Assembly: GCA_035495615.1 (NCBI GenBank)
Contig: DATJFP010000021.1
Location: forward strand, 9,024-73,023
DNA length: 64,000 bases
DNA from: Verrucomicrobiia bacterium
GTDB taxonomy: Bacteria > Omnitrophota > Omnitrophia > Omnitrophales > Aquincolibacteriaceae
Direction: 5' to 3'
The first letter of the stretch is position 1; each line of letters begins with the position of its first letter. The notes under the pieces are model-generated. The model was not told the origin of the DNA and did not search any database. It was given only the letters and a program-made list of their open reading frames with translations. Positions 1-64,000 of this stretch are shown piece after piece. A program made the translations under genes and the position numbers.

Positions 1-3000
1 CATCCGCAGCATGGCGGTCGTCATGGCCGAGGCCGAGCGCCTGGGCATTCCCAAGGACCAGTTCGAGTTCCAGGCGCTTTACGGCATGATTCCCGACGAA
101 GTCGTGGCCACGCTGCTCGAGATGGGCTACCGCGTGCGCATCTACACGCCGTACGGCGAGCTGCTTCCGGGCCTGGGCTATCTCGTGCGCCGCATCCTGG
201 AAAACTCCGCGAACGCGTCGTTTTTGAAAAATCTTTCCTTCAAAAAGAAAGACATCGAGGCCCAGCTCCGCGACCCGCGCGCGCTCGTGGCCGTGCCTCC
301 CGCCCCGAAACCCGAGGAACCCGTTGTTATTCCGGCCGCGCTTGAAAAGCGCCTGGCGGCTCTGGAGCGTCTCGCAAATCTCTGGGAAGGCGAGCCCGAA
401 GCCGCGCGCAGGATCCACGCGCTTGTCCGCGAGCGCCGCGCGCTCGAGCAGAAAGCCGCGGCCAGCGTGCTGACCGTTCCCGGCGAAGCCAACCGTTACC
501 GTTACATTCCCCGAGGCCCCGGCGCCGTCATCATCGAAGACGCGCTGAATATCCCGGACCTCGTGGAGATGCTGGCCGCGCCTCTGGCGGGCGGCAATCA
601 GGTCAAGGTCTCGCTGCCCACCGGCGTCTCGCCGTCCACGCGGCAGCTTATCGCGAACGTTTTTGATTCCGCGGGCTTCACGCGCGGCGAAATCGAAATC
701 CTGGACGGCGTGCCCGGCAGGGCGGAACAGCTTGCCGCGCAGCCGGAGCTGACGTGGATTTCGTACCGCGGCCCTCCGGAAAGGGAAAACCAGTTCCGCC
801 GCATCGTCTATTCCCATCTCCTCGATCAGAACACGCCCAAGCGTTTTGTCACGCAGGTGACGCCCGATTACGCCGCGGAATTCGTCATGGGCAAATCCGA
901 ATCGCAGAACACCATGGCCATGGGCTTTGCCACGACGCTGCAGAAAACCGGCGGCGAGCCCGGGTTCACCAACGAATCGCCCGTCCCGCTTTTCCGGCCG
1001 GAAAACCAGCGGCTCATGGAAGAAGCGCTGGCGCGCGCCCGCGCCGCGTTCGGCAAAGAATATCCGCTCTTCATCGGCGGCGAAGAAGTCATACTGACCG
1101 AGTTCATGAATTCCACCAATCCCGCGCATCCCGATCAGGTGATCGGCCGCGTTTCCAAAGGCACGGCCGCGCACGCGGCCGCCGCGGTGAAAGCCGCGAA
1201 GGCCGCTTTCGAAGGAACCGAAGGCGTCCAGGGCTGGGGCAAGAAAAGCGCCGAGGAACGCGCCGCGTACCTGCGCAAGGCCGCGCACATCATGGCCGAA
1301 CGGAAATTCGATCTTGCCGCCGTCATCGTCCTGGAAGTCGGCAAGACCTGGCGGGAATCGCTCGCGGACGTGGACGAGGCCATCGACTTCCTTAATTATT
1401 ATGCCGCGAACATCCTGACCCTCGAGCAGGAAGATCAGGCGCTCGCCGCAAGCGACCCGCGCTGGGCGAATTTCAAGCGCGCGCCGAACGGTGTGACCGC
1501 GGTCGTGGCGCCGTGGAATTTTCCGCTCGCGATTTTGACGGGTATGGCTTCCGGCGCTCTCGCGGCCGGCAACACCGTGATCCTGAAGCCGGCCGGACAG
1601 TCCATGGTCATCGCGGCGAAACTCATGGAAATTTACCGCGACGCGGGTTTTCCCGCGGGCGTCGTCAATTTTGTTCCCGGACCGGGCCGCGAAGTGGGCG
1701 GAAGGCTTGTCGGGCACGAAGACGTGGACACGGTGGTGTTCACGGGTTCCCGCGAAGTCGGGCTCGGCATGGTCGAACAGGCCGCGGCCTCGGACCGCGC
1801 GGGCAAGCGCCCGAAAAACGTGATCGCGGAAATGGGCGGCAAGAACGCCGTCATCGTGGACGAGAGCGCGGACCTGGACCAGGCCGTCGACGGCGTGATC
1901 AACAGCGCCTTTTCCTACTGCGGCCAGAAATGCTCCGCGGGCTCGCGCGTCATCGTGATGCGTGAAGTCTACGACAAGTTCACGGCAAAGCTGCGCGCCA
2001 AATTCGAAGCCCTCAACATCGGGTCCCCGGAAGAGCCGGACACGCTGTTCGGCCCGGTCATCGATCCCGCGGCCCGGCAGACGATCGAGCGGCAGTTCAA
2101 GGAGCATGCGCGCGACACCGAGCACCTGGCCGTCCTCGCGGAAAGAAAGCTCGTGCCCGAAGGCCGCATTGATCCGGCCGGTTCCTACGTTGATCCCATC
2201 ATCTACCTGGACGTGAAGCGCGATTCCAAGCTCGCTCGTGAAGAAATTTTCGGGCCTGTGCTCGTCGTGATGCCCGCCGAGACTTTTGACGAGGCCCTCA
2301 GCATTGCCAACGATACGGCGTTCGGCCTCACCGGCAGCCTTTATTCGCGCATCCCCAGCCACATCGAACGTTACCGCGACGAAGTGCTCGTCGGCAATGC
2401 CTACATCGAGCGCGGTTCCACCGGCGCCCTCGTGGGCTGGCACCCCTTCGGCGGCTACAAGCAATCCGGCATCGGCTCCAAAGCCGGCGGCCGCGATTAC
2501 CTGATGCAGTTCATGCACTGGGAAGATACCGGCGCGTCCCGTCCGGAGATGAGGTCCGGCATCGACATGACCGCGCTTCCCGGAAAACTGAAGGCCCTGC
2601 ACGCGGAAGCCAAGCGCAAGCTCGCGGATGCTCACGAATATCATGAAAAACTGAACGTGATGAAGCAATACCAGATCGATCTGGAAAAATTGATGGGCGA
2701 GCTTTACCGGTCGGGCCGGAACTGGAAAGAAACGGTCGCGGCCATGAATCTCGCGGAGCAGCTCTGGAAACAAGAAGGCTGGGAGCCGCAGTTCGGCCGC
2801 TTCCTCCAGCATTTCATCCTGTCCCAGAAAATGTTCATGGAAGTCGGGCAATACCAGGACCTGCAGGAAGACGTTTTCCGCCTGGTCAGCCAGGCCGGCG
2901 AACCCGAAGACCGGCTCTGGGCCTGGTGGGTTTATCTCGCGGCGAGTACGTACCATCTCCGCTATTTCGGGCTGCACGTGGAAGCGCGCCAGGATAACAA

Positions 3001-6000
3001 CAAGCTCGTCGTCGTGGACCAGCAGCTCATCCAGAAGATCATGGTCGAATATTTCATGCCGGAATTCTTGAAATGGCGGAAAGAGAAAGCGGCCGAAATC
3101 GCCCGTGAAGGAACGGCGGAGCACAGGACTTACCGCGCCATGCTGTGGATGCTCGGCTCGGTTTTCGATTACCGCATCTACGATTCGGAAAGCCTCGCCT
3201 TTTCCTACGCGAGCAGCAACGACCGCGAACGGCGCAACAAGCGCTTCGAGTACCTGCGGGACCCGAAAGAATTTTTCCCCGGAGGCCCGGCCGAATCGAT
3301 TCCATATTTCTTGAAGCCGATGCTGGCCGCTGCTCCGGAAGCGGAGATGAAGGCGCTTTTGCAGGAAATCCTCGAGATGCGCGGCCGGGACGTGTCCGCG
3401 GGACGGCCCGAATATATTTGGGACGGGGCCAATCCGCGGATGCGGCTCATCGCGGCCGGAATTCTCGCGCTGGGCAGCGGCATGGAACAGCTCATGCACA
3501 TGCCCCAGGAATCTCTCGATGCGCTGGCCAAGGAATCTGAATCCAACCTGCTCATGCTCAATGCCACCAGTCAGTTCAGGGTCGGCCCCTATCAGGCGCT
3601 CGAGGAAGCGCTTCATACGGCGCCGTCCCTTGCCGACGTTCCCGCGCGGCTCGCGGAAAAAACAAAACCGGAATTTTTGATCTCGTGGCCTGATTTCGAG
3701 GCCCGGCTGCAGCGCCAGGTGCAGATTTTGAAGGGGGGGAATCTCGGCATCCGGAACGTGGACGTCGCGAACGATTACGTGGAAGTGGTTTTCGGAGAAA
3801 CAGGCAGACGCGCCCTGGAGGCCATGAGGCGCATGCTGGGGATCCTGCACGGGGACTTCCACCGCAATCCGCTCGGCCTGCGGGAGCGCCCGCTGGAATC
3901 CTGGGGCCAGATCCGGCCCGGCACGATCCTGAAACACTACAAGCGCGTCCAAAAAGACGAGCCCGCCTCATGGAAAACTTTTTATGTCATGGATGTGCTC
4001 CCCGGTGAGAACCAGGACCTGGACTCCGCCTTTGTCGTCTCCGACGACGGAAAACCGCGCCTGCTTTCGCGGCGGGGCATGGAACGTCGCCTGCCGGAAT
4101 TTCAGCTCGTCATTCCCGGCGTCCAGCCCGGCGTTTTGCAGAACCCGCTTGTCCTGCTCGCGCCGGATGCGGATGCCGAAGCCGTGATCCGCGGAATCTT
4201 GGAAAAATGGGTGGGCGGTCCTGAAGTCATCGTCCCCGCGCAATTCAAGAGAGGCAAAGAGCTCTCGGGCATCGCAAAAAAACTCGCGGCGGTCAGCGGT
4301 CCGATCCAGCCTTCGGATGTGAACAATGCCTTCCGAGAGGCGCGCCTGAATTTCAAAACCAAGGGCAAGGGCGCGGACATTGCCGCCGAAATCAACGCGG
4401 CGCTGGGGCGGAACGAGACCAAGACGGAATTAAGAAGCGCGAATCCGCGGCTTCTTCGCATCCTGGATTATCTCGCCGCAAACCCGGAACTCCAGGTCCG
4501 GCTCCAGTACCCGAACGATTGGCCGGATTCTTCCCGCGTCGAAATCACCGGGCCCTTGGATTATTTCGGCATTAAGGCCGCGTTCGGCAGCGTGACGGAA
4601 AATTACGAAGTCAAAGAAGACGAGCGCTTTGTTTTCTGGGACGCGGAATTTGCGGCCTATCTCGCCGGCCAAAACCGTTTGTATGCGAGTCCTGAATTGC
4701 CCAAAAGCGAACTTCGGTCCGATGAGCAGTGGCCTGAACTGGAATATGTTCAGTCGCGGATCGACCTCCTGAACAGCGCGGCGCAGGGATGGCCGAACGC
4801 GTCTCCGGAAAGCCTCCGCTCTTTAGTGAAAGGCATCCGGACGCTCCAGGCGGTCCTGAGAGCCATGGAATTCAAAACCCCGGCCGTGGATTGGGCCGGC
4901 TACGAGCAAAGCCGCAAGGCGAAATTGGCGCGGCTCCAGGCTCTGGAAAAGTCGCTCAGGAATGTGCTGCTCAACCGTTACGTGCCGTGGAATCTCTTCG
5001 GCGGCCTCGTTCTGGGCATCGCCGCCGTCGCCGTCATGGCCGTTCTGAAAGTTCCCGTCATGGGTATCGCGGTGGCCGTGGTCTTCGGCGGTTCTTTCCT
5101 CCTTGGAACGGTCTTTCATATCGAGACCTTGCTGGTGGAGGGCGCCATCCAGCAAAGCGCAGTGCCGGAATTCCTGCACGCGGAAGAACGCGCGGAGTTG
5201 AGGATAGGGGAGAGCGCGCAATTTCCGGACGAAACGGACCTGAAGAGAAGGATCCACGCGTTCTGGGAAGACTACATTTTGAACGGCGTCGTTTATACCG
5301 GCACCGACGAGCGCTACCTGCCGTCCATCCGCGAGCACGGGCTCACCTCCGACGAAAAGTCCAAACCGTACGACGAAGAAGATTACCGGTTCCTGAGGGA
5401 GCTCGCGGCGCGCGCCAGCCGTCCGGACGCGCAGGGGGATTACCGGCAGCACGCCATCGTGGATTTTCCGAGCTGGAGCGGTTTTTATATCACCGACGAT
5501 TTCCGGACGGCCTTCTCCTATGCCCAGCGCGGCCCGGAACGGGTCATGCTGCTCGAGAGATTCCTGTCGACCCTGATCGACTATTACGACCGCGGCCAGG
5601 TGGACCCTTCCGTGACGCGCGGCGACATGGAAAGAATCCGTGGCCTTCATGAAAAATACAAGACCCAGCGCACGGGAGGGGTGCCTGTTGTGATCCAGAT
5701 CCCCATGCAGCGCATCCTGCCGCTGCTTCCCGAACCCATGCGCGGCGAATTGCAGCGCTACGAAGCCTTCGAAGCCCAGATCCTCGCGCGGGTGCGCCAA
5801 TTCCCGATGGTCGACATCGGTTTCATCATGAAAGACATTTATCTGGCCGGCCTGCTCCGCAACAAAGGCATCGAAGGCACGCTGCCTTTCACCGAAGACA
5901 TGCGCGTCATCCCGTATCCTCCGACTTTCGGAGAATACCACGGCGAACTTCGCGCGGCGCCGCGGCCGGAAATGCGCGCCACGGCCGCTCCGAAGCCGGC

Positions 6001-9000
6001 ATCGCCCCAATTCTTCCTCGAAACCGGCTTTGGGCCGCATGGGAGCGTGCACTCGGTTTATCTTCTGGATCCCCGGATCAATCCGGCCCGCGACAAATTT
6101 ACACATCATGCCATCACGCTCCGGCTCGGGCCCGGCCATTACTCCGAAGACTACCGCGATCAGACCATCGTGTACGATTTCTTCGTCACGGACAAACCTT
6201 ATCCCGCGGACCGCGACCGGCTTATCGACCAGTCCGGCTACAAGGGGCATGCGGCGCTGCAGTTCGACGGCGAAGGGCGCCTCGAAAGCTGGCGGATCGA
6301 CATCAGCGGGCGCCGCCGCGCGGCCTTCCCGTGGCTCGAAGCCTCACTGGTCCGTTGGCTCAAGTCTCAGAAGGGAAAGAAATTCGACCGGTCCAATACT
6401 GATTTTCCCGCGCTTTCGAGCCTTCACCCGCTTTATGAAAAAGCCGACCGGCTGCTCGACCGGTTCAAAGCGAACGGCGTGCTGCCCGCGGATGAAGAAC
6501 GGCTTGCCGGGGAATTCGCGGCGCTCGGCCTGAATGCCGCGCCCGCGCTCGTGGATCTCGTGGAATTCGCGCATGAAGCGCAGGATAGAAACGCGGCCCT
6601 TCGCGTCGCCGTGCGCGCGCTGAGGATGATCGGAGCTCCGGCCGCGCCGCAGCTGATCGACGCGTTGAAGCGCGCGCGCGATGAAGAAACCCGCGCGGAC
6701 CTTCTTAAGGCATTGTCCGGCATGAAGCGCGCCGCCGTGCCGGCGCTCATGGCCGCGCTTCGCGATCCGGCCCTGCGCCCTTATGCCGCGTCGATCCTGC
6801 AGAAAACCGATCCCCGCCGTCCCACGGCCATCACCGTGTCGCCGATCGCGGATTTCGCGCAGTTCAAGATTCCCGACGAAGGCACGCTTCCGAAGAAAAA
6901 CATCCTGGTCTACGGCGGCCTGGGCGCGGTGATTCCGCGTTTTTATAAAGAACACATCGAGAAACTGGCCAGGCGCTACAACGTCGAGCTCGTGGCGCTG
7001 GACCTCATGCCCGATGATCTCGCGCGGCAGAGGATCGAATCTCAGGGGCTTCCTTATTCCACGTACTTCCAGGTGCCGCAGGGCAGCCCGCTCTTCGGGC
7101 AGCTCGGCGAATTCTTGAAAGCGCTGCTGGCCGAAGATCCCACGGGCGTGCTGCTGGTCACGCGCCCGAATTCGCACCTGGATTTCGTGCGCTGGGCCAC
7201 GGAAAACGACATGAACGTGTTCGTGGAAAAGCCCGTCGTGCTTCCGGGACACGTCCCGGCGCTGCGGGAAGTCTACCGCCAGCATCCGGACAAGGTTTTC
7301 GCCATCGACTTTTTCTTCGACAACAAATCCGCGCTCGACGGCTTCGAACTCTTGAAGGCCAAGAATTTCGGCGCGCTCAAGTCTGTGAACGGCCGCATGA
7401 TCGAATCCAACGGAATCGAAAAAGGCCGCGAGTGGCTGGTCAACCCGCGTGTAAGCGGCGGCGGCCTGGGCATGGACATGCTCGTGCATTTGTCCGCGCT
7501 CGGCGATCTGCTCCTCAGCAAATTCGGGCTCAGCTTGAAAGACCTGGAGCTGCATCCGGACGAAAGCTTTTTGTCGCGCTACGAAGGCGCGCCGGAAGAA
7601 ACCGAAACTTACGCGCGCGTGGCCGGTCACGTCAAAGGCGTTCTGGTCGATCTCGGCGCGGGCAAGGGAGCTCACACGTCCGCGTACTACATGATCCTGG
7701 AAGGCACGAAGGGCACTTTGGAAATCAATCTCGGCACGGAAAAAACGCCGCCTTTCCTCGAGCTGCGCGATTTGCGCGGCCGCGTGGTCTACCATCAGGA
7801 TTACGGCCCGGACATCGGTTATTATGGAACGGTCGGAAAAATTTTCGACGAGGCGCAGGGGCTGGGGCAGGTGAAGCAGTCCGAACGCGATTTCCGCATG
7901 CAGGCCACGACGCGCGCCGTGGAAGTGCTGGAAGAGGCGCAGCAAATCGTCGGCGAGCAGTACCAGAGCCACAAGCTCGGCGAGGATCCGGATGCGGCGC
8001 CTCGGAAAGCCGCACCCGCGGTGCCGAAAGTGGATTATCCCTATCGCGTGGTGCTGCCGAACGCCAAACACCCGGGCGAAGAGGTGCAGCTCGTGCAGGT
8101 CAGCACCCATGAGCCGGGCCGTTTTTACTGGGGCATTGTCGGACCGCATGTCGAATACGAAGGCGTGACCGTGCAGTTCACCAAGAAGCGCCTGGTCGTC
8201 TCGAATCTCAAGTTCCCGGAAAATGATCTGGAAGACGGCAATGCGGTGGCGGTCAGCATCCTGAGATGGCTTCTGCGGGAAGCGCGGAAATATTATCCGG
8301 ACGCGGAACATCCGCTCGAGATCACGGGCGTTCAGACGACGGAAATGATGCGCATCGCCGAAGAAGTTTTCGAGCCGGAAAGCGTGGAAGTCTACCACGC
8401 GATCGAAGAGAAATGGCGCAAGCCGTCGGAGCCCGGATTCGACCTCTACCGCGCTTACGGTCCGGTCAGCCTCGATTTCCACGACGGCTCCATCAAGGCC
8501 TCGAGAAACGGCACGGGATACAAAGTCGACAGCAATGTCTCGGACGCGGAAGTCGTCCTCGACGGCCACAAGATGACCGTGCGCCGTGACGGCCGCCGCG
8601 TGAACACGTCGTTCCTGGTTTCCTTTGAAATGCGCGGCAGGCCTTTGGCGGCGGCGCTGGCGGAACCCATGCACGCGGAACTGCGGGCCGTGCCTCTGCC
8701 GCAGCTGGCGGAAGCGGCGAACGAATATCTGGACGGCGGCAGGCCGGATGAAGCCGAGACTCTCTTGACCCAGCAGATTGCGCCTCTCTTGCGGCGCTCT
8801 CTAGGCGATTCGGCCACGGCTCCCGAGAATATCGCGGCCGGGCGCGAGGTTCTCTACGCCTATTCGAAACTGATCGGCGCGCGCGCGGGCGAAATCCAGG
8901 CGGTCACGGCTCTGGAAGGAACCGAAGGACGCGAACGGGGCGCGAAGATGCTCGCCGCTCTGGAAGAGCGCGTGAAAGAATCCGTGGAATTTCTTCGCCA

Positions 9001-12000
9001 TGAAAAGCTGCGCCGCGAACGCTGGAGCGCGGCCGTCCAAGCCGAGTTTGAATACCTTTCCGCCGGCCTCGCGGGCGCCTACATTGCGGCGGCCGAAAAA
9101 CTCCTTGCCGCCCCCGAAGGCGATGAGGCTGCGTCCCGGCAGGCCGCCGCGCGGGCCTGGCTGGATCATGCCGAGGGCGATCTGCAGGCTTACGAAAAGT
9201 ATGTGCGCGCCAACAGCCTGTACGGAGAACCTTTCCGGATGCTGACGGAGTGGCAGGCCCGGCTGGCGGCCGCGCGCCGGCTGCTTCCCGCGGCTCCCGC
9301 CGGAGAACCTGAAACGGCTGCCGCGGCAAAGCCCGCGGTCTTGCCCGCTGCGGGACCGCTTCTGACCGATCTCACGCGGCAGGTGCATGACCTTTTGAAT
9401 CAGCAAAAACGGGAAGAGGCGGAGCGCGTTCTTACCACCGAAGCGGCTCCGCTGATGAGGCGCTATCTCGAGGATTCCACGGGATTGCCGGAGCTTCCCA
9501 TCAAGGCCGGGAGCTATGTGGTCGCGGGTTACAACCGTCTGGTGCGCGGCACGGCTCTTTTCATCACCGCCGAACCGGACCTGAACGGAACCCAGGGCCG
9601 GGAATGGGCCGCGGAATGGCTTCAGCATCTCGATGCTTTAATTGCCGAAACCGGTTTCTTCTTGAATCATCCCAAACATCGGACGGCGCCCTGGTTTGAT
9701 GAGGCGACCTTCAATTTCCACCGCAATTCCCTGGGCGTTGCTCAGGCTTATCTCTCGGCTGCGGAAAAACTGATGAAGAGCCTGGACAATGACGACGCGT
9801 CCGCGCGAAAGGCCGCGGCTGAAACCTGGCTCACGCGGGCGGACAAAGATCTCGGTTTTTATGAAGTCTTTTTGCGGCGATATCGCATGGCCCCTTCCTT
9901 TTTTGATGAATTCAGGACGGTTCAGAGCCGGGCCCGCGCCTTGAGGGAAACAGCCTTCACCGAAAAGCCCCCCGCGCCCGCGGCGAAATCCGTTATCGCG
10001 GCCGAGCCTAACTTGCCGGCCATGGTCAAAATCATGCACCAACAACTGAGCGGCGGAATGCCCGATGAAGCCGAAGCACTGCTCCTGGACAAGATCGGCC
10101 CGCTCATGCGGCAATATTTGACCGATTCCCACGACCTGCCGGTCATTCAGATCTCGACGGGGAGTTACGTGACTTCGGGGTATTCCAAACTGGTCGGCAT
10201 CCGCGGTGAACAGCTTCGGACCAGCACCGATGAATTTGAGGGACGGGAAGGCCGGGAACGCGCGGCGCGCCTGGTCGAGCGCCTGGAACGCCTCAACCAG
10301 GAAGGGCGCGACATCCTGAAGCATCCCAAACACCGCGAGACCGAATGGCATTCGCGGGCCCAGTTTTATTTTAATCTCGTGAGCGCCGACTTTGCCGCCG
10401 CCCATGTCGCGGCCGCGGAAAAACTCATGAAGAATCTCGAAGGCGACGATGCCGAGGCGAGAAAAGCGCAGGCAAAGGCCTGGCTCGAACTGGCGGAAGG
10501 GGAGCTTCGCGTCCACGATCTTTTCCTGCAGCGTCAGAAGCTCCAGCCCAAATACCATGATTTTCTTGCGCTCTGGCAGGAAAGGGCGCGCCAATTAAGG
10601 CAGCGCTTTTTCACCGAAGTTCAGGCGGTACGCGAAACCGTCCCGGCTCCCGCTGACGGCAAATCCATGGCGGCCGTGACAACCCTCGCGAAACCGGCGG
10701 GCGCGGCTCCGGCCGCGGTTCCTCCCGCGGTCAGGCAAGCGCCGCCCGCGGCGAAGAAACCGGCTGAAGAGGTCCGGAGCGAACCGGTGCGTTCCCGCGA
10801 GCCCCAGAAAAAGGAACTCACGCGCGAAATCGCGGGCACGATCGCGGCGAAAGTTCTGCATGATCTGAATCAGGCCAAAGGCGATTTCGCGGAGCTCGCG
10901 GACCTGGAAGCCTTTCTTGTCCGCCAGGAAGGCCGGGCGCAGAAACGGCACGGCATTGTTTCGGCGGGACTCACGGATCCGGAATTGAAACTCCTGAAAA
11001 GCCCGGAGATCACGGCCAAGGCCGTGGCGCAGCTTGTGACCGCGATTGAAGAGGTCCGGAAAAAGCTGGCCGGCGGAGAAAACGCGGAAGAAGCAGCGGA
11101 GCCCGTGAAAAAAGGCGGCAGGGCAAGACGCGGCGAAGCACCCGAAGAGATCACGGCCCCGCAGCCCTCGCCCGGTGAAGAGGCTCCGAAGAAACGCGAC
11201 CGTGCCGAAAAAGCCGCGAAAAAACTGGACGGCAAAAAAGACCCGCGCGGCCACATGAGGGACCTGCGCGACGCCGTGCGTTCCGTGCGCGACGGCGACA
11301 CAAGCGAAGTGCGGAAGCTTTTCCCGCGCGCCAAGCAGATCATGCTGCGCTGGGACGCGCACGGCAATAAAACCGACGTGAAGGAACATCTGCGCGCCTT
11401 CCGTGCGGCGGAAGCGCTCCTGCATGAAGAGCCGGCCGCTTTGAAATCCGAATTGCGCATGGCCGAACCCCGCAAAATCGACAGGGCCGGCGGGCTTGGG
11501 AATTACGTGAAGGAAGCCGTGCGCCGCGCGCCGCGGTACCAGGTCTGGGGGAAACAGTTCTTCCTGTCGCCGGACCTTCCTTACGACTTGCCGCCGGAAA
11601 GCCTGGCGCAGGCGCCGGCCTTCGTGAGGCAGGCGATCGACCATCTTCGCACCCGGCTCATCGACCAGAAGGGAAGCCATCCCATGGCGCTGGCCCAGGC
11701 GATCAGCCTGGTCGAAATCGAGCATTGGAGGCGGGAAGACGAACAATTCGATGCAAAGCGGTATCAGAAGCTTTTCCAACAGCTGTTCGAGTCGCCGCTG
11801 TGGCTTGACGAGATCGCGAATCCGGAAGGGAAGATCTCGATCGTGCTGCTGGGCAACACGCCGGACGCTTCGCATTACATCGTCTGGCGCGGCAAGGACA
11901 GGAACTTTGCGATTTCCAATGTGAGCTCCATGGGCCGCTACGCCATCCGTATCCGCGAAGGGACGTTCAAAGCCATGATGGACAATCATGATCCCGCGGC

Positions 12001-14143
12001 GCTCGCCATCCTGATCCTGCGCGGCGTTTTCAGGATTTTTATCCGTGAGGCCAGCAAGGTCCAGGGCTGGCAGGATGAAATGGGCATTGACGAAGAAGTC
12101 GCTGTGGAAATTCTCAGATATGTGGCGGATTCCAGGGCGAGCATCGACAGCTACAAAAAATATTATGAGCAGGAAGAGCAAAAGCTGAGGGATGCCCGCC
12201 GCGAGCAGTCACTCGCCTTGATCGGCGAAATGCGCCGGCAGTTCGGGGCGGAAACGGCCCGGCCTTACGACGTCATCACATTCATGACGCAGCGCAAGAA
12301 TCACAAGAAAACCGTGACCAACAAACAGTTCCCGTTTTATCTCAGCGAAATCGAACAGGCCGTCCGGGAAGAAAAAATCTACGGGGCCAGCTACGGCGCG
12401 GGACGGCATGGGGCGGCCTTCCGCATCTATCTCGGCTTCGAGCCCGAGGACCTCAACACGGAGGTCGCGCTTTCGCCGGAAGAAGCTCTGCACCTGTTCC
12501 TGGATCACACGCTCATCGCCGTCACCAACGAAATCCGCAAAGGCGCGCTGGCCGTTGACACCCATGGGACCCAGCTCAAGAAGGAGAATTACGAGGAGTT
12601 TGCCGACGCGTTTTCGTGGAAGGGCATGGACTTTTTGAAAGAACAGATCAAGACCGGACGCCTGCAGCTCGTGCGACGGCAGGGAAATTTCGTCAAGCTG
12701 CGCGTTGCGGACATCGGCGAATATCTTCCAAAGGCGGAGTTGAGGGTGGCATCCGCGCCGCGGCAAGTGTATGTGCCGCGCTTTACCTGGGGTAAAAAAG
12801 ACGATTGGACCACCAACTGGAAAGAGTATCTCGAGGCATTATGGAAAAAATACGCGGGCACCGACGATGTCCGCAAAGTGAGTTTTTTCGCCGAATCGAC
12901 GCACGGCCTCTTCCACGATTTCCAGCCGGAACCCCGGGCCGAAGAATCCCTGGCTTTGCCGGTGTACGACAACAAGAAGAAGCTTGTGGGCGAAATCCAT
13001 GTCGTAGTCTTGGATGCGCACACGAACGCCGTTGCCATGCTGCGTTTGGTGAAGCCCGGCGAATTGACGGATGAAACCGACGCGTCAGGCGTGGAAGCGC
13101 GGATCGCGTCGAAGTGGAAAGGCTGGGCTAAAGTGCCCTTCGTCACCCAATTTGATTCGGGTGTGGAAATGGGATTGATGTCCACGGTGCGTCCGATCGA
13201 AGACATCCACCGCGAACTTCTCGCGGCTTTGCGCGGCCTTTGGGAAAAAGCCCAGGCGCAGGCGCGCGGGGAAGGCCGGGTCGTAGTCGACTTCCCGGTG
13301 CCCGCGAGTGTGACGCCCGACCGCGCGGAGTTACGGGAAGCGGCTCCGGAGAATCTCAATTTGTATTTTGCAGCGCAGTATCCGGCGTCTTTGGAAGCCG
13401 TGCGCTCGGTTTATGATGAAGTCGCGCGGCAGACTTTGAGCAATGTTCATCCGCGCTGGGTGCTGGAAGCCTTCCTGAACCTGTATGCTCCTTCGGCGCG
13501 GGATCAGGTCCTGGATCAAAGCCATCCGCTCTTCCAGGCCGCGCGCAAGGCCATGGGCGAATATGCGTGGCTCTTGGACGGCGATGCGTCTTCGCACGTT
13601 CAGCTCATCATGCGTCTGCCCGCGGGAGAAGATTATGCCGCTTATCGCGCATCGATCGTTCTGGCGCTGGGGCGCGGGGACAGGATTTCTTTCGTGGCGC
13701 CGGGCATGGATGAAGCTCAGACCGAAGCCGCGCGCCGGGCATTCCTGGGGCCGCTCGAAAAAGTTTTCGGAACCGCGCTTGCCGCGGACCGCAATATCCG
13801 CATCGTTCCCACGCCCGCCGGCCGCGCCGAAGTGCTGCGCGCCATTCAGCGTTTTGCCGCGGATCATTCGTTTGCCGGAGAAAGCGGCGTGCTGGATACG
13901 GACAAGGCGTTTCTGCAGGAAGTGGGTTTCCGCGGCTCGAAGCTTCTTCTCAATCCCGAGCAGCTGCGCCGCGAAGTCGCGGTCGTGATCACGGCTGCGC
14001 TGCTGCGCAGCCAGCTGCCGGACACGTACTCCATCGTCGAGCTCGACCAGTGGATGCGCGAAAAAGGCCTGGACGCGGACACGCTCGTCGCGCGCGTCAG
14101 CCAGATGATCCAGGCCATCGAAAGCTTCACGGCTTCCGCGTAA
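1..14143 (+). CDS. Giant multidomain protein, 5'-partial (>=4,710 aa in window). PutA-like proline dehydrogenase C-terminus and 1-pyrroline-5-carboxylate (glutamate-semialdehyde) dehydrogenase domain, fused in-frame to a ~3,850-aa extension of largely unknown function
   Basis: A single uninterrupted reading frame runs from the window edge to TAA at 14141-14143. The first ~75 aa match the end of the PutA PRODH barrel (YLVRRILENSANASFL). ALDH catalytic motifs are present (VAPWNFPLAI, EMGGKNAVIVDESADLD, FSYCGQKCSAGSRVIV, catalytic Cys). Downstream sequence is protein-like, with a TM hairpin, HEAT repeats, a Gfo/Idh/MocA Rossmann domain and 3 tandem repeats. Chance absence of stops over ~3,850 codons is negligible, but GC3 bias also suppresses stops, so independent in-frame genes or internal starts cannot be excluded. 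Confidence 0.72.
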   Translation, partial: IRSMAVVMAEAERLGIPKDQFEFQALYGMIPDEVVATLLEMGYRVRIYTPYGELLPGLGYLVRRILENSANASFLKNLSFKKKDIEAQLRDPRALVAVPPAPKPEEPVVIPAALEKRLAALERLANLWEGEPEAARRIHALVRERRALEQKAAASVLTVPGEANRYRYIPRGPGAVIIEDALNIPDLVEMLAAPLAGGNQVKVSLPTGVSPSTRQLIANVFDSAGFTRGEIEILDGVPGRAEQLAAQPELTWISYRGPPERENQFRRIVYSHLLDQNTPKRFVTQVTPDYAAEFVMGKSESQNTMAMGFATTLQKTGGEPGFTNESPVPLFRPENQRLMEEALARARAAFGKEYPLFIGGEEVILTEFMNSTNPAHPDQVIGRVSKGTAAHAAAAVKAAKAAFEGTEGVQGWGKKSAEERAAYLRKAAHIMAERKFDLAAVIVLEVGKTWRESLADVDEAIDFLNYYAANILTLEQEDQALAASDPRWANFKRAPNGVTAVVAPWNFPLAILTGMASGALAAGNTVILKPAGQSMVIAAKLMEIYRDAGFPAGVVNFVPGPGREVGGRLVGHEDVDTVVFTGSREVGLGMVEQAAASDRAGKRPKNVIAEMGGKNAVIVDESADLDQAVDGVINSAFSYCGQKCSAGSRVIVMREVYDKFTAKLRAKFEALNIGSPEEPDTLFGPVIDPAARQTIERQFKEHARDTEHLAVLAERKLVPEGRIDPAGSYVDPIIYLDVKRDSKLAREEIFGPVLVVMPAETFDEALSIANDTAFGLTGSLYSRIPSHIERYRDEVLVGNAYIERGSTGALVGWHPFGGYKQSGIGSKAGGRDYLMQFMHWEDTGASRPEMRSGIDMTALPGKLKALHAEAKRKLADAHEYHEKLNVMKQYQIDLEKLMGELYRSGRNWKETVAAMNLAEQLWKQEGWEPQFGRFLQHFILSQKMFMEVGQYQDLQEDVFRLVSQAGEPEDRLWAWWVYLAASTYHLRYFGLHVEARQDNNKLVVVDQQLIQKIMVEYFMPEFLKWRKEKAAEIAREGTAEHRTYRAMLWMLGSVFDYRIYDSESLAFSYASSNDRERRNKRFEYLRDPKEFFPGGPAESIPYFLKPMLAAAPEAEMKALLQEILEMRGRDVSAGRPEYIWDGANPRMRLIAAGILALGSGMEQLMHMPQESLDALAKESESNLLMLNATSQFRVGPYQALEEALHTAPSLADVPARLAEKTKPEFLISWPDFEARLQRQVQILKGGNLGIRNVDVANDYVEVVFGETGRRALEAMRRMLGILHGDFHRNPLGLRERPLESWGQIRPGTILKHYKRVQKDEPASWKTFYVMDVLPGENQDLDSAFVVSDDGKPRLLSRRGMERRLPEFQLVIPGVQPGVLQNPLVLLAPDADAEAVIRGILEKWVGGPEVIVPAQFKRGKELSGIAKKLAAVSGPIQPSDVNNAFREARLNFKTKGKGADIAAEINAALGRNETKTELRSANPRLLRILDYLAANPELQVRLQYPNDWPDSSRVEITGPLDYFGIKAAFGSVTENYEVKEDERFVFWDAEFAAYLAGQNRLYASPELPKSELRSDEQWPELEYVQSRIDLLNSAAQGWPNASPESLRSLVKGIRTLQAVLRAMEFKTPAVDWAGYEQSRKAKLARLQALEKSLRNVLLNRYVPWNLFGGLVLGIAAVAVMAVLKVPVMGIAVAVVFGGSFLLGTVFHIETLLVEGAIQQSAVPEFLHAEERAELRIGESAQFPDETDLKRRIHAFWEDYILNGVVYTGTDERYLPSIREHGLTSDEKSKPYDEEDYRFLRELAARASRPDAQGDYRQHAIVDFPSWSGFYITDDFRTAFSYAQRGPERVMLLERFLSTLIDYYDRGQVDPSVTRGDMERIRGLHEKYKTQRTGGVPVVIQIPMQRILPLLPEPMRGELQRYEAFEAQILARVRQFPMVDIGFIMKDIYLAGLLRNKGIEGTLPFTEDMRVIPYPPTFGEYHGELRAAPRPEMRATAAPKPASPQFFLETGFGPHGSVHSVYLLDPRINPARDKFTHHAITLRLGPGHYSEDYRDQTIVYDFFVTDKPYPADRDRLIDQSGYKGHAALQFDGEGRLESWRIDISGRRRAAFPWLEASLVRWLKSQKGKKFDRSNTDFPALSSLHPLYEKADRLLDRFKANGVLPADEERLAGEFAALGLNAAPALVDLVEFAHEAQDRNAALRVAVRALRMIGAPAAPQLIDALKRARDEETRADLLKALSGMKRAAVPALMAALRDPALRPYAASILQKTDPRRPTAITVSPIADFAQFKIPDEGTLPKKNILVYGGLGAVIPRFYKEHIEKLARRYNVELVALDLMPDDLARQRIESQGLPYSTYFQVPQGSPLFGQLGEFLKALLAEDPTGVLLVTRPNSHLDFVRWATENDMNVFVEKPVVLPGHVPALREVYRQHPDKVFAIDFFFDNKSALDGFELLKAKNFGALKSVNGRMIESNGIEKGREWLVNPRVSGGGLGMDMLVHLSALGDLLLSKFGLSLKDLELHPDESFLSRYEGAPEETETYARVAGHVKGVLVDLGAGKGAHTSAYYMILEGTKGTLEINLGTEKTPPFLELRDLRGRVVYHQDYGPDIGYYGTVGKIFDEAQGLGQVKQSERDFRMQATTRAVEVLEEAQQIVGEQYQSHKLGEDPDAAPRKAAPAVPKVDYPYRVVLPNAKHPGEEVQLVQVSTHEPGRFYWGIVGPHVEYEGVTVQFTKKRLVVSNLKFPENDLEDGNAVAVSILRWLLREARKYYPDAEHPLEITGVQTTEMMRIAEEVFEPESVEVYHAIEEKWRKPSEPGFDLYRAYGPVSLDFHDGSIKASRNGTGYKVDSNVSDAEVVLDGHKMTVRRDGRRVNTSFLVSFEMRGRPLAAALAEPMHAELRAVPLPQLAEAANEYLDGGRPDEAETLLTQQIAPLLRRSLGDSATAPENIAAGREVLYAYSKLIGARAGEIQAVTALEGTEGRERGAKMLAALEERVKESVEFLRHEKLRRERWSAAVQAEFEYLSAGLAGAYIAAAEKLLAAPEGDEAASRQAAARAWLDHAEGDLQAYEKYVRANSLYGEPFRMLTEWQARLAAARRLLPAAPAGEPETAAAAKPAVLPAAGPLLTDLTRQVHDLLNQQKREEAERVLTTEAAPLMRRYLEDSTGLPELPIKAGSYVVAGYNRLVRGTALFITAEPDLNGTQGREWAAEWLQHLDALIAETGFFLNHPKHRTAPWFDEATFNFHRNSLGVAQAYLSAAEKLMKSLDNDDASARKAAAETWLTRADKDLGFYEVFLRRYRMAPSFFDEFRTVQSRARALRETAFTEKPPAPAAKSVIAAEPNLPAMVKIMHQQLSGGMPDEAEALLLDKIGPLMRQYLTDSHDLPVIQISTGSYVTSGYSKLVGIRGEQLRTSTDEFEGREGRERAARLVERLERLNQEGRDILKHPKHRETEWHSRAQFYFNLVSADFAAAHVAAAEKLMKNLEGDDAEARKAQAKAWLELAEGELRVHDLFLQRQKLQPKYHDFLALWQERARQLRQRFFTEVQAVRETVPAPADGKSMAAVTTLAKPAGAAPAAVPPAVRQAPPAAKKPAEEVRSEPVRSREPQKKELTREIAGTIAAKVLHDLNQAKGDFAELADLEAFLVRQEGRAQKRHGIVSAGLTDPELKLLKSPEITAKAVAQLVTAIEEVRKKLAGGENAEEAAEPVKKGGRARRGEAPEEITAPQPSPGEEAPKKRDRAEKAAKKLDGKKDPRGHMRDLRDAVRSVRDGDTSEVRKLFPRAKQIMLRWDAHGNKTDVKEHLRAFRAAEALLHEEPAALKSELRMAEPRKIDRAGGLGNYVKEAVRRAPRYQVWGKQFFLSPDLPYDLPPESLAQAPAFVRQAIDHLRTRLIDQKGSHPMALAQAISLVEIEHWRREDEQFDAKRYQKLFQQLFESPLWLDEIANPEGKISIVLLGNTPDASHYIVWRGKDRNFAISNVSSMGRYAIRIREGTFKAMMDNHDPAALAILILRGVFRIFIREASKVQGWQDEMGIDEEVAVEILRYVADSRASIDSYKKYYEQEEQKLRDARREQSLALIGEMRRQFGAETARPYDVITFMTQRKNHKKTVTNKQFPFYLSEIEQAVREEKIYGASYGAGRHGAAFRIYLGFEPEDLNTEVALSPEEALHLFLDHTLIAVTNEIRKGALAVDTHGTQLKKENYEEFADAFSWKGMDFLKEQIKTGRLQLVRRQGNFVKLRVADIGEYLPKAELRVASAPRQVYVPRFTWGKKDDWTTNWKEYLEALWKKYAGTDDVRKVSFFAESTHGLFHDFQPEPRAEESLALPVYDNKKKLVGEIHVVVLDAHTNAVAMLRLVKPGELTDETDASGVEARIASKWKGWAKVPFVTQFDSGVEMGLMSTVRPIEDIHRELLAALRGLWEKAQAQARGEGRVVVDFPVPASVTPDRAELREAAPENLNLYFAAQYPASLEAVRSVYDEVARQTLSNVHPRWVLEAFLNLYAPSARDQVLDQSHPLFQAARKAMGEYAWLLDGDASSHVQLIMRLPAGEDYAAYRASIVLALGRGDRISFVAPGMDEAQTEAARRAFLGPLEKVFGTALAADRNIRIVPTPAGRAEVLRAIQRFAADHSFAGESGVLDTDKAFLQEVGFRGSKLLLNPEQLRREVAVVITAALLRSQLPDTYSIVELDQWMREKGLDADTLVARVSQMIQAIESFTASA
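970..2560 (+). other. Aldehyde dehydrogenase (P5C dehydrogenase, RocA/PutA-type) domain within the giant ORF
   Basis: N-terminal RocA-like FGKEYPLFIGGEEV. Motifs VAPWNFPLAI, ILKPAGQ, EMGGKNAVIVD, GQKCSAGSRV and C-terminal GWHPFGGYKQSGIGSKAGG. Confidence 0.85.
4990..5120 (+). other. Predicted two-helix transmembrane hairpin inside the giant ORF
   Basis: About 42 consecutive hydrophobic residues, LFGGLVLGIAAVAVMAVLKVPVMGIAVAVVFGGSFLLGTVF, flanked by charged residues. Confidence 0.5.
6570..6800 (+). repeat. HEAT/PBS-lyase-like helical repeats inside the giant ORF
   Basis: Repeated ~30-aa units APALVDLVEFAHEAQDRNAALRVAVRALRMIG / APQLIDALKRARDEETRADLLKALSGM / AVPALMAALRDPALRPYAASILQ. Confidence 0.5.
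6900..7900 (+). other. Gfo/Idh/MocA-family NAD(P)-binding oxidoreductase-like domain inside the giant ORF
   Basis: NILVYGGLGAVIPRFY...VLLVTRPNSHLDFVRWATENDMNVFVEKPVVL matches the Rossmann N-domain and EKP motif of the Gfo/Idh/MocA family. Confidence 0.55.
8750..10650 (+). repeat. Three tandem intragenic repeats of ~630-650 nt (~215 aa each) in the giant ORF
   Basis: Units start at ~8750, ~9410 and ~10060. Shared protein signature: (D/E)EAExLLT..IAPL(L/M)RRYL.DS..LP...GSYV..GY.KLVG ... EGRE ... HPKHR..W ... AAAEKLMK.L..DDA.ARKA.A.AWL. Each unit ends in a Pro/Ala-rich spacer. Confidence 0.7.
10650..11300 (+). other. Lys/Ala/Pro/Glu-rich low-complexity linker in the giant ORF
   Basis: Composition (AAPAAVPPAVRQAPPAAKKPAEE..., KKGGRARRGEAPEE..APKKRDRAEKAAKKLDGKKDPRG) consistent with a disordered segment. 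Confidence 0.5.
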
Positions 14144-14226
14144 GCTAGGTACCCCGGCCGCATGACCGGATGCTTCTGCCGGTCACCGAGAAATATTCTC
14201 GGCGCTATCCCCCGGCCTTTGTTGCT

Positions 14227-14255
14227 TTGACACGCCGGAACGCAGCTTCTATAAT
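14227..14255 (+). promoter_or_regulatory. Sigma70-type promoter for tRNA-Gly: TTGACA, 17-nt spacer, TATAAT
   Basis: Perfect consensus hexamers at 14227-14232 and 14250-14255, ~30 nt upstream of the tRNA 5' end. Confidence 0.6.
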
Positions 14256-14285
14256 ACACCGCCTCACCGCTCTACTTCTTCTTAC

Positions 14286-14359
14286 GCGGGCATAGCATAA
14301 TGGTAATGTCCCAGCCTTCCAAGCTGGTCATGCGGGTTCGATTCCCGCTGCCCGCTCCA
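14286..14359 (+). tRNA. tRNA-Gly (anticodon TCC), CCA encoded
   Basis: Hand-folded cloverleaf: acceptor GCGGGCA/TGCCCGC, anticodon loop CTTCCAA, T-arm GCGGG-TTCGATT-CCCGC, 3' TCCA. Confidence 0.85.
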
Positions 14360-14699
14360 ATATCCCCACCGCTTTCACGCACTCTCATGAAATTTGTTTC
14401 GCGAAATGCCTCACGAATGCAGGATGAGCGGTCAGCGGGAATCGAAGAGAGACCCTTTTGCCCTTGATCGACGGAGCTGCGACCTTATGGGAGCAGCGAC
14501 TTCCTTCGAAAGGGTCGAGTGGCCGACCAATCGCCGCGCGACGAATAAGTCGCGCACGCTTGGCGATGGGCGCGAGAAGGTGAGCGCCCCAGAAATGCCC
14601 GGAAGATTTGCGAGAAGCAAATCTGGAGGGCGCTTATGAGGCTGGAGGCGCCGATTCCCGTACGTTAAGAGCGAGATCACGTAGAAATGCGGCGGCTTT

Positions 14700-14745
14700 T
14701 AAATAAACACACGAATCCCTTGAAAGGATTCGTGTGTGATTTAAA
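14700..14745 (-). terminator. Rho-independent terminator downstream of the minus-strand desaturase gene
   Basis: 12-bp perfect stem ACACACGAATCC/GGATTCGTGTGT with 7-nt loop. The minus strand reads a T/A-rich tail (TTTATTTAAAAG) after the hairpin. Confidence 0.55.
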
Positions 14746-14762
14746 TCAGGAAGAGAAGAAGT

Positions 14763-15668
14763 TTACGCCGCCATAATCTTCTTGTTCAGAAGATCCTGCG
14801 AAGGAAGCTTGATCGCTTTCGCCAGCCCCAGCTTTTCGAGGATCTGGATCGCGAGATAAGTGGAATCAAATTCCCACCACTTGAGGCCGTGGCGCGCGGA
14901 GTGTTGAAAAGCGTGATGGTTGTTGTGCCAGCCTTCACCGTAGGTGATCAGGGCAACCCACCAGAGGTTTCTCGAATCATCTTTGCTGTCGTAGGTCTTG
15001 TAGCCCCACACATGGGCTGCGGAATTCACGAGCCAGGTGGAGTGATAAACCAGGACCAGGCGCACGAAAACGCCCCAGATCACATAGGGCCATCCGCCCC
15101 AGGCATACAGGCCGGCGGCGAGAAGGAAGGTCCAGAGAATGTGGATGCGGTCAAGGAACACAAGGCCTTTGTCTTTGGCCAGGTCCGGAGCGTGCTTGGA
15201 ATAGAGGGCGAAATTATCGATGTCCTTGCTTTTGTTCATGCACCAGCCCATGTGCGCCCAGAAAAAACCCTGAAGCGGGCTGTGCGGATCGCCTTCCATG
15301 TCGGAGCGCGTGTGATGGAGGCGGTGAGCCGCCACCCAGGAAACCGGGCCGCCCTGGCAGGCAAGCGAGGCAATGGCCGAAAGAACATATTCCAGAGGCT
15401 TCGGAACTTCAAAGCTGCGATGGGTCAAGAGGCGGTGGTACGTCAGGGTAATGCCCAGACCGCCGGTCACCCAGTGAAGTACGACGCAAAGCAGAACTGC
15501 GTCCCACCGGAACGGGGTAAAGAAGGCCGCCAAGGCGCCGATGTGCACGCCTATAATGAAGAAAGCCGGAATGATTTTGATATTGGCCAGCATTTCCCGA
15601 AACGTCTTTTTGGCCAAAGGACGAGTTTGGGGTGCGGCGACAGGTGCTTCTAAGAGATCAGGGGACAA
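14763..15668 (-). CDS. Acyl-CoA (delta-9 type) fatty acid desaturase
   Basis: Three His boxes HRLLTHRS, HRLHHTRSD, HNNHHAFQHSARHG. Multiple TM segments. Confidence 0.85.
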   Translation of the reverse strand: MSPDLLEAPVAAPQTRPLAKKTFREMLANIKIIPAFFIIGVHIGALAAFFTPFRWDAVLLCVVLHWVTGGLGITLTYHRLLTHRSFEVPKPLEYVLSAIASLACQGGPVSWVAAHRLHHTRSDMEGDPHSPLQGFFWAHMGWCMNKSKDIDNFALYSKHAPDLAKDKGLVFLDRIHILWTFLLAAGLYAWGGWPYVIWGVFVRLVLVYHSTWLVNSAAHVWGYKTYDSKDDSRNLWWVALITYGEGWHNNHHAFQHSARHGLKWWEFDSTYLAIQILEKLGLAKAIKLPSQDLLNKKIMAA

Positions 15669-15984
15669 GATTTGGCCTTCTTTCTTTAGGAATTGACGTA
15701 ATTTTTTCCGTGGAAGTTACCTAGGTATTTCGACGGAGGGCGAAGAATTCTGTATAGCTTAATCAATAAAAGCGGGTTTTACCAGCGGTTTTTCTGATTT
15801 TCCCTGAAAAAAGTATGCCCCGAACGGTCTAAATAGCCGTGCCCGCGCAACATACAATAGCGCCGATAATATTGTGCGAACGAGGAAGCAAGGACGGGAC
15901 GCTCCGAATAAATTTTAAAGCTTATCAGAAATTTTAAATATCAATATATAACTTAAAATATCATTCATGATCGATGCCCTGGCA

Positions 15985-16012
15985 TTGACACCCCGGGGTT
16001 TTTTGTTATAAT
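15985..16012 (+). promoter_or_regulatory. Sigma70-type promoter upstream of nusA: TTGACA, 16-nt spacer, TATAAT
   Basis: Hexamers at 15985-15990 and 16007-16012 in an AT-rich divergent intergenic region. Confidence 0.5.
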
Positions 16013-16045
16013 AGGGACCCAATTCAGAGTAGTGCAGGCACAGAA

Positions 16046-16078
16046 GTGGGCAGATTTTTCAGCCCACTTTTTTATTTT
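16046..16078 (+). terminator. Leader terminator/attenuator hairpin between the nusA promoter and the nusA start
   Basis: GTGGGC-agatttttca-GCCCAC followed by TTTTTTATTTT, ending 13 nt before the nusA RBS. The position matches NusA-dependent autoregulatory leader termination known in enterobacteria. Confidence 0.45.
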
Positions 16079-16091
16079 CAGGAGAGTTCAC

Positions 16092-17387
16092 GTGAATCAG
16101 GACCTTTTAACTTCATTAGAATATATCGAAAAAGAGAAGGGCGTCAGCCGCGAAGTCCTTCTCGAGGCGCTCAAGCAGGCGCTTCTTTCCGCGTGCCGCA
16201 AGACTTATCCCCACATCGAGGACGTCGAAATTCAGATCGATCCGATGACTTATAAGATCCGGCTCATGCATCAGGGCCGGGATATTCAGGACGCGAATTT
16301 CGGCCGTATTGCCGCGCAGACCGCCAAGCAGGTCATCATTCAGAAGATCCGCGAAGCCGAGCGCGACACCATTTTCGAAGATTACACGCAGAAGATGGGC
16401 GACATTGTTTCCGGCACCGTGCATCAGATCGAGAAGAAGGCCATTTTCGTGGACTTTGGAAAGTCGGAAGGCATTCTCCCCGCGCGCGAACAGTCGCCGG
16501 TCGACGAATTCCGCCAGGGCAACCTGATCCGCGCCTACGTGCTCGAAGTGAAGAAGACGCCGAAGGGCCCGGAGATCATTTTGTCGCGCGCGCATGAAGG
16601 ACTTGTGCGCCGCCTGTTCGAGCTCGAAGTGCCGGAAATTCATGACGGCATCGTGCAGATCAAGGGCGCCGCGCGCGAAGCCGGCTCCAGGACCAAGATC
16701 GCCGTGTTCTCCAATGACGACAAAATCGACTGCGTGGGTTCCTGCGTCGGTGTCCGCGGCCAGCGCGTGAAGAACATCGTGCGCGAGCTCGGCGGCGAAA
16801 AGATCGACATCATCCGCTATAGCGATGAAATCGAGTCCTACATCCGTAATTCCATGGCGCCGGCCGAGATCGCCGAGATTAAACTGAACCGCGCCGAGAA
16901 GTCCGCCGAAGTGCTCGTCGAAGACGACCAGCTTTCGCTTGCGATCGGCAAGAAGGGCCAGAACGTGCGCCTTGCGTCGAAGCTGCTCGGCTGGAACCTC
17001 GATGTGCGCAGCGTGCACCAGAAGATCCCGCTTTCGTCGCTCGAAGGCATCGGCGAAAAGACCGAAGAAATCCTGAAGGCGGCCGGCATCCAGTCCATCA
17101 AGGACATTCTCAAGATCACGGCCGAAGATTTGCAGAAGCTCCCCGGCATCGGCGAAAAGACCGCCGAGAAAATCATCATCGCGGCGCACCGCGTCATCCT
17201 GGAAAAGGGCGATGGTCCTCCGGCGCCTTCTTCCCGCACCGTGCTTCCCGAAGTCGGTGAAGAAACTCCGGAAAGCGAAAGCGCCGAAAGCGCAGAGGGT
17301 GCGGAAAGTCCCGAAAACGCGGAAGCGCCCAAGACCGAAGAAAATCCTGAGAACCCCGGGAAACCCGAAGGCACGGAGAAGCCGTAA
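16092..17387 (+). CDS. nusA: Transcription termination/antitermination factor NusA
   Basis: GTG start after an AGGAGAG RBS. S1 and KH domains. C-terminal HhH repeats (LPGIGEKTAEKI) and acidic tail. Confidence 0.9.
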   Translation: MNQDLLTSLEYIEKEKGVSREVLLEALKQALLSACRKTYPHIEDVEIQIDPMTYKIRLMHQGRDIQDANFGRIAAQTAKQVIIQKIREAERDTIFEDYTQKMGDIVSGTVHQIEKKAIFVDFGKSEGILPAREQSPVDEFRQGNLIRAYVLEVKKTPKGPEIILSRAHEGLVRRLFELEVPEIHDGIVQIKGAAREAGSRTKIAVFSNDDKIDCVGSCVGVRGQRVKNIVRELGGEKIDIIRYSDEIESYIRNSMAPAEIAEIKLNRAEKSAEVLVEDDQLSLAIGKKGQNVRLASKLLGWNLDVRSVHQKIPLSSLEGIGEKTEEILKAAGIQSIKDILKITAEDLQKLPGIGEKTAEKIIIAAHRVILEKGDGPPAPSSRTVLPEVGEETPESESAESAEGAESPENAEAPKTEENPENPGKPEGTEKP

Positions 17388-17390
17388 ACC

Positions 17391-19442
17391 ATGCGCGTTC
17401 ACGAACTCGCCAAAGAACTGGGAATGTCGAGCAAGGACCTGATGGCCCGCATCCGCGAGCTCGGCGGCGACGTCAGCAGCCACATGGCTGTCGTGGACGT
17501 GAATCTTCTCATGCTTATCCAGGGCAAGATCGGCCCTGCCAAAGGCAAAAAAGAAGAAGGCGAAAAGGCCCCGGCCAAGTCCGCGAAAGCCAAGCCGAAA
17601 GAAGCCGAGCCCGAAGCCGCGCCCGTTGACGCCGCGGCGGAAGAAGAGCCTGAAGCCGAACCGGCCGCGCCGGGCGCGCCCGCGGAAAAAGCCGCGGTGA
17701 AAGTCCGCTTTCCGATCACGGTGGGAAACCTGGCGGCGCTCTTGAACATCAGGATTCCGCAGATGATCAAGGCGCTCATGGAAATCGGCATCTTCGCCAA
17801 CGTGAACCAGCTTTTGAACGACGAGATCGGCATGGCGGTGGCGGAAAAAGTCGAGATCCCCATCGAGCCCGTGAAAGAAGAAGAGGAAGAAGTCAAAAAG
17901 GCCGCGGTGGAAAAGCCGGAAAACCTCAAACCCCGCCCGCCGGTGGTGACCATGATGGGCCACGTCGACCACGGTAAAACAAGCTTGCTCGACGCCATCC
18001 GCAAGACGAAGGTCGCGGCGGGGGAGCACGGCGCCATCACGCAGCACATCGGCGCTTACAACGTTTCGATTCCTGGCAAAGGCTTTGTCACGTTTCTGGA
18101 TACTCCGGGCCATGAAGCCTTCACGGCCATGCGCGCCCGCGGCGCGAATGTGACCGACGTGGTCGTGCTCGTCGTAGCGGCCGACGACGGCATCATGCCT
18201 CAGACCGTCGAAGCCATTGACCATGCGCGCGAAGCCGGATGCCCAATCGTCGTCGCGATCAACAAATGCGACCTTCCCGCGGCGAACCCGGAAAAAGTTT
18301 TGGGCGAATTGCAGAAGCGTGACCTCGTTCCCGAAGAATGGGGCGGCAAAACCATTTGCGTGAAAGTCTCCGCGAAAACCGGCAAAGGCCTCGACCAGCT
18401 TCTCGAAATGCTGCTTCTCGAAACCGAAGTGCTGGAACTCAAGGCCAATCCCAGCGCGCCCGCGTCGGGCACCGTGATCGAAGCGCGTCTTTCCAAAGGC
18501 TCCGGCCCGGTAGCAACCGTGATCGTGCAGCGCGGCACGCTGAAAATCGGTGATACCGTGCTCTGCGGCACGCAGATCGGCCGCGTGCGTTCGCTGAAAA
18601 CCGACCAGGGCAAGACCGTGAAAGACGCGGGCCCGTCGTTTGCCGTGCAGCTCAGCGGTTTGAACGGCGTTCCGGAAGCCGGTGAACCTTTCATGGTCGT
18701 CGAAGACGAAAAGAAGGCACGCCAGATCAACGAACGCCGCCTGCTCGAAAAGCGCGAGCGCGAAAGCAGCGCCTCCAAGCACCTTTCGCTCGAGACCCTT
18801 TACCAGAGAATTTCCGAAGGCAATTTCCGCGAGCTGAAACTCATCATCAAGGCCGACGTGCAGGGCTCGGTGGAAGCGCTCACGCAGTCGTTGGAGAAAG
18901 CCAGCAACGACCAGTGCCGTGTGCGCGTCATTCACGGCGGCGTCGGCGGCATCAACGAATCCGACGTCATGCTGGCCGCGGCGTCCGACGCCATCATCAT
19001 CGCCTTTCACGTGAAGACCGATCCCAAGGCCGATCAGCTCAGCAAAAAAGAAGGCGTGGACATCCATTATTACCACATCATTTACGAAGCCGTGGAGAAC
19101 ATCAGGCTGGCCATGGAAGGACTCCTCGCGCCGACGCTGGAAGAAGTGATCGAAGGCCAAATTGAGCTGCGCAAGCTCTTCAAGTCCTCGAAGGTCGGCA
19201 ACATCGGCGGCGGCATGGTCATCAAAGGAAAAGTGGCGAGAAACAATCCCGTGCGGGTGATCCGGGACCACATCGTTGTTTTCGAAGGGAAGATCGCGGC
19301 ATTGAAGCGTTTCAAGGACGACGTCCGGGACGTGAACGAAGGCTTTGAGTGCGGTATTTCGCTGAACGGGTTCGACGACATCCGTGAAGGCGACATCATA
19401 GAATCCTACCGTATTGAGAAGACGGCCACGAAGCTCCGGTAG
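17391..19442 (+). CDS. infB: Translation initiation factor IF-2, short form (683 aa)
   Basis: G-domain motifs [30 protein letters not shown]-terminal domains conserved. Starts 4 nt after the nusA stop. Confidence 0.9.
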
Positions 19443-19502
19443 CAGTTCCTCAAGAGTTATCCCTTCCACAGTCCGGGAGCAAATTTTTTTCAGGAGATTG
19501 GA

Positions 19503-19898
19503 ATGCAAGGCAAGCGCACGGACCGTGTGGCCCATCTCATGCAGATGGAACTCAGCCAGCTCGTCCTGACGAAAATCAAAGACCCGCGTTTGGGCTTTGT
19601 CACGATTACGCACGTGGACGTGGCGCCGGACCTGCGTTCGGCCTGCGTTTATTTCAGCGTGCTCGGCACGCCGGAGGCCAAAAAGAATTCGCAGACCGCG
19701 CTGGAGCGGGCCGCGGGATTCCTGCAGCGGGAAGTGTCCGGCGCGATCAAGCTGAGAAACACCCCGAAGCTCGTATTCAAGCTGGACGAGTCGCTTGAAA
19801 AGGGCATGGAAATCGACGGCATTCTGAAACAGATCAAGTCGACAGACGACACAGAAGACGGAGAACCGTCGGAAAGCCAGGACCCGAGTGAAGCGTAA
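19503..19898 (+). CDS. rbfA: Ribosome-binding factor A
   Basis: RbfA signature RVAHLMQMELSQLVL...DPRLGFVTITHVDVAPDLRSACVYFSVLG. Confidence 0.85.
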   Translation: MQGKRTDRVAHLMQMELSQLVLTKIKDPRLGFVTITHVDVAPDLRSACVYFSVLGTPEAKKNSQTALERAAGFLQREVSGAIKLRNTPKLVFKLDESLEKGMEIDGILKQIKSTDDTEDGEPSESQDPSEA

Positions 19899-20880
19899 AG
19901 ACGGATTGAAACCTCTCGCCGCCGCGTTGAAGAAATACGACCGGTTCCTTCTTTCCTGCCACGTGATTCCCGAAGGCGACGCGATCGGAAGCATGCTGGC
20001 CATGCAGACGCTGCTCCAGAAGCTCGGCAAAAAAACCATGCTGGTCTGCCAGGACTCTTTCCCGGAACGCCTGTCCTGCCTTTCGAATAAAGGCTGGCAG
20101 GAAGTGCGGCACCTGAAAAGCCGCCCCGAATTCGAAGCCATGGTCCTGACCGACTGTCCCACGCTTCCGAGAATCGGCAGTGTGAAGTCGGTTCTGCGGC
20201 CGTCCACGGTGATTTTCAACATCGACCATCACATCAGCAATTCCAACTTCGGCCATTTTAACTACATCCGTCCGGACGCCGCGGCCACCGCGGAAGTGGT
20301 CTATGATATCTATGAAGAGCTGAAGGTCCCGATCAACAAAGAGACCGCGAAGAATTTGTACGTGGGTCTTGCGACTGACACCGGTTCCTTCAAATACAGC
20401 AACACGACCGCGCGTTCACACGAAGTCGCGGCGCGGCTCATCGCGACCGGCATCAACATCGAGAAGATCAACGACGACCTTCACGGCACGTATTCGCTGA
20501 GCACGATGAAGCTCTACAGCCGGCTTCTCGGGCGCGTGCGCACGGCCGGCGGCGGCAGCATCGGCTGGGTCGGAATGAAGCGCGAAGACCTGAAAGAATC
20601 CGGTGCCACGCATGAAGACGCGGAAGGCTTCATCGATTTTCTCCGTTACATTAAGCCCGTGAAAGTCGCGTTTTTCATGAGCGAGCTCGGCAGCGGGAAA
20701 AACGACAAGGCCATCCGGGTTTCGTTCCGGGCCAAAGGGCCGTACGACGTCAACAAAGTCGCGACGCATTTCAACGGCGGCGGACACAAGAAGGCCGCGG
20801 GCTGTACGATCCACGCGCCCATGAAAGAGGCGGAGCGCCGCATCGTCGAAACCCTGCGAAAGGAATTCCACTTCTCATGA
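19888..20880 (+). CDS. nrnA: DHH-family bifunctional oligoribonuclease / pAp phosphatase NrnA
   Basis: DHH motif FNIDHHISN. DHHA1-type C-terminus (GGGHKKAAG). GTG start overlaps the rbfA stop. Confidence 0.75.
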   Translation: MKRKDGLKPLAAALKKYDRFLLSCHVIPEGDAIGSMLAMQTLLQKLGKKTMLVCQDSFPERLSCLSNKGWQEVRHLKSRPEFEAMVLTDCPTLPRIGSVKSVLRPSTVIFNIDHHISNSNFGHFNYIRPDAAATAEVVYDIYEELKVPINKETAKNLYVGLATDTGSFKYSNTTARSHEVAARLIATGINIEKINDDLHGTYSLSTMKLYSRLLGRVRTAGGGSIGWVGMKREDLKESGATHEDAEGFIDFLRYIKPVKVAFFMSELGSGKNDKAIRVSFRAKGPYDVNKVATHFNGGGHKKAAGCTIHAPMKEAERRIVETLRKEFHFS

Positions 20881-21608
20881 ACTTCAAGCAGGAAGCGCTC
20901 GTGAACGGCATTATTCTCGTCGACAAGCCGCGCGACTGGACCTCGCATGATGTGTGCGCCTTCATCCGCAAGAGATTCCACGTGAAGAAAGTCGGGCACG
21001 CGGGCACGCTCGATCCGCTTGCGACCGGGCTTCTTGTCATCCTGCTCGGCAAGGCCACCAAGCAGTCGATCGTGTTTACCGGCTGCGACAAGGAATATGA
21101 AGGCGTGATGGAACTGGGCGTTCAGACCGATTCGCACGACAGGCTCGGCAAGGTGATCAAGGAATGCGAAGTCGGCGAGATTTCCGACCAGGCGCTCCTC
21201 GACAAGGCCAAAGAATTTACCGGCGAGATTATCCAGGTGCCGCCCATGGTTTCCGCGCTCAAGCACAAGGGGGTGCGGCTCTATAAACTTGCGCGGCAGG
21301 GACAGGAAGTCCCGCGCGAGGGGCGGCCCGTCATGGTGCACACGTTCCAGATCCGCAAAAGGGAAGGGAAGTTCGTTCCTTTTCTCGTCCAGGTTTCCAA
21401 GGGCACGTACGTTCGCACGCTTGTCAACGATTTCGGCCAAAGCCTTGGCTGCCTGGGAACGCTGGCCGAATTGCGCCGCCTGCGCAGCGGGCAGTTCGAC
21501 GTTTCCAAAAGCACGACGATCGACGAGCTTCGGAACCTGACGCCGCAGGATTTTGCCGCGAAAGTCCTGCCCATGAGCACGCTCAAGACGTATGCTTATT
21601 CTCAATGA
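20877..21608 (+). CDS. truB: tRNA pseudouridine(55) synthase TruB
   Basis: GIILVDKPRDWTSHDV...KVGHAGTLDPLATGLLVILLGKATK, catalytic Asp present. ATGA overlap with nrnA. Confidence 0.9.
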   Translation: MNFKQEALVNGIILVDKPRDWTSHDVCAFIRKRFHVKKVGHAGTLDPLATGLLVILLGKATKQSIVFTGCDKEYEGVMELGVQTDSHDRLGKVIKECEVGEISDQALLDKAKEFTGEIIQVPPMVSALKHKGVRLYKLARQGQEVPREGRPVMVHTFQIRKREGKFVPFLVQVSKGTYVRTLVNDFGQSLGCLGTLAELRRLRSGQFDVSKSTTIDELRNLTPQDFAAKVLPMSTLKTYAYSQ

Positions 21609-22590
21609 CATTGCCGCGTTTGTCCCCGATCCCAGGAAGCCGCTGATTCTCGCCATCGGAAATTTTGACGGGCTGCACCTCGGGCATCAGAAACTGCTCG
21701 ACCGCGTGATCAAGAGCGCGCGCCGGCAGAATGGGCGCGCCGCGGTGTTCACGTTCCGGGAGCATCCGCAGCACGTGCTGCATCCGAGCTCGAAGCCGCC
21801 GCTGCTCACGTCGCCCGAGCACAAGATCTTCCTTTTGAGCGAAGCGGGTGTGGACATCTGCTTTCTGCTGGATTTTACGCCGGCGCTTTCCCGCATGGAG
21901 CCCGAGGCGTTTGTCCGTGACGTTCTCGTGCGGAAGCTGGGCGTGCGGGAAGTTTATCTCGGTTACAACGCCCGCTTCGGCAAGGACCGCAAGGGCGACG
22001 CGCACCTGATGGCGAAACTGGCCCAGGAGTCCGGGTTTCGTTTCGGCGAACTCGAGCCGGTCAAAAAAGCCGGGGGCCTTGTTTCCAGCACCGCGATCCG
22101 GGAGCTGGTCCGCGAAGGCAGGCTGGCAAAGGTCGAAAGAAAATACGGCCGGCCGTTCAGCGTGTTCGGCAAAGTGGTTCATGGGGCCGGGCGGGGAACG
22201 AAGCTCGGGTTTCCCACGGCCAATTTCGAGGTCTCGAGCGAGATCCTGCCGCCTTTTGGAGTGTATCCGGTGCGGCTGCGGGAAATCACGCTGCGCTTTT
22301 CCGGCGCCGGAAGGTCCAGGGCGCAGGAGGTCCGGGTGCGCAAAGGGCCGTGGCTGAAAGGCATCCTGAATTACGGGTACCGTCCGACGTTCGAGCAGGG
22401 AAGGCGGGCCGTGCCGGAAGTCTTCATCCTGGATTTCCGGAAGAAGATCTACGGCCGGAGCTTTGAGATCGCTTTTTATCCGAGGATCCGGGAAGAAAAG
22501 GCTTTTAAGGGGCCGGAGGCTTTAAAAAAGCAGATTGCGACCGATATTCAGAAAGCCCGCAGCTGTTTCCGCAAACTTTCCGGCAGGTAA
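21592..22590 (+). CDS. ribF: Bifunctional riboflavin kinase / FMN adenylyltransferase RibF
   Basis: ILAIGNFDGLHLGHQKLL (FAD synthetase HxGH motif). Riboflavin kinase C-domain (GFPTANFE, LDF). Confidence 0.88.
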   Translation: MLILNDIAAFVPDPRKPLILAIGNFDGLHLGHQKLLDRVIKSARRQNGRAAVFTFREHPQHVLHPSSKPPLLTSPEHKIFLLSEAGVDICFLLDFTPALSRMEPEAFVRDVLVRKLGVREVYLGYNARFGKDRKGDAHLMAKLAQESGFRFGELEPVKKAGGLVSSTAIRELVREGRLAKVERKYGRPFSVFGKVVHGAGRGTKLGFPTANFEVSSEILPPFGVYPVRLREITLRFSGAGRSRAQEVRVRKGPWLKGILNYGYRPTFEQGRRAVPEVFILDFRKKIYGRSFEIAFYPRIREEKAFKGPEALKKQIATDIQKARSCFRKLSGR

Positions 22591-22621
22591 CAGACGTTCC
22601 CCGGCGTTTCAAAAGAAAGTC

Positions 22622-22650
22622 TTTACAAATCAGGACAAATTGACTATATT
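22622..22650 (+). promoter_or_regulatory. Candidate rpsO-pnp promoter: TTTACA, 17-nt spacer, TATATT
   Basis: Hexamers at 22622-22627 and 22645-22650 in the ribF-rpsO spacer. Confidence 0.4.
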
Positions 22651-22706
22651 GATGGGTCAAAAATAGACACAAAAGAAAATGAGACAAGGAGTTAGAGAAG
22701 ATCGTT

Positions 22707-22976
22707 ATGGCATTGACGAAAGAGAATAAAAAGAAAGTTGTGACGAAGTATCAGAAATCCAAGACCGACACCGGCTCCGCCGAGGTTCAGATTGCCCTCC
22801 TCACCGAGCGCATCAATTCGCTGGAACAGCATTTTACGGCAAATGCGAAAGACCACCATTCCCGGTACGGCCTTATCAAGATGGTCAGCCGCAGGAAAAA
22901 GCTTTTGACGTATGTTCGCAACGAAAATCCTGAGCGTTATAAGGACATCATTACCCGCCTTGAACTCAGGAAATAA
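22707..22976 (+). CDS. rpsO: 30S ribosomal protein S15
   Basis: 89 aa, MALTKENKKKVV...GSAEVQIALLTERINSLEQHF..HHSRYGLIKMVSRRKKLL. Confidence 0.95.
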   Translation: MALTKENKKKVVTKYQKSKTDTGSAEVQIALLTERINSLEQHFTANAKDHHSRYGLIKMVSRRKKLLTYVRNENPERYKDIITRLELRK

Positions 22977-23014
22977 CAGTCCCTCTCAAACTACTCGGAA
23001 TCAAGGATAATCAT

Positions 23015-25207
23015 ATGGCAATCGAAAGAGTCTCTCGTCCCCTTTCTAATAGTGACTTCATTATCGAAACCGGCAAATGGGCCAAGCAGGCCCACGGCGC
23101 CGTGACCGTGCAGCATGGCGGCACCGTCGTCATGGCCACGGCCGTTTCCGAAAGGGAAGTGGATCCTGAAAAGGATTTTTTCCCGCTCACCGTGGATTAC
23201 CGTGAAAAGCTTTATGCCGCGGGCAAGATTCCCGGCGGCTACTTCAAGCGCGAAGGGCGCCCCACGGAAAAAGAAACCCTGACCTCACGCCTCATCGACC
23301 GTCCGATCCGTTCGGCGTTCGGCAAGGATTATTACAATGAAACCCAGATCCTCGTGAACGTGCTTTCATTCGACGGGGAAAATGATCCGGACGTCCTCGC
23401 GATCAATGCGGCCTCCGCGGCGCTCATCGTCTCCGACGTGCCGTTCACAGACCCCATCAGCGCGGTCCGCGTGGGCCTGATCGGCGGCCAGCTTGTCATC
23501 AACCCGCCGATGGGCGACATGGAACAGAGCGACCTCGACCTCGTCGTGGCCGGTAACAAGCAGAAGATCATCATGATCGAAGCCGGTGCGAACGAAGTCC
23601 CCGAAGAGCAGATGATCAAGGCGCTCAAGTTCGGCCATGACGAAATCAAAAAGCTCTGCGACCTTCAGAGCGAGCTCGGCAAAAAGGTGAACAAGCCCAA
23701 GCGTGAGTTCGTGAAGCCGCAGGTTTGCGACGAAGTGAAGAAGAAAGTGGCCGCCATCGCGTCGCACCAGGCCTTCAAGCAGGCTTTCTCCGCAGGCTCC
23801 AAGGAAGGGCGCGAAGCCGCGGTGCAGTCGCTTTACAAGGACAAGGTCCTGGCCCAGCTCAAGCCCGCGGGCGAAGAAGAGTTCGACGAAAAGCCCGTGA
23901 AGACCGCTTTTGAAAAGCTCGAAAAGGAATATGTCCGCGACGTGCTCATCCTCGGCGAAGGCAAGCGAGTCGACGGCCGCGGCGCTTACGACATCCGCGA
24001 AGTGACCTGCGACGTGGGAGTACTTCCTCGCACGCATGGCTCCGCGGTGTTTACGCGCGGCCAGACCCAGGCGCTCTGCGTCACGACGCTCGGTACGGGC
24101 GACGACGAGCAGAGGATCGAAGCGCTGGAAGGCGAAGTGAAGAAGCGTTTCATGCTTCACTACAATTTCCCGCCGTCTTCTGTCGGCGAAACGGGCCGCA
24201 CCGGCGGCACCGGACGCCGCGAAATCGGCCACGGCGCTTTGGCCGAACGCGCGCTGAAGCCCGTCGTTCCCACGAGCGAAGATTTTCCGTACGTTGTCCG
24301 CCTTGTCTCCGACATTCTCGAATCCAACGGTTCCAGCTCCATGGCCACGGTTTGCGGCGGGACGCTGGCGCTCATGGATGCGGGCGTGCCGCTGAAGGCC
24401 CCGGTTGCCGGCATGGCGATCGGCCTGATCACGGACGAAAAACGTTTTAAGGTCCTGACGGACATCGCCGGCATCGAAGACCACCTCGGCGACATGGACT
24501 TCAAAGCCGCCGGAACGGCCAAGGGCCTGACCGCGCTGCAGATGGACCTCAAGATCGCGGGCATCTCGGAAGAGATCATGCTCGAAGCGTTTGATCACGC
24601 GAAGAAAGCGCGCTTCAAGATCCTGGACATCATTGCCCAGACGATCAAGCAGCCGCGCACGGAGATTTCCGAATTCGCTCCGCGCATCACCACGATCCAG
24701 ATCAATCCCGAGAAAATCGGCGCGCTCATCGGCCCCGGCGGCAAAGTCATCCGCGGGATTTGCGATGAAACCGGCGCCAAGGTTGAAATCGACGACAGCG
24801 GTCTTGTCATGATCGCATCGACCGAAGCCAAGGCCGCCGAACTCGCCGCGCAGCGTGTGCGTGAGATTACGGCCGAAGCCGAAGTCGGCGCCATCTATCA
24901 GGGCACGGTCCGCAAGCTCATGGCTTTCGGCGCCTTCTGCGAAATTCTTCCCGGCCAGGACGGGCTCTGCCACGTCTCCGAAGTCGCGGACGGTTTCGTG
25001 AAAGACGTGACCGAGTACCTTCGTGTCGGCGACGTCGTTCCCGTGAAAGTCGTCGGCGTTGAAAACGGCAAGATCAGCCTGAGCATCAAGCAGGCGAAAG
25101 AAGGCGGCTGGCCCAAGCTTCCCGAGGGCGCTGAGCGCGATACGATCAGCCCGCCGTCGGAACGCAGCAGGGGCGGCGGCCGCGATCGCAGCCGTTCGCG
25201 CCGTTAA
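23015..25207 (+). CDS. pnp: Polyribonucleotide nucleotidyltransferase (PNPase)
   Basis: Two RNase PH domains, KH (GPGGKVIRGI) and S1 domains. Gly/Arg-rich C-terminal tail. Confidence 0.95.
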   Translation: MAIERVSRPLSNSDFIIETGKWAKQAHGAVTVQHGGTVVMATAVSEREVDPEKDFFPLTVDYREKLYAAGKIPGGYFKREGRPTEKETLTSRLIDRPIRSAFGKDYYNETQILVNVLSFDGENDPDVLAINAASAALIVSDVPFTDPISAVRVGLIGGQLVINPPMGDMEQSDLDLVVAGNKQKIIMIEAGANEVPEEQMIKALKFGHDEIKKLCDLQSELGKKVNKPKREFVKPQVCDEVKKKVAAIASHQAFKQAFSAGSKEGREAAVQSLYKDKVLAQLKPAGEEEFDEKPVKTAFEKLEKEYVRDVLILGEGKRVDGRGAYDIREVTCDVGVLPRTHGSAVFTRGQTQALCVTTLGTGDDEQRIEALEGEVKKRFMLHYNFPPSSVGETGRTGGTGRREIGHGALAERALKPVVPTSEDFPYVVRLVSDILESNGSSSMATVCGGTLALMDAGVPLKAPVAGMAIGLITDEKRFKVLTDIAGIEDHLGDMDFKAAGTAKGLTALQMDLKIAGISEEIMLEAFDHAKKARFKILDIIAQTIKQPRTEISEFAPRITTIQINPEKIGALIGPGGKVIRGICDETGAKVEIDDSGLVMIASTEAKAAELAAQRVREITAEAEVGAIYQGTVRKLMAFGAFCEILPGQDGLCHVSEVADGFVKDVTEYLRVGDVVPVKVVGVENGKISLSIKQAKEGGWPKLPEGAERDTISPPSERSRGGGRDRSRSRR

Positions 25208-25210
25208 GAC

Positions 25211-25660
25211 ATGAAGGAATACGAAGTCCAGATTAAGCTCCAGCCCCATTTCGAGGGGCTGGAGCTTCCTCAGTACCAGACCGCGGGTTCCAGCGGGCTG
25301 GATTTACTGGCCGCTTGCGACGCGGACATTGTCCTGCGTCCCGGCGAGCGCGCCCTGATCCCCACCGGGATTTCCATTTCCCTGCCTCAAGGAACCGAGG
25401 CCCAGGTCCGCCCTCGCAGCGGGCTTGCCATCAAGCATGGCGTTACCCTGCTCAACTCCCCGGGCACGATCGACGCCGATTACCGCGGTGAAATCAAGGT
25501 CATTGCCATCAATCTGGGGCAGGAAACCTTCACGGTCACCCGCGGCATGCGCATCGCCCAAATGGTGATGGCGGAAGTCATCAAGGCCAAGCTGGTTGTT
25601 GCCGATAATTTAAGCACTACCGCTCGCGGCAGCGGCGGCTTCGGCCATACCGGCCATTAA
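25211..25660 (+). CDS. dut: dUTP diphosphatase
   Basis: dUTPase motifs [33 protein letters not shown]. Confidence 0.92.
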
Positions 25661-25704
25661 CTTTCTGTAACGCCACAACTTAGGCAAATCCGGCTTCACT
25701 CGAC

Positions 25705-28110
25705 ATGCGAAAAGAGCGAATCAACGAAATCTGGGGAGTCTTTTTCCTTTTGCTGGGGCTTTTTACGCTCGCGAGCCTGCTTTCTTTCGAGCCTAAAGAC
25801 ATCCCGTTTTATACCTCGCATCCCTTTGCCCCGATCCAGAATTACACGGGCGTCATCGGCGCGTACGCCGCGTTCGGCCTCGTCATCACGTTCGGCATCA
25901 GCGCTTATCTCATTCCCATGCTTTTCCTGCTGTGGTCGGGGTGCTTCTTCCTCCAGAAAGTCCCCGAGCGCAAAGTCTTCAAATTCCTGGGCCTGGCCAT
26001 CGCGCTTTTTTCCACGGCAACGCTCGTCGCGATTTCCGTGGCGGCCGAGGCGCGCTTTGACGAGGGCGGCGCCATCGGCTATCTCGCGGGCAGCCATCTC
26101 CTAAAATATTTCGGTCCGGTCGGCAGCTACATCGTCGCGGGTTCGTGTCTCCTGCTGTCGCTGCTTCTGGCGACAGACTTCCTGATTTATCCCGTGGTCA
26201 AAAAGATTTTCCAGAAGGGCCGCGCCACGATCCATTTCTCCGCGGAAAAAATCAGCGAGATCAAAGAAGAGATTTCCGATCTGACGCATGCGTTCAAACC
26301 GGCGTCGGCCGCGGCTAAGTCCGCTCCGGCTGCGAAAGCCGCCAAGGCTCCCGCCGCCGCGAAGGAAAAAGAGCCGCCCGCGCCGAAACTGCCGCCGATC
26401 GAAATGAAAGTGAAACGCTACCAGCCGGACGTGCCCGAGGAAGACGCTCAGGCCGAAGACAAGTCAAAGAAATCCAAAGAAAAAGACATCGAAGCGCCCG
26501 CGGCGAAAAAGCAGCAGCCGGCCGCGCCGCTTTCCGCTCCCGCGGCCGCTCTTCCTGCCGCGCCGTCCAAGCCCAAGGAAGAATCCGAAAACCGCCACGA
26601 AGGCGTGGTCGGTTCCAAGGCCGCGGCCGAATACAAGTTTCCGTCCATCGAACTCTTGAAGCGCCCGTCCGCCGGCCAGGCGAAGAACGATGACCTTCAG
26701 GGCAATTCCAGGCTCCTCGAAGAGACGCTCATGCGCTTTGGCATTGAAGTCAAAGTCGTGGAAGTCGAACAGGGCCCGGTCATCACGCGCTATGAGCTTC
26801 TCCCCGCGCCAGGCGTCAAAGTCAATTCCATCACGGCGCTGCAGGACGACCTGGCGCTCGCCTTGAAGGCGCGCAGCATCCGCCTCATTGTTCCGATCCC
26901 CGGGAAATCTGCCGTGGGCGTGGAAGTCCCGAACCTCGTTTCCAGCGTGGTCAGCCTGCGCGAGCTGATCGATTCCGCGCATTTTCGCGCGAAGAAAGCG
27001 GAGCTTCCGCTGGTGCTCGGCAAAGACACAAGCGGCAAGACCCTCATCGCGGACCTGTCCGTCATGCCGCACATCCTGATCGCGGGGACGACGGGCAGCG
27101 GCAAGACCGTTTGCGTGAACTCCATCATCACCGGCCTTCTTTATAATTCCACGCCCGAGCAGCTTAAGCTCGTCATGATCGATCCGAAAATGGTGGAGCT
27201 CGCGGTCTACAACAAGATTCCGCACATGCTGACGCCGGTGGTCACGAACGTGAAAAAAGCCGCGCACACGCTCAACTGGGTCGTGAATGAAATGGAAAAC
27301 CGTTACAAGCTGCTGGCGACCTGCGGCGTGCGCAACATCCAGACGTTTAATGCCCGCCCCATGAGCGAAGAGGCTCTGCAGGCAATCCAGGGCAAGGAAG
27401 AGTCCGAGAACGTGATTCCCGCGAAGCTGCCGTACATCGTCGTGATCATTGACGAGCTCGCCGACCTCATGCTGACCGCGGCCGACAAGGTCGAGCCCGC
27501 GATTGCGCGCCTCGCCCAGCTTGCGCGCGCTGTCGGCATTCATTTGATCCTTGCGACGCAGCGCCCTTCGGTGGACGTCATCACGGGCGTGATCAAGGCC
27601 AACTTTCCCGCGCGCATTTCGTTTAAGGTCGCATCAAAGGTCGATTCTCGCACGGTGCTGGATGCGAACGGCGCGGATAAATTGCTCGGCAGGGGCGACA
27701 TGCTTTTCATGAAGCCCGGCGACGAAAAGCCCACGCGCGGCCAGGCCCCGCTCGTCGTGGACGAAGAAATCAACGGGGTGGTGGATTTCTGGTCGAACCA
27801 GGCCAAGCCCGAATATCATCCGGAAATCGCGACCGCGCAGGAGGGCAAGTCTTCCCTCGAAGGCGGCGGAGAAAAAGACGAACTGTTCGACGAAGCCGTG
27901 GCCGTGGTCCTGGAAACAGGGCAGGCCTCGACCTCGAACCTGCAGCGCCGCCTGCGCCTCGGCTACACGCGCGCGGCCCGCATCATCGACCAGATGGAAG
28001 CCGAAGGCATTATCGGCCCCACCCAGGGCGCCAAGCCGCGCGAAATCCTCATCGCCCAGCACCAGCCCGCGGCCGTTGCCCACCCGTCCGCCGAGTCCGA
28101 ATCCGCCTAA
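25705..28110 (+). CDS. ftsK: DNA translocase FtsK
   Basis: N-terminal 4-TM domain, Pro/Ala/Lys-rich linker, Walker A GTTGSGKT, Walker B VVIIDELADLM, and a C-terminal gamma winged-helix. Confidence 0.92.
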   Translation: MRKERINEIWGVFFLLLGLFTLASLLSFEPKDIPFYTSHPFAPIQNYTGVIGAYAAFGLVITFGISAYLIPMLFLLWSGCFFLQKVPERKVFKFLGLAIALFSTATLVAISVAAEARFDEGGAIGYLAGSHLLKYFGPVGSYIVAGSCLLLSLLLATDFLIYPVVKKIFQKGRATIHFSAEKISEIKEEISDLTHAFKPASAAAKSAPAAKAAKAPAAAKEKEPPAPKLPPIEMKVKRYQPDVPEEDAQAEDKSKKSKEKDIEAPAAKKQQPAAPLSAPAAALPAAPSKPKEESENRHEGVVGSKAAAEYKFPSIELLKRPSAGQAKNDDLQGNSRLLEETLMRFGIEVKVVEVEQGPVITRYELLPAPGVKVNSITALQDDLALALKARSIRLIVPIPGKSAVGVEVPNLVSSVVSLRELIDSAHFRAKKAELPLVLGKDTSGKTLIADLSVMPHILIAGTTGSGKTVCVNSIITGLLYNSTPEQLKLVMIDPKMVELAVYNKIPHMLTPVVTNVKKAAHTLNWVVNEMENRYKLLATCGVRNIQTFNARPMSEEALQAIQGKEESENVIPAKLPYIVVIIDELADLMLTAADKVEPAIARLAQLARAVGIHLILATQRPSVDVITGVIKANFPARISFKVASKVDSRTVLDANGADKLLGRGDMLFMKPGDEKPTRGQAPLVVDEEINGVVDFWSNQAKPEYHPEIATAQEGKSSLEGGGEKDELFDEAVAVVLETGQASTSNLQRRLRLGYTRAARIIDQMEAEGIIGPTQGAKPREILIAQHQPAAVAHPSAESESA

Positions 28111-28128
28111 AAACACCCGAATGATTCA

Positions 28129-28157
28129 TTGACCCGGAATGCCCCATTTTTTATAAT
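28129..28157 (+). promoter_or_regulatory. Candidate sigma70 promoter: TTGACC, 17-nt spacer, TATAAT, upstream of tRNA-Asn
   Basis: Hexamers at 28129-28134 and 28152-28157. The leader would be ~135 nt, which is long for a tRNA. Confidence 0.35.
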
Positions 28158-28297
28158 AATGGGCCGTTTTTAAGGAATTATCCCCGGTCCTTGCCGGGTA
28201 AGCAGTTGTAACGATTTTTCCCTGTCCCGCGTTGATGACGCTGGACTGCGCTGGCGGAGCCGATAGTTTCCGTTCCGCGTGCGGGAATAAAAGACAT

Positions 28298-28370
28298 TCC
28301 CCTGTAGCTCAGTTGGTAGAGCAAGTGACTGTTAATCACTTTGTCCCTGGTTCGAGCCCAGGCGGGGGAG
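28298..28370 (+). tRNA. tRNA-Asn (anticodon GTT), CCA not encoded
   Basis: Close match to canonical bacterial tRNA-Asn (TCCxCTGTAGCTCAGTTGGTAGAGC...CTGTTAATC...GGTTCGAGCCC). Acceptor TCCCCTG/CGGGGGA, discriminator G followed by TTT. Confidence 0.85.
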
Positions 28371-28377
28371 TTTATAA

Positions 28378-28408
28378 GCCCTGCGGGAGTTTTCCCGCAG
28401 GGCTTTTT
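28378..28408 (+). terminator. Rho-independent terminator after tRNA-Asn
   Basis: GCCCTGCGGGA-gtttt-TCCCGCAGGGC followed by TTTTT. Confidence 0.7.
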
Positions 28409-28414
28409 CATGCC

Positions 28415-28443
28415 TTGACAGTATCTGCATAAGCAGATATAGT
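28415..28443 (+). promoter_or_regulatory. arsR promoter (TTGACA, 17-nt spacer, TATAGT) with an ArsR-type operator inverted repeat in the spacer
   Basis: -35 at 28415-28420 and -10 at 28438-28443. Inverted repeat TATCTGC-ATAA-GCAGATA occupies 28422-28439. Confidence 0.6.
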
Positions 28444-28449
28444 TTGGTC

Positions 28450-28800
28450 ATGAAACTGACCAATTTGCAAATCGCGCTGGCTGCCATTGCCGATCCTACG
28501 CGGCTTAGAATCATGAACCTCCTTCAAGAAGGAGAGCTATGCGTATGCGACGTGATGAGCGTTCTTAAAGAACCTCAATCCAAGGTGTCGCGCCATCTTG
28601 GCTATCTCCGGAAATCGGGATTAGTTGAAGCGCGCAAGCAGGGTCTTTGGATGTATTACCGTTTAGCTAAGCCGAGCGGGAAAACAATTCAGGGCGTTTT
28701 TGAGGCTTTGAAATTAGCCCAAAATGACTGCGAAGAGCTGAAAGAAGACCTGCGGGAATTTAATAGAAGCAAAAGCTGTCTGGTAGCCTGTTGTAAGTAA
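28450..28800 (+). CDS. arsR: ArsR/SmtB-family arsenite-responsive transcriptional repressor
   Basis: wHTH with the As(III)-binding motif ELCVCDV. C-terminal Cys cluster CLVACCK. An alternative TTG start lies at 28444. Confidence 0.85.
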   Translation: MKLTNLQIALAAIADPTRLRIMNLLQEGELCVCDVMSVLKEPQSKVSRHLGYLRKSGLVEARKQGLWMYYRLAKPSGKTIQGVFEALKLAQNDCEELKEDLREFNRSKSCLVACCK

Positions 28801-28821
28801 AATTTTTTGGTCAAAATACAT

Positions 28822-28837
28822 CTGCATAAGCAGATAT
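28822..28837 (+). promoter_or_regulatory. Second copy of the ArsR-type operator inverted repeat, upstream of the aquaporin-like/arsC genes
   Basis: ATCTGC-ATAA-GCAGAT is identical to the core of the operator at 28423-28438. It lies 21 nt downstream of the arsR stop and just upstream of RBS GGAAGGAGGGG. Confidence 0.55.
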
Positions 28838-28858
28838 GGAAGGAGGGGTTCCAATGGA

Positions 28859-29194
28859 TTGTTGCAATGGAGGGTGCTGCTAATGAACATGGTTTCAAAA
28901 GCCCTGGCGGAGATGGGAGGCGCGTTTGCTCTCATCTTCGTTGGCGCCGGAAGTATTATGCTTTCCGAAAAGCATATTGTCCCGGCTTTTTGTATTCCTC
29001 TCGCGTGGGGTCTCATGGTTTCTCTGATGATTATCGCGGTAGGCCATATATCGGGAGCGCATTTTAATCCGGCGGTTACTCTTGCTTTCGCGATAACGAA
29101 ACGCATTCCGTTTAGCGAAATCTGGTTTTATTGGACGAGTCAGATGATAGGCGGGATTATTGCCGCCAGCCTTTTAGGGGCTTTGAACAAATGA
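28859..29194 (+). CDS. Half-length aquaporin/aquaglyceroporin (MIP family) protein: TM1-TM3 plus the first NPA box only. Possible truncated arsenite channel
   Basis: Aligns to the AqpZ/GlpF N-terminal half (GAFALIFVGAGS...VGHISGAHFNPAVTLAFAI). The ORF stops after TM3. The stop overlaps the arsC ATG (AAATGA). TTG start is 10 nt after a strong RBS, with an alternative ATG at 28882. Confidence 0.5.
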   Translation: MLQWRVLLMNMVSKALAEMGGAFALIFVGAGSIMLSEKHIVPAFCIPLAWGLMVSLMIIAVGHISGAHFNPAVTLAFAITKRIPFSEIWFYWTSQMIGGIIAASLLGALNK

Positions 29195-29610
29195 AAACAA
29201 AAGTGCTTATCCTATGTACTGGAAATTCCTGCCGTTCTCAAATGGCTGAAGGGATATTGAGGCATTATGGAGCAGATAAATTCGAGGTTTTCAGTGCTGG
29301 AACCAAGCCTTCCACAGTCAACAAAATAGCCATTGAGGTCATGCGCGAACTTGGTATTGATATATCCGGCCAACGTTCTAAGAGCGTCAGCGAGTTGTTG
29401 GGGCAGCATTTTCACTATGTCATAACTGTTTGTGATAATGCCAAGGAGTCCTGTCCTATTTTCCCGGGGAATAGCACCCAACTCCATTGGGCATTTCCTG
29501 ACCCGCCGCATGAGAAGACGATTACCGAAGAAGTCCGAAAGGAGTTCCGCAAGGTCCGCGATCTCATTCATACCCGCTTTAAGAAAGTGGCCGAAACGGG
29601 AAACTTTTAG
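29191..29610 (+). CDS. arsC: Arsenate reductase, LMW-PTP / thioredoxin-coupled type
   Basis: ILCTGNSCRSQMAEG P-loop. Conserved Cys pair in VCDNAKESCP. Overall similarity to pI258/B. subtilis ArsC. Confidence 0.88.
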   Translation: MKTKVLILCTGNSCRSQMAEGILRHYGADKFEVFSAGTKPSTVNKIAIEVMRELGIDISGQRSKSVSELLGQHFHYVITVCDNAKESCPIFPGNSTQLHWAFPDPPHEKTITEEVRKEFRKVRDLIHTRFKKVAETGNF

Positions 29611-29722
29611 GCGACTAAGCTGATTTGGGCGCTTTCCAAGAGGATACGGATCGAAGAAAGTTCAATTTTTAAGGCTTCGGAAAGGTTGCGAAACGCGTCC
29701 AACAGGGGGAGTTTTATAAGAA

Positions 29723-29760
29723 AAGGCCGCTTCGAGTCCAATCGCTGCGGCCTTTTTTTT
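29723..29760 (+). terminator. Terminator hairpin with a T8 tail downstream of arsC
   Basis: GGCCGC...GCGGCC stem followed by TTTTTTTT at 29753-29760. Confidence 0.5.
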
Positions 29761-30154
29761 AGTCTTTGACGCTTTGGGGGGCTGATTCTTTTCGAAGAAA
29801 TTCTCTGAGGTCATAAGCAGTAGTATGTTCGGGCCCGATCTCCCATTCTTTTTTTCTGCTATGGTGCAGAAGCGTCACAATTCCGGTCTTTGCCTTATGG
29901 GCCATTTTTTCAAAACACGCCCTCCGGTCCGGCTCTCGAAGCTCCTTCTCGTATTCCTCTAGAAATCGATCATGAGTCCAATGTTTCCAAATTCTCATTT
30001 CCTTCAACTCATAAGAGGGCGCGAGCTCATGCATCCAAGTATAAGGCGCGAGCGTATAAGCATCCATTCCCTCCGGCCACAAAGTTTCCACGAGATATCT
30101 TTCGCCATCAGCCGGTTCATAAGTTTCATAAGCGCTTTTCAATTTAAGGGGCAT
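29759..30154 (-). CDS. DUF488 (YeaO-like) family protein
   Basis: N-terminal pattern KSAYETYEPADGERYLVETLWPEG...LAP resembles the DUF488 consensus (RVYEP...DG.RVLVDRLWPRG). Confidence 0.55.
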   Translation of the reverse strand: MPLKLKSAYETYEPADGERYLVETLWPEGMDAYTLAPYTWMHELAPSYELKEMRIWKHWTHDRFLEEYEKELREPDRRACFEKMAHKAKTGIVTLLHHSRKKEWEIGPEHTTAYDLREFLRKESAPQSVKD

Positions 30155-30261
30155 TTTTTCCTCTCTTTCTGTTCAGAAGCGGGGAATCCCGCGAAATACT
30201 GTTCATGGACAACCCCCCTATTGAGGAGTATGCTGAATTTATAGGGGGGGAGGTGATTGCT

Positions 30262-30555
30262 ATGGCAGCAGTCCAACAAGGCGGCTCTAAGATGCGGACA
30301 ATGGAACTCGTTATGCCGGCCCACCTCGGATTTCACCTCCGCATTATCGCGCGGTTCGTGCAGCTTGCCCTCAGATTTCGTTCTTCTATTAAAATTCGAA
30401 AAGGAAAGCTCGTTGCTGACGGTAAAAGCATCCTTGGTCTTCTCACGCTGGGAGCTGCGTGGAAGTCAAAGATGGAAATCGAAGTTTGCGGTGATGATGC
30501 TGATCAGGTCGTCGAGCGTATTAACGAGTTTTTTTTGATGCAAGAAAATAGATAG
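30262..30555 (+). CDS. HPr-family phosphocarrier-like protein
   Basis: PAHLGFHLRIIARFVQLA...IKIRKGKLVADGKSILGLLTLGAAWKSKMEIEVCGDDADQVVERINEFF matches the HPr fold signature, including the His phosphorylation-site context. Strong RBS GGGGGGGAGGTG. Confidence 0.6.
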   Translation: MAAVQQGGSKMRTMELVMPAHLGFHLRIIARFVQLALRFRSSIKIRKGKLVADGKSILGLLTLGAAWKSKMEIEVCGDDADQVVERINEFFLMQENR

Positions 30556-30594
30556 ACTGAAAGCGGCGTTTGCCCGACGGCGCATTTGTTTTCT

Positions 30595-31275
30595 CTATTC
30601 TGGGGTTTTGTGGATGCTGCTTTCAATGATTCCCGCGGCAATGGCATAGCGGGTCAGGCCCGCGGTGTCATGGATGTTTAACTTTTCCATGAGATGCTGC
30701 CGGTGTTTTTCAACCGTTTTGATGCTGATATCAAGTTCCGCGGCGATCTGCTTGTTGGCGTTCCCTTCGGCAATTAATTGAAGCACCTCGACCTCGCGCG
30801 AGCTTAGGCTGATCTTTTTCCCTCGAGGAAGAGCTTCCCGGCGGCGCAGTTTCTGATAAAGTTCGGGCAATCGTTTGGCGATGGAGGGGCTGAAAAATCG
30901 ATTTCCCTTTTGGACTTCCCGGATGGCTTTCGACAAAACCTCGTAAGAAGTCTGCTTGATGATATATCCTGAGGCGCCGAGTAACAGCACCCGCTTGACG
31001 TATTCTTCGTCACTATACGCGGAGAGAATGATGATTCGTGCCGCTGGCATAGACTTCAGGATTTGCCGCGTGGCTTCAAATCCGTTCAAAAGCGGCATCG
31101 CGATATCCATCACAATTACCGCAGGACGAAGCGCCTTGGCGAGCTGCACGGCCTGGCGGCCGGTTTGCGCCTCACCGACCACTTCGATATCGCCTTCAGC
31201 CTCGAGCAGCATCCGAAGCCCTTGCCGGAGAATTTTATGGTCCTCAGCCAGGAGGACGGTGATTCGATTTGCCAT
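30595..31275 (-). CDS. NarL/LuxR-family response regulator (REC + HTH)
   Basis: VLLAEDH...VIVMDIAMP receiver domain with phospho-accepting Asp. C-terminal LuxR HTH (LSSREVEVLQLIAEGNANKQIAAELDISIKTVEKHR). Start overlaps the upstream kinase gene. Confidence 0.85.
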   Translation of the reverse strand: MANRITVLLAEDHKILRQGLRMLLEAEGDIEVVGEAQTGRQAVQLAKALRPAVIVMDIAMPLLNGFEATRQILKSMPAARIIILSAYSDEEYVKRVLLLGASGYIIKQTSYEVLSKAIREVQKGNRFFSPSIAKRLPELYQKLRRREALPRGKKISLSSREVEVLQLIAEGNANKQIAAELDISIKTVEKHRQHLMEKLNIHDTAGLTRYAIAAGIIESSIHKTPE

Positions 31276-32071
31276 TGCTTCGTCTTGCTCCGTTGATGAA
31301 AGGAATCTCCACCCGGACCAAAGTGCCTTTGCCGGCCGTGGACTCGATCGTAAAGCTGCCATTAACCATTTCTACCCGTTCCCGCATCCCGATGACGCCT
31401 AATCTTTTGTGCCTTTTGGCGAAAAGCACGCGGTCCACTCGAAAAGATTTGCCATTGTCTTTTATTTCCATGCGAATGGAATTCCGCAGTTTCAGGATGC
31501 TCAAGCTCGCTTTGCTTGCTTTCGCATGCTGCGCGACATTCGTGAGCGCCGATTGGGCCACTCGATAAAGCATCGTACGCTTGGAGCCGCTTAATCTTTC
31601 CACACCGCGAAAGACCGTAAAGCGGACGGGAATGCGAGTTCTTTTTGTGAAGTCTTTTATGTAGGAAGTCAAAGCCGGAATAAGCCCCAGGTCGTCCAAG
31701 ATCGTTGGGCGCAATTCCCGGGCGAACCGGTGCACAATGTTCACCGAATTTTCTACAAGGCGCTGCGTATGGACTATTTTTTTCTTGAGGCCCTTCGTGT
31801 TGGTTGCAGCTTCTTTTTTTAACCCGCCCAGATGGACATTGATTCCGGCCAGGGTCTGAGCGATTTCATCGTGAAGCTCGCGGCTGATCTGCCTCCGTTC
31901 TTCCTCCTGCGCGAGCAGGATCTGATGAGACAGGCGCCGCAAACGCTTTTGCATCTCGCGCGACTCGCCCAGCACTTGGTTATAGTGCTGCTTATTTTTT
32001 TTAAGCGCGGCCTCCGCGATCTTGCGCCGGTGGATCTCTTGTTTGAGTTTATCGTTCCTAGGATCGTTCAT
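31244..32071 (-). CDS. Soluble sensor histidine kinase, HisKA_3/NarX-DesK type, no TM segments
   Basis: N-terminal coiled coil. H-box ELHDEIAQTL. HATPase_c C-terminus. Confidence 0.8.
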   Translation of the reverse strand: MNDPRNDKLKQEIHRRKIAEAALKKNKQHYNQVLGESREMQKRLRRLSHQILLAQEEERRQISRELHDEIAQTLAGINVHLGGLKKEAATNTKGLKKKIVHTQRLVENSVNIVHRFARELRPTILDDLGLIPALTSYIKDFTKRTRIPVRFTVFRGVERLSGSKRTMLYRVAQSALTNVAQHAKASKASLSILKLRNSIRMEIKDNGKSFRVDRVLFAKRHKRLGVIGMRERVEMVNGSFTIESTAGKGTLVRVEIPFINGARRSNGKSNHRPPG

Positions 32072-32133
32072 CGGATTCCCTTCACTATTATCGAATAGTT
32101 ACTTTGATCCGTCCATGGGTAATGAAATGCTGC

Positions 32134-33321
32134 TTAGGCGGCCTGAAGCTGCAAGTACACCGATTTCCACTGGGTGAGCATTTGATGAAATCGGCGGCGG
32201 GCCTCTAGGCTTCTAACAGCGGCTTCCTTCGTTGCATTGGAATGCCGTGCAATGCGCTGACAGAGAATCTGCTGATAATCCCTGGCGGCATGCTCCCAAT
32301 CGCCCAGGGTTTGCTTGAGTTTTTCATATTGAGCCTGAAGCATTTCTCGGAAAGTCAAGGCGCCCGGATTTTCGAGTCTTTCGAGAAGCCGGTCTTCAAG
32401 ACTTTGTTTTTCGGCGGCCAGTTGGGCGGCAATAATACGGAACTTGGACATCTTTCTTAAATCCCACGCAAGCCCCAGCCCGGAGAGTAGAGCAATTATC
32501 CATTTGGTTGGGTCCCATTGGTACCAGCGCACGCCATTCCGGTAATCTCCCGGGAAATGATGGTGATAATTATGATAGCCCTCTCCATTTGTGATCAAGG
32601 CCGCCAGCCAGTGGTCCTTCGCCGAAGAATAAATGTCGTAGGTGGCTTTCCCAAACTTATGGCAAACCGAATTGATGCAGAAGGTGGCGTGGTAGACCAA
32701 GGTAAGCCGGGTGCAGACGCTTAAGAGGAAGGCTCCAAGCAGATGCCCTGTAAGCGCGCCAACGACGAGGGGAGTGAGAATCCCCGCCGTGATTGACCAT
32801 GCCGTGTAATAACGATGCTGATGCGCGAGAAGCCGGCTTTTTCGCAGGTCTCTTGCATTCTCATAATGGAGGGGATGCTGCCAAAAAATGAGCCATCCAA
32901 TGTGCGCGTAAAAGAACCCTTTTTTAATGCTGTAGGGGTCAAGCTCGGAGTCGACTAAGCGGTGATGATCGCGGTGCTGCGAGGCCCAGCGGAGGGCGGA
33001 TTGCTCGAAAGCGGCGGCCCCGAAAAAGAGCACGAGAAAACGGACAAGGGCATGGGCTTTAAAAGTGCAGTGGGCAAAGAGCCGGTGGTAACCCAGGGTG
33101 ATGCTGGTGCTCGTAACCGCCATGTAAAACAAAAAGAGCAAAAGCTCCGAGACTGAAATGCCAAAACGGAGAAGATAGAGGCAAGTTCCAAGCGTCCCTA
33201 AAAGGGTCGTGATGAAGAAAAAAATGACATTGGTCCAGATCACCTTTTTTACCGGGACCTGCTGTTGCGCCGCCGTAACCTCTTTGTTCCCAAATCGTTG
33301 TCCCATTGCTTTTTGTCTCAT
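32134..33321 (-). CDS. Acyl-CoA/acyl-lipid fatty acid desaturase with ~100-aa C-terminal coiled-coil extension
   Basis: His boxes HRLFAH, HRDHHRLVD, HNYHHHFPGDYRNG. 4 TM segments. Confidence 0.85.
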   Translation of the reverse strand: MRQKAMGQRFGNKEVTAAQQQVPVKKVIWTNVIFFFITTLLGTLGTCLYLLRFGISVSELLLFLFYMAVTSTSITLGYHRLFAHCTFKAHALVRFLVLFFGAAAFEQSALRWASQHRDHHRLVDSELDPYSIKKGFFYAHIGWLIFWQHPLHYENARDLRKSRLLAHQHRYYTAWSITAGILTPLVVGALTGHLLGAFLLSVCTRLTLVYHATFCINSVCHKFGKATYDIYSSAKDHWLAALITNGEGYHNYHHHFPGDYRNGVRWYQWDPTKWIIALLSGLGLAWDLRKMSKFRIIAAQLAAEKQSLEDRLLERLENPGALTFREMLQAQYEKLKQTLGDWEHAARDYQQILCQRIARHSNATKEAAVRSLEARRRFHQMLTQWKSVYLQLQAA

Positions 33322-33358
33322 GGCTTCAATGATAATTCAATTCAAGGCCGCGCAATAT

Positions 33359-33399
33359 GGGGTATTCAGCCCATGGACCGGAGGTGGGGTCAATACCCC
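33359..33399. promoter_or_regulatory. 8-bp inverted repeat GGGGTATT...AATACCCC (25-nt spacer) in the desaturase upstream region
   Basis: Perfect arms at 33359-33366 and 33392-33399, 40-80 nt upstream of the minus-strand desaturase start. Candidate operator or 5'UTR stem. Confidence 0.3.
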
Positions 33400-33461
33400 A
33401 TAGTTATTGTATCCGATAAGGTTTAACCTGACAGCTCGATCGGCGAAGTTATAGAGAAGGT

Positions 33462-34568
33462 ATGGGGGGTGGTATGAAATCGACGTCCATGATTCTGTCT
33501 GATTTTTTAACCCAAAATAAAAATGAGATTATTCAGCTATGTAGAGACAAGGTGCTTGCCGCGGGAGAGTCCAAGCCAACTTCAACCCTGTTAGAACGAG
33601 GGCTGCCTTTCTTCTATGATGAGCTCATCGAGGTATTAAAACGCGCCGGTTCCCTGGCCTTTATCGACCTCATTAAACAGGATGGCGAAGCTGCCGTGCA
33701 TGGAAAAGAGTCGTTGCGGCTTGGCTACACAATCTCCCAAGTTGTTCATGCTTACGGCGCTGTTTGCCAATCCATCACAGAATTTGTCCAAGCTAAATCG
33801 TATCAAATCACTCCTCTCGAGTTTCAAACTCTTAACCTTGCCCTTGATTGCGCCATCGCCGAGGCTGTAACCGAATTTGAGAAAACACAAAGCGAAAATG
33901 TCGCCCGAAGCGAATCTGAACGCCTAGGCTCCCTCATTCATGAACTGGGGAATTCGCTTGCGGCAGCATCGATCTCTTCTGATTTGATTCAATCGGGGCG
34001 AGTGGCAAGCGCGGGCAAAACCAGCGATGTGTTGAGGGGGGCGCTCAAGCGCATGCGCCACATCCTGGATGTTTCGCTCACTGAAATTCGTTTGCGGACG
34101 AAAGCCCCATTGGAAGCAGAACAAATCCGTCTTATTGATATTATAAGCGAGATAGAAGCCGTTACGATGATCATGTATGAGACTAAAAAAATCCATTTGG
34201 AATTTCATATCGATCCTTCCATTGAATTAACCGCTGACCGCCATCTGGTTTTTTCCGCGCTCTCGAATTTGGTGAACAATGCCATGAAATTCACAAAGAG
34301 AAATGGGCGTGTCTTCGTACGCGGCAAAGAATCGGCGGGGCGCATCTTGATTGAAGTAGAAGACGAATGTGGGGGCTGGCAGGAAGAAGATAATGTGGAG
34401 GAGTTATTCGATCCTTTCGTCCAAAAAGGAGAGGATAAATCCGGTTTAGGTTTGGGGCTCTCCCTCAGTCGTAAAGCCATCGAATTAAATCGCGGCAAAC
34501 TGACGGCGCATAATATCCCGGGAAAAGGATGCGTCTTTACAATCGACCTCCCGAAGATCGAGAAATAG
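33462..34568 (+). CDS. Cytoplasmic sensor histidine kinase (HisKA + HATPase_c)
   Basis: H-box SLIHELGNSLAAA. N/G-box region NLVNNAMKFT...GLGLGLS. Confidence 0.75.
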   Translation: MGGGMKSTSMILSDFLTQNKNEIIQLCRDKVLAAGESKPTSTLLERGLPFFYDELIEVLKRAGSLAFIDLIKQDGEAAVHGKESLRLGYTISQVVHAYGAVCQSITEFVQAKSYQITPLEFQTLNLALDCAIAEAVTEFEKTQSENVARSESERLGSLIHELGNSLAAASISSDLIQSGRVASAGKTSDVLRGALKRMRHILDVSLTEIRLRTKAPLEAEQIRLIDIISEIEAVTMIMYETKKIHLEFHIDPSIELTADRHLVFSALSNLVNNAMKFTKRNGRVFVRGKESAGRILIEVEDECGGWQEEDNVEELFDPFVQKGEDKSGLGLGLSLSRKAIELNRGKLTAHNIPGKGCVFTIDLPKIEK

Positions 34569-34829
34569 TTTCCATCAAGACTTTGAAAGTCCATGGCGCT
34601 AGATAGTGCCCAGTTGCGAAAGTCGTCCTGGACGGGGAGGCATTAAAAAAGCCAGTGCCCATGAGGGTGCTGGCTTTTTTATTTGAACCCGGCCCTTCAG
34701 CGAAGAAACCCTTTTAGGTTGGAAGAAGTGCCTGTTTCGCTTTCTATAGGGCTTATAGGTTCCGCTAGCTCTCTCATCGAATGAGGCGTAGACTCCTATT
34801 GTGCTTCGATTTATAAAGAAAGGGCATCT

Positions 34830-35918
34830 GTGAATTTTAAGGAAAGATTCAAACCATTTATTGAACATCGAAGGCAGCTCAAGACCATCTACGTGGCGAC
34901 TTGTGACGAAACCGGCCAGCCCAATTGCGCGCCAAGATTGCTTATCGATATCACGGAGCCCAACCACATCTTTTACGTTGATTTCAAGTCATCACAAAGC
35001 TATGCGAACATTTGCTCGACCAAGAAAGTCTCTCTGGCTTTTATGGACGAAAGAAATCTCGTAAGCTTTAAAATCAACGGGCGTTGCGAAACCATACAGT
35101 CCAGCAAAGAGCTCAAGACCGTTAAGGACAAATGGGCCAAGATCGTCAATGGTTATCATGCGGAGCGGATCATCGAACGGGTTACGGGGGTTGTTTCGGG
35201 CAGGGTTGGAGAAATCGTGCTCAGTGAGGATTACGTATTCATCAAGTTTTCTGCAGAGAAAATGAAACACGCCGTGATCCGGCATCCCAGTGCTTATCCG
35301 ATAGGTAAAATAGCGGCTTTACAGCTGCGGATCGACGATCTTCAAAAAGTCGTCGAGAAACAAAAAGAGGACGGGCGGGAGATGGAAGTCTCCAGAGATT
35401 CCTATAAAGCAAGCTCAGATATGTTTGAAGTCGCCGCAATGCAAGACAACCTTACGGGACTTTACAATCAGCGTGGTTTTATCGTCCTTGTGGAGCAGCA
35501 ATTAAAGATTGCCAAGCGGCAGAAAAAGGACAGTTTTTTTATATTTTCAGATGTGGATCATTTGAAACGGATTAATGATACCTTCGGCCATGCAAAGGGG
35601 GATCAAACGCTCGTGGAAATTGCGCGGATCTTGAAGAAGAGTTTTCGCGAATCGGATATTATCGCCAGAATCGGCGGAGACGAATTTGCGGTGGCGATGG
35701 TGGATTGCGGGAAGGAAAATCTGGATTTAGCAAAAGGCCGGTTAAAGAAAAATATAGAAGCGTACAACCGAAATTCCCGGGAGGCTTACCCCATCGAGCT
35801 TAGTGTCGGCGTCGCCTGCTGCAACTCAGACGACACAATCGATCTGCGTAAGCTGCTTCATCAAAGTGATCAAATGATGTATGAAGAGAAAAGAAAAAAT
35901 AATCCCGAATCTCTTTAA
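34830..35918 (+). CDS. PNPOx-like (FMN-binding split barrel) domain fused to GGDEF diguanylate cyclase
   Basis: N-terminal pyridoxamine-5'-phosphate-oxidase-like fold (TIYVATCDETGQPNCAPR). C-terminal GGDEF with intact RIGGDEFAV and RxxD-like context. Confidence 0.75.
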   Translation: MNFKERFKPFIEHRRQLKTIYVATCDETGQPNCAPRLLIDITEPNHIFYVDFKSSQSYANICSTKKVSLAFMDERNLVSFKINGRCETIQSSKELKTVKDKWAKIVNGYHAERIIERVTGVVSGRVGEIVLSEDYVFIKFSAEKMKHAVIRHPSAYPIGKIAALQLRIDDLQKVVEKQKEDGREMEVSRDSYKASSDMFEVAAMQDNLTGLYNQRGFIVLVEQQLKIAKRQKKDSFFIFSDVDHLKRINDTFGHAKGDQTLVEIARILKKSFRESDIIARIGGDEFAVAMVDCGKENLDLAKGRLKKNIEAYNRNSREAYPIELSVGVACCNSDDTIDLRKLLHQSDQMMYEEKRKNNPESL

Positions 35919-35934
35919 TTTGCACAGGCCCGCG

Positions 35935-36004
35935 CTTCAGAACTCAAGAAAGCCCACGATCTCATCCATGCACGATTTAAGAAGGTGGGCGAGACAGGGA
36001 GTTT
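35935..36004 (+). pseudogene. Remnant 3' end of an arsC-like gene (last ~22 codons)
   Basis: Translates to ...ELKKAHDLIHARFKKVGETGSF*, versus the arsC C-terminus EFRKVRDLIHTRFKKVAETGNF*. Confidence 0.55.
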
Positions 36005-36120
36005 TTAGGCGGCCAAGCTAATTCGGGCACTTTCCAAGAGGATACGGACCGACGAAAACTCAATTTTCAGGGCGTGAGTAGGGTTCCGAAACGCGTCCAA
36101 CAGGGGGAGTTTTGCAAAAG
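35935..36120 (+). repeat. Copy B of a ~180-bp duplicated module (arsC 3' end + conserved spacer). Copy A lies at 29548-29726
   Basis: About 80% nucleotide identity by hand alignment. Includes the blocks CTTTCCAAGAGGATACGGA and CGAAACGCGTCCAACAGGGGGAGTTTT. Confidence 0.65.
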
Positions 36121-36157
36121 GCGTTGTGTGGGTATAATCTCACAACGCCTTTTTATT
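36116..36157 (+). terminator. Bidirectional-looking terminator hairpin
   Basis: AAAAG-GCGTTGTG-(13-nt loop containing TATAAT)-CACAACGCC-TTTTTATTT. Confidence 0.55.
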
Positions 36158-36182
36158 TAATCCGAAGCTTGGAGGTGGGGAC

Positions 36183-37094
36183 ATGAATAAAACAAATTCT
36201 TTTTTATGCTCATTCTTTGCTTGTTTTTTATTAATCCACACCGGCTCTTTTGCCGCCGACATCCCTCAAGCCTCTCAGCAGGAGACCTTTAAGCGAATCG
36301 AAGAGCTGACGGGTGCCAAAGGCGCTTACGACGAAAAGGAGCAAGTCTTCAAAGTCAGCTTTCCTCGTAAAGATTTAGAAGTTAATGCGGCCGGGGCCAA
36401 AATAACTCCACCAATGGGACTTACCGCCTGGGCTGCTTTCAAGCTGATGGGCGATCATACCATGATGATGGGCGACATGGTGATGACCGAAGACCAGGTC
36501 AACCCGGTCATGAGCGTTGCGCTTGAAAATGGTTTGGAGGTTACGGCGCTCCACAATCATTTCTTTTGGGATTCTCCGAAAATAATGTTCATGCATATTG
36601 GCGGAATGCGGGATACGGAAGCTTTAGCCCAAGCGGTCGGAAAGGTTTTTGAAAAAATCAGAGAGACAAGCGGCGGCAAAGGCGAAAAGCCTTATCTTGA
36701 AATTGATCCCTCAAAGACATCTCTCGACCCCAAGAACATCGAAGAAATCATGGGTAAAACTGGAAAAATGAACGACGGCGTTTATAAGATTACCATTGGC
36801 CGGACCACTCAAATGGGCGGTCACGAAATGGGTAACGCGATGGGCGTGAATACCTGGGCCGCTTTTATCGGGAGCGATGAAAAGGCGTTGGTTGACGGCG
36901 ATTTTGCCATGCTCGAATCCGAAGTGCAGCCCGTATTGAAGGCTTTGCGCGGCGCGGGAATCAATATCGTCGCGATTCACAACCATATGACGATGGAAAA
37001 TCCGAGAATCATTTTTCTGCATTATTGGGGGATTGGCGCAACAGTCGATCTCGCCAAAGCCTTAAAGGCCGCATTGGACTTACAGAAACAATGA
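36183..37094 (+). CDS. Secreted protein with internal duplication carrying (A/I)HNH(F/M) motifs, DUF1259-like
   Basis: Signal peptide MNKTNSFLCSFFACFLLIHTGSFAA. Two homologous halves (LTAWAAFKLMGD...ALHNHFF and VNTWAAFIGSDE...AIHNHMT). Confidence 0.6.
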   Translation: MNKTNSFLCSFFACFLLIHTGSFAADIPQASQQETFKRIEELTGAKGAYDEKEQVFKVSFPRKDLEVNAAGAKITPPMGLTAWAAFKLMGDHTMMMGDMVMTEDQVNPVMSVALENGLEVTALHNHFFWDSPKIMFMHIGGMRDTEALAQAVGKVFEKIRETSGGKGEKPYLEIDPSKTSLDPKNIEEIMGKTGKMNDGVYKITIGRTTQMGGHEMGNAMGVNTWAAFIGSDEKALVDGDFAMLESEVQPVLKALRGAGINIVAIHNHMTMENPRIIFLHYWGIGATVDLAKALKAALDLQKQ

Positions 37095-37106
37095 CCGGGA
37101 GGGCCC

Positions 37107-37385
37107 TTGTTCGGAAAACGCTTAACAGAAAAATTTAAAAAAGAGCTGAGAATTTACCAGCTTATTTTGAAGGATTCCCGGACGCCGGGAATTTCGAAAT
37201 GGTTCTTAGGAATGGCGGTTGCCTACGCCCTTTCTCCCATCGACCTTATTCCGGACTTTATACCCCTTCTTGGAGTGTTAGACGATCTGATTATTGTTCC
37301 CTTGCTCATTTGGCTTGGCATTCGCTCCATTCCCAAAAAGATTTTAGAGGATTGCCGAAACCAAGCAAACAACCAGGAGAATTGA
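37107..37385 (+). CDS. DUF1232 (YkvA-like) small membrane protein
   Basis: Motif SPIDLIPDFIPLLGVLDDLII. TTG start is uncertain, with an alternative internal ATG. Confidence 0.5.
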   Translation: MFGKRLTEKFKKELRIYQLILKDSRTPGISKWFLGMAVAYALSPIDLIPDFIPLLGVLDDLIIVPLLIWLGIRSIPKKILEDCRNQANNQEN

Positions 37386-37388
37386 CGC

Positions 37389-37997
37389 ATGAGAAAACTG
37401 ATCGTTCTTTCCTTTATATCGCTTGATGGCGTCATCCAAGCCCCCGGAGGCCCGGAAGAAGATACTTCGGACGGTTTCAAATACGGCGGCTGGACTTTTC
37501 CTTATTTCGATGGCGTGTCGGGAGAGATTATGGCTGAACAGATGTCCCGGCCGTTTAACCTGCTTCTCGGCAGAAAAACTTACGATATTTTTGCCGGGTA
37601 CTGGCCGCATCATGGAGACAAGTGGCCGGGGGTTAACGACGCGCCCAAGTATGTTGCCTCAAGGAACAGCTCGCTCAAACTTGAATGGAAGAATTCGGTC
37701 CTCCTGAAAGGCGACATCGCAGAAGAAGTGCAGAAGCTCAGAAAACAAAACGGTCCCGAGCTGCATGTGTACGGCAGCGGCGATTTCATTCAAACTCTTT
37801 TGAAACACGATCTCATCGATGAGCTTTGGCTCAAGATCTTTCCCGTCACTTTGGGGAAGGGTAAACGCCTCTTTGCCGAAGGCGCCATCCCCGCAGAGTT
37901 TACTTTGACGGACTGCAAAGTTTCTCCGAGCGGCGTGATCTTTGCCAATTACAAACGGGCGGGAGAGGTCAAAACGGGATCGTTCGCGGCCGGCTGA
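37389..37997 (+). CDS. Dihydrofolate reductase-family protein (RibD C-terminal-like)
   Basis: MRKLIVLSFISLDGVIQAPGGPEED...GGW...LLGRKTYDIFAGYWP is typical of the bacterial DHFR-like YwjB/RibD_C family. Confidence 0.75.
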   Translation: MRKLIVLSFISLDGVIQAPGGPEEDTSDGFKYGGWTFPYFDGVSGEIMAEQMSRPFNLLLGRKTYDIFAGYWPHHGDKWPGVNDAPKYVASRNSSLKLEWKNSVLLKGDIAEEVQKLRKQNGPELHVYGSGDFIQTLLKHDLIDELWLKIFPVTLGKGKRLFAEGAIPAEFTLTDCKVSPSGVIFANYKRAGEVKTGSFAAG

Positions 37998-38030
37998 ACA
38001 GGATTCAGGCGGCGCCGGGCTTAGCGGGAA

Positions 38031-40178
38031 TTATCGGCCTATAATGATCCGCGCGTCGAGAACGGATGCGCCGGCGCCTTCCGTGTGGACCATCAGGGGA
38101 TTGACGTCGATTTCCTTGATTTGCGGGTGGTCCATGGTGAGCTGGGAAAGGCGTTCGATGCATTCCACCACTTTCGCGATGTCGGATTTTTTTTCGCCGC
38201 GCACGCCCTGAAGGATTTTATAACTGCGGATGGATTGCACCATCAGCTCGGCGCTGCGCTTGCGCAGCGGCGCGAGCCGGAAAGTCACATCTTTCAGCAC
38301 CTCCACATAGATCCCCCCCAGACCGAACATCACCGTGGGACCGAGCGCCGGATCGCGGTTCATGCCGAGGATGACTTCTGTCCCCTTGCCGGACATCCGC
38401 TGCACGAAGAAACCCTCCAGGCGCCCTTTGGGAAACACTTTGGCGAATTTCTCTTTTATTTCGCGGCAGGCCGCGAGGACATCCCCTTCATTCCGGAGAT
38501 CCAGGCGGACCGCGCCGAAATCGAATTTATGCACGATTTGCGGCGAAATCGCCTTGATGACGACGGGGAAACCTATGCCGCGAGCGGTCTTGCCCGCATC
38601 TTCTTCCGAAGACGCGAAGCCGAACGGGAGAACCGGGAAGCCGTAGATTTTGAGGATTTCCATGGCCCGGTCGATCGGCACCATCGTCTGGCCGCTTTCG
38701 GCGGTTTCGCGAATGATCTTTTGGACGGCGCCTTTGTCCACGTCAAAGGATTTGATCGTGGTCCGCGGGCGCTGGATCCATTGGTGGTACCGGTACATCC
38801 GGCCGAGGACTTGCCCGGCATTTTCCGGAAAACGGTAATGGGGAATACCGTTCTCTTCCAGGATTCTTACGCCGGCAGAAACGTCGGCAATGCCCATAAA
38901 ACACGCGATGATGGGCACCTTGCTCGCGGCGGCGGCCTTTACGATCACGCGCGCGGTTTCCTCGATCGCGGTCATGGCCTGCGGCGTCAGGATGACGAGC
39001 AGGCTGTCGACTTCCGTGTCCTGCGCTACGATGCGCAGGGCTTCTTCATAGCGGCCGGCGCGGGCATCCCCGATGACGTCGATCGGGTTGTGGATATTGG
39101 CCGTGGGCGGAAGCGCTTTAGCCAGGGCCGCTTTTGTTTCCGGCGAAAAGGAAGAAAGGCTCAGCCCGCCGCGGATGCAGGTGTCGGTGGCAAGGATCCC
39201 GGGGCCGCCGGCATTGGTCACGATGGCCACGCGCGGCCCTTTGGGAAAGGGCTGCTTGGAGAAGGCGATGGCAAGATCGAACATCTCCTGGATGCTGTCC
39301 ATCCGCAGCACCCCGGCCTGCGCGAAAATCGCGTCGTAAACTTCGTCGGCGCCCATCAGCGAGCCGGTATGGGATTGCGCTGCTTTCGCGCCTTGCGCAG
39401 TACGTCCCGATTTGATGACGAGGATGGGTTTGGATTTCTCCAGGTCACCCGTAATTTCGCTGCTGGTATCGATGAACCGCCGGGCGTTCACCAGGTCTTC
39501 GACGTACATGAGGATCACGTCGGTCCCGGAATCCGTCTTCAGGTAATTCAGCATGTCGATTTCGTTGAGTCCCGACTTGTTTCCCAGGCTGACGAATTTC
39601 GAAAAGCCGATGCCGGCGCCTTTGGCGTAGTCGAGGACGGCGGTGCAAAGCGCCCCGCTCTGCGAAACAAAAGCGATGTTTCCGGCGGCGGGCATCGCGC
39701 GGGCGAAGCTTGCATTGACGAGAAAGTCAGGGTCCGTATTGATCAGGCCCAGGCAATTCGGGCCCAGCATCGCGATGCCGTAATCCTGGGCCGCGGCCAG
39801 CAGTTCCTCTTCACGCCTGCGGCCGTCTTCGCCGATTTCGCGGAAGCCCGCCGTGATCACGATGGCCGCTTTGGCCCCTTTTTCCCCGCAGGCGCGCAGG
39901 GTTTCCGCGGCCGCGGCGGGCGGGACGATGATGACCGCGAGATCGAACGGCGAAGGAATGGCTTCAACCGAATGAAAGCAGGGAAGACCGCAAATCTCGT
40001 CGGCTTTCGGATTGACGAGATGGAGCTGCCCTTTGAACCCGCCGCGCCGGAGATTGTCCACCATGGCATGGCCCACGGTTTCGGGATTGCGCGACGCTCC
40101 GATGACAGCGATGGAATGGGGAGAAAAGAGGGACGCTATCTTGGAGAGGTCGGTCTTTTTCTCAGTAAGGGTGCTCAT
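38031..40178 (-). CDS. ADP-forming acetyl-CoA synthetase / acetate-CoA ligase (CoA-binding + ATP-grasp, fused alpha-beta)
   Basis: N-terminal CoA-binding motif SIAVIGASRNPETVGH. Succinyl-CoA-synthetase-like ligase domain and a C-terminal ATP-grasp. Confidence 0.8.
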   Translation of the reverse strand: MSTLTEKKTDLSKIASLFSPHSIAVIGASRNPETVGHAMVDNLRRGGFKGQLHLVNPKADEICGLPCFHSVEAIPSPFDLAVIIVPPAAAAETLRACGEKGAKAAIVITAGFREIGEDGRRREEELLAAAQDYGIAMLGPNCLGLINTDPDFLVNASFARAMPAAGNIAFVSQSGALCTAVLDYAKGAGIGFSKFVSLGNKSGLNEIDMLNYLKTDSGTDVILMYVEDLVNARRFIDTSSEITGDLEKSKPILVIKSGRTAQGAKAAQSHTGSLMGADEVYDAIFAQAGVLRMDSIQEMFDLAIAFSKQPFPKGPRVAIVTNAGGPGILATDTCIRGGLSLSSFSPETKAALAKALPPTANIHNPIDVIGDARAGRYEEALRIVAQDTEVDSLLVILTPQAMTAIEETARVIVKAAAASKVPIIACFMGIADVSAGVRILEENGIPHYRFPENAGQVLGRMYRYHQWIQRPRTTIKSFDVDKGAVQKIIRETAESGQTMVPIDRAMEILKIYGFPVLPFGFASSEEDAGKTARGIGFPVVIKAISPQIVHKFDFGAVRLDLRNEGDVLAACREIKEKFAKVFPKGRLEGFFVQRMSGKGTEVILGMNRDPALGPTVMFGLGGIYVEVLKDVTFRLAPLRKRSAELMVQSIRSYKILQGVRGEKKSDIAKVVECIERLSQLTMDHPQIKEIDVNPLMVHTEGAGASVLDARIIIGR

Positions 40179-40202
40179 AAACTCTCCGGTCTTCAGTCAG
40201 GT

Positions 40203-40496
40203 CTATTCGTATAAATAAAGCAAAAAGGCCACGTTCTCTTCGGCCGTCAGCGCATGAGGGGCGGACGCTTTCATGCAGATAATCGTGCCGGGCTCCATGC
40301 GCAGGGCAGTGCCTTCGAGGGCAAAAGATCCACGGCCCTGGATAACGTGCAGCACTCCCGCCCGCGGCGTGGAATGCTCGTCCATCCCTGTTCCTTTCGC
40401 AAGGCACATCAGCGTACAGCTGAAATGTTTGCCGTGTGCAAGGACTTTGCTGTAGATCCCGCCTTCTCTGAACTGGATTTCGCTGGCAAGCTGCAT
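40203..40496 (-). CDS. Cupin-domain protein
   Basis: 97 aa with cupin motifs (GMDEHSTPRAGVLHVIQGRG...PGTIICMKASAPHAL). Confidence 0.6.
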   Translation of the reverse strand: MQLASEIQFREGGIYSKVLAHGKHFSCTLMCLAKGTGMDEHSTPRAGVLHVIQGRGSFALEGTALRMEPGTIICMKASAPHALTAEENVAFLLYLYE

Positions 40497-40710
40497 GGCT
40501 TTCGTCCTTAGGTTTTGAATGAGGTGCGGCCGCGCTCTTAAGGGTAGGCCGGAAGATCATTCTACCTAAACGGGCCTAAAATCAAAAGGCCTGTCTCACG
40601 GCAAAAATCTCTGACGGGCGGCCGTATTCCGGCAGCGAGGCCCCGCGGTTTTATCAGCCCTGGATGGAGAGGGCCGCTTTTAGCCGCCGAAAATAGATTG
40701 GTTTTTGGAG

Positions 40711-41640
40711 TTATTCCGGGAGGAGTTCGAGGGGGTGTGAAGCCTGAATGTCTTGCTCCAGCACGGTCCCGGATTCCATTTTTTCGCTGTTCTTGTAACC
40801 CGATAAAAGTTCAAAAACGGAAATAATGGGGACCGATGCATCGAGATGCCGCACTTTATGAAGGAAATAATAGGGCAGGTGCGGCCATTTATGATGTTCG
40901 TAATGGACCCAGATATTATGGGGCGCGAAGAGTTCGCGGTACCATAAAGGCAAATGAACGCGGTGCGTTTTTGAGGTTCCGTGATGCTCATGATACACGC
41001 GCACTCGGAACATCGCCCAGAAGGTCGTGGGCATGGCCGCAAACCAGAAAAGCAGCACGCGCAGATGATGCACGTGATAAAGCGCCCCGGCAAATATGGC
41101 CCACACGACAATCGGCCCCAGCCAGTCGCTTTTTTTGATCGGTTTCGTCGCTTCGAAAAGATGCACCACGTTCGGCGCGCTTAGTCCCAGCAAATCTTTT
41201 AAAAAATAAAGTCCCATCGTCCTTTTCTTTAAAGGAAGGTCCCACTCCGGTTTTTCTTTCCGTTTGATGTCCAGTTCCGGATCGAGGACCGTGCCGGAAT
41301 AGCGGTGATGCTGGAAATGGAATTTTCGATACCCATGAAGGCCTACTCCTAAAGGCCACCAGGAAAAAAGGCAGGCGAGCCAATCATTTAAAGCGCGGTT
41401 TTTGCAGATTAAAAAATGGGCGCCGTCATGACCCAGCACGCTCAAGGCATGCTGCCGGTTTCCGACGACAAGCAGCACGAGAAGCCAGATCCCGGCATTG
41501 CGCGTATGAATTCCGAGGGCGAGGGCCGCGGCAATAAGGGACCAATCGATTAAAACGGCCAGCATCCATCGCGGCACGTTCTTGCTTCGGGAGAGAGCCG
41601 AAAGGTGAGTGTCTGCGTCTTTTTGAAGAATGCCGGGCAT
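40711..41640 (-). CDS. Membrane fatty acid desaturase-family protein (FA_desaturase superfamily)
   Basis: His boxes HDGAH, HFQHHRYSG, HYEHHKWPH. Several TM helices. Confidence 0.75.
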   Translation of the reverse strand: MPGILQKDADTHLSALSRSKNVPRWMLAVLIDWSLIAAALALGIHTRNAGIWLLVLLVVGNRQHALSVLGHDGAHFLICKNRALNDWLACLFSWWPLGVGLHGYRKFHFQHHRYSGTVLDPELDIKRKEKPEWDLPLKKRTMGLYFLKDLLGLSAPNVVHLFEATKPIKKSDWLGPIVVWAIFAGALYHVHHLRVLLFWFAAMPTTFWAMFRVRVYHEHHGTSKTHRVHLPLWYRELFAPHNIWVHYEHHKWPHLPYYFLHKVRHLDASVPIISVFELLSGYKNSEKMESGTVLEQDIQASHPLELLPE

Positions 41641-41799
41641 TAACTCGAAATCCTTTAGTCCTATAACCCATTGCTCTTAAGACAATGACTTAAGGAAAAG
41701 CTACCTGATGATTGGGGAAAAGAAAAGGCCATCGGCGGGAAAATCAGCCTTAAAAACAGGAGAGAAAATGGAGCAAAAGCGGCGGGATGAGATCGGCCA

Positions 41800-42996
41800 T
41801 CAGCCCGCGTCGCTGAGAAGGCGCGCGGCGACGCCCACTGCCGAAATGACGACAAGCGTACTCACCAAAAAAACGGCTTTCAGGCTGAATCCGTGCGCGA
41901 TGAGCCCAAGTGCGGGATTGGCAAAGCCGAGCGCCACGTCGAGAAACGCGCTGTAAGCGCCCATGGCAAGGCCGCGGTTTTCCGCGGGCACGCGTTTCAC
42001 GGCTTCGACGCCGAATCCGGGATAAACGAGGGAGTAACCGAAGCCGGTGATCGCCGCGCCGGCGAACGCCGCCGCCGGCCAGGGCGAAAGCCAGATCACG
42101 GCCTGCCCCACGGCTTCGATCAACACGCAGACGAGCGCGACTTTCGCGCCGCCGATGTGATCCGCCAGATGTCCGAAAAAAATTCTCGCCAGAATGAAAG
42201 CCCCGGCAAAAATGGTCAGGGCCAGCCATCCCAGGCCCCATCCCCGCTCCGCAAAAAGAAGGACCAGGAAGGTCGTGATGGTGCAGAAACCAATGCTGCT
42301 GAGAGCCATGCCGAAACCCGGCATCCAGACCGCGCGGACCACGCTTGCAAACCCGGGATGTTCGCGGGCCGACGGAGGGACCGCGGGCTGCCAGGCCACG
42401 AGCGCGAGCGTGAGGAGCGGCAGCAGGATGGTCGCCAGCGCGATGGCCGTGAAATCATAAAGCCCGTACAAGGCCGAGCCTACCGGCGCGCCCAGAGCAA
42501 AGGCTACGTACATGGCCGTCCCGATCCAGGCAATCACTTTGCCGGTGTTTTGGTGGCCCGCCAGCACCAGGCCCCAGCTTAAGGCTCCTGTCACGATGCA
42601 GCTTTCCGCCGCGCCCAGGACGCCGCGTCCCGCGATGAGAATAGTCACCGCCGCGGCCGGGGAACTGTGAAAAGCCATCGAGAGAAGATAAAGAAATCCG
42701 GCGGCCACGGCGATCCACAGGCCCGCGACCACTGCTTTTTTACTGCCCTGGCTGTCCGCGTAATGGCCGGACCAGAATCGCGAGAGCAGCGACGCGGTGA
42801 ATTGCGCGCCGGAGACAAGCCCCACGACAAAGGCGCCGAAGCCCAGGCCTTGATTCACGTGCAGGGGAAGCACAGGCAAAGCAAGGCCCGTGACAAGAAA
42901 CGCGGTAAAGACCGCGCCCATGATCGGAATGAGCACGCCGACGACAGAACCCGACGGCGTTTGCCGATCAGCGTCTCTTTTATTTTCAGATGCCAT
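41800..42996 (-). CDS. MFS transporter
   Basis: 12 predicted TM helices with Gly-rich MFS-like loops. Start set at MASENK with upstream GGGAG, and may extend to 43071. Confidence 0.7.
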   Translation of the reverse strand: MASENKRDADRQTPSGSVVGVLIPIMGAVFTAFLVTGLALPVLPLHVNQGLGFGAFVVGLVSGAQFTASLLSRFWSGHYADSQGSKKAVVAGLWIAVAAGFLYLLSMAFHSSPAAAVTILIAGRGVLGAAESCIVTGALSWGLVLAGHQNTGKVIAWIGTAMYVAFALGAPVGSALYGLYDFTAIALATILLPLLTLALVAWQPAVPPSAREHPGFASVVRAVWMPGFGMALSSIGFCTITTFLVLLFAERGWGLGWLALTIFAGAFILARIFFGHLADHIGGAKVALVCVLIEAVGQAVIWLSPWPAAAFAGAAITGFGYSLVYPGFGVEAVKRVPAENRGLAMGAYSAFLDVALGFANPALGLIAHGFSLKAVFLVSTLVVISAVGVAARLLSDAG

Positions 42997-43128
42997 ATTC
43001 TTCGCTCCCAGAGGCAGGTCAAAGTCCAGCATCTTACCCGAAATCCCAGCCGGAGGCATCCGGGAAAGCATCTTCTCTCATAAGAAAATTGCGGGAAATT
43101 GTGATAGTTTATCCGCCGGAGGATCAAC

Positions 43129-43299
43129 GATGACCGAACAAAATCCGGCGCCGGAAAGCACGGCTGTCCGCGTGGCTTTGTGGCGTGCCCTGCATGGGGA
43201 AATCGATGCGCGGCCGTTTATCTTCGAAGAACAAAGTCTTATAAAGCCGGGCGGGCTCCGAATCAATGTCGGGAATGGCGTAATTATTTTTGTCGCGTA
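43129..43299 (+). pseudogene. Short ORF resembling the N-terminus of a class I SAM-dependent (LCMT/Ppm1-like) methyltransferase. Probable gene remnant
   Basis: 56 aa MTEQNPAPESTAVRVALWRALHGEIDARPFIFEEQSL... matches the N-terminal helix pattern of that family (TA..VA..RA.H......P...D..A). RBS GGAGGA. Far too short for the fold. Confidence 0.35.
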
Positions 43300-43401
43300 A
43301 TATAATTTTATACTAGCATAGGGTGAAATCACGGACTGTCGGGAAAAGGAGCAGGATTCGTCCGGCGGAAATGCCGAACCAAGCAAGGACAGGGGTAATT
43401 T

Positions 43402-44499
43402 ATGACTCAAAACAATTGGGAAGACCTCGGGCTTGTTGAGAACTTCCAAAAGAAGCCGTTGAACGAAGTCCATGTCCGCGGCAAGAAATTCGCGGTTTCT
43501 TATCAGGACGGAAAATTCGGAGCGATTTCGGGCGTCTGCAATCATGCAGGCGGGCCGCTCGGCAAAGGGCGCCTCGAAAACGGCTACATCGTCTGTCCCT
43601 GGCACAATTGGAAATACCAATGCCGGACCGGAAAAGGAGAGCCCGGCTACGAAGACGAATGTGTCCCGAGTTATGAGGTCCGCGTCGAAAACGGGCATTT
43701 GTTCCTGAATCCTGAGCCTCTGACGAAGCGCAACAGGCTGCCGCACGCCGCCCATCCCCTCGCGCGTCCGGTCCAGCGGGAAAAAGGAGGGATCCGCGTC
43801 GCCGGAATTTCGACGACGGTCATGGACCGCAAGAACCCGCGTTACTCGACCTCGGAAGCGCTTCTTCAAATTGCCCTGGACTTTTCCGCCGCGGAGCTCG
43901 GCTGCGAAACGAAAATGATCCGGCTCGATGAACTTCACTTCCGCAGCTGCGAAGGCTACTATTCTAAAAGCGCGCACGCCTGCACTTGGCCGTGTTCCAT
44001 TACGCAGATGGACAAGAAAGACGAGCTCACACCTGTCTACGAAGCGCTTGTCCATTGGGCGGACGTCATCCTGATCGGAACGCCCATCCGCTGGGGATCC
44101 GCAAGCTCGCTTTATTACAAAATGGCCGAACGCCTCAACTGCATTCAAAATCAGATCACGATCAACAACCGGGTCCTGATTCAGAACAAAGTCGCGTCCT
44201 TCATCATCACCGGCGGCCAAGACAACATCCAGGCCGTCGCGGGCCAGCTCCTGATGTTTTTTTCGGAGCTTGGCTTTCAGGCGCCTGCTTTTCCTTTCAT
44301 TGCCCACTCGCGCGGCTGGTCCGCCGAAGACATGGAAAGGAATATCGATTACGTCGAGAATAGCCGGGAACTCCGGAACGGCGCCAGGGAACTTGCCCGG
44401 CGTTCGGTGGACATGGCCAAAAGACTGCTTCTCTCGGATGTTTCCCCAGAAAAAATCGAACGCGGCGGCCGCAAAGCCCACAAACTGGAAAATATTTAG
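43402..44499 (+). CDS. Rieske [2Fe-2S] domain fused to an NAD(P)H-dependent FMN reductase/flavodoxin-like domain
   Basis: Rieske boxes CNHAGGPL and CPWHNWKY. The C-terminal half has a flavodoxin-like fold signature (RVAGISTTVMDRKNPRYSTSEALL...ILIGTPIRWGSASS...FIITGGQDN). Confidence 0.7.
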   Translation: MTQNNWEDLGLVENFQKKPLNEVHVRGKKFAVSYQDGKFGAISGVCNHAGGPLGKGRLENGYIVCPWHNWKYQCRTGKGEPGYEDECVPSYEVRVENGHLFLNPEPLTKRNRLPHAAHPLARPVQREKGGIRVAGISTTVMDRKNPRYSTSEALLQIALDFSAAELGCETKMIRLDELHFRSCEGYYSKSAHACTWPCSITQMDKKDELTPVYEALVHWADVILIGTPIRWGSASSLYYKMAERLNCIQNQITINNRVLIQNKVASFIITGGQDNIQAVAGQLLMFFSELGFQAPAFPFIAHSRGWSAEDMERNIDYVENSRELRNGARELARRSVDMAKRLLLSDVSPEKIERGGRKAHKLENI

Positions 44500-44578
44500 G
44501 CACCGTTCGGGGAGCCAAACCCTTCTTTGATGTCTTTTCTGGTTCTCTATCGGATTCTAAGAAAGGAACGGATAAATA

Positions 44579-45478
44579 ATGTCACATTCGCATTCGCACG
44601 GTTTACACGCTGCCGGAAAAGGCAAAAGGCTGCTCCTTGTCTTTTCTCTGACAAGCGTCTACATGCTTGCCGAAATTATCGGGGGAATTTTAACGAAGAG
44701 CCTTGCGCTGCTGGCCGATGCGGGACACATGTTGACGGACGCGGCGGCGCTCGGGCTTGCGCTGCTGGCGATCTGGTTTGCCGGCCGGCCCGCCACCGAG
44801 AAGAAAACCTACGGTTTTTACCGGATGGAGATTCTCGCGGCTTTTATCAATGCACTTGTGCTTTTGGGGATTTCTTTCTTTATCCTCTATGAGGCCTGGC
44901 GGCGGTTTGAAAATCCGCCGGAAATTCAAAGCAAGCAGATGCTGATCGTTGCGGCTTTCGGTTTGGCAGTGAATCTCGTGAGCATGGCGATTCTGCATGA
45001 GCATTCGGAACATAGTTTGAATGTCAAAGGGGCATATCTTGAAGTGTTAAGCGATATGTTGGGTTCGATCGGAGTCATTCTCGCAAGCGTCATCATGCTT
45101 TTGACGCATTGGTATTATGCTGATCCTTTGATCAGTGCGGGAATCGGAATCTTTATTCTGCCGCGGACCTGGAATTTATTGAACGAAGCGGCCCACATTT
45201 TGATGGAAGGAACGCCGGCTCACATTGACTTGAGAGAATTACAGGCGGCCATTCAGGGAGTGAAAGGGGTAAAAAGCATCCACGATCTTCACGTGTGGAC
45301 GATCACTTCAGGCGTTGACGCCATGAGCAGCCATATCGCGATCGACAATACGGTTCCCGGCGAGAGGGTCCTTTCGGTCTTGCGGGAATTACTGCGGGAT
45401 AAATTCAAAATCCACCATTCGACCATCCAGCTCGAAGCGGAGTCCGAGCAATGCAAGGAGCCGGGATGCCAGATATGA
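44579..45478 (+). CDS. Cation diffusion facilitator (CzcD/ZitB-type) metal efflux transporter
   Basis: His-rich N-terminus MSHSHSHGLHA. Signature SLALLADAGHMLTD, 6 TM, C-terminal cytoplasmic domain. Confidence 0.85.
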   Translation: MSHSHSHGLHAAGKGKRLLLVFSLTSVYMLAEIIGGILTKSLALLADAGHMLTDAAALGLALLAIWFAGRPATEKKTYGFYRMEILAAFINALVLLGISFFILYEAWRRFENPPEIQSKQMLIVAAFGLAVNLVSMAILHEHSEHSLNVKGAYLEVLSDMLGSIGVILASVIMLLTHWYYADPLISAGIGIFILPRTWNLLNEAAHILMEGTPAHIDLRELQAAIQGVKGVKSIHDLHVWTITSGVDAMSSHIAIDNTVPGERVLSVLRELLRDKFKIHHSTIQLEAESEQCKEPGCQI

Positions 45479-46524
45479 TTTTTGTTTCCGGCCCGGTTTT
45501 TGCGCTTCTGGCCGCGGTGCTCTTCGGAATCTCTCCCGTCCTCATCAAAGTGTTCGGCGGGACAATGCCTCCTGTGCTGATGGCGGGAATTCTTTATTTG
45601 GGTTCGGGAATCGGCCTTCTCGCGCTGCGCGCCGCGCGCCGTGAAGCGATCGTCAGCCCTCTTAAAAGCCTTCCCAAACCGCAAAAAGCACAGCTTGCCC
45701 TTGCCGTTCTTTCGGGCGGAGTGCTGGCGCCCATTTGCCTCACTTATGGAATTTTCTATTCCTCGGCATTCCAGGTTTCCGCGCTTCTCAATTTAGAAAC
45801 GGTGGCCAGTACCCTTATCGCGTGGCTTGTCTTCCATGAGCACGTCGGCAGGCGGGTGTGGCTCGGAAAAGCCGCCATTGTCTTCGGTGCCGTTTTAATA
45901 GGTGCGCAGGGCAAATCGGGGATGGGATTCTCCCTTTCGGGCTTCTGGATCATCGGGGCGTGCACTTTCTGGGGAATCGACAATAATCTGACTCGGAACA
46001 TCGAAGATATTCCACCGTCCTTACTGGCGGGGATTAAAGGATGGGCGGCCGGGCTGTTTAACATCGCGCTTGCCCTTTTGCTGAAGCAAACTTCGAATGA
46101 TCTACCGGCGATTACCGTTGCCTTTGCGGTGGGGTTTGTGAGCTACGGACTAAGTCTGGTTTTCTTTGTTTATGCGCTTCGCAAGATCGGCACTTCAAGG
46201 ACAGCGACCTATTTCGCGACAGCCCCTTTTGTCGGAATGCTGGCTTCCATCGCATTTTTGGCGGAGCGTCCGCCCTTCATGCATTGGATCGCCGGGCTTT
46301 TCATGCTCATCGGAGTCTGCGTTTTGTACCGGGAAACCCATGAACATGAGCACACGCATGAAGAAATGACGCACCGGCATATGCACGTGCACGACGAACA
46401 CCATCAGCACGAGCATGATGGAACCGAGGGCCCGGAACCGCATGACCATGTCCATCACCACAGCCGGCTGACGCATTCTCATCCCCATTCGCCAGATATC
46501 CATCATCGGCACGATCACAAATAG
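45451..46524 (+). CDS. EamA/DMT-family transporter with a ~60-aa histidine-rich C-terminal tail
   Basis: 10 TM with duplicated EamA domains. The tail HEHEHTHEEMTHRHMHVHDEHHQHEHDG...HDHVHHHSRLTHSHPHSPDIHHRHDHK suggests metal binding. Confidence 0.7.
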   Translation: MQGAGMPDMIFVSGPVFALLAAVLFGISPVLIKVFGGTMPPVLMAGILYLGSGIGLLALRAARREAIVSPLKSLPKPQKAQLALAVLSGGVLAPICLTYGIFYSSAFQVSALLNLETVASTLIAWLVFHEHVGRRVWLGKAAIVFGAVLIGAQGKSGMGFSLSGFWIIGACTFWGIDNNLTRNIEDIPPSLLAGIKGWAAGLFNIALALLLKQTSNDLPAITVAFAVGFVSYGLSLVFFVYALRKIGTSRTATYFATAPFVGMLASIAFLAERPPFMHWIAGLFMLIGVCVLYRETHEHEHTHEEMTHRHMHVHDEHHQHEHDGTEGPEPHDHVHHHSRLTHSHPHSPDIHHRHDHK

Positions 46525-46583
46525 AGCGAACGGAAGCGGGAAAGCCCGGCATTTGGGGGAAGACGCCTGGAAGGGCCCGGACC

Positions 46584-47312
46584 TTATGCGCCTTTGGAAA
46601 GCGCCCTGGAATTTTCGGCTTTTTTCTCGATCAGCGCCACGACACTCCACGCAATCTGACTGACCGGCGTATTCTTCGTGTTCCAGACCACGTCGTAAGA
46701 AAGCGGGTCGTCAATCCTGCGGTTAAAATAGTCTTTCGCGAATTTTGCCAGCCCGCGGTCCTTCTGAAGGACCCACTTCTTCGCTTTTTCAGCAGACATG
46801 CCCAGTTTGACCCTAGTTGCCGCGATGCGGTAATCGAGCGGGGCCACGAGCCTGACGTGGATGCCGAGCGGATGACCGAAGGTAATGAAGGCGCCGCCTC
46901 TTTTGACTGCGATGAATTTTCCTTTGGATGCCAGCGCGCGGATGATTTGGAAAATTTTTTTATAAACCGTGTGCTGCGAAGGATGCCCCAAAATCAGCTG
47001 ATCGAAGATGTCTTCGATTTCGGTGAGGTATTCGCCGTGCACCACGATTTTCGTCGAATGTTTTAAGGCCGGGATCTTGGCGGTTTCACGCTGCAGTTCC
47101 TGGTTGAACCGCGTCCATCCCTGGTAAAGCGCCCCCTGCCTTGTGCGCAAAAGATCGAGGATGGCGTCGACGAGCTCGTTAGCGCCCGCGCCTTCCTGGC
47201 TGGAAATGGTCACGAACGGATAAGCGCTTTCGGAGAGATTGAGGGAGTCGAATTTCTTTTCTTTGTAGGAGACGCTGTTTAAAAAAGGCCTCCACTTTTC
47301 CAGTTCTGTCAT
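46584..47312 (-). CDS. Cytidylate-kinase-like (P-loop NTPase) family protein
   Basis: FVTISSQEGAGANELVD is a degenerate P-loop as in the PF13189-like family. Overall length and charge pattern fit. Confidence 0.45.
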   Translation of the reverse strand: MTELEKWRPFLNSVSYKEKKFDSLNLSESAYPFVTISSQEGAGANELVDAILDLLRTRQGALYQGWTRFNQELQRETAKIPALKHSTKIVVHGEYLTEIEDIFDQLILGHPSQHTVYKKIFQIIRALASKGKFIAVKRGGAFITFGHPLGIHVRLVAPLDYRIAATRVKLGMSAEKAKKWVLQKDRGLAKFAKDYFNRRIDDPLSYDVVWNTKNTPVSQIAWSVVALIEKKAENSRALSKGA

Positions 47313-47548
47313 GCTCTAGAATATCATTTTTCAGCGGGCATTGCAGGCCGATTTTGAGAGACTTTTCCCGCAGGCGCGAAATAAAAGCGGTGTGAGGCGG
47401 CGCCTTCCTTTTTATTAATTCAGAATGGCCGCTTTTCTTACGTCCAATTACGAATCTCCCTATTTCTCAACCCTTCCCGGACGGCCATAATTCAGGTGTC
47501 TGAAACGATCAGTCCGCGCGTGGCAGAAGGGGCAAAAGGGAGGAATCG

Positions 47549-49450
47549 TTGAAAGCCAATTTTGATGCCCATTTTAACGGTATGGTTCCGGGGACCGGAG
47601 CTCTCCGTTCTTTGAACAGCGACTTGATTCCCATTGTTGATCCCGCCCTTGGCCACGTGATCGGCTATAAAGACCGCCGCCTCGTCCATTCCGAAGGCGA
47701 TTTTCACGTCGGCATCCAGGCCTATATTGTATGCACCAACGAAGAGGGGCAAATCGAGGTGCTCGTCCAAAAACGGTCGGGCGTCGTCGACATCGCCAAA
47801 GGGCAGCTCGACCAGAGCCTGGCCACGCAGATTCTCGCCAAAGACGGCGGAGGCTTGAGAGCCGCGCTCATCCGCGGCCTGAAGGAAGAGCTGGATATCG
47901 ACGAGGAGGAAATTGAGGCGGTGCCGCTCGGCCTCCATTCGGAGCTCAAAATTTACAAAAAATACGCCGCGGATCCCGATTTGTACAACCGCGAATTCAT
48001 CTACCTCAGCTTCGTGCAGATCAAAAGAAGGGACATCCGGTCCAAGAACCCCAAGGTGGCCGATCTCGAATGGGTTTCGTGGGCGGAATACGTCCGCCGC
48101 ATGAAGGAGTCTCCGGAGAACTTCACGAAAACCGCATGGTTCTACATCATGAATCCGGACATCCTGCATCAGACCGAACAGGAGCTCGAACGGTTCATCA
48201 ACAAAGCCTCCACGAAGCCGCTCCTGTGCCCGCTCGAAAAAGCTTATTTTTACAGCTATCCCGGGCGCTACGACATCACGATCTCCGTGTACAAGGACAA
48301 GCGCGTTTTCATGCACGTCTTCGACCACAAGACGAAAAAAATCGCGCGCTTCGACGACATCCGGAGCGTGGATCCCTGCGAAGGGAAAAACCACCGGCAC
48401 GTCGCGGTCTACATTACCAAAAAGAGCGGGGAAAATTTCCTTTGGCTGAACGGCGACATGAAGCGGATCCATCGCCAGGCGGACACGCATTCCAAACGGT
48501 GCCTGGCGAAGATGACCGCCCAGATCCTGAAGGACATCGCGCGCCTCGAGGAAGAGGCCGCCAGCGACCAGGACTTGAAACTGGCTTGGGCGCTCAAGCG
48601 GAAATTCAATTACATCTTCGACATCCTGCGCACGCGGGTGCTCTCGGGCGAAATGCTTTTCTTTGATTCGCTTCCGGCCGACGAAACAGGCGATTTCGGA
48701 ATCCGCGAGTATCCGGACAACATCATTCTGGTAACCATTCCCGGGACGTACGATCCGCCTCATTATGCCCACATCGAGCTGCTCTTCGACGCCATGATCC
48801 ACGAGTCGGAAAACGCCCACGGCAAAAGAACGGCTTACGCGTTGTTCTTCACGCCGGTGGGGGATTTCGCGCCGGGCCCGTCCGGGACTTCCTGGAAATC
48901 CGAAAAAACCGATTCGAAAACGCGCCATGAAATGTGCTCAAAAGTGTCCGGATTGTTTTATCCGCTGATGCAGACCTCCGAGATCAGCCTCAGGCATCCC
49001 GAAGAATTCGGCACGAAGAACGCGGCCTCGCTTTTGAAAGCGTTGAGGGACAGGACGGAATTTACTCCCGTGCGGTTTGTCGTCGCGATCGGAACCGACA
49101 CTTACCGGAAATGGGGAAAGAACATCAGCGCGGTCCTGCAGGAAGAGAAAGGCAAATATCCCGGCGTGGATTTCAGCGTCCTGATAAGGGAAAGCTGGCA
49201 GGATCCTTTGGAGGACAATCTCGCGGCCGGCCTTCCCGAAGGGGTGAAGCTTCTCAAGGGAGTCTATTCTCTGCCGGTCCGTTCAACGCGGGTCCGCGAA
49301 GGGCACATGAATCTTTTGCCCGGTTCCGTCCAAAAGTACATCAAGCTCCACGGCTTGTATCCTTCCGCGCCCGCCGTCACGGCCGGGGCGGCGGAAGTCC
49401 CACCCGTTTCCGAAATTCCCAAGACAGACCTGCAGAACGAAGCCGCCTGA
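47549..49450 (+). CDS. NUDIX hydrolase domain + large central region + NadD/NMNAT-like nucleotidyltransferase domain (fusion protein)
   Basis: N-terminal Nudix-like region (GLKEELDIDEEE...). C-terminal (H/T)xGH nucleotidyltransferase motif in IPGTYDPPHYAHIELL. The exact start is uncertain, possibly TTG at 47546. Confidence 0.65.
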   Translation: MKANFDAHFNGMVPGTGALRSLNSDLIPIVDPALGHVIGYKDRRLVHSEGDFHVGIQAYIVCTNEEGQIEVLVQKRSGVVDIAKGQLDQSLATQILAKDGGGLRAALIRGLKEELDIDEEEIEAVPLGLHSELKIYKKYAADPDLYNREFIYLSFVQIKRRDIRSKNPKVADLEWVSWAEYVRRMKESPENFTKTAWFYIMNPDILHQTEQELERFINKASTKPLLCPLEKAYFYSYPGRYDITISVYKDKRVFMHVFDHKTKKIARFDDIRSVDPCEGKNHRHVAVYITKKSGENFLWLNGDMKRIHRQADTHSKRCLAKMTAQILKDIARLEEEAASDQDLKLAWALKRKFNYIFDILRTRVLSGEMLFFDSLPADETGDFGIREYPDNIILVTIPGTYDPPHYAHIELLFDAMIHESENAHGKRTAYALFFTPVGDFAPGPSGTSWKSEKTDSKTRHEMCSKVSGLFYPLMQTSEISLRHPEEFGTKNAASLLKALRDRTEFTPVRFVVAIGTDTYRKWGKNISAVLQEEKGKYPGVDFSVLIRESWQDPLEDNLAAGLPEGVKLLKGVYSLPVRSTRVREGHMNLLPGSVQKYIKLHGLYPSAPAVTAGAAEVPPVSEIPKTDLQNEAA

Positions 49451-49477
49451 CCCCCGACGGTTCTTTCGAAAAAAATC

Positions 49478-50290
49478 TTAAGACGCCGTTTCGGCGGGGG
49501 CTGGCAGGCGGACGAGTTCGATGCCCGTGCTCGAAGCGCTGCTGACGATGGCGGAAACGTTTTTGTAATAAAAGTTTTTTTGAGGGATCTTCCAGTTTCC
49601 GTAAAGCCGCTCCAAATAGGCATCCGTGTCGGCCGGCACCAGGATCTCGGAACTTAAAAAGGGCGCTGGAACGAATTTTCCGGCAAGATCACCCGGATAA
49701 GAGAGCGCGTAGCCGGCAATTTTGTTTTTTTCGACCGGCGTGAATTTCAGCAGGCCTTCGTGAAAGTGGCCGATGAGTTCCGCGGCTCCGGCATAAAGGA
49801 TTTCTTGATTCCACGCGTGATAAAAATAAAAATCGGTCGAAACGCCGGTCTCCTGATGGACGAAGGTGATTTCGCAGTAATCGCCGATGGCCGCCAGCGG
49901 TCCTTCCAGATGATGTTCGGCTTTGAGCCGGAATCCCGCTTTTTCCATGGTCTTGATCAAAAGAGGAATGTCGGGGCGGTCCGAAGCCAAAAGCCCGAAA
50001 TCCAGGTCGTCGTCCCCCTGGATAAAGCCCTTATTTCTGCGGTAGCCGAGAAGCGTGCCGAAGTTCAGGTGGGGCCGGACTCCCGCTTCCCGGCAGGCTC
50101 GGAGGGCCTGCTCCAGGACAGACGAGCCGTGGGCAAGCAGGCTTTTGCTCCGCTTCGAAAGCTTCCGCACATTTTTAAGATGAAAGACCGCTTTTGAAAA
50201 GAGGCTTAAAAATTGCCCCGATAGAATCAAGCGGCGGGTTTCGGATAAGAGTTCGGAGAGGCTTTTTTTATTGGGCATTTTGACCGTCAA
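49478..50290 (-). CDS. LicD-family phosphotransferase (cholinephosphotransferase-like)
   Basis: Signature GTLLGYRRNKGFIQGDDDLDFGL matches LicD GTLLGAVRHxGFIPWDDDxD. Confidence 0.7.
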   Translation of the reverse strand: MTVKMPNKKSLSELLSETRRLILSGQFLSLFSKAVFHLKNVRKLSKRSKSLLAHGSSVLEQALRACREAGVRPHLNFGTLLGYRRNKGFIQGDDDLDFGLLASDRPDIPLLIKTMEKAGFRLKAEHHLEGPLAAIGDYCEITFVHQETGVSTDFYFYHAWNQEILYAGAAELIGHFHEGLLKFTPVEKNKIAGYALSYPGDLAGKFVPAPFLSSEILVPADTDAYLERLYGNWKIPQKNFYYKNVSAIVSSASSTGIELVRLPAPAETAS

Positions 50291-50459
50291 AAAGTTAAGT
50301 TTGAGACAAGCATTTTATCATAAAAACGGGAAGGGAAGCCGTCTTATAACGCGAGGCCGGCCGGCAATGGGAAGTCCGCGCTTTGGAAAGGGTTCCTTCG
50401 AGGGTATAATCCTTTCAAAGTTTTCATCCACCGGCATTCCATGAGGATGGCGATACATC

Positions 50460-51722
50460 TTGAAAAAAAAGATCTTGGATCACATAAGTTTGTTTGCCCT
50501 TACTTTCAAATGGTTTTTCTTTGCCACACTCCTGGGGGTCGTCGTGGGAATTGCGACAACCCTTTTTTTAAAGGCGCTGGATTTTGCTTTGAGCTGGTCG
50601 AGAGCGCGCGATCATTATTATTTTTCGCTTCCGGTCATTCTGCTCCTTACGGCGGTTATTTCCCGCCGGCTTTTTCCCAAGGCTGACGTTGAGAGCACGG
50701 ATAAAGCGATCGAATACATTCATCAATTAAAACCCATTCACCCGGTTTCGATTTTGAAATCATTTTTCCTGCCTATTTTGACGATAAGCGCGGGCGGTTC
50801 CGCGGGAAAAGAAGCCCCGGCCGCGGATATGGGCGCGGGAATCGGCTCCATAATCAGCGCTGTGTTTCGTTTGGACGCCGAAGACCGGCGAAAGCTGACG
50901 ATTTGCGGGGTGAGCGCCGGATTCGCATCCGTTTTCGGCACTCCCTTAGCGGGAGCCCTTTTTGGCCTCGAAGTCCTATCCGTGGGCAATTTGCTTTACG
51001 ATGCCCTCCTTCCTGCTTTCGTCGCGGGAATCACGGCCAATCATGTCGCCGTAAAGCTGGGGGCAAAAGCCGTTTTTAATCCCCTTAAAAATATACCCGT
51101 TTTCAACGAAATATTTTTTATTAAGGTCGCCTTGGCCGGGATTTTTTTTGGCTTGTGCTCTTTGATGCTGATCGCGGTTATGAAAATCCTGCGGAAGGTC
51201 CGGGAGCGGTTTAAACACGAGGAGCTCATCAGCCTGGCCGCGGGAATCTTTCTTATTGTTTTTTCCTTGCTCTGTTCGACCCGGTATCTTGGCTTAGGCA
51301 TGGGAACCATTGTTGATGCGGTCAATGGGAAGCCCTTTCCTTGGTATACCTTTCCGGCGAAAATAGTGACGACGGCGATAACGCTTAACGGCGGCGGCTG
51401 CGGAGGGATCGTGACGCCGATTTTTTTCATCGGAGCGACTTCCGGGTCATGGCTTGCGGGCATCCTTTCCGCAGACCGGTCGACCTTCGCGGCCCTGGGT
51501 TTGGTCAGCCTGCTGGCAGGCGCGGCCCAAACCCCTCTGTCGGCAAGCATCATGGCCATGGAGCTTTTTGGAGCCCCCATCGCCCCCTATGCCGCGATTG
51601 CCTCGATTCTCAGTTTTCTCGTAACGGGACAAAGAAGCATCTACCCCTCTCAAATTATCGAGATCAAAAAATCCAAAAAGAACAAGTCCCCGGCCCAATC
51701 CGCCAAGCTCGTTGAATCTTGA
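50460..51722 (+). CDS. ClC-family voltage-gated chloride channel / Cl-/H+ antiporter
   Basis: Selectivity-filter-like motifs GGSAGKEAP and FGTPLAGALFGLE. About 10-12 TM. Confidence 0.75.
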   Translation: MKKKILDHISLFALTFKWFFFATLLGVVVGIATTLFLKALDFALSWSRARDHYYFSLPVILLLTAVISRRLFPKADVESTDKAIEYIHQLKPIHPVSILKSFFLPILTISAGGSAGKEAPAADMGAGIGSIISAVFRLDAEDRRKLTICGVSAGFASVFGTPLAGALFGLEVLSVGNLLYDALLPAFVAGITANHVAVKLGAKAVFNPLKNIPVFNEIFFIKVALAGIFFGLCSLMLIAVMKILRKVRERFKHEELISLAAGIFLIVFSLLCSTRYLGLGMGTIVDAVNGKPFPWYTFPAKIVTTAITLNGGGCGGIVTPIFFIGATSGSWLAGILSADRSTFAALGLVSLLAGAAQTPLSASIMAMELFGAPIAPYAAIASILSFLVTGQRSIYPSQIIEIKKSKKNKSPAQSAKLVES

Positions 51723-51734
51723 AAGGAATCCGTT

Positions 51735-52124
51735 ATGGCCATGAAGACTTATCACGGAAGCTGCGCGTGCGGCAAGGTGCGCTACGAAGCGGCGTTTGAT
51801 CTCTCGGAAGGGACGTTCAAATGCAATTGCTCGATTTGCACGAAGGCGCGGCTCTGGGGAAAGTCCGTGAAGACGGATTCTTTTAAGCTGCTTTCGGGCA
51901 AGGAGGACTTGTCGGTCTGGGGCGACAATATCCTGCACCATTTTTGCAGGCATTGCGGCATCAAAGTCTTCGGTAAGCCCAAGGCGGGCGGGGACATGAT
52001 GGTGGTCATGCTGGGCACGCTGGACGACCTTGATCCGAAAGAATGGGCCGCGGCCCCCGTGCGCTATTTCGACGGACGCAACGACAACTTCAAAACCGAG
52101 CCTGAGTTCAAGGCTCACTTGTGA
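51735..52124 (+). CDS. GFA (glutathione-dependent formaldehyde-activating enzyme-like / CENP-V) family Zn-binding protein
   Basis: Cys pattern YHGSCACGKV...CNCSICTK...CRHCG. Confidence 0.75.
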   Translation: MAMKTYHGSCACGKVRYEAAFDLSEGTFKCNCSICTKARLWGKSVKTDSFKLLSGKEDLSVWGDNILHHFCRHCGIKVFGKPKAGGDMMVVMLGTLDDLDPKEWAAAPVRYFDGRNDNFKTEPEFKAHL

Positions 52125-52140
52125 GCCGGGGAATAAAGAC

Positions 52141-52812
52141 GTGATTACGAAACTCCAAAGATGGGTGTGGGTCGGCGCGGCAGCGCTTTCTTTTTCATCG
52201 GGCATGATCAATGTCATTGCCCTTTCAGGATTTGCCCACAAAGCCGCAACGCACATGACGGGAATTGCCAGCGCTTTCTCCATTGCGCTGTCCAAGCATG
52301 AAGCGGGCGCAGCCTCCGGGGCTTTTTTGATTCTTCTCTCTTTTTTTCTCGGTGCGTTCATCAGCGGCGTGATTATCCGGGACGGCCATCTGAAAATGGG
52401 ACGCCGCTATGGGTTCGCGCTAGCGGTAGAATCAGGGCTTCTTTTCCTGGCGACGTTTTTTTTCATGAAAAATTCCATTTGGGGGGAATATTTTGCCTGC
52501 GCCGCGGCCGGACTGCAAAATGCCCTTGCCAGCACTTACAGTGGAACCATCGTCCGGACCACGCATTTGACCGGGATTCTGACGGACTTGGGAGCCTTGG
52601 CTGGGAATAGGGCCTATGGACTTCCCGTCGAGACTAAGAGGTTCAAGCTGCTTTCGATTATTCTGATTTCTTTCGTCGGGGGAGGATTTTTGGGAAGCCT
52701 TGCTTATGACCGCTGGAATGCTTCGGCCATGCTGCTTCCCGCCCTGATGATCGGGGCCTCAGCCCTCGGATATGAATTTTTCAGGCGGAGCTCTCAGACG
52801 AAACCGGGCTAA
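52141..52812 (+). CDS. DUF1275 (YoaK-like) membrane protein
   Basis: GTG start immediately after the GFA gene. Pattern MINVIALSGFAHKAATHMTGI is typical of DUF1275. Confidence 0.6.
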   Translation: MITKLQRWVWVGAAALSFSSGMINVIALSGFAHKAATHMTGIASAFSIALSKHEAGAASGAFLILLSFFLGAFISGVIIRDGHLKMGRRYGFALAVESGLLFLATFFFMKNSIWGEYFACAAAGLQNALASTYSGTIVRTTHLTGILTDLGALAGNRAYGLPVETKRFKLLSIILISFVGGGFLGSLAYDRWNASAMLLPALMIGASALGYEFFRRSSQTKPG

Positions 52813-52865
52813 GCTGCGGAATGCTTTTGCAGAAACCTTGTGGACGGAATCGAAGTGAAGAGGCA

Positions 52866-52904
52866 ATAAAAAAGGCCGGTACGAAAGTACCGGCCTTTTT
52901 ATTT
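52866..52904. terminator. Bidirectional rho-independent terminator between convergent genes
   Basis: AAAAAA-GGCCGGTAC-gaaa-GTACCGGCC-TTTTTATTT. Confidence 0.75.
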
Positions 52905-52920
52905 GGGGAACTCTTTTGGG

Positions 52921-55419
<2,499 letters not shown>

Positions 55420-55667
55420 ATTCCCCCCAACCGGATATGTTGATATTTAGAATATCTGGACCTTATAAGGCTAATGTATCGAATCAATTTTGAAGGTACT
55501 TTAATTCAGCCGGACACAAGAATCCAGAGCAATCTGCCCCGTGGTTGTAAGGGTTTTGCCCTTTCGGGCCCGGGCAAGACCCATCCGGCTGGAAAAGGGC
55601 GCTTGTGGGGGTGCCGGAGGAGTATAATCCTTCAATGCTTTTTTCATGAAGATCTCAAGGAGCCCGG

Positions 55668-56327
55668 ATGTCCCTGAAATTGTACGCTCATCCCTTCGCG
55701 TCTTACTGCCAGAAAGTCCTGACCGCGCTTTACGAAAATAAAATCCCATTTGAATTCCGCATGCTTGCGCCGGGCGAGGATAAGAACAACGCCGAACACG
55801 CGGCCCTCTGGCCCCTGAAGGGCATGCCGGTCCTTGTGGACGGCGGGCGCGCGGTCGTGGAATCGAGCATCATCATCGAGCATCTCGACCTTTATCATCC
55901 CGGGCCCATGCGCATGGTCCCGCAGGACCCGCGCGCGGCGCTGAACGTGCGTATGATGGACCGCTTTTTCGACAACTACATCATGACGCCCATGCAGGAA
56001 ATCGTGTTCGACGCGCTCCGCCCCAAAGAAAGCCGCGATCCTTTCGGCGTCCGCAAGGCCCGCGAAGATCTCGACACGGCCTACCGCTGGCTGGAAGACA
56101 CGATGCCGGGGCGCGAATGGGCGGCGGGAGACCACTTCAGTCTGGCCGACTGCGCGGCGGCGCCTTCATTATTTTACGCGGACTGGGTGCATCCGGTGGG
56201 GGAAGCCTTTCCCAGCGTCCGGGCTTACCGGCGCCGGCTGCTCGCCCGTCCTTCCTTTGCGCGGTCCGTGGACGAGGCCAGGGAATACCGCAAGCTTTTC
56301 CCGCTCGGCGCGCCCGACCGCGACTGA
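55668..56327 (+). CDS. Glutathione S-transferase
   Basis: N-terminal thioredoxin-like LKLYAHPFASYCQKV. C-terminal helical GST domain. RBS AAGGAG. Confidence 0.8.
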   Translation: MSLKLYAHPFASYCQKVLTALYENKIPFEFRMLAPGEDKNNAEHAALWPLKGMPVLVDGGRAVVESSIIIEHLDLYHPGPMRMVPQDPRAALNVRMMDRFFDNYIMTPMQEIVFDALRPKESRDPFGVRKAREDLDTAYRWLEDTMPGREWAAGDHFSLADCAAAPSLFYADWVHPVGEAFPSVRAYRRRLLARPSFARSVDEAREYRKLFPLGAPDRD

Positions 56328-56492
56328 AGATTTTCTCCGCAAACAGCCGCCTCATGTTTGGTTTTTTTGAGCCGATCATTAGATTTAACACGGCCCGGTT
56401 CCCGCCCGTAAGCGGGGGAAATCGTCGGGAACCCTGAGGCCGGTGGAGACCTGCTTGAAGAAACCGTCCACCCACGGCGCCGCTGTCCCAAG

Positions 56493-59228
56493 ATGACTTT
56501 TCCGAAAAAAAACTCCTTTCTCGCCGCCCTTTTTCTTTCGCCTCTCCTGCTTTTTCCGCGTCCGGTCCTCTGCGATTCGCCTTCCGGGGATGACCCGAAC
56601 CGTTTTCTCGGCGTGAAGCGCTGGACCGGTTCCGTGCAGGTGGAATACATGCAGAGGGAGGAATACCTGCAGGACTGCGGGACAGATACCGACGAGCATG
56701 GCAAATTCATGGAGTACGGAAAGGCGTGGGACTCGGATGTCCTCACCGGGCGGATGAATTTGAATCTGGACCTTCCTTATAATGAGCTGAAACCCACCGA
56801 CGATCAGGGGAAGGAAGACGAGAAGGCGGATGCGCAGGAAAAAAAACTCGAAGCCATGGCTCAGAAATTGACGGCCCTTACCGGGCAATCCATGGAAAGC
56901 GCGGGCGCGGACGCAAGCAACGAGGAAATCCGCCTCTTCGGCGACAATAACGGCGGCCAGTTTGTGGGTGAGGGAAGTATCCAGTGGGAGCGGAATGGGA
57001 ACTGGGCCTGCCCCAACGGCAGCCGGAGGATCCGGGCCAGCGGCAGTGGTCCGGCCAAAGACATCAGCGCGCTGCTTTACGTCACGGTCGGCAAAGACTG
57101 GCAGGATTATAGCCTGAGCGTGAACAGTTTCGACATCATCCCCGGGGACAGCCAGACCACGGACAAGTGGCGCCATTTCGACGTCTATTGCAGAGGCGGC
57201 GCGCCGGATAAAATCTGCGAGTACAACGACTGGCACAAGACCCCTTATTGGACCAAGGCTGTCGACCAAGTCACCCGGAACGGCGCGCATACTTATGATT
57301 ATCGATCCTCATCGACACGCGAATCCAAGGAAAACCGGGTGCAGCACGAGACCGACTCGAACGGTGTGCCGGAAACCGGGCCGGGGATGGGCAGCGTGTC
57401 CGCGGGGCTCAGTGTCGTGGACATCAGCGGGGACAAAGTGAGCGAGCCGTTCGGGCCGCCGCCGCAATATCCCGAGAATGCGGGCACGGACCAAAAATCG
57501 ATCGACGCGGCCATGGAGAAGTACAACGCGGAAATGAAAGTATGGCGCGCGAAGGTATGGCCCGCGCTTCCCAAGTCCGGCAATGTCCTGCAGGGTGAAA
57601 CCACCTGGAGCGAAAAAGAGGACGGGAACGATCCTCCGCACAAATTTGCAAGAACGATGAAGATCCGCTGGAACCTTGCCCCCTACGGAAAATCCGAATA
57701 TGAAGTCGAAGTCGAGATCGAAGGCTACAAAGACTGGCGGCCCAAAGGCAATAAGGACGCGAAAAAGCGAGGGAACACGCTGACCGTTCACGCCAAGCTC
57801 ATCGATCCCAAGACCGGCAAGGCCCCGGATGCCAAGGCCGAAAAATTTATTTTCGAGCTGAAGGAAACCTCGAAGGTGAAGGGCGTGGCCATGAACTGGC
57901 CTTCCGAACGCGTGGCCGCGGAAGATGACGACATGAAATTCGAGTATGAAGAAAATCCGGAAAAAGATTTTGTCATCGAAAACGATGGGCAGACGATCTC
58001 GACGCGGGAAAAGAAATGGTTCGACGGCGCCACGGTCAATGTTTCCAGCTTCGACTGGGGCGGCTATGCCGGCCTCTACGTGAAGGCGGTCATGCCCGGA
58101 GGAGACACGGCGGAAGGGCATCTGAAAGGCGAAACCGGCCGCCAGATCATCCCGCTTCCCAAACGCACGGGCGATTCCAAAATCGCGGACGGGTGGAAAG
58201 AAAACACGCCGGGCGCTTCCGGAAAGGCCGACGACGCGGACGACGAAACCAAACCCGAAAACCGCATGGCGACCTGCGCGAACCACCACGGCGATGGGCT
58301 CACGCTTTACGACGAATACCGCGGCTTTTATTCCCGGCGCGATTTCCAGGCGGACGAGGGCCACATTTCAGGCGACCCGCGGCTCAAGGATTATTTCGTG
58401 ATCGATTCTACCGGCGAAGCGCAGCTTGCGATCAAACGCTTCGAAAACGCGAGCGGTCTCAAGGTCCATAGCTGGCTCATGCTCGATGAAGTGAAGGACT
58501 ACAAGAATCCCGTCGTCAACTTCAACAAGGGCGGCGTGAAAAACGACGTGGAGCAGCACGCGGTGGAGTTGATCCGCTCCAGCTTTTCCCAATTCGATTC
58601 CGAGGCCACGAGCCGCAGCGGTTTCCAGAGGCCCGGCACGCCGGGCACGCTGCCGGTCGTCAATCTCGGCATCCGCCTGAGTTTTACCGACATGATGAGA
58701 ACGATCCCGCATGAGCTTGGCCACGCGTCCACGATTGCGCATCACGGCAGCAGCGACGAAGGCTTCGTTTATTGGACCGAAGACAAGCGCGACGGGCAGG
58801 ACGTCATCGTGGAAGTTCACGCGGACAACTGGACGGACGCGCTGTTCGACGCGCACACGAAGGGCGAAGTGATCGAGGCCACTGCGGAGCCGGACGGATT
58901 CCCCATGGAGCCGAGCCGTTTCAGGAAGCCGCGGCGGCTCTGGGTGGCGCGCAAGCACGGCCAGCACAGCGGCGACGAATCCTGCGTCATGCGCTACACG
59001 CTCGCGGACGCGTACGATCCTTCGGAGACAGGCAGCAACAAGCGCATCTTCAAGGAAATCACGGCGCCTCCGGAAAAGTCGGGGTACACTTACTGCCAGC
59101 TGCCGGACGGGACAGGCGACGCGGGCCGCCGGTACGGCAGCGCGGACACGCAGCTCGAGCGCGGCGCCTGCAAGTACCAGATCTGCGTGAACGACAAATA
59201 CATGTATGGCCATCAGGGGCGCAAATAA
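56493..59228 (+). CDS. Large exported protein (911 aa) with a C-terminal metzincin-like zinc metallopeptidase module
   Basis: Signal peptide. HELGHASTIAH gives HExxHxxxxxH spacing. Downstream SCVMRY is a candidate Met-turn. The N-terminal ~700 aa have no recognisable family. Confidence 0.6.
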   Translation: MTFPKKNSFLAALFLSPLLLFPRPVLCDSPSGDDPNRFLGVKRWTGSVQVEYMQREEYLQDCGTDTDEHGKFMEYGKAWDSDVLTGRMNLNLDLPYNELKPTDDQGKEDEKADAQEKKLEAMAQKLTALTGQSMESAGADASNEEIRLFGDNNGGQFVGEGSIQWERNGNWACPNGSRRIRASGSGPAKDISALLYVTVGKDWQDYSLSVNSFDIIPGDSQTTDKWRHFDVYCRGGAPDKICEYNDWHKTPYWTKAVDQVTRNGAHTYDYRSSSTRESKENRVQHETDSNGVPETGPGMGSVSAGLSVVDISGDKVSEPFGPPPQYPENAGTDQKSIDAAMEKYNAEMKVWRAKVWPALPKSGNVLQGETTWSEKEDGNDPPHKFARTMKIRWNLAPYGKSEYEVEVEIEGYKDWRPKGNKDAKKRGNTLTVHAKLIDPKTGKAPDAKAEKFIFELKETSKVKGVAMNWPSERVAAEDDDMKFEYEENPEKDFVIENDGQTISTREKKWFDGATVNVSSFDWGGYAGLYVKAVMPGGDTAEGHLKGETGRQIIPLPKRTGDSKIADGWKENTPGASGKADDADDETKPENRMATCANHHGDGLTLYDEYRGFYSRRDFQADEGHISGDPRLKDYFVIDSTGEAQLAIKRFENASGLKVHSWLMLDEVKDYKNPVVNFNKGGVKNDVEQHAVELIRSSFSQFDSEATSRSGFQRPGTPGTLPVVNLGIRLSFTDMMRTIPHELGHASTIAHHGSSDEGFVYWTEDKRDGQDVIVEVHADNWTDALFDAHTKGEVIEATAEPDGFPMEPSRFRKPRRLWVARKHGQHSGDESCVMRYTLADAYDPSETGSNKRIFKEITAPPEKSGYTYCQLPDGTGDAGRRYGSADTQLERGACKYQICVNDKYMYGHQGRK

Positions 59229-60034
59229 TGAAAAAAAATATTTTGATTCTGGTCCTGATGTTCACCGCGGCGGCTGCCGCATGGATATTTTTTAACCGCA
59301 GCACTTCCATTCCCGCGCCTTCTTCGCAGGCTGCGGCGGCCCCCGGCTATCCCGCGGGTATTTCCCTTTCGGTCAATCACGGTCTGCACACGAAAATCCT
59401 GCGCGGCTGGCCGGTGATCGCGGAAGTCTTCCTGATTTTTCCGGAAGGTTCCGCGCTCGAGCCCGCGCTCCGCGATTCCTGGCAAGATAAAATCACGCTC
59501 GAGCTGCGCACGGAAAAAGGATTGCAGCCGGTGGATTTCCAAAAGATAGAGCCTGAGGCGGAAGGGGCGGAATGGACCGGCGTTTGGATTTTGACTCCTG
59601 AGGCCACGCAAAAGCTCGAGCCGGGCCAGTATCAATTGAAAGCGGTCTTGAACGACAAGGGTAAGCTGGTGAGCAAGAGCTACTTTTCGAAAGTGGAAGT
59701 GCTGGCGGAAGCCGAAAAAGATCTCCAGCCCGAAACCGGCGCTTATCTGAACGCGGAGGCCTTGATCCTGCAAAAGCGTTTTCCGGAAGCCGCGAAGATC
59801 GTGGATGATTTTCTAAAGACGCATCCGGACGATGCGGGAATGACCGAAATGAAAGCGGGGCTTCTTCGCTCCGCGGGCCAGCCCGAAGAGGCGCTGGAAC
59901 TCTACGACAAGGCGCTCGGGCCTTCCAACATGCAGGAGCCGCCTCCCGAAAGTCTGATGCGGCGCCGCCACGAATTGCTGCACGAAGTTTTAACTCAGGA
60001 TCATGAACCACAGGGGGAAAGGAAACCGGCATGA
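59228..60034 (+). CDS. N-terminally anchored TPR-repeat protein
   Basis: N-terminal TM/signal MKKNILILVLMFTAAAAAWIFF. C-terminal TPR-like helices (YLNAEALILQKRFPEAAKIVDDFLKTHPDD...). TAATG overlap with the upstream gene. Confidence 0.6.
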   Translation: MKKNILILVLMFTAAAAAWIFFNRSTSIPAPSSQAAAAPGYPAGISLSVNHGLHTKILRGWPVIAEVFLIFPEGSALEPALRDSWQDKITLELRTEKGLQPVDFQKIEPEAEGAEWTGVWILTPEATQKLEPGQYQLKAVLNDKGKLVSKSYFSKVEVLAEAEKDLQPETGAYLNAEALILQKRFPEAAKIVDDFLKTHPDDAGMTEMKAGLLRSAGQPEEALELYDKALGPSNMQEPPPESLMRRRHELLHEVLTQDHEPQGERKPA

Positions 60035-61968
60035 AATCACGCACCGTTTTGACCGCCTCGTTTTTTTTGATGACTGCTTTTTCGGCCCCGCTTCGGGCGG
60101 ACGCGCCGCGGCAGACCGAAATCGTCTTCGATGCGTCGCGCAGCATGAACGACCCGCTCGGCGCGGACACAAAGCTGGAAGCGGCCAAGCAGTCGCTGAC
60201 CGGCATTGCGGGCCAGATCGCGCCCGGTTCCCTGGTCGGCCTCCGCGTCTTCGGCGCGTCGCCGGTCGGAGACAACGTGCGGCAGTCATGCTTCGACTCG
60301 CAGCTGGTCATGCCCATCGGGCCGCCCAGCAAGTCCGCCATGATCGCCAAGGTGATGGCGCTCCAGGCGTTCGGCCAGACCGCGCTGGGCTATTCGCTGG
60401 AGCTCGCGGCGAAAGATTTCGACAGTGCGCCGGAGGTTTCGAAAACCATCATCCTCATCAGCGACGGCCAGGAAAGCTGCGGCAAAGATCCTGTCACGGT
60501 CATGAAGAATCTGAAGGCGCAGGGCATCGACGTGAAGGTGCACGCGATCGGGTTCGGCGTGGACGAGCCGACAAAGGCCCAGCTCCAGGAGATCGCGCAG
60601 ATGACGCAGGGCAGTTACCAGGATGCGCAGGACGCGCAAAGCCTCAAGCAGTCGCTGGAAAGCGTCGCGCACCAGGAGAAAATCACGGCGCCTGCCGCGC
60701 CGAAAGCCGCGGCGCCCGAAAACCCGGCTGAGGAAGCGAATCCGGAAATGCTGCTGCAGGCCCAGCGCGGAAAAGGGGAAAATCTTCTGGCCGCGGCGGC
60801 CGGAGCCAGGATCGTGACGGCCAGCAACCAGGACGTGGCGCTCGCCATGGACGGTTCGGAAGACACCGTGGCCTCGCTCGGCTCAGGGGACTATGCTGTC
60901 CTTTCTTTCAAAGACAACCAGCCCGCGCTTCTCGATAGTTTTTCCGTGCCCATTTTCGAGCAGAGCTCGTCGAATCCGAAAAAAATCGAGCTCAGCGCAT
61001 CGGCGGAAAATGCCCAAACCGGTTTTGTTCCGCTGCTTTCGATCGAGGTGCCGAACAAAGTCGATTTTAAAAACGTGTATCAGGAATTCAAAATCGATCC
61101 CCCGGCCCCGGTGCGATTTCTCAAAATCAGGATCGGGGAAGGGCGGTCCGGAAATTATTCGGACTTCGCGGAGTGGAAGGTCTCGGGCAAGCTGCTCACC
61201 GAAGATGAATTCAAGGCCGAACTCGCCAAACAGCCGGCCAAAGAAGTCGACGTGATCGCCAAAGACGCGGGAGGCACGATCGCGGCCTCCAGTCAGCAGG
61301 GCTTTGAAGCCCTGATCGACGGCGCTCCGGGAAATCAGGCCGGCGGCGAAAATGTATCAATCGATGCCGGAAGTGAAGTGGTCTTTGCTTTTGACGGCGG
61401 CCGCGAGGCTTATCTGATGCGCGCCGCGGTGCCGGTTTATGAAGCGGCGCCCGAAAACTGCAAGACGCTCGAAGTGTCGGTGTCGCCGGATTCGGCGTCG
61501 GAGAACTTCCACAGCGCGGGAACGTTCCAGACGACCAACATGCTGATGAACGGCAAGCCGGAGCAGGAATTCAAATTTCCGGCGCCGGTCAAAGCCAAGT
61601 TCGTGAAGGTGAAATTCATCGACGATCACGGCAGCGGCGGCACTTGCGAACTGGGAGAGCTCGAAATTTTCGGTTCGTTCCAGCCTGTCACAGGCGCGGT
61701 GGACGCGGCATCGCTGCCGCAAGCCGCCTCGGCCCCCGCGGAAGCTTCGGAAACGACGGAAGCCGCCGAAGAGCCTCAGGCCGAGGCCGCGCCTGCGGCC
61801 GAAGCTTCCGCCGAAACGCCGGCGGCCGTTGATAATGCCGCGGCTCCCGAAGATTCCGGAACGGTGATGGAAAATCCGCCCTCCGACGGAATCGAAGAGG
61901 AAGCCGCTCCTCCGCCGGCGCAGGAAGACAAGGATTTCGAACAGGAGTCGAAGCCGGCCGGAAACTGA
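60031..61968 (+). CDS. Exported von Willebrand factor A domain protein with two discoidin/F5-8-type-C-like domains and an acidic Ala/Glu/Pro-rich tail
   Basis: Signal peptide. MIDAS motif DASRSM...ILISDGQESCG. Later FLKIRIGEGRS...EWKVSG and FVKVKFIDDHGSGG repeat modules. ATGA overlap with the upstream gene. Confidence 0.65.
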   Translation: MKSRTVLTASFFLMTAFSAPLRADAPRQTEIVFDASRSMNDPLGADTKLEAAKQSLTGIAGQIAPGSLVGLRVFGASPVGDNVRQSCFDSQLVMPIGPPSKSAMIAKVMALQAFGQTALGYSLELAAKDFDSAPEVSKTIILISDGQESCGKDPVTVMKNLKAQGIDVKVHAIGFGVDEPTKAQLQEIAQMTQGSYQDAQDAQSLKQSLESVAHQEKITAPAAPKAAAPENPAEEANPEMLLQAQRGKGENLLAAAAGARIVTASNQDVALAMDGSEDTVASLGSGDYAVLSFKDNQPALLDSFSVPIFEQSSSNPKKIELSASAENAQTGFVPLLSIEVPNKVDFKNVYQEFKIDPPAPVRFLKIRIGEGRSGNYSDFAEWKVSGKLLTEDEFKAELAKQPAKEVDVIAKDAGGTIAASSQQGFEALIDGAPGNQAGGENVSIDAGSEVVFAFDGGREAYLMRAAVPVYEAAPENCKTLEVSVSPDSASENFHSAGTFQTTNMLMNGKPEQEFKFPAPVKAKFVKVKFIDDHGSGGTCELGELEIFGSFQPVTGAVDAASLPQAASAPAEASETTEAAEEPQAEAAPAAEASAETPAAVDNAAAPEDSGTVMENPPSDGIEEEAAPPPAQEDKDFEQESKPAGN

Positions 61969-61987
61969 ATCGAGTCGGGAAAAAAAG

Positions 61988-62022
61988 AAAGCCGGCATCC
62001 CCAAGATGCCGGCTTTTTTTTA
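61988..62022. terminator. Bidirectional rho-independent terminator between convergent genes
   Basis: AAAAAAGAAA-GCCGGCATC-cccaa-GATGCCGGC-TTTTTTTTT. Confidence 0.75.
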
Positions 62023-62034
62023 TGGCGTTTGAAG

Positions 62035-63693
62035 CTAATTGCCGCCGTTCATGTAGCGGCCGAGCGTATCGTAAGCCTGGCGCGCTTCGTCTTCGGTGGG
62101 CGCGTCCTCGGACTGTTGATCTTCGTACTGTTCCTGATAATCGCCCGAAGTGTCGCCTTCGTACTGGCCGTCCTGCTGGCCGTAATCCTGCGTGGAACCG
62201 TCAAAGGGATTCGGCATCTGGCCCTGGAATCCGCCTCCGCCTCCGGAAAATTGAGAAGCGATGTTTTGAATCTGTCCCAGGACCTGGCCGGCCTGCTGCA
62301 GCGTATTTCCGGTTTGATTGGGACGGCGCGGCGGATAAGGACCCTGCTGCTGCGGATAGCCGCCGTTCGCGTAACCCTGCTGCTGCGGGTAGGCGCCTTG
62401 CTGCGCGGGATATTGCTGCGGGTAACCCGCGTTCGGATAAGCCTGAGGCTGCTGCATCGGCATCGGGCCTTGCGCGGGGCCTTGATCGTAGAGTCCGTTC
62501 TGCCAGGCTTCAGGCCGGCTCGAAGCGGACGCCTGGCGTACGGCCTTCATGCCCGGATCTTCCGGCGGCATGGCCGCGGCCGGAGCCTGGGCAAGCTGCT
62601 GCAAAGGCTGCTGCATCACGGAGGCGCGGGAATTCGAGGCCTGCGCCGGCGGCAAAGCGCCCTGGAGACGCGCCTCCTGCTGGACGGCCTGCGCGATGCC
62701 CTGGCCAAACTGATCCGCCTGCTGCATGTCTTCGGCGCTCGGCGCTTCGGCGTCTCCGGCAGGCATGCCCATTTGTTTGGCCGTCGCGCTCATGTTGTTC
62801 ATCATGTCCGAGAGCTTGAAGTCCCCGTTCGACATCTTCGACATGATGTTCTGCGAGCGCATGCCCATCAGATCGTCGACTTTGGTGAATCCCTCCGGCA
62901 ATTCGAAGAGCGCGGGATCGGCCTTGACCGTGTCGGCTTGCTGCATTTCGAACAGCATGTTTTCCACCGCGTTGCCATTCTCGTCCTGTCCGGCCTGCGA
63001 CATGGCCAGCGCCAGGCGTTCGGGTAAATTTTTCGCGTACGGCATGCCCGTCATGCCCTGCGCCAGCGCGGAACCGATCAGGGTCATGGACTTGATCAGC
63101 TCTTCGCGTTCTTTGGCGGGGTAGAGGGAGTATTGGGAATCGACCTTGGCTTTTTCGAACGCGGAGATTTCTTTCTGGATCTTCGCCGCCTTCGGATCTT
63201 TGTCGGAAGCAAGCCAGATCGCGCCGATCATGGAATTTTGCTGCGGGCACGAGGGCCCGTAACCTTCGGCCTGGAACCCGGCGATGGTTCTTTCCCCGAC
63301 TTTCTTGGACTGCGCGCAGGGGTCGTTCGCCACGGCATCCGGCACCTTGTCCATCTGCTTCTTGTACGCCTCCATCTCTTTTTGCTCTTCAGGAGTAAGA
63401 CTTTCGTCGCTTCCTTCTTTATAAGGAATCGGAATGGGTTTTTCCTGGTAAGCCTTGAGCTCCATGTCGATGTCCCATTCCACGCCCTTGTCGACGCGCG
63501 TGATCGAGATTTGGTCGCCCATCATCCCTTGCGCGAGCGGAGAAGAAACCACGAGGCGCTGTTTTTTTCCGCTCACCCACATTTCGGACGTGCCCATGCC
63601 GTTCATGCCTTGGCTTTTGGTGTAGACGTCCGCGTGCGCGGCGGTGGAAAAGAGGACGAGAAAAAGGGGAAGGACGGGCAGAAGTTTTTTCAT
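62035..63693 (-). CDS. Secreted protein with Met-rich N-terminal domain and Gln/Pro/Tyr/Gly-rich low-complexity C-terminus
   Basis: Start at MKKLLPVLPLFLVLFSTAAHA (signal peptide) with RBS AAGGAG 7 nt upstream. C-terminal repeats YPQQ/GYPQQQG. An alternative upstream ATG lies at 63768. Confidence 0.6.
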   Translation of the reverse strand: MKKLLPVLPLFLVLFSTAAHADVYTKSQGMNGMGTSEMWVSGKKQRLVVSSPLAQGMMGDQISITRVDKGVEWDIDMELKAYQEKPIPIPYKEGSDESLTPEEQKEMEAYKKQMDKVPDAVANDPCAQSKKVGERTIAGFQAEGYGPSCPQQNSMIGAIWLASDKDPKAAKIQKEISAFEKAKVDSQYSLYPAKEREELIKSMTLIGSALAQGMTGMPYAKNLPERLALAMSQAGQDENGNAVENMLFEMQQADTVKADPALFELPEGFTKVDDLMGMRSQNIMSKMSNGDFKLSDMMNNMSATAKQMGMPAGDAEAPSAEDMQQADQFGQGIAQAVQQEARLQGALPPAQASNSRASVMQQPLQQLAQAPAAAMPPEDPGMKAVRQASASSRPEAWQNGLYDQGPAQGPMPMQQPQAYPNAGYPQQYPAQQGAYPQQQGYANGGYPQQQGPYPPRRPNQTGNTLQQAGQVLGQIQNIASQFSGGGGGFQGQMPNPFDGSTQDYGQQDGQYEGDTSGDYQEQYEDQQSEDAPTEDEARQAYDTLGRYMNGGN

Positions 63694-63957
63694 GACGGGC
63701 TCCTTACGGTTCGCTAGTAAGGATAGCCAATGCCCTGAGGAATTGCAAACAGGTGCTTTTTTAATCAATAACGATCATTTTTGCCGCGAAATTATAGGAC
63801 GCCTTACAGGACGCTCTTCCATATATAAAGGCGGTCGGGAAAACCCACATTTTACAAACGATGCCGGGTTTCTTTTTGACAAGCGATTCAAGGAGGTCTA
63901 GCCTAGGTGCTCCCAAACGTAACCGGCTTTTTAAGATCCCCCTCAAGGAGAGAAACC

Positions 63958-64000
63958 ATGGCGAAGCATCAGCAGACCGTTACACCCACGTTTACGTTCA
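63958..64000 (+). CDS. Start of an unidentified CDS running off the window (MAKHQQTVTPTFTF...)
   Basis: ATG 8 nt after RBS AAGGAGAG. Only 14 codons visible. Confidence 0.3.
   Translation, partial: MAKHQQTVTPTFTF

What the first reader, a model, noticed from the sequence alone, without database searches (positions are those of the whole stretch)
29548..36120. Duplicated arsC-3'-end + conserved spacer + terminator module flanking a 6.2-kb gene block
The last ~20 codons of arsC plus ~110 nt of downstream non-coding sequence (29548-29726) recur at ~80% identity at 35935-36120, right after the GGDEF gene. There they encode ...DLIHARFKKVGETGSF*. Highly conserved blocks include CTTTCCAAGAGGATACGGA and CGAAACGCGTCCAACAGGGGGAGTTTT. 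The non-coding part is conserved as well as the coding part. This implies either recent duplication or recombination, or a functional element such as an sRNA, UTR element or recombination site. The two copies bracket DUF488, HPr-like, the two-component system, the desaturase, the second kinase and the GGDEF gene, as if that block was inserted into, or captured with, an arsC locus.
Basis: seen in the sequence. Interest (0 to 1): 0.55.

Follow-up and report, generated by a model that had tools for sequence, protein, structure and literature searches.

The report
Scars of a tRNA-targeting integrase element
The repeated "arsC end + conserved spacer" is the leftover tail of a serine-integrase gene with its attachment site, a scar of mobile elements that insert at the end of a tRNA-Asn gene; this integrase family is largely undescribed.

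Summary
The repeat is real: 29551-29715 and 35949-36113 match over 165 nt, ungapped, at 81% identity. It is not an RNA element and not a recent duplication.

- **What the spacer is.** On the minus strand it reads KLPLLDAFRN...LVA*. This is the last ~35 codons of a large serine recombinase (LSR) gene. It is cut off exactly at CTCCCCC, the complement of the tRNA-Asn 3' end GGGGGAG.
- **Evidence from relatives.** In metagenome relatives the same LSR reading frame continues in one of two ways. It either runs into this tail (attP form) or into the reverse complement of a tRNA-Asn gene (integrated form). So attP lies inside the LSR's own 3' coding region, and integration swaps the protein's tail.
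- **Local context.** The window has a tRNA-Asn at 28297-28371, followed by a ~10-kb low-GC island. The island holds three such scars, all in the tRNA's orientation and each followed by a terminator: A, B and a degenerate third copy (34598-34639). There is no recombinase gene.
- **The arsC parts.** They differ mostly at synonymous sites (omega 0.07), so B comes from a second arsC gene that was once functional.

Scars at tRNA islands are ordinary. An LSR clade that targets tRNA genes is not.

The parts
28297..28371 (+). tRNA-Asn(GTT) gene. Its 3' end ...CAGGCGGGGGAG (GGGGGAG = 28364-28370) is the chromosomal attachment target (attB left half) of the recombinase family.
   Evidence: ARAGORN; Rfam tRNA 66.3 bits; sequence. 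tRNA-Asn is the only tRNA found beside true members of the motif family, always upstream and in the same orientation.
28379..28409 (+). Intrinsic terminator 8 nt after the tRNA (CCCTGCGGGA-loop-TCCCGCAGGG-CTTTTTC). The spacer TTTATAAG resembles the spacer TTTTATAAG after copy A.
   Evidence: Sequence; comparison of flanks.
28372..38000 (.). Low-GC island (0.46-0.53 against about 0.60 in the flanks). It holds all three scars and no recombinase gene.
   Evidence: Composition profile. tblastn with 13 full-length LSRs and three LSR fragments finds nothing but the tails.
29191..29610 (+). Intact arsC (LMW-PTP type arsenate reductase), last gene of arsR / half-size MIP / arsC. Its final ~20 codons form the left part of copy A.
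   Evidence: Pfam LMWPc 3.7e-22. P0001 is 100% identical. The same operon occurs in L081 and L167.
29551..29715 (+). Repeat copy A as found by the repeat finder.
29607..29711 (-). Scar A: the last 34 codons plus stop of a large-serine-recombinase gene (LPLLDAFRNLSEALKIELSSIRILLESAQISLVA*), with no start codon. Its stop overlaps the arsC stop. It begins exactly at CTCCCCC.
   Evidence: Translation. Homologous tails end real LSR reading frames. omega is 0.31 in this frame, the lowest of six.
29684..29711 (+). attP left half-site GGTTGCGAAACGCGTCCAACAGGGGGAG. It is a gapped look-alike of the tRNA-Asn T-arm and acceptor end GGTTCGAGCCCAGGCGGGGGAG, and includes most of the 27-nt block identical in A and B.
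   Evidence: Pattern found in 74 metagenome stretches.
29721..29760 (+). Terminator A (GGCCGC...GCGGCC + T8), bidirectional in form. It is not homologous to terminator B.
   Evidence: Sequence; fold.
34598..34639 (-). Scar C: a degenerate, shorter LSR tail of another subtype (LPVQDDFRNWALSS...), directly after the histidine-kinase gene.
   Evidence: tblastn; sequence and translation. Window 34602-34685, which covers most of scar C and its terminator, is 85% identical to L081 1228-1311.
34644..34681 (+). Terminator C. This was the source of the sub-threshold Rfam 'Thr_leader' hits.
35938..36008 (+). Remnant of a second arsC gene (last ~23 codons, ...SELKKAHDLIHARFKKVGETGSF*). It is cut off about 20 nt after the stop of the GGDEF gene.
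   Evidence: omega 0.07 and pS 0.72 against the intact arsC tail.
35949..36113 (+). Repeat copy B.
36005..36109 (-). Scar B: LSR tail LPLLDAFRNPTHALKIEFSSVRILLESARISLAA*, the same subtype as A and as L123, L116, L133 and L159.
36116..36154 (+). Terminator B (GGCGTTGTGTG...CACAACGCC + T5), followed by the DUF1259 gene at 36183.

Best explanation
Each copy is the distal junction (attR-type scar) of an integrative element that uses a large serine recombinase (LSR) to insert at the 3' end of a tRNA-Asn gene.

**How the element works.** In the free element the attachment site attP lies inside the recombinase's own gene, about 35 codons before its stop. The crossover falls at TGG|CTCCCCC, which is the complement of the tRNA end GGGGGAG(CCA). 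The last cargo gene, here arsC, converges on the recombinase gene and their stop codons overlap.

**What integration does.** It splits the recombinase gene. The main part ends up next to the tRNA and now reads into the tRNA's complement. The last ~35 codons stay behind the cargo at the far end of the element, joined to whatever followed the tRNA: a short A/T spacer and a terminator.

**What this window holds.** The tRNA-Asn hot spot has kept three such pieces, A, C and B. A and B come from two related ars-carrying elements. All recombinase genes and most of the second ars operon have been lost.

**Shown versus inferred.**
- Shown: the homology, the three junction types, and the linkage to tRNA-Asn.
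- Inferred: that the LSR itself catalyses the reaction, the exact crossover base, and the order of events that built the island.
For: 1. **The block reads as a protein tail.** On the minus strand it reads L-P-L-[LVM]-D-x-F-R-N. The variable bases fall at Leu wobble/first positions and in a Gxx codon. In 60 of 72 unique hits the frame stays open 20-45 codons and then stops. Upstream, a stop often lies 1-4 codons away and there is no start codon. Codon-position entropy in an independent subfamily is 0.76/0.60/1.25, though the members were picked with a peptide pattern, which can inflate the third-position figure. A cluster built on nucleotide identity alone also shows the most synonymous changes in this frame.
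2. **The tail ends real recombinase frames.**
   - L129 carries Recombinase + Zn_ribbon_recom, followed by ...SPFSLLAKGASRHKW-LPLVDEFRNWLL...*.
   - A profile of this C-terminal region finds 2528 cluster representatives.
   - These include 485-512 aa proteins. The five checked have Resolvase + Recombinase + Zn_ribbon_recom.
3. **Two tail classes follow the conserved W.** 23 are attP-type (LPxxDxFRN...) and 33 read as the complement of a tRNA end (LPRLGSN / LPxxDSNxxP).
4. **DNA-level junctions.**
   - L166, an intact 506-aa LSR, runs into the complement of a tRNA with anticodon GTT (Rfam tRNA 36.6 bits).
   - L165 runs into ...GCTGGTTCGAGTCCAGCCGGGGGAGCCA.
   - L123 shows both ends of one element: an LSR remnant fused to tRNA-Asn (9041-9116) and, 4.8 kb away, a tail of the window's subtype preceded by a terminator.
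   - The flank right of GGGGGAG in L123 attL is homologous to that in the attP-type loci L129 and L160.
5. **tRNA-Asn linkage.** It is the only tRNA found beside true members of the motif family (L086, L123, L146, L147, L158, L167, the window, and the cut 3' part in L081). It is always upstream and co-oriented.
6. **The window.** GC drops right after the tRNA. The three scars are co-oriented with it.
7. **Divergence between A and B.** omega is 0.07 in the arsC tail and 0.31 in the LSR tail.
Against: - No recombinase gene or remnant is left in the window, so the link to the LSR rests entirely on relatives.
- The tRNA's own 3' flank looks native (spacer plus terminator) rather than like the complement of an LSR gene. 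The element next to the tRNA has therefore been lost, or the scars were imported with other DNA.
- Each scar has a different terminator, which simple serial integration at one tRNA does not predict.
- All attP-type tails seen so far sit on gene fragments. Every full-length LSR retrieved is in the tRNA-fused state.
- No relative with an empty site was found.
- Identity between attP and the tRNA is only 7-10 nt plus gapped similarity.
- Dyad symmetry of attP is clear only in L114.
- No experiment shows recombination.
Confidence: 0.8

Rival explanations
1. The copies are not recombination junctions. They are the 3' ends of two recombinase genes that decayed in place by ordinary deletions. The tail and the adjacent hairpin were kept only because they terminate arsC transcription.
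For: - The T-run after A and B starts 41-42 nt past GGGGGAG. That is the distance at which intact LSR genes carry, on the antisense strand, a hairpin plus T-run encoded by ...RKPF...G...W (L114, L129). A dozen unrelated hits share this distance.
- Longer remnants of graded length exist: L129 about 330 aa, L114 about 110 aa.
Against: - In about 60 independent loci, protein homology stops at the same codon, and stop codons lie 1-4 codons upstream. Random deletions would not do this.
- A and B lack the right-arm motif (TGGACGA / TGACGG) that the attP-type loci L114, L121, L129 and L160 carry 6 nt past GGGGGAG.
- The spacer after A (TTTTATAAG) matches the native flank of the window's tRNA-Asn (TTTATAAG).
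Confidence: 0.1
2. A segment (arsC 3' end + spacer) was duplicated in place, and the copies then drifted apart neutrally. The 6.2-kb block lies between them by chance or as an insertion with a long target duplication.
For: Two direct copies bracket a block of unrelated genes. The arsC remnant in B has no function now.
Against: - The arsC tails differ at 72% of synonymous sites but 16% of non-synonymous sites (omega 0.07). The LSR tail gives omega 0.31. This is divergence under selection in two genes, not drift of a dead copy.
- B's arsC tail is no closer to A than the tails of arsC genes from other contigs are (81% for L081, 77% for L082).
- A third scar of another subtype lies inside the block.
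- The same module occurs next to unrelated genes in dozens of contigs.
Confidence: 0.04
3. The spacer is a functional plus-strand RNA: a 3'-UTR element, a 3'-UTR-derived small RNA or a terminator-associated motif.
For: It lies between a stop codon and an intrinsic terminator in all three window copies, so it is probably transcribed. 33 of 72 hits have a strong hairpin plus T-run downstream. A 27-nt block is invariant between A and B.
Against: - No Rfam family matches, even at E up to 10.
- Without the terminator the fold is no better than shuffles (z -0.60 and +0.10).
- The RNAalifold consensus is -5.4 kcal/mol, with a positive covariation term and 0 of 14 pairs compensatory.
- Variation follows the codons of the opposite strand.
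- The sequence is the end of recombinase reading frames.
Confidence: 0.04
4. The minus strand encodes a small independent protein (the 44-aa ORF at 29607-29741).
For: An ORF with a TTG start exists in copy A. Conservation is codon-like.
Against: The start would lie inside the terminator hairpin. Copy B and most homologues have an in-frame stop 1-10 codons upstream of LPLL and no start codon. There is no room for a promoter between hairpin and ORF. No match in Pfam or NCBIfam.
Confidence: 0.02

Closest known systems
Genomic islands at tRNA/tmRNA genes, with a displaced fragment marking the far end and tandem arrays (Islander/TIGER framework; PMC4383910)
   Same: A tRNA gene sits at one end and a co-oriented partial copy of its 3' end at the other. 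Composition is deviant, several scars share one hot spot, and the cargo is adaptive (ars operon, signalling genes).
   Different: - Those islands use tyrosine integrases with 20-50+ nt identical cores. [quoted passage not shown]
- Here the shared core is only GGGGGAG(CCA) plus gapped similarity.
- The associated enzyme is a large serine recombinase.
- The tRNA is not split; the crossover is at its very end.
Myxophage Mx8 IntP/IntX (PMC6070905; Tojo et al. 1996, cited in PMC4383910)
   Same: attP lies within the integrase coding sequence, so integration gives the gene a new 3' end and the protein a new C-terminus. That its target overlaps a tRNA gene is from my own knowledge, not from the text I read.
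   Different: Mx8 Int is a tyrosine recombinase. In Mx8 the change of specificity was shown by experiment; here the tail swap is inferred from sequence only.
SSV1-type 'suicidal' integrases of archaea (PMC8371274)
   Same: The recombination site sits inside the integrase gene, and the gene is partitioned on integration into a tRNA gene. Orphan gene pieces remain as footprints.
   Different: They are tyrosine recombinases, and the review calls them exclusive to archaea. There the split inactivates the gene. Here only the last ~35 of ~500 codons are exchanged, and full-length frames persist in the integrated state.
Characterised large serine integrases (phiC31, Bxb1, A118/LI, TP901-1)
   Same: The domain order is the same: Resolvase, Recombinase, zinc ribbon, then a coiled-coil region. 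attP has an outer motif set about 6 nt further from the centre than in attB. This echoes the attP/attB spacing difference described for LI integrase, which I recall from memory and did not test.
   Different: The known enzymes have attP outside the int reading frame and target protein-coding or intergenic sites. [quoted passage not shown]
Tycheposons and cryptic elements of Prochlorococcus (bioRxiv 10.1101/2020.12.28.424599)
   Same: A family of cargo-carrying elements at tRNA genes. 27 of 937 carry a large serine recombinase instead of a tyrosine recombinase.
   Different: Different hosts. No relation to this LSR clade was tested. The passages I read do not mention attP inside the recombinase gene.

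Membership tests
tRNA-gene integrative island (att scar / displaced fragment) | Intact tRNA gene at one end, co-oriented with the scar | tested here: met
   tRNA-Asn at 28297-28371 (+), with scars at 29684-29711, 34617-34639 and 36082-36109 on the same strand. The same arrangement is seen in L086, L123, L146, L147, L158, L081 and L167.
tRNA-gene integrative island (att scar / displaced fragment) | Scar repeats the tRNA 3' end (a long identical core, as for tyrosine integrases) | tested here: not met
   No repeat of the last 22 or 30 nt of the tRNA at up to 5 mismatches. Only GGGGGAG plus gapped similarity is shared: GGTTCGAGCCCAGGCGGGGGAG vs GGTTGCGAAACGCGTCCAACAGGGGGAG.
tRNA-gene integrative island (att scar / displaced fragment) | Integrase gene inside the island, next to the tRNA | tested here: not met
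   There is none in the window. It is met in relatives: L166 and L165 (intact LSR), L123 (remnant).
tRNA-gene integrative island (att scar / displaced fragment) | Deviant composition and absence from related genomes | tested here: inconclusive
   GC is 0.46-0.53 against about 0.60. No syntenic relative with an empty site was found.
Large serine recombinase system | Enzyme with Resolvase + Recombinase + zinc-ribbon domains | tested here: met
   P0145, P0153, P0200, P0204 and P0273 carry all three domains. L129 carries Recombinase + Zn_ribbon_recom. This was tested on relatives only; the window holds just the last 34 codons.
Large serine recombinase system | attP and attB are short imperfect dyads around a central dinucleotide | tested here: inconclusive
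   L114 attP has a perfect TCGTCCA...TGGACGA dyad centred in GGGGGAG. Others reach only 4-6 of 7. 5 of 78 sites reach 6 of 7 or better, against about 2 expected by chance.
Large serine recombinase system | The enzyme recombines these sites | not testable with these tools
   Needs an in vivo or in vitro recombination assay.
attP-inside-integrase-gene systems (Mx8 IntP, SSV-type) | Reading frame of the integrase runs across attP | tested here: met
   P0121-P0123, P0131, P0139 and others, and L129/L114: LSR homology runs without a break into the LPxxDxFRN tail.
attP-inside-integrase-gene systems (Mx8 IntP, SSV-type) | Integration changes or splits the integrase | tested here: met
   Two tail classes diverge at the same codon. 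Orphan tails occur at the far end (L123; window scars A, B, C).
attP-inside-integrase-gene systems (Mx8 IntP, SSV-type) | Tyrosine recombinase | tested here: not met
   The domain set is that of serine recombinases.
Structured RNA (sRNA / cis-regulatory 3'-UTR element) | Conserved secondary structure with covariation, or a match to a curated family | tested here: not met
REP/MITE-like intergenic repeat | Many copies per genome; terminal inverted repeats or a palindromic unit | tested here: not met
   There are three copies in 64 kb, all in one island. A and B have no dyad. Flanks on both sides are unrelated among loci.

The most novel reading that the evidence does not exclude
A large, essentially undescribed clade of large serine recombinases (2528 cluster representatives at 50% identity) is specialised for the 3' end of tRNA genes, tRNA-Asn in every case checked here. 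Its attP is built into the last ~35 codons of its own gene. Integration then exchanges the enzyme's C-terminal tail for a tRNA-encoded one. It also places an antisense-encoded hairpin plus T-run behind the tRNA as a replacement terminator. The tail swap could act as a built-in switch of activity or directionality, as in Mx8 IntP/IntX but in the serine family. Two sources I read say that family does not target tRNA genes.
Probability: 0.45. Interest if true: 0.7.

Novelty: new variant of a known kind. Interest (0 to 1): 0.5.

Why it matters
For this window, the result removes a candidate regulatory RNA. It explains an odd repeat as the footprint of mobile elements, and shows that the ars and signalling genes between 28.4 and 38.0 kb are acquired cargo at a tRNA-Asn hot spot.

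More widely, the scar led to a recombinase family that combines three features:
- It is a serine integrase tied to a tRNA gene, something two sources I read say is not known (PMC4383910, PMC9262239).
- Its attP lies inside its own reading frame.
- Both partner sites can be read off the sequence almost to the base.

If the enzymes are active, they would be integrases with a natural landing site in a gene present in every bacterium. The tail exchange would be a testable mechanism for controlling direction without a separate factor.

The family's tails are also a trap for annotation. They are common, have no start codon, and look like conserved non-coding DNA.

Tried and rejected
- **Rfam.** Gathering thresholds and E up to 10 gave only two tRNAs. 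The 'Thr_leader' and 'BSR0709' sub-threshold hits are plain terminators.
- **arsC relatives.** I looked for the spacer downstream of arsC in 80 GTDB loci and in the three closest arsC contigs. It was absent, so it is not an arsC 3'-UTR element.
- **tmRNA-like tag.** I considered this because the peptide has no start codon and several tails end in LAA or LVA. I dropped it once the tails proved to be ends of recombinase frames.
- **Other ideas dropped:**
  - Integron attC: core sites do not fit.
  - DGR template/variable repeat: differences are not adenine-specific and there is no reverse transcriptase.
  - Shufflon: the copies are direct, not inverted.
  - IS200/IS605 ends: the hairpins vary.
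- **Pfam and NCBIfam on the tail peptides.** Nothing.
- **Word-indexed protein search with the L129 C-terminus.** Only nine close fragments. The exhaustive profile search was needed.
- **Empty-site comparison.** I used homologues of the flanking acetyl-CoA synthetase. Synteny is not conserved and no tRNA lies nearby.
- **LSR remnant next to the window's tRNA or in L167.** None found.
- **Codon-periodicity test.** My first test was biased, because the subfamily was chosen by a peptide pattern. I repeated it on clusters built from nucleotide identity. The minus frame was again best, but the plus frame that shares its wobble positions was close behind.
- **dN/dS on the LSR tail.** My first calculation used the wrong frame. 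The six-frame table in the same call gives the valid figure.

Full report
**1.
The repeat finder reports one long direct repeat in the window: 29551-29715 against 35949-36113. It is 165 nt, ungapped, 81% identical, with a spacing of 6398 nt. All other repeats are 40 nt or shorter (alignment).

Copy A covers the last ~20 codons of an intact arsC (Pfam LMWPc) plus about 105 nt up to a terminator. Copy B starts about 20 nt after the stop of the GGDEF gene. It reads ...DLIHARFKKVGETGSF* in the arsC frame and runs to another terminator. The two terminators are unrelated in sequence, and similarity ends 4 nt after GGGGGAG. The spacer is better conserved than the arsC part: 19 differences in 108 nt against 17 in 60 nt.

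**2. It is not a known or detectable RNA.**
- Rfam gives nothing for the region, even at E up to 10.
- Without the terminator, the spacers fold no better than shuffles (z -0.60 and +0.10).
- Seven copies of the same subtype from four sources give an RNAalifold consensus of -5.4 kcal/mol. The covariation term is positive and none of 14 pairs is compensatory.
- The spacer is absent downstream of arsC in 80 genome loci and in the three closest arsC contigs.

**3. The right-hand block is widespread and reads as protein on the other strand.**
A chance hit in L081, in an unrelated intergenic region, suggested the pattern CGAAANNCGTCCANNAGGGGGAG. It occurs in 74 metagenome stretches and one viral contig.

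On the opposite strand it reads L-P-L-[LVM]-D-x-F-R-N. The free positions are a Leu wobble, a Leu first base and a Gxx codon. In 60 of 72 unique hits this frame stays open for 20-45 codons and then stops. Upstream, an in-frame stop often lies 1-4 codons away and there is no start codon.

The codon evidence has limits:
- Variation is concentrated at third positions (0.76/0.60/1.25 bits). That subfamily was chosen with a peptide pattern, which can inflate the figure.
- On clusters built from nucleotide identity alone, the same frame again has the most synonymous changes. The plus frame that shares its wobble positions is close behind.
- Between A and B this frame has omega 0.31, the lowest of six.

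The result is a conserved C-terminal peptide with no beginning.

**4. The peptide is the tail of a large serine recombinase.**
Two loci have homologous sequence upstream of the motif. In L129 the frame continues upstream through ...SPFSLLAKGASRHKW. It is interrupted by one stop, then continues into a region with Pfam Recombinase and Zn_ribbon_recom domains.

A profile of this ~110-aa C-terminal region (alignment A4) finds 2528 cluster representatives in the 1.84-billion-protein library. Some are 485-512 aa long. The five checked all have Resolvase + Recombinase + Zn_ribbon_recom.

**5. Two kinds of tail diverge at the same codon.**
After the conserved W, 23 representatives continue with LPxxDxFRN... 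plus about 25 residues. This is the window's kind. Another 33 continue with LPRLGSN... or LPxxDSNxxP. That is what the reverse complement of a tRNA's CCA end, acceptor stem and T-arm translates to.

The DNA confirms this:
- The intact 506-aa gene in L166 runs into the complement of ...GACTGTTAATC...GGTTCGAGTCCGGCCCCGGGAGCCA. This is a tRNA with anticodon GTT (Rfam tRNA 36.6 bits, cut by the contig end).
- The 512-aa gene in L165 runs into ...GCTGGTTCGAGTCCAGCCGGGGGAGCCA.

**6. One contig shows both ends of an element.**
In L123 a recombinase remnant (...SPFHIFAEGASRQEW) is fused at TGGCTCCCCC to the complement of a complete tRNA-Asn (9041-9116). About 4.8 kb away, on the same strand, TGGCTCCCCC is followed by LLDAFRNPTEGFKIELSS...LLAA*. 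That is the subtype of window copies A and B, and it is preceded by a terminator hairpin.

The sequence to the right of GGGGGAG at the tRNA junction of L123 is homologous to that in L129 and L160, where the recombinase frame is continuous.

This gives the full set of site types:

| Site | Where seen |
|---|---|
| attP | L129, L114, L160 |
| attL | L123, L166 |
| attR | L123, window A and B |
| attB | any free tRNA-Asn |

All switch within GGGGGAG(CCA). So attP lies inside the recombinase's own 3' coding region, and integration exchanges the last ~35 codons.

**7. Link to tRNA-Asn.**
I scanned about 75 loci with ARAGORN. tRNA-Asn(GTT) was the only tRNA found beside true members of the family, in L086, L123, L146, L147 and L158. 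In each case it lies upstream of the motif and on the same strand. The one other tRNA was a tRNA-Met in L087, where the pattern match lies in an unrelated high-GC reading frame.

Three further cases fit:
- L167, which carries an ars operon 74% identical to the window's, has a tRNA-Asn just upstream.
- L081 begins with the last 63 nt of a tRNA-Asn.
- In the window, tRNA-Asn lies at 28297-28371 and ends ...CAGGCGGGGGAG.

**8. The window as a whole.**
GC falls from about 0.60 to 0.46-0.53 between the tRNA and about 38000.

Besides A and B, tblastn found a third, degenerate tail of another subtype at 34598-34639, directly after the histidine-kinase gene. Most of it, together with its terminator, is 85% identical to L081 1228-1311, and the stem differences are compensatory.

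All three scars share the tRNA's orientation. Each is followed by a short A/T spacer and a hairpin with a T-run. The spacer after A (TTTTATAAG) matches the tRNA's own flank (TTTATAAG). No recombinase gene or remnant is present.

**9. Origin of the A/B pair.**
The arsC tails differ at 72% of synonymous sites and 16% of non-synonymous sites (omega 0.07). B is therefore the end of a second arsC that evolved as a working gene before it was truncated. Its tail is as close to arsC genes from other contigs as it is to A.

The likeliest reading is that two related elements each carried an ars operon whose arsC converged on the recombinase gene, with overlapping stops. The same 4-nt overlap with unrelated convergent genes is seen in L105, L109, L113, L122, L123, L129 and L148.

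How they came to lie 6.4 kb apart is not settled. Two routes are possible:
- Serial integration followed by loss of the recombinase genes and of most of the second ars operon.
- Import of a composite island by recombination anchored in the ars operon, with an illegitimate joint at about 35940.

The different terminators and the native-looking flank of the tRNA favour the second route, or a mixed history.

**10. Comparison with what is known.**
Islands at tRNA genes with displaced fragments and tandem arrays are classic. [quoted passage not shown] attP inside the integrase gene is known in two settings, both with tyrosine recombinases:
- Phage Mx8, where integration gives int a new 3' end and alters its specificity (PMC6070905).
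- Archaeal SSV-type 'suicidal' integrases, described as exclusive to archaea (PMC8371274).

A preprint on Prochlorococcus elements at tRNA sites notes that 27 of 937 carry a large serine recombinase. The combination is therefore not wholly unseen. I found no description of this clade or of its attP-in-ORF design. My literature search was limited to open-access text.

**11. Verdict.**
The finding is real and explained. It is a pair (in fact a trio) of attachment-site scars, not a regulatory element. On its own that is ordinary. The recombinase family it exposes is a new variant of a known kind and deserves a direct test.

Noticed in passing
window 28859-29194; L081 4946-5257; L167 2159-2470: The MIP (aquaporin-family) gene of the ars operon is only 103-111 aa: three helices and one NPA motif, matching Pfam profile positions 7-108 of 222. 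I first took it for a truncated pseudogene. It is conserved in length in three contigs, ends at or overlapping the arsC start in the window and L081, and is under purifying selection (pN/pS 0.17-0.28 with pS 0.64-0.82). A half-size channel protein in an arsenic operon is unusual.
   Followed up: partly
window 34598-34681: A third, degenerate recombinase-tail scar with its own terminator sits between the histidine-kinase and GGDEF genes, inside the '6.2-kb block'. Window 34602-34685 is 85% identical to L081 1228-1311, and the stem changes are compensatory.
   Followed up: yes
window 28100-38000: A ~10-kb low-GC stretch (0.46-0.53 against about 0.60) starts at the tRNA-Asn. It ends between the RibD_C gene (stop at 37997) and the convergent acetyl-CoA synthetase gene (stop at 38031). 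No att-like repeat was seen at the right end.
   Followed up: partly
window 29725-29755: The stem-loop of terminator A contains TTCGAGTCC, a T-loop-like 9-mer. The spacing that follows is that of a tRNA 3' end: TTCGAGT / CCAAT / CGCTGCG / G / CC. It may be a fragment of a different tRNA left by another integration event.
   Followed up: no
L114 8380-8424; L123 8985-9045; L129 6293-6345: The codons ...R-K-P-F-x-x-x-A-K-G... near the end of the recombinase gene form, on the antisense strand, a hairpin followed by a T-rich run. The hairpin starts 14-18 nt after the tRNA end. After integration this would serve as a replacement terminator for the tRNA.
   Followed up: partly
window 38031-40178 and 29191-29610: The arsC protein is labelled 'Verrucomicrobiae bacterium' in NCBI (P0001). 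Yet the best matches of the high-GC core gene for acetyl-CoA synthetase are Omnitrophota (79%), as are the best arsC matches. The taxonomic label of the source bin may be wrong.
   Followed up: no
L127 1082-1725; L159 7519-10423: Other contigs carry arrays of the same scars. L127 has two tails 620 nt apart. L159 has two tails of the window's subtype plus a recombinase remnant (P0126) fused to a 24-nt fragment of a tRNA 3' end.
   Followed up: partly
L167 2884-2970: In L167 the arsC stop is followed by about 25 nt, then GGAGTTTTA and a terminator. This could be a scar of the window's type with an internal deletion of ~80 nt, but the match is too short to judge.
   Followed up: no
window 34830-35918: The GGDEF protein has an N-terminal PNPOx-like (pyridoxamine-phosphate-oxidase fold) domain. 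This is an uncommon sensor domain for a diguanylate cyclase.
   Followed up: no

What the first reader, a model, noticed from the sequence alone, without database searches (positions are those of the whole stretch)
56493..61968. Translationally coupled operon of three exported proteins: metzincin-like 911-aa protein, TPR protein and VWA-discoidin protein
Stop and start codons overlap at both junctions, TAATG and ATGA. Gene 1 has a signal peptide and ~700 aa with no recognisable family. It ends in HELGHASTIAH (HExxHxxxxxH) plus a downstream CVMRY Met-turn candidate. That makes it a metzincin-like protease with non-canonical Thr at the usual Gly position. Gene 2 is an N-anchored TPR protein. Gene 3 is a secreted VWA (MIDAS DxSxS) protein with two discoidin-like modules and an acidic tail. 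VWA+TPR pairs recall BatA-E-type envelope complexes, but the protease partner and domain make-up are different. This is a candidate uncharacterised cell-surface adhesion/proteolysis system.
Basis: partly seen in the sequence, partly recalled or inferred. Interest (0 to 1): 0.6.

Follow-up and report, generated by a model that had tools for sequence, protein, structure and literature searches.

The report
Unnamed secreted zinc-protease/TPR-partner gene module
The three overlapping genes are real; the first belongs to a large, unnamed family of secreted zinc proteases resembling astacin/serralysin enzymes that almost always sits next to, or is fused to, a small TPR partner protein, while the third (VWA-discoidin) gene is an add-on found only in a few relatives.

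Summary
Three same-strand ORFs (56493-59228, 59228-60034, 60031-61968) overlap as TAATG and ATGA and end at a bidirectional terminator hairpin. Gene 1 has no Pfam, NCBIfam, PADLOC or PDB match. An exhaustive HMMER search nevertheless finds 1,457 50%-identity clusters of relatives, in Acidobacteriota, Verrucomicrobiota, Planctomycetota, Rhodothermales and others. HExxHxxxxxHH and CxMRY are invariant or nearly so. An AlphaFold model (pLDDT >90 over residues 400-900) gives the metzincin order of strands and helices, preceded by macroglobulin-like beta-sandwiches. Similarity to known metzincins stops at the zinc motif, so this looks like an undescribed metzincin-type family. Gene 2 (beta-rich domain plus 2-3 TPRs) is its conserved partner. 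It is adjacent or fused to 65 of 75 gene-1 homologues with enough flanking sequence, usually with a 4-nt overlap, and seven fusion proteins exist. In other lineages it carries T9SS, dockerin or Ig-type surface modules. Gene 3 (VWA/MIDAS plus two discoidin-like modules) recurs in only two relatives, so it is a lineage-specific accessory. A fourth secreted family, the convergent gene 62035-63693, is linked in the closest relatives. The BatA-E analogy fails. Function is inferred, not shown.

The parts
56493..59228 (+). Gene 1 (G1), 911 aa: exported multidomain metzincin-like zinc peptidase. Identical to NCBI hypothetical protein VL688_02695 of a Verrucomicrobiae MAG.
56493..56573 (+). G1 N-terminal signal peptide (about residues 1-27, MTFPKKNSFLAALFLSPLLLFPRPVLC). 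It is followed at 56589-56642 by the family's N-terminal motif DPNRFxxVxxWxG.
   Evidence: Hydropathy. Relatives have typical type-I signal peptides followed by the same motif, and only 7 of 137 have a lipobox-like site.
57588..58172 (+). G1 tandem beta-sandwich (macroglobulin-like) domains, residues about 366-560.
   Evidence: AlphaFold model with pLDDT 90-98. Foldseek matches complement C3 and bacterial alpha-2-macroglobulin MG domains at E 8.7e-6 to 2e-3 over 264-312 columns, and also reeler and YcnI sandwiches.
58230..58328 (+). G1 acidic loop plus invariant motif DDADDE...GDGLTLYDEYRGF (residues 580-612). It looks like a single calcium-binding (thrombospondin type 3 or dockerin-like) loop.
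   Evidence: G600, D601, G602, Y609, R610, G611 are invariant. The calcium-binding reading is inference from the sequence pattern; Pfam does not recognise it.
58350..59207 (+). G1 catalytic domain, residues about 620-905. Predicted order: strand, helix, four strands, active-site helix, a roughly 70-residue beta insert, Met-turn, C-terminal helix. Four conserved Cys (831, 868, 893, 898).
   Evidence: Secondary structure (E633-638, H644-654, E657-659, E691-695, E704-706, E722-725, H731-744..., H875-881). Conservation. In a PDB profile search 27 of 28 sub-threshold hits are metzincins. Astacin is hit by 5 of 31 members (best E 0.089) and Reprolysin_5 at E 6e-4 in L075.
58710..58745 (+). Zinc-binding motif HELGHASTIAHH (H740, E741, H744, H750, H751).
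58983..58997 (+). Met-turn candidate CVMRY (C831, M833, Y835), within the conserved block GQHSGxExCxMRY.
59228..60034 (+). Gene 2 (G2), 268 aa: cognate partner of G1. It has an N-terminal hydrophobic signal or anchor (59228-59293), a family-specific beta-rich domain (about 59351-59722), 2-3 TPRs (about 59735-59932) and an 'EPP' tail.
   Evidence: TPR hits. Homologues lie immediately downstream of G1 homologues in 61 of 75 cases, upstream in 3, and fused in 1 locus plus 6 representative proteins.
60031..61968 (+). Gene 3 (G3), 645 aa: signal peptide, VWA domain (60121-60651, MIDAS DASRS at 60130-60144), two discoidin/galactose-binding-like modules (about 60784-61194 and 61252-61680) and an acidic tail (61711-61965).
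   Evidence: An orthologue sits in the same position in L081 (phmmer E 1.3e-177). A larger VWA/Sad1_UNC relative follows G1-G2 in L052.
61985..62021 (.). Bidirectional intrinsic terminator: AAAGCCGGCATC-CCCAA-GATGCCGGCTTT, flanked by an A-run and a T-run. It lies between the stop of G3 (61968) and the stop of the convergent gene (62035).
62035..63693 (-). Convergent gene 'G4', 552 aa from the ATG at 63693. It has a signal peptide, a roughly 250-aa conserved domain (ADVYxKS..W.SGKKQR...ITRVDKGVEW...YQEKPI, two invariant Cys) and a Q/P/G/Y-rich low-complexity tail.
   Evidence: The same family lies inside or beside G1-G2 operons in L001, L002, L081 (two copies), L082, L086/L087 and L089. It has no Pfam or PDB match.

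Best explanation
The locus is a co-transcribed, translationally coupled operon for an extracytoplasmic proteolytic complex.

Gene 1. It encodes a Sec-exported zinc endopeptidase of an undescribed metzincin-type family. After a variable N-terminal region and tandem macroglobulin-like beta-sandwiches comes a roughly 290-residue catalytic domain. In it, H740, H744 and H750 would bind zinc, E741 would act as the general base and M833 would form the Met-turn under the site. Y835 may serve as an astacin/serralysin-style fifth ligand. Four conserved cysteines probably form two disulfides.

Gene 2. It encodes the protease's cognate partner, made of a beta-rich domain and 2-3 TPRs. The partner most likely binds the protease in a roughly 1:1 complex and tethers or positions it at the cell surface. 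In this organism the tether would be an N-terminal signal-anchor. Elsewhere it is a T9SS sorting domain, a dockerin or Ig-type repeats.

Genes 3 and 4. Gene 3 is a lineage-specific accessory that adds metal-dependent (MIDAS) and lectin-like (discoidin) binding, probably to target the complex to a polymer or matrix substrate. The convergent gene 4 is a second accessory of the same sub-clade.

Shown: gene structure, motif conservation, family size, gene linkage and fusions, domain content. Inferred: catalysis, complex formation, localisation, and the roles of genes 3 and 4.
For: Gene structure.

Family size. There are 1,457 clusters at E<=1e-3 and 486 at E<=1e-30. 214 stretches lie in species-representative genomes across several phyla, including cultured Paludibaculum fermentans.

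Catalytic motifs. H740, E741, H744, H750, H751 and C831 are invariant. M833, R834 and Y835 are at least 90% conserved.

Structure. The AlphaFold model has pLDDT 77.5 overall and above 90 over residues 400-900. Its strand and helix order matches a metzincin, and the HExxH helix ends at H744. Sub-threshold hits are almost all metzincins: 27 of 28 PDB hits (astacin, myroilysin, serralysins, MMPs), Pfam Astacin, Reprolysin_5 and Peptidase_M10, and Foldseek ADAMTS-5 at E 0.11.

Partner linkage. G2 is adjacent or fused to 65 of 75 G1 genes with enough flanking sequence. Nineteen pairs overlap by 4 nt and two by 1 nt. G1-G2 fusions are P0010, P0013, P0019, P0034, P0055, P0142 and L075.

Extracellular location. 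All products have N-terminal hydrophobic signals. G2 carries Por_Secre_tail, Dockerin_1, MBG_2/Big_3_5 or He_PIG modules in other lineages.

Accessory genes. A G3 orthologue follows G1-G2 in L081 and a relative does so in L052.

Precedent. Metzincins are co-transcribed with a binding partner in Mep72-BamI and AprA-AprI (PMC4334185).
Against: No significant sequence match to any known peptidase family exists. HMM and hhalign alignments with astacin and MMP-1 cover only the 23-33 residues around the zinc motif.

The canonical Gly of HExxHxxGxxH is absent here.

Nothing shows that G1 and G2 bind each other. Many G2 homologues, such as L012, have no anchoring module, so 'anchor' cannot be the universal role. 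G1 itself lacks a T9SS, dockerin or other export tag, so its route across the outer membrane is unexplained.

G3 and G4 are absent from most loci. Third genes elsewhere are unrelated.
Confidence: 0.6

Rival explanations
1. Gene 2 is a cognate inhibitor or secretion chaperone, like AprI for alkaline protease or BamI for Mep72. It would hold the protease inactive in the periplasm until export, rather than act as an anchor or adaptor.
For: A metzincin with a co-transcribed binding partner is an established arrangement, and BamI relieves Mep72 toxicity and binds it (PMC4334185). The tight translational coupling and near-universal adjacency fit a 1:1 antidote. Many G2 proteins have no anchoring module (L012 and L052).
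Against: G2 carries surface or secretion modules (T9SS tail, dockerin, Ig repeats) in several lineages, so it leaves the periplasm itself. Stable G1-G2 fusions exist. G2 shows no similarity to AprI, BamI or TIMP, and the PDB profile search returns only generic TPR proteins. The gene order is also reversed relative to bamI-mep72.
Confidence: 0.3
2. Gene 1 is a gluzincin-type or otherwise non-metzincin HExxH enzyme, or a non-proteolytic zinc hydrolase or adhesin. The nearly invariant E799 could be the third ligand, and the resemblance to metzincins would be limited to the motif.
For: All matches to metzincins are sub-threshold and confined to the motif. The Gly of the consensus is missing. The top Foldseek hits are beta-sandwich proteins, not peptidases. 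E799 is at least 90% conserved.
Against: H750 has the exact metzincin spacing and is invariant. An invariant Met sits in a CxMRY block like the SxMHY of astacins and the SxMSY of serralysins. E799 lies at the end of a beta-strand in the model, not on a helix as in gluzincins. The strand and helix order before the HExxH helix is the metzincin one.
Confidence: 0.1
3. The three genes form a BatA-E-like VWA/TPR envelope (aerotolerance-type) complex.
For: A VWA protein and a TPR protein are adjacent. There are weak hits of G3 to the Leptospira BatA model (E 1.3e-9) and to PDB 4jdu, 'aerotolerance-related membrane protein' (E 0.01).
Against: The BatA score is 37.6 bits against a cut-off of 380. G3 has a signal peptide and discoidin modules rather than Bat-type membrane anchors. 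None of the neighbours examined is a Bat-type gene or a MoxR-type ATPase; they are GST, H+-PPase, CLC, GFA, DUF1275 and LicD. The TPR gene's conserved partner is the protease, not the VWA gene.
Confidence: 0.03
4. Gene 3 is functionally independent of genes 1-2. It would be an unrelated secreted adhesin that happens to be co-transcribed in this lineage.
For: It is absent from all but two of the roughly 90 related loci examined. The genes after G2 elsewhere are unrelated enzymes.
Against: The ATGA overlap with gene 2 argues for coupling. The same G1-G2-G3 order occurs with an orthologue in L081, whose G1 is 41% identical over matched stretches, and with a larger relative in L052.
Confidence: 0.25

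Closest known systems
Astacins (MEROPS M12A) and serralysins (M10B), metzincin clan
   Same: Both share the HExxHxxxxxH zinc motif on a helix that ends at the second His. Both have a downstream Met-turn followed two residues later by Tyr (CVMRY here; SxMHY and SxMSY there, from my own knowledge of these families). Both are secreted. These families are the best sub-threshold sequence hits.
   Different: There is no significant similarity outside about 30 residues. The consensus Gly is replaced (Thr here, Asn in most relatives). The residue after the third His is an invariant His, whereas it is Glu in astacins and Pro in serralysins (own knowledge). About 80 residues with a beta insert separate the third His from the Met-turn. 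The N-terminus carries macroglobulin-like domains. Pfam detects no RTX repeats and no astacin-type signature.
Mep72-BamI and AprA-AprI operons of Pseudomonas aeruginosa
   Same: A secreted metzincin is co-transcribed with a small partner protein that binds it (PMC4334185). Mep72, like G1, carries non-catalytic binding domains.
   Different: The partner here is a beta-rich domain plus TPR protein with surface-sorting modules, unrelated to BamI or AprI. It lies downstream rather than upstream and is sometimes fused to the protease. An inhibitory role is untested.
BepA (M48 protease with C-terminal TPR domain)
   Same: A zinc protease combined with a TPR module in the cell envelope. G2 gives a very weak hit to the BepA model (E 0.19).
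   Different: BepA is a gluzincin-type M48 enzyme with the TPR domain in the same chain (own knowledge). There is no sequence relationship to G1.
BatA-E VWA/TPR aerotolerance proteins
   Same: A VWA protein and a TPR protein are encoded side by side.
   Different: The BatA model falls far below its cut-off (37.6 against 380 bits). No Bat-type neighbours were seen among the flanking genes examined. The conserved pairing here is protease-TPR, not VWA-TPR.
Macroglobulin (MG) domains of complement C3 and bacterial alpha-2-macroglobulin
   Same: The beta-sandwich region of G1 aligns structurally with 2-3 consecutive MG domains (Foldseek E 8.7e-6 to 2e-3).
   Different: No thioester motif or other domains of thioester-containing proteins were seen. 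The TM-scores are low (about 0.1) because only part of each chain aligns. In G1 the sandwiches are attached to a protease rather than to a protease trap.

Membership tests
Metzincin clan of zinc metallopeptidases | Zinc-binding consensus HExxHxxGxxH/D: two His, the catalytic Glu and a third ligand six residues after the second His | tested here: met
   HELGHASTIAH at residues 740-750. H740, E741, H744 and H750 are invariant in 102 relatives.
Metzincin clan of zinc metallopeptidases | Gly at the third position after the second His, where the chain turns | tested here: not met
   It is Thr747 here. Across the family the position varies, with Asn as consensus and Gly in a minority of sequences.
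Metzincin clan of zinc metallopeptidases | Conserved Met-turn downstream of the motif | tested here: met
   M833 lies in the GQHSGxExCxMRY block. It is invariant in 31-32 sequences and at least 90% conserved in 102-150.
Metzincin clan of zinc metallopeptidases | Catalytic-domain fold: a five-stranded sheet and two helices in the upper subdomain, and a lower subdomain ending in a C-terminal helix | tested here: inconclusive
Metzincin clan of zinc metallopeptidases | Zinc-dependent peptidase activity | not testable with these tools
   Needs biochemistry.
Astacin family (Pfam PF01400, M12A) | Match to the family model above its gathering score | tested here: not met
   No hit for the window protein. 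Five of 31 relatives hit, with best E 0.089.
Serralysin/matrixin family (Pfam PF00413, M10) | Match to the family model. For serralysins also C-terminal RTX repeats. | tested here: not met
   Peptidase_M10 is hit by 1 of 31 members at E 0.16. Pfam finds no RTX repeats. PDB serralysin hits have E 0.5-1.9.
BatA-E aerotolerance VWA/TPR system | BatA-type VWA protein above the NCBIfam cut-off, with Bat/MoxR-type neighbours | tested here: not met
   NF047508 scores 37.6 bits against a cut-off of 380. The neighbours scanned are GST, H+-PPase, CLC, GFA, DUF1275 and LicD.
von Willebrand factor A domain (gene 3) | Pfam VWA match above the gathering score, and a MIDAS DxSxS motif | tested here: met
   PF00092 scores 41.5 bits against 23.8, E 2.2e-10, over residues 31-207. 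DASRS is at residues 34-38.
F5/8 type C (discoidin) / Sad1_UNC galactose-binding-like fold (gene 3) | Pfam match above the gathering score | tested here: met
   For module 2, PF00754 scores 29.5 against 28.2 and PF07738 scores 32.1 against 22. Module 1 is recognised only through the internal repeat (E 3e-14).
Tetratricopeptide repeat (gene 2) | Pfam TPR match above the gathering score | tested here: met
   TPR_14 scores 29.2 against 23.5. The G2 family profile hits designed and natural TPR proteins in the PDB down to E 4e-39, through profile positions 165-247 only.
Anti-phage defence systems (PADLOC) | Any PADLOC model hit | tested here: not met
   No hit for any of the three proteins.

The most novel reading that the evidence does not exclude
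G1-G2 defines a previously undescribed and phylogenetically broad metzincin family. Its active-site signature is HExxHxxNxxHH...CxMRY, its N-terminus carries macroglobulin-like domains, and it has an obligate, sometimes fused, beta-sandwich/TPR partner. This two-component extracellular protease would be common in soil and freshwater Acidobacteriota, Verrucomicrobiota and Planctomycetota. It is absent from Pfam, NCBIfam and the PDB.
Probability: 0.55. Interest if true: 0.6.

Novelty: new variant of a known kind. Interest (0 to 1): 0.5.

Why it matters
Metzincins are among the best-studied protease clans, and new families are rare. This one is large: 1,457 clusters at 50% identity and 214 stretches in species-representative genomes. 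It is concentrated in abundant but poorly understood soil and water phyla that live on polymers. It also comes with a conserved partner whose role (anchor, exosite or inhibitor) can be tested directly. Naming it would annotate thousands of 'hypothetical proteins'. It would also offer a tractable case of protease-partner co-evolution, since a cultured host (Paludibaculum fermentans) carries two copies. The finding does not change any concept of how zinc proteases work, and function remains inferred, so the interest is moderate.

Tried and rejected
- Word-index homologue searches returned almost nothing. The full protein found only itself, the 32-sequence alignment found 2 proteins and the catalytic-domain alignment found 7, all 'hypothetical protein'. 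Only the exhaustive HMMER search revealed the family.
- The single-sequence AlphaFold run was useless (pLDDT 33).
- Foldseek against BFVD viral structures gave nothing.
- hhalign against astacin and MMP-1 aligned only the motif.
- tblastn against plasmids found no match.
- Cluster look-ups gave no source names for ten relatives.
- Two literature searches found no description of this family. They did surface the Mep72-BamI precedent.
- The metagenome scan for G4 returned mostly short contigs.
- Rejected ideas: lipoprotein (no canonical lipobox, and only 7 of 137 relatives have one); a defence system (no PADLOC hit); a conserved third gene (genes after G2 are unrelated); the Bat system.
Full report
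OBSERVATION

The window holds three same-strand ORFs at 56493-59228 (911 aa), 59228-60034 (268 aa) and 60031-61968 (645 aa). The first junction reads TAATG, with stop and start sharing one base. The second reads ATGA, a four-base overlap. Seventeen bases after the third stop comes a perfect 12-bp hairpin (AAAGCCGGCATC/GATGCCGGCTTT), flanked by an A-run and a T-run. It can terminate both this operon and the convergent gene that ends at 62035. Upstream lie unrelated housekeeping genes: a GST at 55668-56327 and an H+-pyrophosphatase on the other strand.

GENE 1 IS NOT AN ORPHAN

Pfam, NCBIfam, PADLOC and a sequence search of the PDB find nothing for gene 1. The word-indexed protein search finds only the identical NCBI entry, hypothetical protein VL688_02695 of a Verrucomicrobiae MAG.

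An exhaustive HMMER scan of 1.84 billion cluster representatives tells a different story. It finds 1,457 relatives at E<=1e-3, 1,030 at E<=1e-10 and 486 at E<=1e-30. These are typically 700-800 aa and match residues about 360-905 of the query at 33-44% identity. A scan of one genome per GTDB species finds 214 encoding stretches. They lie mostly in Acidobacteriota (Bryobacterales, Terriglobia, Vicinamibacterales), Verrucomicrobiota (Opitutaceae, Akkermansiaceae, subdivision 3), Planctomycetota and Rhodothermales. There are scattered cases in Myxococcota, Ignavibacteria, Chloroflexia and others, and two copies in cultured Paludibaculum fermentans. None of 32 relatives has a Pfam domain apart from an occasional TPR. 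Where sources give a name, it is 'hypothetical protein'.

WHAT GENE 1 IS

Conservation. In an alignment of 102 relatives, H740, E741, H744, H750, H751, C831, C893 and the block G600-D601-G602...Y609-R610-G611 are invariant. M833, R834, Y835, C868, H825, S826 and others are at least 90% conserved. The family signature is AHELxHxxNVxHHG ... GQHSGxExCxMRY ... RGxCxxQICVND. The position of the canonical metzincin Gly is Thr here, Asn in most relatives and Gly in a few.

Structure. With that alignment AlphaFold gives pLDDT 77.5 and pTM 0.70 overall, and above 90 over residues 400-900. The single-sequence run had failed. The C-terminal domain reads as follows:
- strand 633-638 and helix 644-654;
- strands 657-659, 691-695, 704-706 and 722-725;
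- helix 731-744, which ends exactly at the second His;
- a loop carrying H750/H751;
- a beta-rich insert at 757-820;
- the CVMRY segment, two short strands and helix 875-881.

This is the order of the metzincin catalytic domain as I know it from the literature (a five-stranded sheet with a backing helix and an active-site helix, then the Met-turn and a C-terminal helix).

Sequence matches. Profile searches agree, but only weakly. Of 28 PDB sequences with E between 0.15 and 1.9, 27 are metzincins: astacin, myroilysin, serralysins/alkaline proteases, MMP-1 and stromelysin-2. All are aligned on the zinc motif, and some serralysin hits extend over about 120 residues. Pfam Astacin is the commonest sub-threshold hit (5 of 31 members). 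The fused relative L075 hits Reprolysin_5 at E 6e-4.

Verdict on gene 1. It is a metzincin-type zinc peptidase by motif, Met-turn and predicted topology. It is not a member of any described metzincin family. An invariant His after the third ligand distinguishes it: astacins have Glu there, serralysins Pro, adamalysins Asp and MMPs Ser (my own knowledge). Relatives start with ordinary type-I signal peptides followed by a shared DPxRFxxVxxWxG motif, and few have a lipobox. Together with four conserved cysteines, this points to an extracytoplasmic enzyme.

GENE 2 IS THE CONSERVED PARTNER

I called ORFs in the 80 fetched loci and built a gene-2 profile. Of 75 gene-1 homologues with enough flanking sequence:
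- 61 have a gene-2 homologue immediately downstream on the same strand;
- 3 have it immediately upstream;
- 1 is fused to it;
- 10 have none.

The stop-to-start spacing is a 4-nt overlap in 19 pairs, a 1-nt overlap in 2, and at most 25 nt in most of the rest (start codons were chosen heuristically). Six of the 150 best family representatives (about 1,035-1,115 aa) are gene1-gene2 fusions.

The homology covers nearly the whole of gene 2: a beta-rich N-terminal domain of roughly 125-150 residues with no known relative, then 2-3 TPRs and an 'EPP' tail. In other lineages the partner carries extra C-terminal modules. These are a T9SS sorting domain in two Rhodothermales loci, a type I dockerin, MBG_2/Big_3_5 repeats and He_PIG/Ig-like domains. 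That places it outside the cell or on the surface.

GENES 3 AND 4 ARE LINEAGE-SPECIFIC ACCESSORIES

Gene 3. It is a bona fide VWA protein with a MIDAS motif, two tandem discoidin/Sad1_UNC-like modules and an acidic tail. Among the 80 genome loci only L052 has a relative after the pair, a 1,594-aa protein with VWA and Sad1_UNC domains. Genes found after gene 2 elsewhere are unrelated: phosphotransacetylase, H+-PPase, beta-helix enzymes, DUF6807, FG-GAP and others. In the closer relative L081 (P0005, whose gene 1 is 41% identical over the matched stretches) the order is again gene 1, gene 2, then a clear gene-3 orthologue (phmmer E 1.3e-177).

Gene 4. The same look-ups revealed a fourth family. 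The window's convergent gene (62035-63693, minus strand; no Pfam hit) has a signal peptide, a conserved domain of about 250 aa and a Q/P/G/Y-rich tail. Its homologues sit inside or beside the operon in the closest relatives:
- between genes 1 and 2 in L001, L082, L086/L087 and L089;
- overlapping the start of gene 1 in L002;
- on both sides of the operon in L081.

It has no Pfam or PDB relative. DUF4412 is hit by 1 of 7 members at E 0.064.

Regulators. In several Acidobacteriota loci an ECF sigma factor (PF07638) and a TPR-containing Ser/Thr kinase lie divergently upstream.

MECHANISM (INFERRED)

The best reading is a secreted two-component protease. Gene 1 supplies a zinc endopeptidase with macroglobulin-like domains that may bind substrate. 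Gene 2 supplies a stoichiometric partner that tethers or positions it. In this sub-clade genes 3 and 4 add binding functions. Translational coupling and repeated gene fusion are classic signs of physical association.

The main rival is that gene 2 is a cognate inhibitor or secretion chaperone, as with AprI for AprA and BamI for Mep72. There the co-transcribed partner binds the metzincin and relieves its toxicity (PMC4334185). The surface modules on gene 2 and the stable fusions argue for an adaptor, but the two roles are not exclusive.

A gluzincin reading with E799 as third ligand is unlikely, because E799 lies at the end of a strand and H750 and M833 are invariant.

The BatA-E analogy fails its membership tests (37.6 against 380 bits, no Bat-type genes among the neighbours examined).

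One gap remains. Gene 1 has no recognisable tag for crossing the outer membrane.

NOVELTY AND SCORE

The kind of system is known: a secreted metzincin with accessory proteins. The family, its active-site variant and its obligate TPR partner appear undescribed in Pfam (2025 copy), NCBIfam (2026), the PDB and the literature searched. MEROPS and InterPro could not be checked. I rate it a new variant of a known kind, with interest 0.5.

Noticed in passing
window 11-14143 (+): A single 4,710-codon open frame. Its first ~840 residues are the C-terminal part of a PutA-like enzyme (Pro_dh at residues 2-73, Aldedh at 366-837). The frame then stays open for about 3,870 more codons with no Pfam hit, running through helical sequence and a transmembrane-like stretch. 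It is either a real giant fusion protein or a lost stop or assembly artefact.
   Followed up: partly
window 28001-38000: GC content drops to 0.47-0.51, against about 0.55-0.64 in the flanks. This may be a horizontally acquired or polysaccharide-type island. The ORFs there were not examined.
   Followed up: no
L028, L035, L036, L038, L044 (also L013, L023, L043): In Acidobacteriota and some Verrucomicrobia loci, a TPR-containing Ser/Thr protein kinase (~800-990 aa) lies upstream of the protease-partner pair. In five of these loci it is paired with an ECF sigma factor (PF07638). This is a possible dedicated regulator.
   Followed up: partly
L013, L042, L061: Tandem paralogues of the protease gene, two or three copies in a row, some sharing a single partner gene.
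   Followed up: no
L082 5671-6030; L086 10390-11163; L001 8307-8855: A further small secreted ORF (119-257 aa) sits between the protease gene and the G4-family gene in the closest relatives. It has no Pfam hit on record and no counterpart in the window.
   Followed up: no
window 52921-55419 (-) and L019 10568-12727: An H+-translocating pyrophosphatase gene lies next to the protease module both in the window and in a Bryobacterales locus. This is probably coincidence.
   Followed up: no
window 16116-20222 (-): A 1,368-aa ORF without any Pfam hit overlaps two + strand ORFs (16032-17387 and 17391-19442). One strand's reading is presumably a shadow ORF.
   Followed up: no
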